Shown in pieces: positions 1 through 20,000 of a stretch of DNA of 20,000 nt. How positions within the stretch are numbered: the first letter of the stretch is position 1; every line of letters starts with the position of its first letter. The stretch covers positions 55,901 to 75,900 of the IMG/VR virus record IMGVR_UViG_3300002071_000003; one strand, given 5' to 3'. Below the pieces are notes generated by a model that was not told the DNA's origin, searched no databases, and saw nothing but the letters and a program-made list of their open reading frames with translations. Both the position numbers and the translations under genes were made by a program. The DNA is from an uncultured virus (IMG/VR IMGVR_UViG_3300002071_000003). Its lineage: Duplodnaviria; Heunggongvirae; Uroviricota; Caudoviricetes.

Positions 1-276
1 ATTGGGGATGTTCAACGTGGCCGTGGTGATATAACACCCGCGTGGGAGCCAGACCGTACCGCCCCGATGGTTGGCATCCACAGCCGCTCCGGCCGCCGTG
101 ATCGCCGCCTGAATGGCCGTCGTCTGGTCAGTCGCGTCGCCGGGGGCTCCATAGTCGGCCACGTTGAAGTAGCCGAGGGAGTTGCCGACGTGGGCAGCAT
201 TCCATTCAGAAGGTAAAACTTCGCTCGTATCTCCACCATCTGACTTAGCAGAAACCTTAGCATGTGTAATTGGCAT
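1..276 (-). CDS. Tailspike/depolymerase-like protein, N-terminal part (pectate_lyase_3-like start); runs off the left edge
   Basis: Not in the ORF track. Manual translation from ATG at 276 (RBS AGGGAAGGGG): MPITHAKVSAKSDGGDTSEVLPSEWNAAHVGNSLGYFNVADYGAPGDATDQTTAIQAAITAAGAAVDANHRGGTVWLPRGCYITTATLNIPN. This contains the NVxDYGAxGD..D.T.AIQAAI...GGTV..P.G.Y motif that opens beta-helix tailspikes. Confidence 0.85.
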   Translation of the reverse strand, partial: MPITHAKVSAKSDGGDTSEVLPSEWNAAHVGNSLGYFNVADYGAPGDATDQTTAIQAAITAAGAAVDANHRGGTVWLPRGCYITTATLNIPN

Positions 277-289
277 TTTATCCCCTTCC

Positions 290-586
290 CTAATAAACTC
301 TATCTATTACTTCAAAGCCATTTGTCTGAGCTATTTCACGCCCCATTCCGTCTATTCCCCATCCCTCATACTCATACCAGCCGATTGTATTGGGGTGATA
401 TATATAGGATAAATATCCTGAGTTTGTAGTTAAGTCTGTACCGGATACTGTTACGATATTTCCTTGGGGACTCTTAACACTTAACTTATAATAGATAGGA
501 ACCATAGGCTGCTCGTTTAAGTCAAAGAACTCCATACGGATTTCTGGTGCTCCACCAAGTACATATACGTTTGGATTTATTGCCAT
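290..586 (-). CDS. Small putative virion structural protein (beta-rich, possibly Ig-like/baseplate adaptor)
   Basis: 98-aa ORF with a GGGGTGA RBS, tightly packed between the giant repeat gene and the tailspike. Function inferred from context only. Confidence 0.6.
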   Translation of the reverse strand: MAINPNVYVLGGAPEIRMEFFDLNEQPMVPIYYKLSVKSPQGNIVTVSGTDLTTNSGYLSYIYHPNTIGWYEYEGWGIDGMGREIAQTNGFEVIDRVY

Positions 587-597
587 TCTATCACCCC

Positions 598-3500
598 TTA
601 GTAATCTCTATCACTGAGTACTAATAACAGAGTTCTCTCTGATAATCTAAGTATAATTTCCTGTGGTTCTGTTTCTACTATCTTTATTACTATATCATCT
701 AATCTTTCCTGTGGAACTATTAGATCACTTAATACTAATCCTAATGCCACGTCACTTATTATTAGTGTCTTTAGTATGTATTCAAATATTATGTAAACTT
801 GGGCCTGTCCATATCCAGCAGACTTGCTGAATACTGCCTGAGCCTGTGCATAGCCTTCATAAGTTGCCTGAACCCAAACAGCAGATTGGCCGTATACCCA
901 ATCGTAGGTTTGAACCAATGTTTGTGTAGATGCTGCCTGATTAATACCTGACAGTATAACGCTGGCTTCGGCCTGTCCGTATATATTAATAGTTGTCTTA
1001 ACTAATCCTTGGGCGTTAGCTTGTGTCTGATTAATATACAGTCCAAGGATTTGAGTCTGTGCTTGTGCATAACCGCTAGAAACTTGCTTAATTGCTACGC
1101 CACTGTTAGCATATCCCATACCAACAAGGTAAATCTTAGCCTGAGCCTGAGCAACAGCAGGGAACGTTGATCTTATGTGAACGCTGACCTGTGCATAAAC
1201 CTGGCTTATTTGTTTGATTTGTGCTATTGCCTGTGAATATGTCTTATATGTAGTTTTTACTTGCGCCTGTGCTTGTGCAGATGCTTGATAATTCTGCTCT
1301 ATGCTGGTTCGTGCATTAGCACATACTGTGTATGACTGTTTAATATCAGCCAATACCTGTGCTGGCTGAACACTTGATCCGCCGATCCACGCAGATGCTT
1401 GTGTAAATACTAAACTCTTAGCCTTTATATCAGTTTGTGACTGCGTAAATATCTGGCTAATAGCCTTAATTTTAGTCTGCGCCTGTGCATAAGCTGTGTA
1501 GGTAGTTTCTATATCTACCTTTGCTTGTGCAAATACATTATAGGTATGCTCTATATCAGTCTGAGATTGAGCATAAACTGTCTGACCCCAATCTTTAATA
1601 TCGGCCTGTGATTGACCATATCCCTTAACAGCAATGCCCTTAATCTTTGCTTGGATACTTGCTACAACTTGCTTTGTTGTTGTAACTCTTACCCTTGCCT
1701 GAGCAGAAACGTTTTTGCCCCAATCTAGGATACCTGCTTGGCTTTGTGCATAAGTAGTTTGTCCCCAATCCTTAACATCGGCTTGTACCTGAGCATATGT
1801 TGTAATACCAAGAGTCTTTACTCTTGCTTGTGCTTGCGCTAGTCCTAATGCAGAACCACCAATCCACACTGTAGCCTGTGCGTAATGTTGTATAATACTC
1901 TTTATGTATGCTTGTACCTGAGCGTATGCTTTAATTCCAGATACGATATACGCCTGCGTTTGGGCACTAACAACTATATTACTTACTTCAATATAGCCAG
2001 TAGCCTGTCCATAAGATTGATAACTATTTTGGACATTTACCATAGATTGCGCAAATGTATAATATGTTTGACTTATATCAGTTTGTGACTGAGCATATGC
2101 CTGATAAGTTTGTGTAATATCAGCATTAGATTGTGCATAAGACTGATACTGAGTCAAAATAGCTGCCTGTGCTTGACCGCTGCAAACTATATCATTTATG
2201 ACCACTAACGCAGTAGTTTGCCCTGTTTGAGCCGCTGTAACCTTTATATCTGCTTCTGCCTGTCCGTATACCTGTAGACCTGACAGTTGAATGTAGGCAT
2301 TTACTTGCGCCCCAACTAACGAGGATTGCTTGATACTTGTCTGTGCTTGGGACACGGAATAATAACTCTTTTTGATATCTGCCATTGCTTGCGCAACTGT
2401 TTGATATTTTTGATTTACCCATGCTTGTGCTTGAGCTACTACTTGGAAGGTTCTCTTAACATCAGTTTGTGCCTGCGCCCATTGAGGATAATTGAAGGCA
2501 TAAATCTTTACTTGCGCCTGAGCCGATACAGTGGTTCCACTAAAGCGGATATTTGTTATAGCCTGAGCAAATTGTGAAACATTAAATCCAACGATACGAG
2601 AGTTTGTCTGTGCCTGTACTAAGTATGTAGTCTTAACGTCCGCTTGTGCCTGACCAAGTGCTACCGTATTCGTAAACTTGATCCAAGTAGCTGCCTGTGC
2701 ATATACGCGACTTGTAACCTTGATATCGGTTTGGGATAGTCCAGACTGCATATAGTAGGACTTAATATCCGTTTGTGCGTTTGCAGATACCCTACTCTTT
2801 TGTAGGATAGTAGCTAACGCTTGACCGAAGACCTGTTCTGTTACTTTAATGTCAGTTTGAGCAATAGCAAATCCTTGCCCGATTTGCTTTATATCGGCCT
2901 GTGGTTGTGCATATTCCTGTCTACCGGATAAGATAATTTGTGCTTGTGCCTGAGAATTGGCAAATGAAACTGCCTTGATATCTGTTTGGCCCTGTGCAAA
3001 GGCAGTAGATTTAGCCTTAACGTCTACTTGGGTTTGAGCATAAACTGTTTGGCCCCAATTTTTAATGTCGGCCTGAGATTGTGCAAATCCGCCAACACCA
3101 GTACCCTTAATATTTGTAGCTGCCTGAGCATAAACTTGAACACCAAAAGCGTTTATATCAACTTGTGCTTGGGCATATCCAAGAGATGTGGCCTTTATAT
3201 TAACCTGTGTTTGTGCAGATACTAGTGAAGTCTGCTTAATATCAGTCTGAGTTTGAGCAAAGCCTTGACTAAATTGCTTGATATTGGCCTGTACTTGGGC
3301 ATAAGATAATCTACCAGAAAGAATGATTTGGGCATTAGCCTGACCATACCCTATGCCAACTTGCTTAATATCTGCCTGTGTTTGACCGTAAGTTGTTTGC
3401 CCCCAGTCTAGGATATTAGCATTAGATTGGGCATAAATAGTTGTAGTAGTTGCAGCACCCACTATCTGTACTTGTGCTTGGGCGCAAGAAACTAGCCCAA

Positions 3501-6255
3501 CAGTTTTAATCCAAGCAGTAGATTGGGCATAAGACTGTCTACTAGAAAGGATTATCTGTGATTGTACCTGAGCAAATCCTGTAGAAGTAACCTCAATATC
3601 TGTCTGAGTCTGAGCGTATACTGTATTATTGATAACCTTTATCCAAGAATTACCTTGCGCCCAAACCTGACTTGCTACCTTTACATCGGCTTGTGCATTT
3701 ACACTTGCTGTATAAGTTTGCGTGATATCTGTCTGAGTGTCTGCATATCCTTGGTAGGTCTGCTTTATATCTGTTTGCGCCTGAGCGTAAGCGCGTGAAG
3801 CAGCCTTGATATCCACTTGAGACTGTGCAAATACTTGACTGAACTGCTTTACGTCTACTTGGGCCTGTGCAAAGGAAGGTGTATAGCTCTTAATATCAGC
3901 ACAAGTTTGCCCCAACGTTGAGTAAGTAGCCTTAATCTTTGACTGTGTTTGGCCCCAAACTGTAATACTAGTTACCCTGATCCAAGAATTAGGCTGTGCA
4001 TACCCAGTAGAAGTTTGTTTAATATCAGTTTGTACCTGAGCAGATACCAAGGATACTTGCTTGATATCAGACTGTGCTTGAGCGTATGTAACAGCATACT
4101 GCTTTACATCAGTTTGCGTTTGGACAAACGCTTTCTGTACTGTTTTGATATCAGTCTGTGTCTGAGCTTCTGCTTCAATTAGTGTTATCTTTATCCATGC
4201 ATTAACTTGGGCAAATTGCTGTTTAGTAGATAACGCTGCTACAACCTGTGTCTGTGCCTGAGCATTTGCCCGATAGACTGTCTTAATATCAGTTTGGGCT
4301 TGTCCATAGACCTTAGATATAGCCTTAACATCTACATCTACTTGAGTTTGTGCAAAAGCGCCTTCGCAGTAGTCTGTCTGGAAGGCACCATTTTGGAAGG
4401 CATCACTTTGAAATGCACCAGAAATACAAAGTGGATATGTCTGTTTTATATCTGCCTGAGACTGCCCAAAGGTCTGAATGGATGTTCCTCTAATATTAAC
4501 CATAGACTGCGCATAAAACTGTACAGCAAAGGCATTGATCCTAGTTAATGTCTGTCCATAAGTTGTCTGCCCCGTATCCTTGATCCAAGCATTGGCTTGT
4601 GCAAATACTTGAATGCCCCAATCTTTTATGTCCGCTTGTGTCTGTGCATAAACTGTTTGTCCCCAGTCCTTAATATCTGACTGAGTTTGTCCATAAGTAT
4701 AACGTGTAGTCGCAGTAGCAATGGTAATCTGTGCCTGTACCTGAGCAAATGTTGGACTTTGTATTCCACCTATGGCCCCTGCCGTGTAGTGGGCGGCTAC
4801 TGCGGTCGATGATAGGGCCGTGTCGTAGATCGCAACCTCGTCTACGACCCCGTTCATCGGGTTTGCGCCAGCTACCTGAGCCGCGATTGTGACGGCCGTC
4901 TTGGACGGGAAGGTCCTCGCGACGCTGGTGCTATAGGTGCATTCCGCCCCGTCGAAATACATGTGCCGGGCGGCGCCATTCTTGGTGACAACGATGTGAT
5001 GGAAGAACGTCGTATCCATCCAGAAGCCCGCCACGGTATCGAGGCAGGACCCGGTGTATCCGAGGTCGAACACCAGACTGTTGTTGTACGAATAGATTTG
5101 CGCGCCGTGGTCATAGGACAGATAGACGTGGGTTCCACTGCTCGTGGAGTCACGCTTGACCCACATCTCCAGCGTGAACGTGTCCACGATCGCTGGCAGG
5201 GTCGCGACGGTTGCATACTGGGTTGATGCAGCCGCGAACCGGACCGCCGTATCCGAATCGCCAGTTAGGGCTCCGGCCACTCCGAGGGTCGGTGAGTTGA
5301 CATAGGTTCCGGTGGCCGTGGCGATGGCATCGGCCATGCTGGTCCCCGACAACTCACCTTGGCGCCAGTAGGCGATTGGTGAGTCTGCGAGGACCGTGGC
5401 AGAATAAGACGTACCGCCTCTTGGATATGTTTGTTTTATATCTGCTTGGGATTGGGCATAAGTCGTAATATTCCAATCTTTTATGTCTGATTGTGCTTGT
5501 GCTTCTACTTGTCTAGTAGTGGCCACTGCTACTACCGTTGCTTGTGCTTGTGCCCTTACTTCCATATTTTCTAACAGGGTTATCCAAGCAATAGCCCAGG
5601 TAGCAGATGTTCCTAAGGTAACGTTATAGGTTTGGGCGCCAGGTGCAGTAAGTATTTTTGCTTGTGAAGATATACTTTGCCCCGAGGTTGTTGTTCCATT
5701 TGTAGCAGTTTGTGCTGTAGTCCAAGAGCCGTTTGCAGTATCAGAATCATTAGTAAAGGTTTGAGCAGTGCCATACTGATCACCAACTGCACCAATTACT
5801 ATCTGAGCCTTATCAATAGAACTTGTTGTAATAGTTGGTGCAGTTGAGGAACCTGTTGCTGTAGCCCCTGTTTCATAAGCAACATTATTTCCTGCCGCGC
5901 TATCAACTTCTGTTAAGGCCCAAGCTGTAGACCCGACCGTCTTACCTCCGTAAGCTACAGTAATAGTATTTCCTGTAGTTAATGCCCCAACAGACATATT
6001 GGAAGTGAAAATACGCAGTACATTACCAGCACTAGCAGCACCCGGATCATTTAATGCATTCTGTCTAGGTGTCCAAGTATTACCTACAGAGTCGCTTATT
6101 GCTGAATAGGGATCAGCACCACTCGATCCTGCGTTGTCATAACTAATTTCTAGAACAGCCCATGACCCTGCTGTAAAGTTTGATGCCGGTGTTACAACTG
6201 CGGAAGTACCGCTACCTATCCCACCGCTACCCCTATTCGCTGTTGTTAATGCCAT
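598..6255 (-). CDS. Giant repeat protein (putative tail fibre/virion appendage) with an inserted LamG/concanavalin-A-like domain
   Basis: 1885-aa ORF with a ~230-aa Ser/Thr/Gly/Ala-rich N-terminal domain. A LamG-like segment runs from ADSPIAYWRQGE through FTLEMWVK and FHHIVVT...MYFDG to MNGVVDEVAIYDTALS...VAAHY. The remainder is degenerate 13-15 aa repeats of (Y/F)AQ(A/S/T)Q(A/T)DIK. Confidence 0.8.
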   Translation of the reverse strand: MALTTANRGSGGIGSGTSAVVTPASNFTAGSWAVLEISYDNAGSSGADPYSAISDSVGNTWTPRQNALNDPGAASAGNVLRIFTSNMSVGALTTGNTITVAYGGKTVGSTAWALTEVDSAAGNNVAYETGATATGSSTAPTITTSSIDKAQIVIGAVGDQYGTAQTFTNDSDTANGSWTTAQTATNGTTTSGQSISSQAKILTAPGAQTYNVTLGTSATWAIAWITLLENMEVRAQAQATVVAVATTRQVEAQAQSDIKDWNITTYAQSQADIKQTYPRGGTSYSATVLADSPIAYWRQGELSGTSMADAIATATGTYVNSPTLGVAGALTGDSDTAVRFAAASTQYATVATLPAIVDTFTLEMWVKRDSTSSGTHVYLSYDHGAQIYSYNNSLVFDLGYTGSCLDTVAGFWMDTTFFHHIVVTKNGAARHMYFDGAECTYSTSVARTFPSKTAVTIAAQVAGANPMNGVVDEVAIYDTALSSTAVAAHYTAGAIGGIQSPTFAQVQAQITIATATTRYTYGQTQSDIKDWGQTVYAQTQADIKDWGIQVFAQANAWIKDTGQTTYGQTLTRINAFAVQFYAQSMVNIRGTSIQTFGQSQADIKQTYPLCISGAFQSDAFQNGAFQTDYCEGAFAQTQVDVDVKAISKVYGQAQTDIKTVYRANAQAQTQVVAALSTKQQFAQVNAWIKITLIEAEAQTQTDIKTVQKAFVQTQTDVKQYAVTYAQAQSDIKQVSLVSAQVQTDIKQTSTGYAQPNSWIRVTSITVWGQTQSKIKATYSTLGQTCADIKSYTPSFAQAQVDVKQFSQVFAQSQVDIKAASRAYAQAQTDIKQTYQGYADTQTDITQTYTASVNAQADVKVASQVWAQGNSWIKVINNTVYAQTQTDIEVTSTGFAQVQSQIILSSRQSYAQSTAWIKTVGLVSCAQAQVQIVGAATTTTIYAQSNANILDWGQTTYGQTQADIKQVGIGYGQANAQIILSGRLSYAQVQANIKQFSQGFAQTQTDIKQTSLVSAQTQVNIKATSLGYAQAQVDINAFGVQVYAQAATNIKGTGVGGFAQSQADIKNWGQTVYAQTQVDVKAKSTAFAQGQTDIKAVSFANSQAQAQIILSGRQEYAQPQADIKQIGQGFAIAQTDIKVTEQVFGQALATILQKSRVSANAQTDIKSYYMQSGLSQTDIKVTSRVYAQAATWIKFTNTVALGQAQADVKTTYLVQAQTNSRIVGFNVSQFAQAITNIRFSGTTVSAQAQVKIYAFNYPQWAQAQTDVKRTFQVVAQAQAWVNQKYQTVAQAMADIKKSYYSVSQAQTSIKQSSLVGAQVNAYIQLSGLQVYGQAEADIKVTAAQTGQTTALVVINDIVCSGQAQAAILTQYQSYAQSNADITQTYQAYAQSQTDISQTYYTFAQSMVNVQNSYQSYGQATGYIEVSNIVVSAQTQAYIVSGIKAYAQVQAYIKSIIQHYAQATVWIGGSALGLAQAQARVKTLGITTYAQVQADVKDWGQTTYAQSQAGILDWGKNVSAQARVRVTTTKQVVASIQAKIKGIAVKGYGQSQADIKDWGQTVYAQSQTDIEHTYNVFAQAKVDIETTYTAYAQAQTKIKAISQIFTQSQTDIKAKSLVFTQASAWIGGSSVQPAQVLADIKQSYTVCANARTSIEQNYQASAQAQAQVKTTYKTYSQAIAQIKQISQVYAQVSVHIRSTFPAVAQAQAKIYLVGMGYANSGVAIKQVSSGYAQAQTQILGLYINQTQANAQGLVKTTINIYGQAEASVILSGINQAASTQTLVQTYDWVYGQSAVWVQATYEGYAQAQAVFSKSAGYGQAQVYIIFEYILKTLIISDVALGLVLSDLIVPQERLDDIVIKIVETEPQEIILRLSERTLLLVLSDRDY

Positions 6256-6288
6256 TGTCTCTCACCACACTTATTTGGCGTTAGAGAC

Positions 6289-6329
6289 AAAAAAATAACC
6301 GGAGCAAGAATGTTTGTTCTTGCTCCGGT
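6289..6329 (-). terminator. Intrinsic terminator
   Basis: Minus strand ACCGGAGCAAGAA-CAAACA-TTCTTGCTCCGGT followed by TATTTTTTT: a perfect 13-bp stem plus U tract. Confidence 0.85.
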
Positions 6330-6393
6330 GTTTCTTATCAACTAGATCATCCCCTTGTATGGGTTAAAGCATTGAATTGCTCCTAATTTTTTT

Positions 6394-6867
6394 CTATCCG
6401 CTTATTCCCATTCTTCCATCAGAGAATAAGGAAATTAGCATTTTTACGTTACGCCCACCATATTCTTCGGGGGTTGTAGTTTGTAGGCCAATAATCTTAG
6501 CTGGAACCCCTGCCGTAACCCTAGTAAACCAAATAGGTCTAAACTGTAAAGGAATAAAAGTATTAACATAATCCCCCTTAGCATCAGCCTCAGAAGGCTC
6601 TATGTTCATTAATTCCCCCACTACGTTTGTTTCCTCGCACAAATAGAGCACCGTTCTTGGGTTCTGTATCTCTACAGTACCGTTCTGAATGTTCCAAGCA
6701 TCATAACCAATAATAACGACACCATTGAGCAAATCAACAGCGACTTTTTGATTAAAGTCCTCCTGAAGTATGAACTTCAGGTTTCCCTCTTCGCCTTGTT
6801 GTACGGGTCTTCCGTCCTGATCCTCGTGGAGTATCTGATCCTGCTTCGTTATCGCTGTCCATCCCAT
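6394..6867 (-). CDS. Hypothetical protein
   Basis: 157-aa ORF with globular-looking composition and GAGGAAAAGG upstream of the ATG. It overlaps the 3' end of the upstream ORF. Confidence 0.75.
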   Translation of the reverse strand: MGWTAITKQDQILHEDQDGRPVQQGEEGNLKFILQEDFNQKVAVDLLNGVVIIGYDAWNIQNGTVEIQNPRTVLYLCEETNVVGELMNIEPSEADAKGDYVNTFIPLQFRPIWFTRVTAGVPAKIIGLQTTTPEEYGGRNVKMLISLFSDGRMGISG

Positions 6868-8311
6868 CTACCTTTTCCTCCGGTTTCTTCTCTTCCCACT
6901 CTTGGGGAATTGGTCCCCATATTCTTTCTTCTGGCTTACCTATGAAGTTAAACTTAGGTGATTCCCTACCAGCGGCCACTAATTGGATATCCTTAACAAC
7001 TTCTTCTTCTGTCATAGGGCGTTCCTTAGGGTCGGGATATATTGCCATTGGCCACCAGTTAGGTGATTGAGGTCCAGATTCCATACCCTCAGGGGTTATG
7101 TTATCTATCTCTGGATGACTTACTTTCTTGGCGCGAAGTTGAATACTCCAAGCATCAGGGCTAGGATTTCCAAATACTTCTGCCCCTTCGCTTACCTCTA
7201 TATCTTCAAAACATCCTAAGCTTTCAACTAGCATTCGAAGAGATTTAGGAGTAAATCCTGCTGCGTGGAAGTTCTTAGCATAATCCTGCTCACCATATAG
7301 CACCCAGTAGTCTGTAGGATACATTTGGTCTATAGCCATCCTATATCCGACATGCCTTAGGTTGGGAACAATTAGTCTTAATTCCCCACCAACTTTTAGG
7401 ATTCTAACCCACTCTTTAAGAACTTTTTGAACGTCATTGAATCCAAAATGTTCAAGTGTGTGAGAACTATATACAATATCAAACGTTTGATTTGGTACTG
7501 GTAGATGACGAACATCGCAAACTACGGTTGGGTTTAATTCCTCTCTAATATCAAATGAAACTACATTTCCCTCATCCCGCATATACGGGGAGACTGGGCC
7601 AGCCCCAATATCAGCAATTAGCTTTTCCCCTGCTGGTAGGATTTCCCATCCAGCATGAGCCTGTGGAGCATTAGCAGGAATTCCAAACATGACCTTCGAA
7701 TTCTTTTCAAAGTGAAATGCCTGGACCGCTGTATCTGCCCAAACCTTATATCCAGCTTTCTTAGCCTTCCAATAAAAGTACAAGTCTTCTGTATTATTAA
7801 CAGGTGTTTCCTTTACCCCCGCAAAAGAAGCGTAGTCTACAGAGTACCAAGGTCCCCCCAGTTCTTTCTGTATCTTTCGATAAACATCTGTCTTGACTAA
7901 AGTTAGCCCACTACCAGCAGCATCTATCTCAATTAAATCCCCTACGTGCCAGTTATAATAAGGGCCATCAAAATGTCCTCTAAAAAGAAGAGGCATTGGA
8001 GGATTAGACTTAGACCAATATACCCCATTTATAATATCCTTGTGCTGATTGAACAGTCTTAAAAACGAATCAGGGGGCGCAATTACATCATCGTCTAACC
8101 AATAAATGTAATTTGCCCCCTGACTTAGTGCAAACTCTACAATCTCGTTTCGTGCATCAGCAATCGGCTTATTCAACACGATCTTATCTATAGCACTTGA
8201 AACAAGTGGAAACTGTTGAGATAATCTACTTTGGAGGAAGTATGTACTTACCATTCCAAAAGACGGAATTCCGACAACTACGTTTAATCCATAGGTGTTA
8301 TTTGCTACCAT
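6752..8311 (-). CDS. Glycosyltransferase (GT-A/GT2-like) fused to a class I SAM-dependent methyltransferase
   Basis: N-half has IADARNEIVEFAL...ANYIYWLDDD (DxD), AAGSGLTLVKTDVY and TEDLYFYWKAKKAGYKVWAD. C-half has IADIGAG (motif I), CDVRHLPVPNQTFDIVYSSHTLEH and VLKEWVRILKVGGELRLIVP. Confidence 0.88.
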   Translation of the reverse strand: MVANNTYGLNVVVGIPSFGMVSTYFLQSRLSQQFPLVSSAIDKIVLNKPIADARNEIVEFALSQGANYIYWLDDDVIAPPDSFLRLFNQHKDIINGVYWSKSNPPMPLLFRGHFDGPYYNWHVGDLIEIDAAGSGLTLVKTDVYRKIQKELGGPWYSVDYASFAGVKETPVNNTEDLYFYWKAKKAGYKVWADTAVQAFHFEKNSKVMFGIPANAPQAHAGWEILPAGEKLIADIGAGPVSPYMRDEGNVVSFDIREELNPTVVCDVRHLPVPNQTFDIVYSSHTLEHFGFNDVQKVLKEWVRILKVGGELRLIVPNLRHVGYRMAIDQMYPTDYWVLYGEQDYAKNFHAAGFTPKSLRMLVESLGCFEDIEVSEGAEVFGNPSPDAWSIQLRAKKVSHPEIDNITPEGMESGPQSPNWWPMAIYPDPKERPMTEEEVVKDIQLVAAGRESPKFNFIGKPEERIWGPIPQEWEEKKPEEKVDGMDSDNEAGSDTPRGSGRKTRTTRRRGKPEVHTSGGL

Positions 8312-8329
8312 ACCTTCTCCTTGTTTTGC

Positions 8330-8419
8330 CTATTTCTTTTTTCCGCCCTTTGGTGTAAGCCACGGGGGCATCTTACCCTTCATGGGCATTTCCTTAGGTG
8401 CTGGCTTTTTTGCTGCCAT
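8330..8419 (-). CDS. Small basic peptide (29 aa)
   Basis: Below the ORF-track cutoff. MAAKKPAPKEMPMKGKMPPWLTPKGGKKK, preceded by a GGGGTGAT RBS like other genes here, and fills the intergenic gap. Confidence 0.6.
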   Translation of the reverse strand: MAAKKPAPKEMPMKGKMPPWLTPKGGKKK

Positions 8420-8465
8420 ATAATCACCCCATTACTATAGCATATTGCTATACTTTAGGTCAAGT

Positions 8466-9026
8466 TTATTGTTCGTCGTACTGGAGTGTGTACCCAAAAT
8501 AACCCGATGTTCCGGCCGGTGCTGCTGCCCCTGCGCTTAACTGTAGGCACATATAGGACTGTAGTACGCCTGTTGTTCCAGCAGATGATCCGAATGATCC
8601 GAAACCAGTCAATGGAGATGCAGGTGATCCTGTTGAAGATGTTCCTGTTGGAACCTGAACATTAGATGCCCAGTTTGATCCTGTGCCTGTTCCTGTAGCC
8701 ATCGAATAAACTGCTACGTCCTGTCCAAATACAGTAAATGATGCTGTATTAGCAGAAGATGCCGCAGGGTTGAACTGCCAAACCTTTACGTTAGAAACAG
8801 TAAATGCAACAGAGTTTGTAAAGTATCCCTTTAACCATACTGGGTATGATGCTGATCCTGCGCTAACAGGGTTAGCGGTATACGAAGATGTTCCTACGCT
8901 ATCTGCTGTTTCAAAGTCCCAAGACATTGAGTTTGAAGATGATGTAGGTGTTAAAGATGAGCCTGCAAATGTAGTTGAGTTACCAGAACTTCCGGTATAT
9001 TGAGCCCACGAAAAAGTTGCTGCCAT
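8466..9026 (-). CDS. Ser/Thr/Gly-rich putative virion structural protein
   Basis: 186-aa ORF with strong RBS AGGAGGT, very low charge and a beta-rich pattern ending in YTLQYDEQ. First gene of the tail module. Confidence 0.7.
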   Translation of the reverse strand: MAATFSWAQYTGSSGNSTTFAGSSLTPTSSSNSMSWDFETADSVGTSSYTANPVSAGSASYPVWLKGYFTNSVAFTVSNVKVWQFNPAASSANTASFTVFGQDVAVYSMATGTGTGSNWASNVQVPTGTSSTGSPASPLTGFGSFGSSAGTTGVLQSYMCLQLSAGAAAPAGTSGYFGYTLQYDEQ

Positions 9027-9087
9027 ATGATTTTACCTCCTAAAAGTAATTTATTATGCCACTAAGTATTGAATTACTTCTAGGCAA

Positions 9088-9115
9088 ATAAAAAACACCT
9101 ATTTTATTAGGTGCT
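9088..9115 (-). terminator. Intrinsic terminator ending the tRNA/ncRNA island
   Basis: Minus strand GCACCTA-ATAAAA-TAGGTGT followed by TTTTTATT, directly after tRNA-Thr. Confidence 0.7.
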
Positions 9116-9125
9116 TTAAAATGAG

Positions 9126-9199
9126 TGGGGCCGCTACGAGGAATTGAACCCCGATTTACTGAGTACAAAACAGTAGTAATTCCGTTATACGACAGCGGC
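9126..9199 (-). tRNA. tRNA-Thr(UGU)
   Basis: Acceptor GCCGCTG/TAGCGGC, anticodon arm ACTGT-TTTGTAC-TCAGT, T loop TTCAATT, encoded CCA. Confidence 0.85.
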
Positions 9200-9209
9200 A
9201 TTATTAAGT

Positions 9210-9287
9210 TGGTAGCCCCTGTGGGAGTCGAACCCACCAAAATCTGTTTATAAGACAGACGCCTACAAACCGGTTGGCCTAAGGGCT
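9210..9287 (-). tRNA. tRNA-Ile(UAU)
   Basis: Acceptor AGCCCTT/AGGGGCT, anticodon arm TCTGT-CTTATAA-ACAGA, T arm GTGGG-TTCGACT-CCCAC, A73 then CCA. Confidence 0.9.
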
Positions 9288-9377
9288 ATGAGTCAGCGTG
9301 TGCTACTTTATCTGGCTTTTCTAGGGGAGACTTCTCTATTGAGGTTATTCTTCCACGTAGAGTAATCTTACCACTTT

Positions 9378-9569
9378 TTAATCTAGTCCAGAAGGATATT
9401 TTGGGCGATTTAACTCTTTTTGATGGTATTTTGAGCCTTGGCATCCTATCGCTCCACAACTTTCATCGCATAAACAGGAATCTTCGGGATCGTCATAGCC
9501 GTAATCGCAGCTAGGGCAGTACTTATCCTCAAAAGTCGCCTGTGTAAATTCAATTTTTTCTGCTTGCAT
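9378..9569 (-). CDS. Small Cys-rich, possibly metal-binding protein
   Basis: CPSC...CLCDESCGAIGC. Start is ATG 9569 or GTG 9578. Confidence 0.6.
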   Translation of the reverse strand: MQAEKIEFTQATFEDKYCPSCDYGYDDPEDSCLCDESCGAIGCQGSKYHQKELNRPKYPSGLD

Positions 9570-9587
9570 CTCACTCACTTTAATGAT

Positions 9588-9661
9588 TGGTCCCGAATCG
9601 AGGAATCGAACCTCGTCTGCCAGTGTGTAGAACTGAATCGCTTCCGTTACAACAATCCGGG
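9588..9661 (-). tRNA. tRNA-Val(UAC), atypical C33
   Basis: Acceptor CCCGGAT/ATTCGGG, anticodon arm TCAGT-TCTACAC-ACTGG, T arm CGAGG-TTCGATT-CCTCG, A73 then CCA. Confidence 0.8.
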
Positions 9662-10027
9662 CTATAGCTTACTTAGTCTTGCGGCTATAATAACATTACT
9701 AGTACTAACAGGTAGCGGGGCACTTGTTCCTGTAATGTTTGAAATAAACTTTCCTGTATCACCCTCTGCGCCCGTAAATAGGGCATCTGGATATTGGGTA
9801 ATCCAACCATCATCAGTTAATAGAACAAGATCATATCTCTTGCCCGGTCTGAATACATAAACTGTTCCAGTCCTTAGCGGAGCAAGCCATTCGCCTAGAT
9901 CAACTAGTGAGTAGGTGATATATGCTCTTGCGCCGGGTCCCGGTATGCCTTCTTTTTCAGGATCAATCGGCTCGGAATCATACCAATAACTCTTTTCCCA
10001 ATCTGGTAGTGTGTTTGGTATCGTCAT
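9662..10027 (-). CDS. Hypothetical protein
   Basis: 121-aa ORF coupled to the thyX stop (ATGA overlap). Its stop codon abuts tRNA-Val. Confidence 0.7.
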   Translation of the reverse strand: MTIPNTLPDWEKSYWYDSEPIDPEKEGIPGPGARAYITYSLVDLGEWLAPLRTGTVYVFRPGKRYDLVLLTDDGWITQYPDALFTGAEGDTGKFISNITGTSAPLPVSTSNVIIAARLSKL

Positions 10028-10710
10028 GGTGCTAAACTCCCGTTCTCAATCCATGCCTTGTATGTCATAGGCATAATGTCTTTGAAGATATCTCTGATTG
10101 CTTCGGCGTACTGCCTGATTTCCCACTGAGCGTCTTCTCCGCAACGAAGGCTTAGAAAATTCATCAGGGATCGTGCATTAACGGTCCAATAATACTCTGT
10201 GTAAGTATTTACCGGAAGAATCATCCTAGCCATTTCTTTTGCTATTCCAAAGGAAATCAGCCTCTTATAGTCCTCGTATGCTTCCATAGAAGAGTTTTCA
10301 ATTGTAATGGCCACCCAAGTATTAGCTGCTTCACTATTGAGCATAATGGACCCTTGCTTATTAGTCTCGGCTGGTCCTCGCGCCACCAGAGGAATATAAA
10401 ACTCTGGTTTAAACTCTGTATATCTACCACTTCTCTCATTATATGAGCCTATACGATGGCGCATCCACTCTCTTGCTACAAATATCGGGGCTTTCACATA
10501 AAAGGTGAACATGTTATGTTCAAAAGGCGTTCCATGCCGGTGTTTCATTAAGTAATTAATTAGCTTCTGGTCCTTCTCTGCACCCTTAGACGTTTCCTCC
10601 GGTCCTAGGCCATTGGAGACTCTTGCAGAAGCAACCACAGATAGATCGCCGCCCGCATAACTCACCAAGCCAACGAAACCCTTGTCCAGAACCTTTGTAT
10701 TTCCTAGCAT
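10024..10710 (-). CDS. thyX: FAD-dependent thymidylate synthase
   Basis: HGTPFEH, PIFVAREWMRHRIGSYNERSGRY (RHRxxSxxxxSxR motif), KEMARMILP, NARSLMNFLSLR, AQWEIR. Confidence 0.97.
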   Translation of the reverse strand: MLGNTKVLDKGFVGLVSYAGGDLSVVASARVSNGLGPEETSKGAEKDQKLINYLMKHRHGTPFEHNMFTFYVKAPIFVAREWMRHRIGSYNERSGRYTEFKPEFYIPLVARGPAETNKQGSIMLNSEAANTWVAITIENSSMEAYEDYKRLISFGIAKEMARMILPVNTYTEYYWTVNARSLMNFLSLRCGEDAQWEIRQYAEAIRDIFKDIMPMTYKAWIENGSLAP

Positions 10711-10940
10711 GGGTGTGAATTATGACTATTACGGGCACGGCTCTCTTTAATATCTTCTAGAAACATATCTACTATCAAACCTAATGCAAAGGTAGCCATA
10801 ATTAGCGCTGCGACAAAGATCACATACCCAAATAGTTCTTTACCCAGTATAAGAATTGCTAACCCCGGAATACCTAGTATAATTGCTACAGGTATAGCGC
10901 CTAAAACAAAGATTCGTAATCCCTTTAATATGCGTCTCAT
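10704..10940 (-). CDS. Small membrane protein (two predicted TM helices)
   Basis: Likely start is ATG 10940 (MRRILKG..., GGAGAG RBS), followed by two hydrophobic stretches. The longer ORF-track version runs through tRNA genes. Confidence 0.7.
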   Translation of the reverse strand: MRRILKGLRIFVLGAIPVAIILGIPGLAILILGKELFGYVIFVAALIMATFALGLIVDMFLEDIKESRARNSHNSHPC

Positions 10941-10960
10941 CTTCTCTCCAAATAAAAAAT

Positions 10961-11035
10961 TGGCGGGGGAGGTAGGATTCGAACCTACACTACGCGGTTC
11001 CAAAGACCGCTGCATTACCATTATGCTACTCCCCT
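10961..11035 (-). tRNA. tRNA-Gln(UUG)
   Basis: Anticodon arm GCGGT-CTTTGGA-ACCGC, D arm GCAT-AATGGTA-ATGC, T arm GTAGG-TTCGAAT-CCTAC, G73 then CCA. The 1:72 pair is mismatched. Confidence 0.9.
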
Positions 11036-11046
11036 GCGAAAAAGTT

Positions 11047-11120
11047 TGGCTGGCACGGGTGGATTTGAACCACCATATCAAGGTTAACAGCCTAGCGTCC
11101 TACCATTGAACGACACGCCA
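11047..11120 (-). tRNA. tRNA-Asn(GUU)
   Basis: Acceptor TGGCGTG/CGTGCCA, anticodon arm CTAGG-CTGTTAA-CCTTG, T arm GGTGG-TTCAAAT-CCACC, G73 then CCA. Confidence 0.92.
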
Positions 11121-11123
11121 ACG

Positions 11124-11270
11124 ATTAGTTATAGAGAGGATTAGATGACTTCGGGATGCGCGTCCCCGCGTGGGTTAGGTTGCCAAGCCTACTTATTAGA
11201 GGCGTACGACATTTTATAATTGGTGTTAATATGTTGAAGTATCCGAAACCGTCACTACCCATAAACTAAT
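11124..11270 (-). ncRNA. Y-like RNA copy 6 (long non-tRNA insert)
   Basis: AUUAGUUUAUGGG-UAGUGAC-GGUUUCGG-AUACUUC-[~80 nt]-CCGAAGUC-AUCUAAUCCU-CUCUAUAACUAAU. Same scaffold as the other five copies. Confidence 0.7.
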
Positions 11271-11381
11271 TATAACTATAAGGGCTTATAAAATGTTACA
11301 GGTTACGTAGTCCTGTTGCCTCGGTAATAATTCATTACCCCTCCGCTCGCAAGCACGTAGGCCGTTACAAAATTAAATTAG

Positions 11382-11503
11382 ATTAGAGAGAATTTGCTGT
11401 GCCAGAAAACACGAGACTTTCATCCCGTTTGCAGGGGGTTGAACCTTGCTGATGTAACCGAAGCTACTGTAACCGAAGTATCTGAACACTTCACTGCTCT
11501 AAT
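11382..11503 (-). ncRNA. Y-like RNA copy 5 (reduced tRNA-like insert)
   Basis: AUUAGAG-CAGUGAA-GUGUUCAG-AUACUUC-[UUCG hairpin, T-arm-like hairpin, 7-bp GAAA hairpin]-CUGGCAC-AGCAAAUUCU-CUCUAAU. Confidence 0.75.
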
Positions 11504-11517
11504 ATAAAACGCAAATT

Positions 11518-11652
11518 AAATAAGGAGAATTAGTCGCTATTGGATATTTAGCGTGTTACCATTACACCCATCCCCCATGACGGAGGATAAGGGATTCGAA
11601 CCCTTTACTCTTCATTAAAAGTGAAGTAACCAACGGCTGCACTACCTTATTT
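11518..11652 (-). ncRNA. Y-like (YrlA-type) RNA copy 4, permuted tRNA-Lys(UUU) mimic
   Basis: AAAUAAGG-UAGUGCA-GCCGUUGG-UUA-[CUUCA-CUUUUAA-UGAAG]-AGUA-[AAGGG-UUCGAAU-CCCUU]-[AUCCUCC-GUCAU-GGGGGAU]-GG-[GUGU-AAUGGUA-ACAC]-...-CCAAUAGC-GACUAAUUCU-CCUUAUUU. Confidence 0.88.
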
Positions 11653-11889
11653 ACTTGTTATTTGGCCTTTAAAGAAGCTACCTACTATACCTAATAGAAG
11701 TGCTATACCTATTCCTTGCGCCCAACTAATAATTGGGAACTGAAATAGTCCTACTAACAGCCAGTTCCATAGCAAGGTTATTACCCCGCCGATCAGTCCT
11801 AAATATAGAACCAAGAACAGAACTACCGCTATCAGCATTGCTAGACAAGCTGTCCCAGTATAATTCTTAGTTTTAAACGTACTCTTCAT
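11647..11889 (-). CDS. Small membrane protein
   Basis: Likely start is ATG 11889 (MKSTFKTKNY..., GAGGT RBS), giving 80 aa, mostly hydrophobic. The longer ORF-track version overlaps tRNA-Glu. Confidence 0.72.
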   Translation of the reverse strand: MKSTFKTKNYTGTACLAMLIAVVLFLVLYLGLIGGVITLLWNWLLVGLFQFPIISWAQGIGIALLLGIVGSFFKGQITSK

Positions 11890-11900
11890 TTGTACCTCTT

Positions 11901-11976
11901 TGGTAGCCCAACAGAGAATCGAACTCTGATCGGCAGAGTGAAAATCTGCAATCCTCAACCGTTAGACGATTGGGCC
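11901..11976 (-). tRNA. tRNA-Glu(UUC)
   Basis: Acceptor GGCCCAA/TTGGGCT, anticodon arm GCAGA-TTTTCAC-TCTGC, T arm CAGAG-TTCGATT-CTCTG, CCA. Confidence 0.92.
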
Positions 11977-11982
11977 AAAATT

Positions 11983-12126
11983 TATTAGGAGAATTTGGTC
12001 GCGTAGGCTTTTTTACTGGCCGCTGCTCTAACACTGAGCTATTCCCCGGCGATTGTTCGGGGAAGAGAGAATTGAACTCCCGACATGCGGCTCCCATGAA
12101 GAAATCCTATGCTTCACTACCTAATA
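11983..12126 (-). ncRNA. Y-like (YrlA-type) RNA copy 3, permuted tRNA-Pro-like mimic
   Basis: UAUUAGG-UAGUGAA-GCAUAGG-AUUUCUUC-AUGGGA-GCCGC-AUGUC-[GGGAG-UUCAAUU-CUCUC]-[UUCCCCG-AACAAUCGC-CGGGGAA]-UA-[GCUC-AGUGUUA-GAGC]-A-GCGGC-...-CCUACGC-GACCAAAUUCU-CCUAAUA. Confidence 0.9.
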
Positions 12127-12139
12127 CTAGGTTCTAAAT

Positions 12140-12227
12140 TTATCTAGGAGGATTTAGTGGCTCTGGCTTTTTACAAAAGACATTTTGAAGTTTTTAGAAG
12201 TATCCAAAACCTTCACTACCTAGATAA
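12140..12227 (-). ncRNA. Y-like RNA copy 2 (minimal)
   Basis: UUAUCUAGG-UAGUGAA-GGUUUUGG-AUACUUC-[30 nt AU-rich]-CCAGAGCC-ACUAAAUCCU-CCUAGAUAA. Confidence 0.8.
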
Positions 12228-12240
12228 TATAATATTCAAT

Positions 12241-12314
12241 TAATCGGAGAATTGGGTCGCTTAGAGTTTGGTTTTCATTTCAAGAGAAGTATCTCTAAAC
12301 TTCACTGCCGATTA
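12241..12314 (-). ncRNA. Y-like RNA copy 1 (minimal)
   Basis: UAAUCGG-CAGUGAA-GUUUAGAG-AUACUUC-[19 nt]-CUCUAAGC-GACCCAAUUCU-CCGAUUA. Confidence 0.8.
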
Positions 12315-12316
12315 TA

Positions 12317-12511
12317 TTATTCTGCTCTATCTACGTAACTTGTGTTGTCCAAGCCACGATGAATATCAGCCACTAATGAATTCGCTAGTGACCAAAGATG
12401 TTTTGCGTTCTCCTGAATGTTATCCTCTTTACGAAGAATCTTAAAGGCTTCTACAACTTCTTTGGCTCTATCGGTTGCTGCCGTTACCGTTTTTGAATCG
12501 GGGGTTTCCAT
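12317..12511 (-). CDS. Hypothetical helical protein
   Basis: 64-aa ORF with AGGAG RBS, located between the Ro60 gene and the ncRNA array. Confidence 0.65.
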   Translation of the reverse strand: METPDSKTVTAATDRAKEVVEAFKILRKEDNIQENAKHLWSLANSLVADIHRGLDNTSYVDRAE

Positions 12512-12714
12512 TTTAATCTCCTATTATATTGCTAGCTTAGTCCGGCTCGTCTAGCTTGATCCTTTAACAGCCCCTTATCGGTGACGACCACGGCGGATCA
12601 ATTGTTTGATATTTTGGGTGGGCTGACTGTTCACCAGCCTGTACCAGCCTGTGAAATCGTACAGGGGATTACTCCAACGTACGACCACGCTCTACAGCGG
12701 TAGCACCCGCGATA

Positions 12715-14298
12715 TTACCACTTATTAATGTGCTGCTCCATAACATTGTTCTCCACAATGTTCATGTAATCGATGATCTTGTCTGACCACCCATTGACCA
12801 AGATAACGTTCTTAGACTTGTTTGGAGTCTGACGTGTTCCATACGAACTAACATCAAGAGAGTATAGATACGCATTTCTATTTACTTGCGCCAAGTAGTT
12901 CTTCCATTCCTCATTCACAAACGAATCTGTGTACCAAGGATAGGTTGTTCCAAAAATTCCGGCCTTGCTCTGACTTTTTTCGGTATTGTAACACTGCATG
13001 TCAGAGACAAGCACGATACGATCTACCTTGATCTTGTTATCAGTCAAAATCTTGAATGCAAGTCCAGCGTTTGTACTGTGACCGACATTTGTATTTACAA
13101 TTTTATCGATGTTGGTGATCATAGTATCGTCAGGATTTACCATGATTCTACGCGCAGTCTGACCGAAGCCGATAACTACAGATTCCTTAGCCTTCTTGGT
13201 AACGATTGCCCCAAGAACGGCCGCAACTTCTGCATTTGTCACCTTAGACTTTTCGGACACTCGCGCTCCTGTCATAGACCCTGAAAGGTCCACAAGAACC
13301 GCTGTACTTCCACCAAGCGTAACATTAGAGATAGACAATTCAAAAGCCTTAGCGATTGCTCGCATAATGCTCTGATTCTCAATTTCCTTATACGCAGAGT
13401 AGAATCTATATGGTAGCTGCTTAGACTTCTTTACAGCGTCCTCATCTGTAATTCGCGCAAGGATAGGATCAAGAGTTACACCCTTTTGGTCAAAGTTACG
13501 CAAGTTACGTAGCAATGCCATATATCCCATCTTAGGAGCGATTAACTCCCAAGTTTCCTTAGACGAACCAAACTTGGAGATGAAAGATTCCCAAGTTACT
13601 GCTCCACCGTTTACAAGGGCCTTTGCCTCAACATCCAGTGTATCCTTTGCAAGCAACTGCTTTAGTGCTGCAATCTTTGGCAATGCTTCTGCGTCAACAA
13701 CATCGTTGACAAGATAGTTTCGCATAGCCTTGGAAACAGGATATCCTTCCTTACGGTAAATAAGATTGAGCACATCACCTAGAGAAACTGCTCCCTTATC
13801 AGAATCATATTTATTCAATTGGTATTCGTCAAATGTAGCGAAGGCTGCTGCCAAACCCTTTTTTAGGGCATTTGGAATAGGCTTTCCATGTGTAGACAAC
13901 TGGTAAGCGATAACACCGCTCAATTCATCTGCACGCTTTACAATCTTAGGAGTATACTCACGAATAAATGGCTTACACTTTTCAATGTTAGCCGCCTCCA
14001 CAAGCAAGACCTGTGGGGTTGTTCGGAGATAAATCTCGTTACGAGCATATGCAGCCAACTGGAGAATAAACTTCGGATTAACTGCTGCTACTTCACGGAT
14101 ATCCTTTACAATCTCTGCGGCAATCTTATCTCCGCTCTTGTAGAAAGTGTCCTCACTCCAAAAGGCTCCAAGAACACGTTCAATTAGGCGATCCTTAGCA
14201 GGAAGCTTCCATGCTACTGCGGCCTCTTCATTAAGAGTCACGTTTTCGGGATCAAGGGACTGTAAGGTTACTGCTGTCTTTGTATTTAACTTAACCAT
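12715..14298 (-). CDS. rsr: Ro60/Rsr-type RNA-binding protein (TROVE domain plus vWA domain)
   Basis: TROVE motifs EDTFY, YARNEIYLRTTP, RADEL, FDEYQLNKY, TWE, MGYMALLRNLRN and SKQLPYRFYSAY. vWA MIDAS motif DLSGSM...STN...SDMQ. 527 aa. Confidence 0.95.
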   Translation of the reverse strand: MVKLNTKTAVTLQSLDPENVTLNEEAAVAWKLPAKDRLIERVLGAFWSEDTFYKSGDKIAAEIVKDIREVAAVNPKFILQLAAYARNEIYLRTTPQVLLVEAANIEKCKPFIREYTPKIVKRADELSGVIAYQLSTHGKPIPNALKKGLAAAFATFDEYQLNKYDSDKGAVSLGDVLNLIYRKEGYPVSKAMRNYLVNDVVDAEALPKIAALKQLLAKDTLDVEAKALVNGGAVTWESFISKFGSSKETWELIAPKMGYMALLRNLRNFDQKGVTLDPILARITDEDAVKKSKQLPYRFYSAYKEIENQSIMRAIAKAFELSISNVTLGGSTAVLVDLSGSMTGARVSEKSKVTNAEVAAVLGAIVTKKAKESVVIGFGQTARRIMVNPDDTMITNIDKIVNTNVGHSTNAGLAFKILTDNKIKVDRIVLVSDMQCYNTEKSQSKAGIFGTTYPWYTDSFVNEEWKNYLAQVNRNAYLYSLDVSSYGTRQTPNKSKNVILVNGWSDKIIDYMNIVENNVMEQHINKW

Positions 14299-14400
14299 TC
14301 TTCCTTACCTCAATTCTGTTGCTATCCAGATAATTATTTGGGGCGGTCTGCCCGGTTGCAGAACTGTTTGCGCATTTCCTAGGAAGCCAAAGCGCCCCAA

Positions 14401-14541
14401 TTATTCAGTTTTCTCTTTCGGAGAGAAACGGCCTTTTTTCTTTGTCGAAATGGGCTTTGGAACAGCCCTTGGTGGACTTAGCGGTTTTTCCCAAGGCTGT
14501 AATTCCCTTTGTTTGAAGGCCGTGCCCTTCACTTCTTGCAT
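14401..14541 (-). CDS. Small basic Pro/Lys-rich protein (46 aa)
   Basis: Below the track cutoff. MQEVKGTAFKQRELQPWEKPLSPPRAVPKPISTKKKGRFSPKEKTE with RBS AGGAAAGGTG. Confidence 0.55.
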   Translation of the reverse strand: MQEVKGTAFKQRELQPWEKPLSPPRAVPKPISTKKKGRFSPKEKTE

Positions 14542-14583
14542 AGTACACCTTTCCTACGGCGAGGTTCAACTTTTTGATTATTT

Positions 14584-14657
14584 TGGTGGACCCACAGAGA
14601 ATCGAACTCTGATTTTATCGGTGCAAACGATATGTTCTCCCATTAAACTATAGGCCC
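14584..14657 (-). tRNA. tRNA-Ala(UGC)
   Basis: Acceptor GGGCCTA/TGGGTCC with the G3-U70 identity pair, anticodon arm TATCG-TTTGCAC-CGATA, A73 then CCA. Confidence 0.93.
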
Positions 14658-14659
14658 AT

Positions 14660-14736
14660 TGGAGGCATCGGTGGGATTCGGACCCACGTAATCCGGTTTT
14701 GCAGACCAGCCCTTTAAGCCGCTCAGGCACGACGCC
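14660..14736 (-). tRNA. tRNA-Cys(GCA)
   Basis: Acceptor GGCGTCG/CGATGCC, anticodon arm CTGGT-CTGCAAA-ACCGG, U73 then CCA. T loop is TCCGAAT. Confidence 0.92.
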
Positions 14737-14966
14737 TAGTAGTGTGAATTTGGATTTGGATACATTGGTACAGCATATGTTTGATCAGGCTTATTTAAAT
14801 CCTTAAAAGGATAGGTTAGTCCCTCCCTTAAACACTCTTCTACAACTTGATTAGCGTAGAATTCTGCTTCTTCCATGTACCAAATATACTCTCTATCTTT
14901 TATATGCTCTTTAAGAGCACCTACTAATATGTTTTTAGCAGATTTATAAATTGTATAGGTATCCAT
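14736..14966 (-). CDS. Hypothetical protein
   Basis: 76-aa ORF directly abutting the upstream ORF stop. Confidence 0.6.
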   Translation of the reverse strand: MDTYTIYKSAKNILVGALKEHIKDREYIWYMEEAEFYANQVVEECLREGLTYPFKDLNKPDQTYAVPMYPNPNSHY

Positions 14967-15314
14967 CTATTTCTTTTCCTTCTGATCCCCTTCCACTTTC
15001 TTTACAGCTTTCTTATCAGTTAAATCTACTGGAAACTGCTTGATTGTTTCTGGATTGTCGGGGGTTATTTCTTCTCCCTTGGTGTCAGAAGTAACCCGTG
15101 GATCGCCTTTATTATCTGAATCCACCATTTTAATTCCCTCCGTGTCAGCAAAAGTACCGGGTTTCTTACGATCAATGGCATTCATTCTTGGTAACTTCTC
15201 TCCACCCTTAGCATAACTTCCAGAATCATCTATGCGCTTTTTGGCGTTTTTTTGGGGAAACCTTTCCTGCCCTGTAGCAAAGTTACCTGTATCTGCCACA
15301 TAAGACTCCCCCAT
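14967..15314 (-). CDS. Hypothetical highly charged, probably disordered protein
   Basis: 115-aa K/D/E-rich ORF filling the gap after the tRNA-Ser genes. The start is uncertain because no clear RBS is visible. Confidence 0.6.
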   Translation of the reverse strand: MGESYVADTGNFATGQERFPQKNAKKRIDDSGSYAKGGEKLPRMNAIDRKKPGTFADTEGIKMVDSDNKGDPRVTSDTKGEEITPDNPETIKQFPVDLTDKKAVKKVEGDQKEKK

Positions 15315-15326
15315 ACGGTTTTAAAT

Positions 15327-15410
15327 TGGCGGAATGGATCGGTGACGATCCGACAACAGTTTCCTGCACCTGTTTAGCGGACAGGCTCCTAACCACTTCG
15401 GTTCCATTCC
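15327..15410 (-). tRNA. tRNA-Ser(GCU), atypical
   Basis: Acceptor GGAATGG/CCATTCC, anticodon arm CCTGT-CCGCTAA-ACAGG (C33), long variable arm, T loop ATCGTCA, G73 then CCA. Confidence 0.8.
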
Positions 15411-15415
15411 AAAAT

Positions 15416-15504
15416 TGGCGGATGGTAGAGGATTCGAACCCCTGTAGCTATTACACCTTACCAGTTTTCAAGACTAGCGCCTTACCAGACTCGGCCAACC
15501 ATCC
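15416..15504 (-). tRNA. tRNA-Ser(UGA)
   Basis: Acceptor GGATGGT/ACCATCC, anticodon arm CTAGT-CTTGAAA-ACTGG, long variable arm, T arm AGGGG-TTCGAAT-CCTCT, G73 then CCA. Confidence 0.94.
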
Positions 15505-15513
15505 ATTTAATCT

Positions 15514-15792
15514 TCAAGCACAATCACCATTTCTATTTGTTGCGGATCGGCGTCGAGCGAGTCCGGGCGTGTACTGATCGGTAATCGGGCGAGTGACCTT
15601 GTACGTTCCGGGCTCACCCCCGATGCGCCCACCAGCGCGTGCGGCGGCGTCGAAGCTCGCCTGAACGGCCTCCGTATCGTCCGCTATGCCGTCACCGACT
15701 GCCCCGAAGTTGTGAGGGTCGAAGGTCAGATCATCCACACCGAAGTCCAAAGGGGACTGCCACTCACCGGGCTTGCTCATCTCATCCTCCAT
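15514..15792 (-). CDS. Short GC-rich ORF carrying only the pectate_lyase_3/tailspike opening motif
   Basis: FDPHNFGAVGDGIADDTEAVQASFDAAARAGG.....PGTYKVT, with no beta-helix body following. Start may be 15792 or 15780. Confidence 0.65.
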   Translation of the reverse strand: MEDEMSKPGEWQSPLDFGVDDLTFDPHNFGAVGDGIADDTEAVQASFDAAARAGGRIGGEPGTYKVTRPITDQYTPGLARRRSATNRNGDCA

Positions 15793-15902
15793 GTTGCCTC
15801 CCACTTATAATAGCCTCCATCCTTATCGGGATAGACTGTAAAGTCCCTAACATCTAATTCCACCTGATGCCCCGATTTGGTATAAATTCTAATCTTAGGC
15901 AT
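15777..15902 (-). CDS. Small hypothetical protein, possibly truncated by the GC-rich insert
   Basis: Below the track cutoff. MPKIRIYTKSGHQVELDVRDFTVYPDKDGGYYKWEATWRMR, starting 5 nt after the upstream stop. Confidence 0.5.
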   Translation of the reverse strand: MPKIRIYTKSGHQVELDVRDFTVYPDKDGGYYKWEATWRMR

Positions 15903-15906
15903 TTAT

Positions 15907-16272
15907 CTACTCTTCCTCGTACTCTTGATATGGGACACCTAATTGTTGCGCCCAATAAACTGTATTCGCGGTTCCTCCCTGTTGAAACCTGCCCTTGCCA
16001 TAAAAGGCTACTACCACGTCACTATGTTCCACAATTTGTTTATTACGGGCAAAGGTGGCACCTTTTCCGAGTCTTGCATAGTTAGGATAGAAAATCGTAA
16101 TTTCCATTCCAGCATCCTTTGCGAAGCGCTGTCCCATAGAATCTGCTCCAACGGCACCACCTGAAACGATGGTGTCGCCATCCACAGCCATAGACGTAAG
16201 TTTAGTGGCAAGTTGTTGATAATTTCCGAAAACTCTACTACCGACAACGCCGATTCGCTTTCCAACTAACAT
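15907..16272 (-). CDS. SLOG superfamily protein (DprA/YspA-like Rossmannoid)
   Basis: RIGVVGSR, IVSGGAVGADS, ARNKQIVEHSDVVVAF and GGTANT motifs. Confidence 0.85.
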   Translation of the reverse strand: MLVGKRIGVVGSRVFGNYQQLATKLTSMAVDGDTIVSGGAVGADSMGQRFAKDAGMEITIFYPNYARLGKGATFARNKQIVEHSDVVVAFYGKGRFQQGGTANTVYWAQQLGVPYQEYEEE

Positions 16273-16544
16273 TAGCCTCCCTTTCGGCGCTTTTTGGCTA
16301 TTAGCGTCTCTACCTGATCTTTTGTCATTTCTCCCATAAGAATAACATCCTGAAAGGTTTTAGAACCGTATTTCATGTGGTTTGTGTCAGTGAACACATA
16401 AATCTCGGTTAGTATCTTTTGTACTTGATATACAATTGGGTCCTCTTCTTTTAAGGGAAACATCTCCATACTTGGAGGACCAACCCCTTCAGTTAGTCCA
16501 TCAATCCCATTAACATATTTACGTATTGAATCGGTAACGTCCAA
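16272..16544 (-). CDS. Hypothetical protein
   Basis: 90-aa ORF with a TTG start after an AGGTGA RBS, and a TAATG overlap with the next gene. Confidence 0.65.
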   Translation of the reverse strand: MDVTDSIRKYVNGIDGLTEGVGPPSMEMFPLKEEDPIVYQVQKILTEIYVFTDTNHMKYGSKTFQDVILMGEMTKDQVETLIAKKRRKGG

Positions 16545-16554
16545 TCATATTCAC

Positions 16555-18321
16555 CTAGTCCTTTTTCCAGATATCTGAAACTACTGCGTCTGCCTTGATA
16601 GGCACGGATTTTAGCAGGGTCTTCGCTGCATTAATCATCGAAGCCTCTACTACTTCCTTAACAGTCTCGGCAGATCGCTCGTGGGCTAGGACAACGATTT
16701 CGTCATGGACCTGTAGAATTATAGTAGCACGTAGGTCGTAAAGGTTCAACTCATTGTAAATATCGAGTAATGCCAGTTTGGTGATATCAGCGTTTGTGCC
16801 CTGAATTACCGCATTAGCCGCTTGGCGCTTAATGGATGCTACCTTATTATCGTAATCCATGCCCTGACTGGGCTTTACGAACCATCTTCTGCGCCCTAGC
16901 ATAGTTTCGGAGTAATCACGAGCAAATCCTGCATTTCCTGCATATGTAAGCCATTCGATAGCTTTTTTATAGGTTTTCTTGTATCGGAACAGCAAACTCT
17001 TCGTATCCTCGACGGAAATCCACTCTTTTCGGTTCTTTCCATTGTTCAGCATATCTCTCAACTTCATATAACCCATTCCGTAGGCTAATCCAAAGTTGAT
17101 AGTCTTAGCGATGAAGCGCTGCTCTTTATCAATGCTATCAATGGGAAGATTAAACATCTGCGCTGCTGTCGCCTTGTGTGGATCGCCGCCCATTTCAAAG
17201 GCATTTGTCAATCCGGGGTCTTGACTTAGCTCTGCTAAAATTCTCAACTCAATCTGAGAGTAGTCAGCGACAACAATCTTGTAGCCCGGTAGACTTACGC
17301 AGTAACGAAACTCTACAGGCATCTGCTGTAGATTTGGATTTCTACACGCAAATCTTCCGGTTTGTGTGCCTATTTGTTGCCAATCTGGATGAATTCTGCC
17401 CGTAAATGGGTGAATTGCACCAAGAAACGTTTCCCCGTAAGACGACTGGATTTTCTGTAGTTTTCGGTAATTTAGCAGTTCTACGGCAGCGGGATGCTCA
17501 ATAAGAGACAGTTCTCGCACATTTGTAGCATTAATATTGATTCCGAGCTTCTTAAAACTCTCCAAAATCTGTTTGGGACTGTTTAGATTGATAGCATCGC
17601 GCTCGAACATTCCTGTCTGCTCATCAAGCAGCCCGCCGTCGAATAGCAATTCATGCATCTTTAGGCGGGAATCTTCGTGCTCCTTCTCATAGTCTTTGAG
17701 TCTAGACTTCCATCTATCAGTATTGATAGGTACACCCTCCAACTCCATAGCCGCCAGAACGCGCACCAACTCAAATTCCAGATCAGCAACGCGCTCTAAT
17801 CCGAAGTCTTTAAGCAGTTTCTTCTGTGCTTCCCAAATCGGGAATAGAATCTCCGCGTCTTTGGCCGCATACGTAATCTGCTCATCAGAAAAGGAACTAT
17901 TTGTTGAATCAAAGAATGTGGTTCTAACACTCTTGTCTAGAACTTCGCCAGTATACTTTAAGGCCACCATCGCCAAAGATGGAAACGGAACATCAGTAAT
18001 TAGCTGTTCTGCCAAGAAAGTGTCAAAAATACCCTTTAGTTCAGCTTGTAGGAAGTAGTTTAGAAATTTAGCCTCAAATTTAGCATTATGGGCTAATTTA
18101 AGCCATTTTCGATCTTCAAAGTATGGTTTGAGAAATTTGAGGTCGCTTTTAACCCCATTAAGCACAAAAACAGACTTATCGGGGAAACCAATCTGTGCCA
18201 GAAGGATTCTAGAGTCTAACGGGCTTAAACCGCTGGTTTCCAAGTCGATTGAAAATGTGTCATACTCGTTAAATTTGGAAAGAAGGTTTGGATTGTTCGA
18301 TTCGACAAGGCTCCAAGCCAC
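16555..18321 (-). CDS. polA: DNA polymerase family A (3'-5' exonuclease plus polymerase, no 5'-3' exonuclease)
   Basis: Exonuclease motifs DLETSGL, HNAKFE and YAAKDAE. Polymerase motifs TQTGRF...PNLQQ, DYSQIELR, RFIAKTINFGLAYG (Phe at the E. coli 762-equivalent site) and QVHDEIV. Confidence 0.97.
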   Translation of the reverse strand: MAWSLVESNNPNLLSKFNEYDTFSIDLETSGLSPLDSRILLAQIGFPDKSVFVLNGVKSDLKFLKPYFEDRKWLKLAHNAKFEAKFLNYFLQAELKGIFDTFLAEQLITDVPFPSLAMVALKYTGEVLDKSVRTTFFDSTNSSFSDEQITYAAKDAEILFPIWEAQKKLLKDFGLERVADLEFELVRVLAAMELEGVPINTDRWKSRLKDYEKEHEDSRLKMHELLFDGGLLDEQTGMFERDAINLNSPKQILESFKKLGININATNVRELSLIEHPAAVELLNYRKLQKIQSSYGETFLGAIHPFTGRIHPDWQQIGTQTGRFACRNPNLQQMPVEFRYCVSLPGYKIVVADYSQIELRILAELSQDPGLTNAFEMGGDPHKATAAQMFNLPIDSIDKEQRFIAKTINFGLAYGMGYMKLRDMLNNGKNRKEWISVEDTKSLLFRYKKTYKKAIEWLTYAGNAGFARDYSETMLGRRRWFVKPSQGMDYDNKVASIKRQAANAVIQGTNADITKLALLDIYNELNLYDLRATIILQVHDEIVVLAHERSAETVKEVVEASMINAAKTLLKSVPIKADAVVSDIWKKD

Positions 18322-19307
18322 GGTAGTTTCTCCTTCACTATTTCGGCAAATAGTCTTTCTCCATCTAGTCGCTCCCCTAATTTGGAGATATCTAGTTTAT
18401 CATCGCCCACTCTAAGGGAAGAGTAATCGAGGATCATGGTTTTTCCATTATCTATCTTATGTTCAAGAGAATGGGCAGCACTCATACCAATACCGCTTTG
18501 ATCGTAGTCCGGTATAATAACAACCCTCTTATCTTTGATTGACGCTATATTGGGCCTAGAAATATTTGTTCCACCCGCAGAGATAGCAGGATAGCCCCAC
18601 TGTTTTAGTGTAAGCCAGTCGAACTGGCCCTCCACCAGAAATACAACAGGAGAAGGCTGAATAGCTGCTAATCCAATAATCGGCTTTGGCATTCTCAGTC
18701 CAAGGTACTTTACCCTGTCATTGATAACTGTTCTACCCACCATGAAGTCTACCATCTCGGTAGATGCTATGATATTGGGAATAATGATCCTGTGGGACAA
18801 GGCTTCTACCCCATCCTTATTTATTAACCCTACTTCTGCGCCTAAGGCGGCGTCAAAGGCATTACTGATATTGAGAACGAACCCATCAGTGTAGCCTATC
18901 AAGTATTTCTTGATTGTATCTTCTGTTAAACCACGACGCAATAAGTACTCCATAGCACCCCTGTTGCGCCATAGGAATTGATGATACAGGAAAGCTACAT
19001 CGTATAGAAACTGCCATGTCTCTGATACGTTCTTAACCTTGATAACGCCTGTAGCCTTTTCCTTGATAATGTCCTGACCTACATACTCATAGGCTGCTTT
19101 AGGGTCCATATTTTTATAGTCAATTAAGAATTTGACTGCATCGCCCCATGCGCCACAACCAAAACAATAATATGACTCATTCGGATAAACAGTAAAGGAA
19201 GGTGTGTGATCGCCCGTATGAAACGGACAATGGCCAACACTCCTTCCATTATACCCTTGTGTTAACTTTATATCGCTTTCTGCTAATATTTCTAGCAAGC
19301 TTTTCAT
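18225..19307 (-). CDS. dnaG: DNA primase (CHC2 zinc finger plus TOPRIM)
   Basis: CPFH...TPSF...YYCFGCG, VEGQFDWL and IPDYDQSG. Likely start is ATG 19307, right after the RNR stop. Confidence 0.92.
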   Translation of the reverse strand: MKSLLEILAESDIKLTQGYNGRSVGHCPFHTGDHTPSFTVYPNESYYCFGCGAWGDAVKFLIDYKNMDPKAAYEYVGQDIIKEKATGVIKVKNVSETWQFLYDVAFLYHQFLWRNRGAMEYLLRRGLTEDTIKKYLIGYTDGFVLNISNAFDAALGAEVGLINKDGVEALSHRIIIPNIIASTEMVDFMVGRTVINDRVKYLGLRMPKPIIGLAAIQPSPVVFLVEGQFDWLTLKQWGYPAISAGGTNISRPNIASIKDKRVVIIPDYDQSGIGMSAAHSLEHKIDNGKTMILDYSSLRVGDDKLDISKLGERLDGERLFAEIVKEKLPWLGALSNRTIQTFFPNLTSMTHFQSTWKPAV

Positions 19308-19308
19308 T

Positions 19309-20000
19309 TTACACCATTGCAAACGGGGAATCTACCCTCTCATGAATTTCGATACCATGAGTATCACACATTCCATCGGGACAATCTAGACTAGACTGTT
19401 CCTCAATTGTTGAGGCATGAGTTTTTGTGCTCTTTATTAACTGTTTTGCCTCGTCCAGCGGGATAGCCTCTAGCGGCTCCTGCCCGCGTGAGCCAGCCCT
19501 GTAGAACGTTGTGCCCTTTAGGTCTGGTAGATACTCTAGCCAAAGATCACTGAGAGATTCAACAGGAAAGTTTGACGGTAAGTTGATTGTCTTTGACACA
19601 GCATTATCGATGTGTGCTTGGCAAATACGTTGAACATCGAAGTGAGTTTCTGGCTCAATATCATATGCGCCTTCCAGCACAGATTTATCTTCAACAGTAT
19701 CCCACAACGGATCGATAACTAATTCCTTGTCTAACTGTCTACTTCCATCAGGTGTGGGTCTAAAGAATCTTCGCCAGTATGCGGGTGCAAAAAGAGGCTC
19801 AATTCCTGTAGATACGTTACTAACCATTCCGGTTGTTCCAGTAGGTGCGATAGTGAGGATTGCAGCATTTCTAATCCCGCCCTTTCTGATTTTACTGCGG
19901 ATAGAAGAAGATAAAGCTCGTCTTGCAAAGCCTGAGTCGAGGAATCTTTCGTCAAAGCCTCCAAAAGAGCCTTTTTCTGCGGCGAGTGAGATAGACGCAA
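19309..20000 (-). CDS. nrdJ: Ribonucleotide reductase catalytic subunit, C-terminal part (probably class II, B12-dependent); runs off the right edge
   Basis: The frame is open to the window edge: ...LAAEKGSF...GIRNAAILTIAPTGTTGMVSNVSTGIEPLF...QAHIDNAVSKTINLP...KGTTFYRAGSR...CPDGMC. Class assignment is tentative. Confidence 0.88.
   Translation of the reverse strand, partial: ASISLAAEKGSFGGFDERFLDSGFARRALSSSIRSKIRKGGIRNAAILTIAPTGTTGMVSNVSTGIEPLFAPAYWRRFFRPTPDGSRQLDKELVIDPLWDTVEDKSVLEGAYDIEPETHFDVQRICQAHIDNAVSKTINLPSNFPVESLSDLWLEYLPDLKGTTFYRAGSRGQEPLEAIPLDEAKQLIKSTKTHASTIEEQSSLDCPDGMCDTHGIEIHERVDSPFAMV

Follow-up and report, generated by a model that had tools for sequence, protein, structure and literature searches.

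The minus strand of a 20,000-nt stretch of DNA from an uncultured virus (hereafter, the window) carries a Ro60 gene followed by six small elements, which are very probably genes for Y RNAs, the non-coding partners of Ro60: two of the YrlA type (elements 3 and 4) and four with other effector modules, in the manner of YrlB/Yrn2-type RNAs. All six have the general structure of a Y RNA, i.e., a stem formed by the paired ends and a variable module. The system is not new, being a large set of a known kind of Ro60 partner RNA, albeit with a copy number beyond any that we have found described.

The Ro60 gene and its surroundings

The Ro60 orthologue (12715..14298, minus strand; 527 amino acids) was identified by Pfam, PHROG and structure matches. 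The TROVE and vWA domains that the earlier note had read from the sequence were recovered with Pfam (TROVE, 2.8e-34; vWA_Ro60, 1.2e-7; DUF7788, 3.6e-7), and PHROG 850 (“RNA-binding protein”) matched at 3e-53. The nearest solved structure is the Ro60 of Thermus phage phiLo (9KOP/9L5Y; E = 4.2e-27), to which residues 20-438 align, with a DxSxS MIDAS-type motif (DLSGS) aligned too; D. radiodurans Rsr (2NVO) came second (1.9e-7). The predicted TROVE HEAT-repeat ring and the C-terminal vWA domain with its MIDAS motif are the features by which Ro60/Rsr proteins are recognised.

All features described below are on the minus strand. Between Ro60 and the first element, we found a 203-nt non-coding stretch (12512..12714) and, in the ORF list, a reading frame for 64 amino acids (12317..12511) without a family in Pfam or PHROG. 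The non-coding stretch, which by eye has a G+C content above that of its surroundings, is outside the repeat family: it yielded no match to our covariance model (R1, see below), no meaningful Rfam match and a fold z-score of -0.61. It has no counterpart in a related locus (L118), where the first Y RNA begins 9 nt past the Ro60 match. A tRNA-Glu(UUC) gene (11901..11976; ARAGORN; Rfam tRNA, 55.6 bits) lies 6 nt past Y RNA 3, and its position is kept in the relatives L118, L121, L122 and L124; in the same four, the array also ends in the tRNA-Asn(GUU) and tRNA-Gln(UUG) pair that is found immediately past Y RNA 6 in the window (10961..11120; ARAGORN; Rfam tRNA, 58.8 and 66.2 bits). The locus further contains an ORF for a small membrane protein of 80 amino acids (11647..11889; PHROG 2169 “membrane protein”, 1.6e-8 when translated from 11892), the stop codon of which falls within the terminal stem of Y RNA 4. 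The 111-nt spacer between Y RNAs 5 and 6 (11271..11381) includes the word AGCGGAG followed by a short hairpin, and gave no R1 match up to an E-value of 10. Ro60, the six Y RNAs and the three tRNAs are arranged head-to-tail on a single strand. Promoter and terminator sites in the locus were no more numerous than in shuffled sequences, so that it is the gene order that points to transcription as one operon.

Structure of the six elements

The six elements occur 0.4-1.6 kb downstream of the Ro60 stop codon, on the Ro60 strand, where the earlier note had placed them (11124-12314), and are 74-147 nt long, Y RNAs in general having some 80-130 nt. They share a common plan: a terminal stem P1, AGUGNNG, an 8-bp stem P2, WUACUUC, a variable insert of 19-90 nt, P2′, a loop ending in UYCU, and P1′. 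The 5′ motif reads AGUGAAG in four copies, and AGUGCAG and AGUGACG in the others. A search of the 20-kb window with the pattern AGTGAAG-N7-ATACTTC, allowing up to two mismatches, returned seven matches, i.e., the six minus-strand elements and one plus-strand site overlapping element 1; 0.19 matches are expected by chance, and none of 200 shuffles reached seven. The covariance model R1 was trained on seven sequences, including elements 2 and 4. With its filters switched off, it found the six elements in the window, the next best match scoring 11.9 bits (E = 0.25), and the six array elements only in the entire 75.9-kb virus record.

Y RNA 1 (12241..12314; R1 match 12242-12313, 49.8 bits, E = 3.5e-12; not a training sequence) combines the handle with a 19-nt single-stranded insert that contains UUGAAAU, which defines a short-loop class; the related loci L122, L124 and L119 have short-insert elements with a loop of similar sequence, UUGAAAY. 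Y RNA 2 (12140..12227; R1 match 12143-12224, 78.9 bits, training sequence) has an A/U-rich insert of 30 nt and a counterpart by position in L118 (6675-6756). All 14 modelled pairs are formed in both. In the YrlA-like Y RNA 3 (11983..12126; R1 match 11984-12125, 40.7 bits, E = 1.4e-9), sequence and fold give the order handle, connecting stem (5 bp), T-arm (loop UUCAAUU), closed acceptor-like hairpin (7 bp), UA, and D-arm. The fold of the tRNA-like Y RNA 4 (11517..11653; R1 match 11520-11650, 68.5 bits, training sequence) runs from the handle through an anticodon-arm-like hairpin, with a 7-nt loop and drawing on the CUUC of the conserved motif, to a T-arm (loop UUCGAAU), a closed acceptor-like hairpin (7 bp) and a D-arm with GG in its loop; GG rather than UA precedes the D stem. 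Y RNA 5 (11382..11503; R1 match 11383-11502, 32.2 bits, E = 3.7e-7) has a bulged P2 and a 69-nt insert with several hairpins, one of them T-arm-like (UUCAACC, 7-nt loop). In Y RNA 6 (11124..11270; R1 match 11130-11263, 40.3 bits, E = 1.9e-9), P1 is interrupted and folds as a 7-bp outer stem, an internal loop and a 3-bp inner stem, while the 81-nt insert is not tRNA-like. The latter two form 13 of the 14 pairs each.

The earlier note had observed that P1 and P2 differ in each copy and yet keep their pairing. Indeed, every copy has 12 to 14 standard pairs out of the 14 modelled, whereas 5′ and 3′ strands taken from different copies formed 8.2 pairs on average and 11 at most (30 combinations). 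Elements 3, 4 and 5 have one mismatch or a bulge in P2, and single-sequence folding is weak for all six (z-scores of -0.74 to -2.92). Among 116 distinct sequences, both helices of the handle covary strongly: 96.6% of the cells are paired versus 55.5% in shuffles (none of 500 reaching the observed value), and the covariation score is 1.03 versus 0.23, in an alignment that was fitted to a model trained on the clade of the window, both of which favour structure. Pairing dropped to 39-48% when the partner columns of this alignment were slid by one to three positions, and changes on both sides were seen family-wide at all 14 modelled pairs.

Linkage of the module with Ro60

The co-occurrence with TROVE genes that the earlier note proposed to look for was found. 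We surveyed 81 sources with Ro60 relatives (851 kb of viral sequence) with R1 at a cut-off of E ≤ 0.01 and obtained 144 matches in 54 of them, 143 on the Ro60 strand and one on the opposite strand. In loci with full 5-kb flanks, none of the 97 matches was farther than 1,620 nt from that to Ro60. By comparison, R1 matched in only six of 100 viral loci (445 kb) chosen as controls for an exact 14-base word from the 5′ part. Ro60 was detected by tblastn in four of 116 loci with that word, all four being among the six R1-positive ones; in the remaining two of these, the sequence is too short for judging Ro60. Cellular Ro60 loci yielded 31 matches in 21 of 80, every one on the Ro60 strand. The module sits upstream or downstream of Ro60, and L051 is among the loci without an adjacent tRNA gene. 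To this extent the reading of the earlier note is supported: the elements are Y-like RNAs linked to the Ro60 gene, with inserts that vary and a terminal module that is conserved and covaries.

The four-base core of the 5′ motif is identical in 118 of 153 pairs from the same locus versus 1,837 of 6,750 pairs between loci. Such uniformity within a locus fits one shared partner per genome, although recent duplication could partly cause it. Insert classes recur at matching array positions among related phages, even though the Ro60 proteins of the phages compared are only 54-78% identical. One member of the family has been published: the R1 match at 3477-3610 of the Caulobacter phage CcrColossus locus (L286) is the YrlA listed in the supplementary table of Chen et al. 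2014 (JX100810, 108824-108959, corresponding to L286 3477-3612).

Proposed mechanism and alternative explanations

We infer that the copies are transcribed and processed, that each is bound by Ro60 and that the inserts have effector roles. A single precursor transcript probably covers Ro60, the six RNAs and the three tRNAs, and host nucleases that process tRNA and other RNA would release them from it, a proposal that follows the precedent of M. smegmatis, where YrlA and YrlB are cut from one precursor (Chen et al. 2014; PMC4201824). P1 would pair the 5′ and 3′ ends of each RNA; the internal loop (AGUGNNG on its 5′ side, ending in UYCU on its 3′ side), P2 and the UACUUC junction would form the Ro60-binding module; and the variable insert would be the effector, either tethering the Ro60 ring to host factors (PNPase-like exoribonucleases, tRNA-recognising enzymes) or gating access to the ring. 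All six may be loaded onto one Ro60 and serve as decoys, tethers or guides, as the earlier note suggested. More tentatively, and on balance unlikely, the array could be a combinatorial set of adaptors, in which a single Ro60 ring is programmed by as many as six or seven Y RNAs that can replace one another, each insert steering it, early in infection, to its own host target, be it an enzyme or a defence factor. The insert classes in question (the short UUGAAAY loop, the A/U-rich loop, two kinds of tRNA mimic, and others) are kept across related phages. If so, the array would be a multi-target device for host takeover or counter-defence rather than a set of redundant copies. The form seen in crAss-like phages, tRNA-shaped and circularly permuted, would then belong to this toolkit as well, after processing and possibly with a CCA tail.

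Phage tRNA genes interleave the array, here and in relatives, and Ro60 is found inside the tRNA clusters of Arthrobacter phage Atuin and Bacillus phage G. This arrangement would suit Y RNAs that act in counter-defence, with inserts that are decoys or sensors for tRNA-targeting or nucleic-acid-degrading defences, or that recruit repair for damaged tRNAs of phage and host, instead of PNPase-type tethers. In phage Bas63, the Ro60-like gp130, the gene of which lies upstream of tRNA genes, acts against the Ppl defence (10.1101/2024.10.10.617714), albeit that it is tied to Ro60 by structure only; the TROVE gene of crAss001 is an early gene (PMC8375218), and for jumbo-phage TROVE proteins a role in RNA repair, as a platform with a tRNA-like partner, has been discussed (PMC7824862). 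However, the scan of window proteins with Pfam and PHROG turned up no gene for defence or repair (RtcB, Pnk, ligase) beside the array, and tRNA-like inserts occur in only two of the six elements; we regard such a role as rather improbable.

That the module serves the phage tRNA operon as a cassette for processing or folding, read by host nucleases rather than by Ro60 and adjacent to the latter by synteny without contact, appears highly improbable. Only a few bases separate the elements from tRNA genes, and the handle is in part close enough to tRNA positions 8-25 to draw partial matches to tRNA models, but the module tracks Ro60 in very different phages and in cellular genomes, on either side of the gene and also where no tRNA gene is adjacent, as in L051, and in the control set chosen by the 14-base word it occurs where Ro60 does. 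Its core motif, variable between genomes and uniform within them, is more readily reconciled with a partner encoded in the genome than with conserved RNases of the host, and a published YrlA belongs to the family. We give hardly any credence to the idea that a single YrlA or tRNA-derived repeat was duplicated and that its copies, now in decay, have no function of their own, with only one or two still active: the stem sequence differs in each copy while pairing is kept, compensatory changes occur family-wide at all 14 pairs, the loop motifs are constant while the inserts are unrelated, and array positions and insert classes are retained between phages with divergent Ro60 proteins. These patterns stand against the lowest scores and imperfect stems of elements 5 and 6 and the single YrlA that the supplementary table of Chen et al. 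2014 gives for each phage.

Comparison with known Y RNAs

Read as Y RNA genes, the six elements share with metazoan Y1, Y3, Y4 and Y5 and with D. radiodurans Yrn1 a terminal stem with the Ro60 site and a variable loop module; the two to four paralogues described per metazoan species likewise differ in their loops. Metazoan Y RNAs come from separate polymerase III genes, in contrast to the tandem array, and a permissive scan of 11000-12800 gave no Rfam Y_RNA match that would indicate a relation in sequence. In phage phiLo, Y-like RNAs also occur beside the Ro60 gene, and its Ro60 binds these RNAs (Yrl1 and Yrl2) and host PNPase in vitro (PMC12135203). The phiLo study describes two RNAs only, chosen by a CGAA word upstream of the gene, whereas R1 pointed to two other sites just downstream of Ro60, without CGAA.

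The handle, which the earlier note had taken to be new, appears from its sequence to be the module through which bacterial Y RNAs are known to bind Ro60. Y RNAs from bacteria and phages carry GNCGAAN0-1G near the 5′ end, and YUAY with its conserved UA (PMC4201824; 10.1101/312249). AGUGNNG looks like a lineage variant of the former, its canonical C being replaced by U in all six copies, while relatives have AGCG, UGCG or GGCG in the same column; the UAC of UACUUC would correspond to YUAY and the conserved UA. In a mimic of phiLo Yrl2, a C-to-U change in the CGAA motif raised the KD about three-fold (PMC12135203). A constant handle with swappable payloads is not a novelty either, as a Ro60-binding module with an exchangeable effector module is the published architecture of Y RNAs (10.1101/312249).

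The earlier note also overstated the copy number. Each of three bacteria studied has at least two Y RNAs, D. radiodurans has four small RNAs upstream of rsr, and vertebrates have two to four Y RNAs (PMC4201824). Six exceeds these, but several other viral contigs have five to six copies by R1, and CcrColossus has seven.

YrlA, studied in S. Typhimurium and M. smegmatis, was reported from 254 bacteria and 22 phages (PMC4201824). The six elements lie, as Chen et al. 2014 looked for, on the same strand within some 4 kb of Ro60, and resemble YrlA in their paired ends, the purine-rich motif 5′ of the inner stem, and the conserved UA of the junction. Elements 3 and 4 also have the YrlA effector order of T-arm, closed acceptor-like stem-loop and D-arm, which is absent from elements 1, 2 and 6, and of which element 5 has only the T-arm-like hairpin. 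They differ from YrlA by the 5′ motif, by two tRNA-like copies instead of one, by the additional anticodon-arm-like hairpin of element 4 at the variable-arm position, and by scores far under the Rfam gathering score. With the Rfam YrlA model (RF02553), element 3 reached 30.9 bits versus a gathering score of 69 and the other five gave no match; the match of element 3 means little by itself, since sub-threshold YrlA matches were also found in nine of 14 control genomes. The published family member, CcrColossus YrlA, is itself under the threshold (29.9 bits), and so are all elements in 26 other loci. For members from phages, the Rfam model seems to be too restrictive. As for tRNA identity, neither ARAGORN nor Rfam tRNA at its gathering score called any of the six; element 4 gave a partial match (24.8 bits, model positions 8-63) below the 29-bit cut-off.

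Elements 1, 2, 5 and 6 fit the YrlB/Yrn2 type of S. Typhimurium, M. smegmatis and D. radiodurans, to which we liken them by description and not by sequence: these RNAs share the Ro60-binding motif of YrlA and its locus without the full tRNA-like domain, some with a possible T-arm or small loop (PMC4201824). Where those systems have one such RNA, the array has four, with unrelated inserts of 19-81 nt.

Six copies of a common handle

The array of six Y-like RNAs that the earlier note had described downstream of the phage Ro60 gene is borne out by the sequence. Ro60 is a ring-shaped RNA-binding protein with TROVE and vWA domains. All six elements, which lie on the minus strand between window positions 11124 and 12314, share one layout: stem P1, one spacer base, AGUGNNG, seven more bases, WUACUUC (UUUCUUC in element 3), an insert of 19–90 nt, P2′, a 10–11-nt loop ending in UYCU, and P1′. 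P2 is 8 bp long, its 5′ strand being made up of the final G of AGUGNNG and the seven bases that follow. We call the shared P1/P2 module with its two motifs the handle. The 5′ word of the handle has seven matches in the window when at most two mismatches are tolerated, namely the six elements and one plus-strand overlap of element 1; the chance expectation was 0.19, and seven matches were reached in none of 200 shuffles.

The covariance model of the handle that the earlier note had proposed (R1) was built with 14 base pairs on seven elements (alignment A4), of which relatives supplied five and the window two. With filters off, it recovers all six elements in the window, at 32.2–78.9 bits; the four that were not used in training score 32.2–49.8 bits (E from 3.7e-7 to 3.5e-12), and the next-best match in the window reaches 11.9 bits (E = 0.25). 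No seventh copy was found by R1 across the whole 75.9-kb virus record. Chance repeats were rejected on the 5′-word count against shuffles and on the R1 scores, and true tRNAs because none of the six elements was called by ARAGORN or by Rfam at its gathering threshold.

Two other alignments were dropped: a MAFFT alignment of 17 short elements (A2), in which the 3′ halves were shifted, and an alignment of 11 sequences (A3), in which the tRNA-like inserts would have become model positions. A first regex-plus-pairing scanner, too permissive with 545 vs. 370 matches on the two strands, was replaced by a stricter version and then by the covariance model. A search of control genomes with the Rfam YrlA model (RF02553) yielded no bona fide YrlA locus for testing R1.

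The stems vary in sequence between copies yet keep pairing, as had been noticed before: 12–14 of the 14 modelled pairs are standard within each copy, whereas mixing strands between copies leaves 8.2 on average and 11 at most. Elements 3–6 have imperfect stems. Single-sequence folding is weak (z between −0.74 and −2.92), and the lowest-energy folds often break P2. In the inserts of elements 3 and 4, a T-arm precedes a closed hairpin of 7 bp and a D-arm comes last; element 3 also has a 5-bp connecting stem ahead of the T-arm and UA before the D-arm, and element 4 has an extra hairpin resembling an anticodon arm ahead of the T-arm.

Gene order around the array

The source virus record (75.9 kb) is 63% complete according to CheckV, and the window sequence is also present on a 117-kb viral contig. 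The array lies in a region of replication and nucleotide metabolism (family A DNA polymerase, ThyX, primase and a ribonucleotide reductase fragment), and all nine tRNA genes in the window are on the minus strand. The Ro60 orthologue (12715–14298, minus strand) matches Pfam TROVE (2.8e-34), the Ro60-type vWA domain (1.2e-7) and PHROG 850 (3e-53); among solved structures, that of the Thermus phage phiLo Ro60 comes closest (E = 4.2e-27), while Rsr, the Deinococcus radiodurans Ro60, matches at 1.9e-7. Downstream of this ORF and on the same strand follow a non-coding stretch of 203 nt (12512–12714), by eye richer in G+C than its surroundings, an ORF of 64 aa without a known family (12317–12511), elements 1, 2 and 3, tRNA-Glu, an 80-aa membrane-protein ORF, elements 4 and 5, a 111-nt spacer, element 6, tRNA-Asn and tRNA-Gln. 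The order Ro60, three Y RNAs, tRNA-Glu, further Y RNA(s), tRNA-Asn and tRNA-Gln is common to four related loci (L118, L121, L122 and L124).

Since the first Y RNA in L118 begins 9 nt past the Ro60 match, the segment 12317–12714 between Ro60 and Y RNA 1 looks like an insertion. In another locus, L051, the Y RNAs are likewise set apart by G+C-rich spacers. The minus-strand spacer between Y RNAs 5 and 6 (11271–11381) contains an AGCGGAG word and then a 6-bp hairpin, without UACUUC and without an R1 match; it may be a decayed Y RNA copy or an unrelated small hairpin. A promoter and terminator scan of 10800–14800 returned sites no more numerous than in shuffles. Elsewhere on the minus strand, an ORF of 1885 aa (598–6255) matches no PHROG family, and one of 519 aa (6752–8311) resembles a glycosyltransferase in its N-terminal part and, weakly, a tRNA methyltransferase in another part.

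A single-protein scan for close relatives returned the window's own contig only, and a DNA-level search of the phage collection gave only tRNA-sized matches. The one clue to the host, too slight to identify it, is a 62%-identical Ro60 that is accompanied by three R1 matches and encoded on a contig of 7.8 kb in a Flavobacteriaceae genome bin; the next-closest cellular proteins, equally indecisive, are named Patescibacteria.

Linkage to Ro60 across genomes

A protein search revealed a clade of Ro60 proteins 51–96% identical to that of the window, many of them encoded on contigs of 105–124 kb. With an alignment of 40 clade proteins, we fetched 80 viral loci, orienting Ro60 on the plus strand; the survey set of fetched loci, window and L051 comprised 81 sources (851 kb), searched with R1 at E ≤ 0.01. 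It gave 144 matches in 54 of the 81 sources, 143 on the Ro60 strand and one on the opposite strand, and none of the 97 matches in loci with full 5-kb flanks is more than 1,620 nt away from the Ro60 match. A harder control consisted of 100 viral loci with an exact copy of the 14-base 5′ word, in most cases a chance occurrence: six carried R1 matches. Ro60 was detectable by tblastn in four of 116 word-bearing loci (L027, L047, L051 and L063), all four among those six; the remaining two have too little flank for Ro60 to be judged (621 nt; contig end). Near cellular Ro60 genes, R1 found 31 matches in 21 of 80 genome loci, every one on the Ro60 strand, in taxa including Lentzea, Streptomyces, Rhodococcus jostii and Myxococcales. 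The co-occurrence with TROVE genes, which the earlier note had put forward as a check, is seen in these viral and cellular loci.

In three cellular loci (L282, Catelliglobosispora; L217, Phytohabitans; L208, Polyangiales), Ro60 and R1-type RNAs adjoin some 13–21 tRNA genes; these loci may be tRNA-array islands or prophages. Genes for tmRNA occur in the phage tRNA/Ro60/Y RNA neighbourhood of L128 (3041–3389) and of Bacillus phage G (L288, 8305–8616), with Rfam tmRNA scores of 119.5 and 67.6 bits.

Covariation and variants of the core motif

The handle family is structured, its stems covary, and it is linked to and co-oriented with Ro60. Over 116 distinct sequences, in an alignment fitted to R1 and with five of the seven training sequences coming from surveyed loci, 96.6% of the pair cells are standard, against 55.5% with shuffled partners (reached in none of 500 shuffles) and 39–48% with slid partners. 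The covariation score is 1.03 vs. 0.23, and double-sided changes occur at all 14 pairs.

Known bacterial Y RNAs carry GNCGAAN0-1G near the 5′ end, a motif thought to contact Ro60 (PMC4201824). Its C is replaced by U in all six window copies, and relatives read AGCG, UGCG or GGCG in the AGUG column. Two elements share the 4-base core in 118 of 153 pairs within a locus vs. 1,837 of 6,750 pairs between loci. All 33 elements of the window's clade (window, L118, L119, L121, L122, L123 and L124) read AGUG, while the variants in alignment A5 are AUUG (L137, L138, L146), UGCG (L163, L183), UGUG (L182, L172) and GGCG (L151). As the variants are lineage-specific and uniform among the paralogues of one genome, the sequences suggest co-evolution of the core with each genome's Ro60; recent duplication could be an added source of uniformity within a locus. 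The U form probably reflects a co-adapted Ro60. In phiLo, a C-to-U change in a mimic of Yrl2, one of the two Y-like RNAs of that phage, weakened binding about three-fold (PMC12135203).

Copy number and insert classes

At least three R1 copies occur in 21 of the 81 sources and at least five in nine. Six copies were found in L121, L119/L120 and L128/L129, and five in L118, L124 and L146; CcrColossus has seven, Arthrobacter phage Atuin five, crAss phage cr112_1 three and crAss001 two beside the permuted form described below, counts in distant lineages being lower bounds since R1 takes its training from the clade of the window. The CcrColossus matches (JX100810; L286, 2741–3934) stand in tandem upstream of the TROVE gene gp139; two annotated "rho-independent terminators" lie inside this array, and 3477–3610 is the only one of the seven to figure in the 2014 supplementary phage table of Chen et al. 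(PMC4201824).

Inserts of the 116 distinct elements measure 13–169 nt (median 53.5), and 38 elements contain a perfect T-arm-like hairpin. Classes of insert recur in related phages and are kept by array position: a short loop containing UUGAAAY, a canonical T/acceptor/D form with P2 ending in GGA and then UUUCUUC, and a form with T-arm and acceptor only. This recurrence argues that the copies in an array are not redundant. The UUGAAAY word, found in Y RNA 1 (12265–12290 region), L122 (6665–6738), L124 (6582–6651) and L119 (7199–7267), stands in an otherwise unconserved single-stranded loop and is a candidate effector-binding site.

Variant and neighbouring forms

A circularly permuted, tRNA-shaped Y RNA was observed in L063 (minus strand, ~3157–3030; same contig as L125), in crAss phage cr112_1 (MT774388; L198, 5609–5750) and in Bacteroides phage crAss001 (MH675552; L287, 5702–5845). 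It has an open 7-bp acceptor stem, a D-arm and, replacing the anticodon arm, a Y module (P2′, a loop ending in UUCU, a short loop-closed P1, UAGUG or UGGUG, P2 and UUACUUC), followed by a variable-arm hairpin, a T-arm and the acceptor 3′ strand. This form scores 50.2 and 46.6 bits with the Rfam tRNA model, with an insertion of ~70 nt; it is unannotated in both crAss records and not called by ARAGORN. The latter does call tRNA-SeC(UCA) and tRNA-Lys(CUU) inside R1 elements (L122, 7411–7480; L121, 7455–7526), so tRNA finders can misannotate tRNA-like Y RNA inserts.

In phiLo (MH673673; L197), R1 matches at 4995–5060 and 5186–5265 (17.8 and 20.1 bits) stand just downstream of Ro60, with UACUUC, a 3′ loop ending in CUUUCC, and AGGCCYRG in place of the CGAA word. 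The 78-aa ORF phiLo_25 contains the second match and partly overlaps the first. Yrl1 and Yrl2 were picked by CGAA words in the upstream non-coding region (PMC12135203); going by that description, the downstream matches appear to be distinct, unreported candidates.

Proposed function

The conserved gene order is consistent with Ro60, the six RNAs and the tRNAs being transcribed together and then cut apart; in Mycobacterium smegmatis, one precursor yields both YrlA and YrlB (PMC4201824). The handle of each RNA would bind the phage Ro60, and the inserts may link Ro60 to host factors or control access to the ring, by analogy with the tethering and gating published for D. radiodurans (10.1101/312249) and the tether with host PNPase proposed for phiLo (PMC12135203). 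Counter-defence is an alternative worth considering: phage Bas63 counters the Ppl system through a Ro60-like protein (10.1101/2024.10.10.617714), the TROVE gene of crAss001 is early (PMC8375218), and TROVE proteins of jumbo phages have been discussed with RNA repair (PMC7824862).

Little is settled about what the variable half of a bacterial Y RNA does; for YrlA, a preprint described the exact role as unknown and the effector as not identified (10.1101/312249). Insert classes conserved by array position offer a comparative handle on effector modules, and the cultured systems CcrColossus, Atuin and crAss001 open direct tests of expression, Ro60 loading and phenotypes.

Comparison with known Y RNAs

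In the comparison with Rfam that the earlier note had suggested, none of the six elements was accepted by the YrlA model. Element 3 matches the YrlA model at 30.9 bits, but the gathering score is 69 and the other five elements have no match; since nine of 14 control genomes also give sub-threshold RF02553 hits, this match carries little weight alone. At gathering thresholds, Rfam reports only tRNAs in the window and, in 14 viral and 12 cellular loci, tRNA, tmRNA, one tRNA-Sec and one glycine riboswitch, with no YrlA or Y_RNA in either search. The published YrlA of CcrColossus also falls under the threshold (29.9 bits), as does every element in the 26 further loci; we therefore read RF02553 as a narrow model, whose misses are not evidence against membership. 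Annotation pipelines consequently leave such regions blank or call spurious ORFs.

That published CcrColossus YrlA, listed at JX100810 108824–108959 (L286, 3477–3612) in the supplementary table of Chen et al. (2014), coincides with the R1 match at 3477–3610, and on this basis we assign the six elements, from their sequence, to the YrlA/YrlB lineage of Y RNAs. In bacteria and phages, Y RNAs have their genes on the Ro60 strand and no more than 4 kb from Ro60, a conserved YUAY opens their variable region, and YrlA's tRNA-like domain runs T-arm, closed acceptor-like stem, D-arm (PMC4201824). AGUGNNG in the window occupies the place of GNCGAAN0-1G, directly 5′ of the inner stem, and the UAC of UACUUC corresponds to YUAY.

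The earlier note's claim to novelty holds in part. Multiple Y RNAs per locus are already published, as is the modular design, in which the end-formed stem bears the Ro60 site and effector binding falls to a second module (Wang et al., 10.1101/312249), and arrays of six were matched elsewhere in our survey. The 2014 supplementary table gives a single YrlA per phage (Chen et al., PMC4201824) and the phiLo paper two Y-like RNAs (PMC12135203); our literature search on phage Y RNA arrays returned no description of more than two beside a phage Ro60. The tandem copy number and insert diversity beside phage Ro60 are thus unreported in the literature searched: here, one phage carries six co-oriented Y RNAs with one shared recognition module, and such arrays are common beside phage Ro60.

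Follow-up and report, generated by a model that had tools for sequence, protein, structure and literature searches.

Which protein binds the tRNA-like domain of bacterial and phage Y RNAs has been a standing question since 2014. Y RNAs dock on the Ro60 protein via a conserved bulged stem near their ends, and a second module tethers or gates other proteins, as described in the available text of two reports (PMC4201824, 10.1101/312249); for the domain of YrlA RNAs that resembles a tRNA, the partner is expected to be a tRNA-binding protein (10.1101/312249). The same question is raised by a phage locus in which a small RNA gene, here called Y-c (11520..11650, minus strand; 131 nt between the ends of its terminal stem in the minimum free energy (MFE) fold), lies downstream of a Ro60 gene and reads like an entire tRNA with its arms in a permuted order. 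What kind of RNA is this, is its anticodon-like hairpin a feature of its family, and what might it engage?

The Ro60 locus and its handle RNAs

The window (the whole stretch of DNA that was analysed, 20,000 nt) is the final 20 kb of a 75.9-kb virus record that is 63% complete; a second record of the same virus has 117 kb and is 98% complete. All genes of the window lie on the minus strand and include those for a family A DNA polymerase, a DnaG-type primase, ThyX, a ribonucleotide reductase fragment, and nine tRNAs. The whole tRNA set of the phage comprises 28 genes, tRNA-Lys UUU and CUU among them, and the CCA end is encoded in 28/28. The presumed protein partner of Y-c is Ro60, a 527-aa protein with TROVE and vWA domains encoded at 12715..14298 on the minus strand (Pfam TROVE E 2.8e-34, vWA_Ro60 E 1.2e-07). 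The initial annotation had placed Y-c in a Ro60 context, and the Ro60 gene indeed lies upstream on the same strand: Y-c starts 1065 nt downstream of it, within the roughly 4 kb known for YrlA RNAs, which are encoded on the Ro60 strand and follow the order T arm, closed 'acceptor' stem-loop, D arm (PMC4201824). Between the two genes, an 80-codon hydrophobic ORF with an ATG start and an upstream AAGAGG (11647..11889, minus strand) ends with a stop codon that overlaps the first bases of Y-c. The longer 103-aa frame of this ORF had no Pfam match.

The window was found to hold six RNAs with one and the same handle, all on the minus strand and within 1.6 kb downstream of Ro60. The 5' side of the handle is made up of a terminal stem, the conserved (Y)AGUG, one strand of a variable helix, and the conserved GUUAC/GAUAC-UUC; on the 3' side, an A-rich linker precedes the second strand of that helix and a conserved bulge of the CUAAUUCUCC type. 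A scan of the 75.9-kb record for the strict 5' handle motif gave five occurrences on the minus strand, each of them in this stretch, and none on the plus strand. Two of the RNAs are short handle RNAs, namely Y-0 (12242..12313, minus strand), recognised by its handle motif, its fold, and 22.2 bits with R1, a covariance model that we built from nine RNAs of the Y-c architecture, and Y-a (12143..12224, minus strand), recognised by its handle motif and fold. Two are tRNA-shaped, Y-c and Y-b (11984..12125, minus strand; R1 33.8 bits and fold). The latter is of the Salmonella type, with a T arm, a closed acceptor, UA, the D arm GCUC..GAGC, and an open anticodon stem, and it matched the Rfam YrlA model at 11998-12112, where its 30.9 bits (E 2.7e-4) do not reach the gathering threshold of 69. 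The remaining two have inserts of other folds: Y-d (11383..11502, minus strand; handle motif and fold) and Y-e (11129..11264, minus strand; comparison with relatives and fold), which ends 9 nt before tRNA-Asn. As the handle is common to all six, it is most likely the Ro60-binding module. In some phages, a single Ro60 would be accompanied by as many as six distinct Y RNAs.

Searches at the nucleotide level returned little. Using blastn with 11100-12720 against phage records, we found tRNA-Glu and a short stretch of Y-b as the only matches, and in IMG/VR the exact-pattern and single-protein scans hit nothing besides a further record of this virus. Rfam families besides tRNA and YrlA matched 11100-12800 at chance level only. 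On the minus strand of 10900-12700, no sigma-70-like promoter was found and one terminator-like hairpin was seen, inside Y-d, both counts being at or below shuffle expectation. Fifteen sequencing runs contain part of the stretch, and the contigs of four of them, which reveal neither ends nor strand, were compared. Two metatranscriptome contigs of one study span 11123-11467 and 11123-11382 at 90-95% likeness, that of a relative, and reach Y-e and part of Y-d; a 164-nt contig, the kind of which is not specified, spans 11446-11583, and the whole of Y-c was covered by no contig of the four runs. Y-c is presumably expressed, and is probably released, along with the tRNAs, by cleavage of one long transcript, as happens in M. 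smegmatis. Families of RtcB and of CCA-adding enzymes had no match in the 75.9-kb record (63% complete), nor did RtcB in the 117-kb record. The 117-kb record also carries a 241-aa ORF of the PF09414 RNA-ligase family.

Parts, fold, and class of Y-c

Y-c is a single copy in the 75.9-kb record and scored 108.7 bits with R1, of which it is a training sequence. The unconstrained MFE fold of 11518-11652 contained the terminal stem and every helix described below. Its energy was -36.7 kcal/mol versus -29.15 +/- 3.21 for shuffled sequences (z -2.35), and 2 of the 200 shuffles were as stable.

Read along the minus strand, Y-c begins with the handle's 5' strand (11627..11650), that is, the terminal stem, a conserved UAGUG, the variable helix, and a conserved GUUAC containing the YUAY of Chen 2014. 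This strand is common to the six RNAs of the window and to their relatives, in which handle helices 1 and 2 covary; UUAC at 11630-11627(-) is invariant in alignment A2. The next element, seen in both the sequence and the MFE fold, is the putative anticodon-arm mimic CUUCA-CUUUUAA-UGAAG (11610..11626), which stands at the place of the published 'V stem-loop'. It is followed by the 4-nt spacer AGUA (11606..11609) at the place of the tRNA variable loop, which likewise has 4 nt in the tRNA-Asn of the phage, and by the T arm AAGGG-UUCGAAU-CCCUU (11589..11605), supported by sequence, Rfam tRNA match, and fold. Sequence and fold then give a closed acceptor-like stem AUCCUCC/GGGGGAU of 7 bp (one of them G-U) with the loop GUCAU and without CCA (11570..11588), as well as GG at tRNA positions 8-9 (11569-11568) and the D arm GUGU-AAUGGUA-ACAC (11567-11553), together 11553..11569. 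The RNA is completed by G26, the A-rich linker CUAAAUAU, and the 3' strand of the handle with its conserved bulge CUAAUUCUCC (11520..11552; sequence, fold, and alignment).

All the tRNA arms were therefore found as helices of the minus-strand MFE fold in the order that the initial annotation had proposed, so its description of Y-c as a tRNA mimic in which the chain is broken between D arm and anticodon arm holds, as does its remark that the conserved CUUC of the handle forms the 5' strand of the anticodon-like stem. It had also noted the lack of a CCA end, and none follows the 3' acceptor strand, versus CCA in all 28 phage tRNA genes. The Rfam tRNA model aligned to 11589-11644 over model positions 8-63 with 24.8 bits, below the gathering threshold of 29 (E 0.023), and ARAGORN called no tRNA and no tmRNA at Y-c. 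The ends are not those of a functional tRNA (no call by the tRNA finder, a closed acceptor, no CCA), and of the tmRNA features G3:U70 is present, while an ARAGORN tmRNA and the CCA are absent. Among the phage tRNAs, the D-arm segment had its best local match in tRNA-Trp (15/25). Among the 66 relatives in which the closed acceptor is perfect, positions 8-9 are UA in 47 and GG in 1/66, which is Y-c itself. With GG at this place and with A15 and A48 unable to form the usual 15:48 pair, the elbow of Y-c may be less tRNA-like than that of other members.

Judged by its sequence and predicted fold, Y-c is a diverged new member of the YrlA class and not a new kind of RNA. It has the YrlA module order of T arm, closed acceptor-like stem-loop, and D arm, and its relatives covary; its ends pair into a terminal stem and a bulged helix in the MFE fold, which together are the predicted Ro60-binding module. 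Two further YrlA marks differ. The GNCGAAN0-1G motif is absent from the handle of Y-c, whose 5' strand AUAAGGUAGUGCAGCC... contains no CGAA, the family keeping (Y)AGUG instead, and the UA between the acceptor-like stem and the D arm is replaced by GG. The Rfam YrlA model (RF02553, gathering threshold 69 bits) had no match to 11520-11650 at E <= 10. The loci of relatives gave eleven matches of 35-45 bits with this model. Since the six actinobacterial ones among them reached only 36.5-44.8 bits, the Rfam model and its threshold are narrow. The RNAs bearing the hairpin match it only over the T-acceptor-D core (positions 24-84).

To place Y-c among its relatives, we scored 7998 proteins for likeness to Ro60, of which 1332 were relatives at E <= 1e-20, the best being 51-96% identical, and took 80 viral, 80 metagenomic, and 80 cellular-genome Ro60 loci. 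R1 gave 238 matches in 100 viral and metagenomic loci and 143 matches in the 80 cellular ones. Outside the window, 221 of 232 R1 matches lay on the Ro60 strand, according to a hand count of the listed rows. Six regions of named phages were matched as well, including those of Arthrobacter phage Atuin, with three tandem matches at L164:5402-5829, Streptomyces phage LuckySocke, and Brevundimonas phage Domovoi. In the alignment fitted to the model, 93.4% of the cells were paired versus 61.4% after shuffling (82.8% in the hairpin helix), all seven helices covaried, and 29/30 pairs were changed on both sides. RNAalifold on a plain MAFFT alignment showed compensatory changes in 21/25 pairs, with covariation of handle helices 1 and 2.

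The RNA most similar to Y-c in every arm is L094:3339-3473, with the loop CUUGGGA. The nearest relatives, the Ro60 proteins of which are 65-78% identical, have RNAs of a different build at the same place, without a D arm; the exact Y-c architecture is thus not conserved in the closest clade. At three other loci (L008, L010, and L011), the same handle encloses tRNA bodies in the normal order of UA, D arm, anticodon arm, variable loop, and T arm. The Rfam tRNA model scored 46 bits at L008:6959-7022 and 46.7 bits at L010:7113-7178, both without acceptor ends.

The anticodon-arm hairpin in the family

The hairpin of Y-c has the features of a tRNA anticodon arm: 5 bp, a 7-nt loop, U33, a purine at position 37, and a distance of 4 nt to the T stem. 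For the examination of its relatives, a hairpin was counted by our own script if it had a perfect 5-bp stem and a 7-nt loop and ended exactly 4 or 5 nt before the T stem, and a mononucleotide shuffle of the upstream 45 nt served as the null. From the best 150 of the 238 phage and metagenome matches, 135 were at least 100 nt long, and 104 were distinct with a recognisable T arm. Rows that were short (<100 nt) or lacked a T arm were likewise dropped from the 143 cellular matches, where 115 rows gave 101. The rows are related, so the counts given below are not of independent events.

The hairpin was present in 42/104 phage and metagenome RNAs, versus 2.2% of the shuffled sequences, and in 41/101 cellular RNAs, versus 2.1%. 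Among the 42 phage and metagenome loops, U33 occurred in 39, a purine at 37 in 41, both in 38, C32 in 31, and A38 in 36; 24/42 loops read CU-NNN-AA, and the stems were of 30 different kinds. Meanwhile, U33 together with R37 was found in 37 of the 41 cellular hairpins, the bearers of which include cultured Lentzea, Microbispora, Streptosporangium, Actinomadura, and Streptomyces. In 2/42 and 2/41 cases, the hairpin starts at offset 13, and these may be ordinary tRNA genes inside the match. In most hairpin RNAs, the conserved UUCG or CUUC of the handle is the 5' strand of the stem, as in Y-c. Homologues thus keep the 7-nt anticodon-like loop, on which the initial annotation had made its reading depend beforehand. 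Its view that an anticodon loop is unusual among YrlA RNAs had to be abandoned, as the hairpin occurs in about 40% of the relatives, cultured actinobacteria included, and is drawn as the 'V stem-loop' in the published family (PMC4201824).

Counts so far above the shuffle null, combined with the retention of U33 and R37, indicate on sequence grounds that anticodon-arm mimicry in the hairpin-bearing relatives is real and widespread. Chen et al. described that many YrlA RNAs have a fourth stem-loop upstream of T, oriented as a tRNA variable arm, with YUAY starting the V loop (PMC4201824). We read the V stem-loop of these RNAs as a putative anticodon-arm mimic, the module then being a whole tRNA opened at 26/27. 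The 9-11-nt A-rich linker between the D arm and the handle would place the hairpin, rather than the handle, in a position to stack under the D stem. The text of Chen 2014 and of Wang 2018, so far as available and figures aside, contains no statement calling the V stem-loop anticodon-like; the reviews of Sim and Wolin 2018, Boccitto and Wolin 2019, and Sim et al. 2020 may have it.

The loop of Y-c, CUUUUAA, has exactly the sequence seen in the tRNA-Lys(UUU) of the phage. The lysine identity is not conserved in the family: the 38 loops with U33 and R37 carry 20 triplets (GUU 5, UGU 3, UUU 3, UCC 3, CUU 2, and others), so a lysine-specific role is not supported. The RNAs of close relatives have AAU, UUA, UCA, and UGG besides UUU and CUU, the corresponding RNAs of L005 and L006 having the loops UUAAUAC and CUUUAGA. 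Lysine-type loops recur within the clade, with CUUUUAA in L088, CUCUUAA in L008 and L010, and CCUUUAA in L011, the last assigned by eye. It is suggestive that the loops of the Lys, Asn, and Thr types (13/38) coincide with the E. coli targets of the PARIS nuclease AriB, a coincidence confounded by shared descent and U-rich composition. Y-c itself is therefore more ordinary than first read, being by its sequence a diverged member of a described family with a lysine-type loop that is not conserved.

Possible roles of Y-c and related systems

Our main reading, to which we give a probability of roughly 0.6, is that the gene encodes a YrlA-type Y RNA partner of the phage Ro60. The paired ends of Y-c form the conserved bulged handle, which would dock on Ro60; this binding we infer from position and conservation. 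The handle carries the tRNA look-alike, composed of the anticodon-arm mimic, the 4-nt variable loop, the T arm, the closed acceptor, and the D arm and opened between positions 26 and 27, and this tRNA-shaped head would engage host proteins that recognise tRNA. In a phage with 28 tRNA genes, Y-c might hold such proteins at Ro60 or else vie with the real tRNAs for them, and the conserved U33/R37 loop suggests that the candidate partners include proteins reading the anticodon loop. Of interest here is phage Bas63, in which a Ro60-like protein acts against a defence system (PMC11482910).

A role against one kind of enzyme was also considered, in which CUUUUAA makes the Ro60-bound RNA a bait or inhibitor for PrrC- or AriB-type nucleases of the host that cut tRNA-Lys(UUU). 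A competitive-inhibitor role toward an anticodon nuclease has already been put forward in print for Salmonella YrlA (PMC7790460). Besides the loop shared with the phage tRNA-Lys(UUU) and the recurrence of lysine-type loops in the clade, Y-c has U36-A37-A38-U39, the UAAU common to the E. coli tRNAs cut by AriB, and GUU, UGU, UUU, and CUU make up the 13/38 loops mentioned above, AriB targeting Lys UUU, Thr UGU, and Asn GUU (PMC12409363). Against this, the triplet is not conserved even in the RNA most similar to Y-c (L094:3339, CUUGGGA) or in L005 and L006, the enrichment of NNU triplets may stem from common descent and U-rich composition in related rows, and position 40-41 is G-A and not the C|A best cut by AriB (PMC12409363). 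We regard a lysine-specific decoy as doubtful.

Y-c had further been called sealed and unchargeable. The acceptor is closed by GUCAU and has no CCA. The label is uncertain because the YrlA of M. smegmatis, alone among three tested in having a 7-bp acceptor, is a substrate of RNase P in vitro, and in vivo it undergoes cleavage and acquires CCA (PMC4201824). Opening of the acceptor loop of Y-c by processing is thus possible. Perfect 7-bp acceptor stems were found in 53 of the 104 relatives. One might go further and imagine a working tRNA in two pieces, in which RNase P would open the GUCAU loop on the 5' side of G1, CCA would be added to a trimmed 3' end, and the halves, kept together by the handle, could be aminoacylated. 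The four arms, the anticodon-type loop, the 7-bp acceptor shared with the M. smegmatis RNA, and a G3:U70 pair would suit this. We nevertheless consider it very improbable, as the real tRNA genes of the phage encode CCA in 28/28 cases and Y-c does not, U8 is missing, tRNA-Lys UUU and CUU are already present in the phage, and no gene for a CCA-adding enzyme was found in the 75.9-kb record (63% complete). G3:U70 was ruled out as an alanine identity mark, its 4/53 occurrences among the seven-bp stems being about the chance rate. Moreover, a handle of roughly 25 bp emerges at 26/27, a construction that is not known from any decoding tRNA. In circularly permuted tRNA genes of the red-alga type, the precursor ends are joined and the acceptor linker is removed to give a normal mature tRNA. 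The conserved 25-bp handle of Y-c, shared with neighbours that are not tRNA-like, argues against a gene of this type.

The origin of the hairpin allows another explanation, namely that it is the surviving anticodon arm of a tRNA or tRNA dimer ancestral to YrlA and is now structural, with no loop-specific partner. The dimeric-tRNA origin model predicts just this order, with the anticodon arm, variable loop, and T arm of the first tRNA followed by the D arm of the second (10.1101/312249, citing Sim and Wolin 2018), and the build of Y-c fits it. The free drift of the triplet and the unpermuted tRNA bodies enclosed by the same handle (L008:6959-7022 and L010:7113-7178; 46 and 46.7 bits) point the same way. 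On the other side, U33, R37, C32, and A38 persist although the stems vary (30 stems in 42 hairpins), and the same is seen in distant cellular lineages, which argues for selection on the loop and not for mere survival. The Y-c segment is also no recent copy of the phage's own 28 tRNAs, a source that was ruled out by the best local score of 14/38, within the range of unrelated tRNAs (median 9, maximum 21). A leftover of this kind is unlikely, in our estimate. That there is no gene at all, and that decayed tandem tRNA pseudogenes fold by chance, would accord with the tRNA-rich surroundings and with the compared contigs, none of which spans the whole of Y-c in support of its expression. It is hardly conceivable in view of a handle common to six neighbours and to hundreds of Ro60-adjacent RNAs, with every helix covarying.

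The value of the locus for the YrlA-type reading lies mainly in the family-wide anticodon-loop signature in the 'V stem-loop'; the six-member arrays and the unpermuted tRNA bodies in handles come second. If the hairpin is an anticodon-arm mimic and not a variable arm, the candidate partners widen beyond elbow binders to readers of the anticodon loop, such as modification enzymes and anticodon nucleases. The cultured hosts and phages in which R1 finds such RNAs include Lentzea, Microbispora, and Streptomyces as well as Arthrobacter phage Atuin and Streptomyces phage LuckySocke. A broader joint reading, which we offer tentatively and think unlikely to hold as a whole, would see a selected anticodon-arm mimic in the V stem-loop that roughly 40% of YrlA-type Y RNAs carry, phage and bacterial alike, and would take these RNAs as whole tRNA mimics with their opening at 26/27 and their seat on Ro60. 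The phage panels (here six handle RNAs, two of them tRNA-shaped) might then serve as baits or tethers for enzymes reading the anticodon loop, including defence anticodon nucleases that favour Lys, Asn, and Thr, the commonest loop types, and the unpermuted tRNA-Lys-like bodies in the handle might be snapshots of the passage from tRNA to Y RNA.

Among known systems, Y-c is closest to YrlA (RF02553), as far as the latter is described in the accessible parts of the sources (PMC4201824; crystal structure, 10.1101/312249). The two share the Ro60 neighbour on the same strand, the paired ends, the T-acceptor-D order, a YUAY-type UUAC before the stem-loop, and several Y RNAs per locus. Y-c differs from YrlA by the lack of an RF02553 match at E <= 10 and of GNCGAAN0-1G, by GG in place of UA, and by a linker of 9 nt that separates the handle from the D arm. 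Owing to this linker, the hairpin rather than the handle can take the place of the anticodon stem. In Salmonella YrlA, the only one so described in the available text, the handle-side stem acts as the anticodon stem and there is no anticodon loop (10.1101/312249). The YrlA of M. smegmatis has the same seven-base-pair acceptor-like stem closed by a loop (PMC4201824). Yrn1 of Deinococcus radiodurans is another Y RNA for which a potential 5-bp 'anticodon arm' has been modelled; as described there, it has a 6-nt loop, no V region, and T and D elements in the other orientation (PMC4201824), unlike the 7-nt loop with U33 and A37 and the 4-nt variable spacer of Y-c. Outside the Y RNAs, tmRNA and the TYMV TLS are also L-shaped tRNA mimics inside a larger RNA, but their CCA ends are free and aminoacylated, whereas Y-c is closed (10.1101/312249). 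The phage tRNA variants that escape anticodon nucleases, such as the T5 tRNA-Lys/Thr/Asn versus PARIS AriB, resemble Y-c in being phage-borne, with a lysine-type loop and a large accompanying tRNA set. In the accounts available, they are functional, chargeable tRNAs that replace the cut tRNAs of the host (PMC11464382, PMC12409363), whereas Y-c combines a closed acceptor with a Ro60-type handle.

Y RNA array of the window

Six Y-RNA-like genes lie 3' of the Ro60 gene (window 11129-12313, minus strand), and a single conserved handle, the bulged stem formed by the paired RNA ends, is common to all of them; a tRNA-Glu and an 80-codon membrane-like ORF are interspersed among these genes. The inserts were not tRNA-like in four of the six handle RNAs, namely Y-0 (12242-12313), Y-a (12143-12224), Y-d (11383-11502), and Y-e (11129-11264), all on the minus strand. 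The region 11123-11467, which contains Y-e and part of Y-d, was matched at 90-95% likeness by short contigs (370 and 284 nt) from two metatranscriptome runs of one study. These contigs give a weak hint that the Y RNAs of a relative are transcribed, with DNA carry-over being possible.

Elsewhere on the minus strand of the window, a 519-aa protein (6752-8311) has glycosyltransferase-like and methyltransferase domains, and a 1885-aa protein with a concanavalin-like lectin domain (598-6255) probably serves as a tail fibre or comparable structure.

tRNA bodies within the handles of related viruses

At three Ro60 loci of related viruses, this conserved handle was found to enclose a tRNA body (L008:6933-7064, L010:7087-7219, and L011:6392-6524). 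The elements of these bodies follow the normal order of UA, D arm, anticodon arm, variable loop, and T arm, and the anticodon arms carry a Lys-type loop with CUU or UUU. The acceptor-like stem has only 4 bp and is paired using the UUCG of the handle. With the Rfam tRNA model, the body in L008 reached 46 bits and the one in L010 reached 46.7 bits, both without acceptor ends. These RNAs look like tRNAs caught within a Y RNA frame. A further handle RNA of L008 (6284-6430) contains a near-complete tRNA-like sequence (6333-6402; Rfam tRNA 34.2 bits, positions 1-71).

tRNA, tmRNA, and RNA ligase genes

The phage has 28 tRNA genes (G000:C1:48181-54828, a further stretch of its genome, and the window), which cover all 20 amino acids, include tRNA-Ile(UAU), and encode CCA in every case (28/28). 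Outside the window, ~26 kb from Ro60, the 117-kb record of the same virus contains an ORF of 241 aa that belongs to RNA ligase family PF09414 (L170:1372-2097; 48.2 bits) and whose product could rejoin tRNAs or Y RNAs that have been nicked. In a contig of a distant Ro60-encoding virus, the Y RNA array is preceded, at a distance of ~1 kb, by a full-length tmRNA gene (L015:2541-2889; Rfam 119.5 bits).

Y RNA matches in named cultured phages

The Y RNA model, built from nine RNAs with the Y-c architecture, gave two or three tandem matches each in Arthrobacter phage Atuin (L164:5402-5829), Streptomyces phage LuckySocke (L165:2923-3413), and Brevundimonas phage Domovoi (L168:2807-3440). GenBank annotation is mostly absent from these stretches; one match, in LuckySocke, overlaps an annotated tRNA-Ser(gct) (L165:3274-3347). 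The adjoining genes are annotated as 'Ro-like RNA binding protein' or 'hypothetical protein'.

Follow-up and report, generated by a model that had tools for sequence, protein, structure and literature searches.

The stretch of DNA analysed here, the window (20,000 nucleotides; positions 55,901 to 75,900 of the IMG/VR record IMGVR_UViG_3300002071_000003, an uncultured virus of the class Caudoviricetes), encodes on its minus strand a Ro60/Rsr orthologue and, downstream of it, six tandem RNAs with a common handle, read below as Y RNAs, that lie within the phage tRNA cluster. The phage has 28 tRNA genes, all encoding CCA, including its own tRNA-Pro(UGG); a 117-kb record of the same phage (98% complete) was used for family searches. 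The third RNA, copy 3, is the subject of this analysis; R1 denotes a model built from copy 3 and its relatives.

12715..14298, minus strand: rsr, Ro60/Rsr orthologue of 527 aa, the presumed protein partner (Pfam TROVE, E 2.8e-34; vWA_Ro60, E 1.2e-7)
12241..12314, minus strand: Y RNA copy 1, handle and short module, without a tRNA-like domain, YrlB-like (handle motif, terminal stem partner, R1 48.3 bits, fold)
12142..12225, minus strand: Y RNA copy 2, handle and short hairpin module (handle motif, stem partner, R1 43.2 bits, fold z -2.33)
11983..12126, minus strand: Y RNA copy 3 (Rfam YrlA, R1 94 bits, MFE fold, covariation in relatives)
11901..11976, minus strand: tRNA-Glu(UUC), beginning 6 nt past the end of copy 3 (ARAGORN; Rfam tRNA 55.6 bits)
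11519..11651, minus strand: Y RNA copy 4, tRNA-like, whose anticodon-type hairpin is complete (loop CUUUUAA) and accompanied by a T arm, an acceptor-type stem of 7 bp and a D arm (R1 113.6 bits, fold)
11382..11503, minus strand: Y RNA copy 5, handle and a different branched module (handle motif, stem partner, R1 29.5 bits, E 0.001, fold)
11127..11266, minus strand: Y RNA copy 6 (probable), with the 5' handle motif alone and its end immediately ahead of tRNA-Asn, boundaries approximate

The solved structures nearest to Rsr are those of the Thermus phage phiLo Ro60 (9L5Y/9KOP, E 4.2e-27) and of the D. radiodurans Rsr (2NVO, E 1.9e-7). The assignment of copy 6 is based on its 5' handle motif; it gives no R1 match at E <= 0.001, and its fold (z -0.22) is no better than those of shuffled sequences. 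Copy 4 gives a partial match to the Rfam tRNA model (model positions 8-63, 24.8 bits). A megablast search of positions 11100-14300 against 50,697 phage records yielded no match. The PolyA_pol family (CCA-adding type) has no match in the 117-kb record. A scan of positions 10900-14800 for promoters and terminators found 4 and 3 sites, respectively, compared with shuffle means of 7.0 and 3.4, i.e., no signal above chance. Two RNA-library runs from one study contain contigs 90-93% similar to positions 11123-11467 (copy 6, a spacer element and part of copy 5), with an overlap of only 35 nt with copy 3.

Copy 3 is in all likelihood a phage Y RNA gene of the YrlA type, i.e., an RNA of a known kind, with a permuted tRNA-like domain. 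The Rfam YrlA model (RF02553) aligns to copy 3 over its full length (model positions 1-114) with a score of 30.9 bits, which is less than half of the gathering threshold of 69 bits (E 2.1e-4 for the 1.3 kb searched and 2.9e-6 for this genome). As described by Chen et al. (2014, PMC4201824), YrlA RNAs are by definition encoded on the Ro60 strand no more than 4 kb away from the gene and contain the stem-loops T, AS (acceptor-like) and D, frequently together with V; the same source reports them in 254 bacteria and 22 phages. Copy 3 is located 589 nt downstream of rsr, on the same strand and within this distance. A previous, sequence-only reading took the RNA for a permuted mimic of tRNA-Pro(UGG). 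The anatomy that it described, namely the closed acceptor loop, the open anticodon side and the handle common to other copies, is borne out, whereas the proline parent is not, and the Y RNA identity of the handle beside rsr was overlooked; a captured proline tRNA is the wrong label for this RNA. In the 5' to 3' direction of the minus strand, copy 3 is built as follows.

12098..12126, minus strand: 5' half of the handle, common to the six copies, with covarying P1 and P2
12126-12120 with 11989-11983, minus strand: P1, 7 bp
12119-12112, minus strand: conserved UAGUGAAG loop of the handle
12112-12106, minus strand: 5' strand of P2, followed by AUUUCUUC at 12105-12098
12096-12092, minus strand: UGGGA, putative anticodon-loop remnant (positions 34-38), assigned from the sequence, directly 5' of GCCGC
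12091-12087, minus strand: GCCGC, 3' strand of the anticodon-type stem, paired with GCGGC at 12023-12019
12086-12082, minus strand: variable loop AUGUC
12065..12081, minus strand: T arm GGGAG/UUCAAUU/CUCUC (helix 3, 98.9% of cells paired)
12042..12064, minus strand: acceptor-type stem, 7 bp with C1-G72, UUCCCCG (12064-12058) paired with CGGGGAA (12048-12042)
12057-12049, minus strand: 9-nt acceptor loop AACAAUCGC, i.e., A73, ACA and AUCGC
12041-12040, minus strand: U8-A9
12039-12025, minus strand: D arm GCUC/AGUGUUA/GAGC, followed by A26
12023-12019, minus strand: GCGGC, 5' strand of the anticodon-type stem, one base past the D arm
11983..12018, minus strand: 3' half of the handle, with linker CAGUAAAAAAG, P2 strand CCUACGC, loop GACCAAAUUCU and P1 strand CCUAAUA

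The handle consists of two helices, P1 and P2, with an asymmetric conserved loop in which UAGUGAAG faces GACCAAAUUCU. Single-sequence MFE folding recovers all these helices exactly (-41.8 kcal/mol), with only a modest gain over shuffled sequences (z -1.66, equalled by 16 of 200 shuffles). What places copy 3 beyond chance is the perfect cloverleaf that ARAGORN draws when the RNA is re-joined in silico and supplied with a CCA tail, the full-length alignment with Rfam YrlA, and the covarying helices of its relatives; in its genomic form, the RNA is called neither by ARAGORN nor by the Rfam tRNA model. Among the nucleotides of tertiary contacts that can be read from the sequence, copy 3 has U8, A14, G15 together with C48, and UUCAAUU as its T loop. 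In the D loop, AGUGUUA, GU occupies the place where GG is expected, so that the elbow contact of copy 3 may be weaker than that in tRNAs and most YrlA RNAs, which have G18-G19.

A search for related Rsr loci started with the single Rsr protein identified only the same phage, so that an alignment of 33 homologues was used instead. In the window and 79 viral Rsr loci, R1 produced 170 matches, the best 150 of which come from no fewer than 63 of the 80 sources; in the bacterial Rsr loci, it produced 122 matches in 71 of 80 loci, every one on the rsr strand. For 17 relatives, RNAalifold predicts 29 pairs, 27 of these with compensatory changes; A9, G10, G12, U24 and C26-C29 are invariant in these sequences. 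Among 125 distinct model-aligned sequences, 95.8% of the cells pair (compared with 57.2% for shuffles and 39-48% for slid controls), and both sides have changed at 28 of the 29 pairs, including all 7 pairs of helix 4, the acceptor-type stem. Orthologues at the matching site, i.e., before a tRNA-Glu gene, are present in two phages (loci L003 and L009); the Rsr proteins of the phages with such orthologues are 54-78% identical.

The handle of copy 3 corresponds to the Ro60-docking stem of bacterial YrlA. In bacterial loci, the handle motif is GGUGCG(A/C)AG ... GG(U/A)UACUUC, and in phages, G(U/C)AGUGNNG ... (U/A)UACUUC; the UAC of the motif corresponds to the conserved YUAY described by Chen et al. 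(PMC4201824). Ahead of the variable region, copy 3 has UUUC where YUAY is expected; the corresponding tetranucleotide is UUAC or AUAC in the other five copies of the window and in most relatives. The 5' motif GNCGAAN0-1G, which in the published description is thought to contact Rsr, is not found literally either in copy 3 (UAGUGAAG) or in the phage family, and we read G(U/C)AGUGNNG of the phages as a probable diverged version of it.

Among the closest known counterparts of copy 3 is the YrlA RNA of Salmonella Typhimurium, the tRNA-like domain of which has been solved (PDB 6CU1; Wang et al. 2018 preprint, 10.1101/312249). Both RNAs are encoded beside rsr and on the same strand, have paired 5' and 3' ends, lack an anticodon loop, and share the domain order, i.e., an anticodon-type stem formed by distant strands, a variable loop, a T arm, a closed acceptor-type stem-loop and a D arm. 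Copy 3 differs from the Salmonella RNA by an additional outer handle helix, by G(U/C)AGUGNNG in place of GNCGAAN0-1G, by an acceptor-type stem of 7 rather than 6 bp, by the retained UGGGA remnant, and in that it is encoded by a phage as one of six such RNAs. With the YrlA RNAs of Mycobacterium smegmatis and other Actinobacteria, it shares the conserved (U/A)UACUUC element after P2. The actinobacterial RNAs at the compared loci mostly carry a UUCGN-based hairpin with a 7-nt anticodon-like loop; copy 3 has lost such a hairpin, and its 3' strand pairs instead with the strand behind the D arm. The Ro60 protein of the Thermus phage phiLo, the nearest solved relative of Rsr, forms complexes with two Y RNA-like RNAs of the phage and with the host PNPase (PMC12135203). 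In both phages, a phage-encoded Ro60 is adjoined by phage Y RNA-like partners. In the published account of phiLo, the two RNAs (Yrl1 and Yrl2) are located upstream of the gene, contain a CGAA motif and are not termed tRNA-like there (PMC12135203); here, unlike phiLo, six RNAs are located downstream, two have tRNA-like domains, and CGAA is missing.

The sequence-only reading further noted that A-ACA in the acceptor loop resembles A-CCA, and comparison with relatives supports this: one orthologue has A-CCA at that place, and 13 of the 94 viral members of the family have an acceptor-type loop that starts, position-specifically, with N73-CCA. These observations support the interpretation of A-ACA as a probable decayed encoded CCA, and the acceptor-type stems look like true acceptor strands rather than spacers. 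In the M. smegmatis YrlA, RNase P is described to cut the 7-bp acceptor-type stem, after which CCA is added (PMC4201824, 10.1101/312249). By analogy with this RNA, RNase P would be likely to act on the loop of copy 3, which also has a full 7-bp acceptor-type stem.

As an alternative, the tRNA-like module might function by imitating a nicked or targeted tRNA. Presented on Rsr, it would confront anticodon-loop nucleases, tRNA repair enzymes or tRNA-specific enzymes with a decoy, a sensor or a substrate analogue and would thereby protect the phage tRNA set. That the RNA looks like a nicked tRNA holds reasonably well for the copy 3 subtype and for YrlA generally: copy 3 has the design of a tRNA interrupted between positions 33 and 34, the halves of which are held by the handle. 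The placement of this element among 28 phage tRNA genes is compatible with such a role, as is the Salmonella rsr-yrlBA-rtcBA operon, which has been linked to nicked tRNAs and for which a circularly permuted tRNA was used as a nicked-tRNA mimic, as described in PMC10159003. Additionally, the hairpins of related Y RNAs obey the anticodon-loop rule in their 7-nt loops, both in bacteria (Y32 in 50, U33 in 48, R37 in 51 and A38 in 49 of 53 hairpins) and in viruses (Y32 in 23, U33 in 27, R37 in 31 and A38 in 28 of 32); a scan with a looser hairpin pattern was noisy and served for reading examples only. However, the loop rule could equally represent tRNA inheritance kept for folding, no defence or nuclease gene is linked to copy 3 at this locus, and the RtcB family has no match in the 117-kb record. 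The loop triplets vary even between close orthologues (AUAGGGA in L013 and AUCCAGA in L017), which argues against a fixed target. On balance, we consider this possibility quite unlikely.

Far less probable is that copy 3 represents a true tRNA-Pro(UGG) gene in circularly permuted form, which would give rise to a working tRNA once the acceptor loop of its transcript is opened, CCA is added and the anticodon loop is joined. Permuted tRNA genes are known in red algae and an archaeon (10.1101/312249) and resemble copy 3 in that the 3' half precedes the 5' half, a short loop joins the acceptor ends, and the ends of the transcript pair on the anticodon side; moreover, the same preprint raises processing of this kind as a possibility for YrlA RNAs. 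The transcripts of such genes are described to mature via a splicing endonuclease and a ligase; copy 3 shows no sign of this maturation, and, unlike in permuted tRNA genes, its handle also bears modules that are not tRNA-like (four of the five other RNAs with the same handle lack a tRNA-like domain). The re-joined RNA is called tRNA-Pro(tgg) by ARAGORN and has a 7-bp acceptor-type stem; the Pro-pointing features are only UGG-G-A, C1-G72 and A73. The combination C1-G72 with A73 is found in 14 of 18 Pro but only 19 of 380 non-Pro tRNAs of the reference set. However, three phage tRNAs of other isotypes, Glu(CUC), Asp and Val, carry it too, and it is absent in three of the four orthologues of copy 3, which keep the loop motif (CUUGGGA, CUUUGGGA or CUUUGGGC at the UGGGA site) but not always the acceptor features. 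Only UGGGA (34-38) remains of the open anticodon loop, and re-joining yields CAUGGGA, with A33 rather than U33; the D loop lacks GG; the acceptor loop reads ACA, in contrast to the CCA encoded by every one of the 28 phage tRNA genes; the phage already carries a tRNA-Pro(UGG); RtcB has no match in the 117-kb record; and the anticodon stem formed in trans is missing in the orthologues L007 and L008.

The isotype of the tRNA-like body likewise does not point to proline, and the tRNA-Pro(UGG) parent proposed by the sequence-only reading thereby fails the isotype comparison that this reading had itself set as its test. With the anticodon loop masked, Pro ranks only seventh of 17 isotypes (Lys 32.3, Ala 32.2, Val 31.3, Thr 29.5, Met 27.0, Trp 25.5, Pro 24.1), and with the whole arm masked, fourth (Val 27.5, Lys 26.7, Ala 25.8, Pro 22.2); in 5-fold tests, the two versions of the classifier were correct for 198 and 194 of 325 tRNAs, respectively, and for 13 and 11 of 18 Pro tRNAs. 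The tRNA-Pro of the phage is not among the 10 of its own tRNAs that are most similar to copy 3. A nearest-neighbour comparison in which Pro came first narrowly (0.754, with Ser at 0.744) was judged uninformative, and a BLAST comparison of the tRNA-like core (80 nt) with five bacterial genomes, which yielded short and weak matches at most (29 nt and E 0.002 for the best), was dropped as an isotype test. A tRNA-Gln(UUG) parent is suggested by the closest tRNA of the phage (71%) and by the body of the orthologue L008 (Gln 41.8, next isotype 26.7), but copy 3 itself scores 8.5 for Gln, 15th of 17, and this candidate was rejected as unprovable. A tendency of Y RNAs with a Pro-like loop remnant to have C1-G72/A73 as well was also considered and is too weak for a claim: among the viral members, it amounts to 6/17 vs 4/77 for the broad motif (p 0.002, with kinship ignored) and to 2/7 vs 8/87 for the strict UGGGN (p 0.16), and for the bacterial members, p is 0.62 and 0.47. 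The isotype of the tRNA material behind the module cannot be recovered.

Location in the tRNA cluster, the decayed features (ACA for CCA, A33, GU for GG) and the folding energy near that of shuffles could also be taken to indicate non-functional debris, i.e., a tRNA pseudogene rearranged by recombination. This is hardly credible given that the orthologues in phages with Rsr proteins of only 54-78% identity keep every helix by compensatory changes and that the family is located beside rsr in most of the viral sources and bacterial loci searched. A protein-coding role of either of the two mechanical ORFs that overlap copy 3 (11970-12137, plus strand, 55 aa, and 11873-12097, minus strand, 74 aa) has next to no probability, as neither has a Pfam match at E <= 0.1, the minus-strand ORF crosses tRNA-Glu, and the substitutions in relatives are of the paired, compensatory RNA type.

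Copy 3 is thus best read as a YrlA-type Y RNA, and a scheme of its action can be proposed. It would be made as one precursor with rsr and the neighbouring tRNAs, and its 3' end would be released by the RNase P cut at tRNA-Glu, 6 nt downstream. The handle would bind Rsr, and the L-shaped tRNA mimic would recruit a partner that recognises tRNA or degrades RNA (for the systems studied, PNPase); the partner would thus be tethered to Rsr and the Rsr cavity gated. UGGGA and A-ACA would be relics of an anticodon loop and an encoded CCA that come from ancestral tRNA gene material of tandem or dimeric origin. The suggestion of the previous reading that tRNAs were captured independently by the same handle is compatible with the diversity of the modules. 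A bolder version, unlikely as a whole, is that RNase P opens the acceptor loop of copy 3 and the decayed CCA is rebuilt, producing a two-piece, Rsr-held look-alike of tRNA-Pro that serves the phage as a bait or sensor for host factors attacking or inspecting anticodon loops; the six modules would then be a bait panel guarding the 28 tRNAs, and the V hairpin of YrlA would be a maintained mimic of the anticodon arm.

This reading explains six previously unannotated small-RNA genes beside a phage Ro60 gene, and the phage-derived model finds Y RNAs below the Rfam threshold in both viral and bacterial rsr loci. The anticodon-loop remnants, the rule-obeying hairpins, the N73-CCA loops and the acceptor-like character of the stems bear on the origin of Y RNAs and the purpose of their tRNA-like domain. 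These features fit the published idea that YrlA evolved from tandem (dimeric) tRNA genes, which can be sharpened in that the closed loop would represent the discriminator, CCA and the intergenic spacer. A phage that combines 28 tRNA genes with Ro60 and a set of tRNA mimics also offers a natural setting in which to study whether Ro60 particles are involved in tRNA conflicts.

The main determinants of recognition by ProRS are A73, G72, G35 and G36, and G36-G37 is the context of m1G37. Copy 3 retains A73, G72, G35 and G36 along with the G36-G37 context.

Copy 3, one of six tandem RNAs sharing a handle (a two-helix stem, P1 and P2, of the paired RNA ends) downstream of rsr, the phage Ro60 orthologue gene, is a predicted 144-nt RNA encoded at 11983-12126 on the minus strand. 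Its tRNA-like elements are:

12096-12092, minus strand: UGGGA, directly 5' of GCCGC
12091-12087, minus strand: GCCGC, 3' strand of the anticodon-type stem
12064-12058, minus strand: acceptor-type strand UUCCCCG
12048-12042, minus strand: acceptor-type strand CGGGGAA
12023-12019, minus strand: GCGGC, one base past the D arm, full complement of GCCGC

Between the acceptor-type strands lies the 9-nt loop AACAAUCGC, in which A73 precedes ACA. The sequence-only reading, which took this RNA for a permuted derivative of tRNA-Pro(UGG) opened in the anticodon loop, described the anatomy correctly, every element being present at its position. The single-sequence minimum free energy fold consists of a terminal stem, a second stem, the 5-bp anticodon-type stem, a T arm, the 7-bp acceptor-type stem and a D arm; with a z-score of -1.66 and 16 of 200 shuffled sequences folding equally well, energy alone is weak evidence. 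In place, copy 3 is called neither by ARAGORN nor by the Rfam tRNA model; re-joined by script and supplied with CCA, it makes a perfect cloverleaf with the loop CAUGGGA, to which ARAGORN gives the name tRNA-Pro(tgg).

A permissive scan aligns the Rfam YrlA model (RF02553) from end to end, 114 of 114 positions, with 11998-12112 of the minus strand at 30.9 bits, under the gathering score of 69 (E-value 2.1e-4 for the 1.3 kb searched, 2.9e-6 for the whole genome). In the excerpted text of Chen et al. 2014 (PMC4201824), YrlA RNAs are reported from 254 bacteria and 22 phages, where they are encoded no more than 4 kb from Ro60 and on its strand. They have a 5' motif that is believed to touch Rsr, a YUAY that is conserved, and stem-loops named T, AS (acceptor-like) and D, to which a V stem-loop may be added. 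This description matches the design of copy 3, and the sequence-only reading had therefore rediscovered YrlA without naming it. Salmonella YrlA, described in an excerpt of 10.1101/312249 as lacking an anticodon loop, likewise pairs the anticodon-type 3' strand with the strand behind the D arm. For copy 3 the analysis establishes position, strand, common handle, fold, covariation and YrlA kinship. The kind is already known, with publications on YrlA RNAs of phages dating from 2014 and on phage Ro60 and its Y RNA-like partners from 2025; new are an uncultured-phage lineage with six Y RNAs inside a tRNA cluster, a putative diverged docking motif missed by Rfam, and a comparative reading of anticodon and CCA relics that may already be in print.

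Rsr homologues numbered 1350 at E <= 0.001 among 7998 scored candidates, and an alignment of 33 was used to fetch a viral set (the best 80 of 307 confirmed loci) and a bacterial and archaeal set (the best 80 of 575). The window and 11 distinct viral loci supply 17 full-length tRNA-like Y RNAs that align well. On these, RNAalifold predicts 29 pairs, which make up P1, P2, the T arm, the acceptor-type stem and the D arm, and compensatory changes occur in 27 of the 29. The covariance model built from this alignment, R1, has 170 matches at E <= 0.001 in the window and 79 viral loci; the best 150 of these fall in 63 of 80 sources, at most six per locus, with at least three in 23 of the 63. Within the window R1 finds copies 4, 3, 1, 2 and 5; copy 6 is not found at this threshold. 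On bacterial loci there are 122 matches in 71 of 80; all 122 share the strand of rsr, and most lie a short way upstream of the gene. When 125 distinct viral sequences are fitted to R1, which favours pairing, 95.8% of cells pair, versus 57.2% in column shuffles and 39-48% in slid controls, and 28 of 29 pairs show changes on both sides. The handle reads GGUGCG(A/C)AG, P2, GG(U/A)UACUUC in actinobacterial loci and G(U/C)AGUGNNG, P2, (U/A)UACUUC in phages; judging by these motifs, the phage handle is homologous to that of bacterial YrlA.

A 7.8-kb contig titled Flavobacteriaceae MAG (L084) encodes an Rsr 62% identical to that of the window, and R1 matches it three times, each time on the strand of rsr. 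The contig probably belongs to a related phage and was binned with a bacterial genome, a host hint that is at most weak.

Orthologues of copy 3 occur in the same slot ahead of tRNA-Glu in viral loci L003 and L009, and further ones in L007 and L008; the Rsr proteins of these loci are 54-78% identical to that of the window. At the UGGGA site the four read CUUGGGA, CUUUGGGA, CUUUGGGC and CUUGGGA, so that the motif is conserved in the copy-3 lineage. The first pair of the acceptor-type stem is C1-G72 in the window and L009 and U1-A72 in L007 and L008, and L003 has a shorter stem. Many other family members carry at this site a hairpin (5-bp stem, 7-nt loop; the V stem-loop of the literature, just 5' of the T arm) with the handle's conserved UUCGN as its 5' strand. 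The loop follows the rule for anticodon loops: among 53 bacterial hairpin loops, Y32 is found in 50, U33 in 48, R37 in 51 and A38 in 49; among 32 viral loops the counts are 23, 27, 31 and 28, respectively. The loop triplets vary widely, GUU being the commonest (11 bacterial, 6 viral). The V hairpin of YrlA-type RNAs looks like a maintained anticodon-arm mimic. Copy 4 is of the hairpin type, with the loop CUUUUAA, and copy 3 has no hairpin: the latter does appear opened in the anticodon loop, as had been claimed, but because its 3' strand pairs behind the D arm and not in a hairpin. As a rival reading, a role of copy 3 as a decoy, sensor or nicked-tRNA mimic is attractive though speculative; it is favoured by the maintenance of anticodon-like loops in the family and by a Salmonella operon linked to nicked tRNAs (PMC10159003, excerpted text).

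The second tRNA-like Y RNA of the window, copy 4 (11519-11651, minus strand), possesses all four arms: the 5-bp hairpin, built on the handle's CUUCA and bearing a Lys-like UUU, a T arm, a D arm and an acceptor-type stem of 7 bp whose closing loop is GUCAU. When the arm is masked, the top isotype of copy 4 is Gln (28.0), not Lys. In L006:7432-7564 and a related L008 RNA, a normal-order insert (D arm, anticodon arm with CUU, T arm) stands straight after UACUUCG and is called tRNA-Lys(ctt) by ARAGORN; this is a third way to mount tRNA parts on the common handle.

For isotype profiles, the ARAGORN tRNAs of all loci and the phage genome (459 calls, 433 distinct with a consistent anticodon) were stripped of 21 tRNAs by a crude flag for Y-RNA-derived calls, which also cost a few true tRNAs, and of ambiguous calls, SeC, Leu, Ser, Tyr and lengths outside 68-80, leaving an improvised reference of 325 class-I tRNAs of 17 isotypes. 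In 5-fold tests the right isotype was recovered for 198 of 325 (Pro, 13 of 18) with the anticodon loop masked and for 194 of 325 (Pro, 11 of 18) with the whole arm masked. Copy 3 scores, in bits, Lys 32.3, Ala 32.2, Val 31.3, Thr 29.5, Met 27.0, Trp 25.5 and Pro 24.1 with the loop masked (Pro 7th of 17), and Val 27.5, Lys 26.7, Ala 25.8 and Pro 22.2 with the arm masked (Pro 4th of 17). Since the re-joined body is not best as Pro against this improvised set, the tRNA-Pro parent is unsupported by the isotype scoring that had itself been proposed as the check. Pro ranks 4th, 5th, 14th and 7th in the four orthologues, and the L008 body scores as Gln with a margin of 15 bits; the closest tRNA of the phage itself is Gln(UUG), at 71%, its tRNA-Pro being outside the top ten. 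The Pro-like features are UGG-G-A and C1-G72 with A73. Among reference tRNAs the latter combination is present in 14 of 18 for Pro and in 19 of 380 for the other isotypes, and it also occurs in this phage's Glu(CUC), Asp and Val tRNAs; across Y RNAs, co-occurrence of the UGG-G-A type feature with the acceptor signature is weak in viral and absent in bacterial members.

A real permuted tRNA-Pro gene is unlikely, given that such a tRNA would have A33, a D loop without GG and ACA for CCA, that the handle of copy 3 is common to RNAs that are not tRNA-like, and that the phage already owns a tRNA-Pro and is without a ligase. The 28 tRNA genes of the phage, tRNA-Pro(UGG) and tRNA-Lys(UUU) included, encode CCA in 28 of 28 cases, and neither RtcB nor a CCA-adding-type enzyme was found in its own 117-kb record. 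The conservation of copy 3, together with its compensatory changes, rules out pseudogene debris; the substitution pattern and the lack of a Pfam family match rule out a protein-coding stretch.

ARAGORN miscalls the 5' two-thirds of actinobacterial YrlA as tRNA-Pro (agg, ggg, cgg) or tRNA-Arg (e.g., L098, L115, L134, L142 and L162), which could produce false tRNA annotations beside rsr.

Of 94 distinct viral tRNA-like members, 13 have N73-CCA at the start of the acceptor-type loop; these come from 12 loci (e.g., L008:7210-7348, L019:4429-4563 and L079:4378-4519). Among bacterial members the count is 6 of 119. CCA is the commonest triplet at the N73+1 offset among the 94, and its count is offset-specific (13, versus 3 and 1 one base either side). 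The L008 orthologue has A-CCA-AAUCGA where the window has A-ACA-AUCGC, which bears out the resemblance to A-CCA suggested earlier. Given both observations, A-ACA of copy 3 is best read, on comparative grounds, as an encoded CCA that has decayed, with former spacer after it. The two relics fit an origin of YrlA from tandem or dimeric tRNA genes (Sim and Wolin 2018, as quoted in an excerpt of the Wang preprint, 10.1101/312249), with the refinement, perhaps already in print, that the closed stem would be the true acceptor strands, not spacer.

According to excerpts of PMC4201824 and 10.1101/312249, the stem of paired ends is where Y RNAs dock on Ro60/Rsr, whose cavity they gate and to which they tether a partner, for instance PNPase. 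A Ro60 of phage origin binds Y RNA-like RNAs of phage and forms an assembly with the PNPase of the host (PMC12135203, excerpted text). Copy 3 would be co-transcribed with rsr and the tRNAs, and its 3' end would be made by RNase P acting on tRNA-Glu, which starts 6 nt past the end of copy 3. Rsr would then bind at the UAGUG/UUCU loop and P2, and an L-shaped mimic would be presented to a tRNA-recognising partner. RNase P may also cleave copy 3 at the loop, because the acceptor-type stem is 7 bp, as in Mycobacterium smegmatis YrlA (PMC4201824, 10.1101/312249, both in excerpt).

A 75.9-kb virus record contains the window, and the same phage is also represented by the 117-kb record, rated 98% complete. 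The genes around copy 3 are all on the minus strand, and the six common-handle RNAs downstream of rsr are interleaved with tRNA-Glu, a small ORF and tRNA-Asn:

598-6255, minus strand: 1885-aa protein with a Laminin_G_3 domain
6752-8311, minus strand: fused glycosyltransferase-like and methyltransferase protein
10024-10710, minus strand: ThyX
11650-11889, minus strand: ORF of about 79 aa between tRNA-Glu and copy 4, hydrophobic by eye
12317-12511, minus strand: 64-aa ORF immediately after rsr, inside the array
12715-14298, minus strand: rsr, Ro60/Rsr orthologue (TROVE, E 2.8e-34; vWA_Ro60, E 1.2e-7)
16555-18321, minus strand: family A DNA polymerase with a 3'-5' exonuclease domain

The solved structures nearest to the phage Rsr are phage phiLo Ro60 (E 4.2e-27) and Deinococcus radiodurans Rsr, and its 115 matches in cultured-phage records are every one below 60% identity. 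The two array ORFs match no Pfam family at the thresholds used, the sole hit, DUF697, being far under the cut-off. Between copies 5 and 6 lies a 120-nt stretch (11265-11385, minus strand) without handle or ORF. Contigs 90-93% alike from two RNA libraries of one study span 11123-11467 and 11123-11382, that is, copy 6 and this stretch; such coverage could also reflect DNA carry-over, and the stretch may be another structured RNA.
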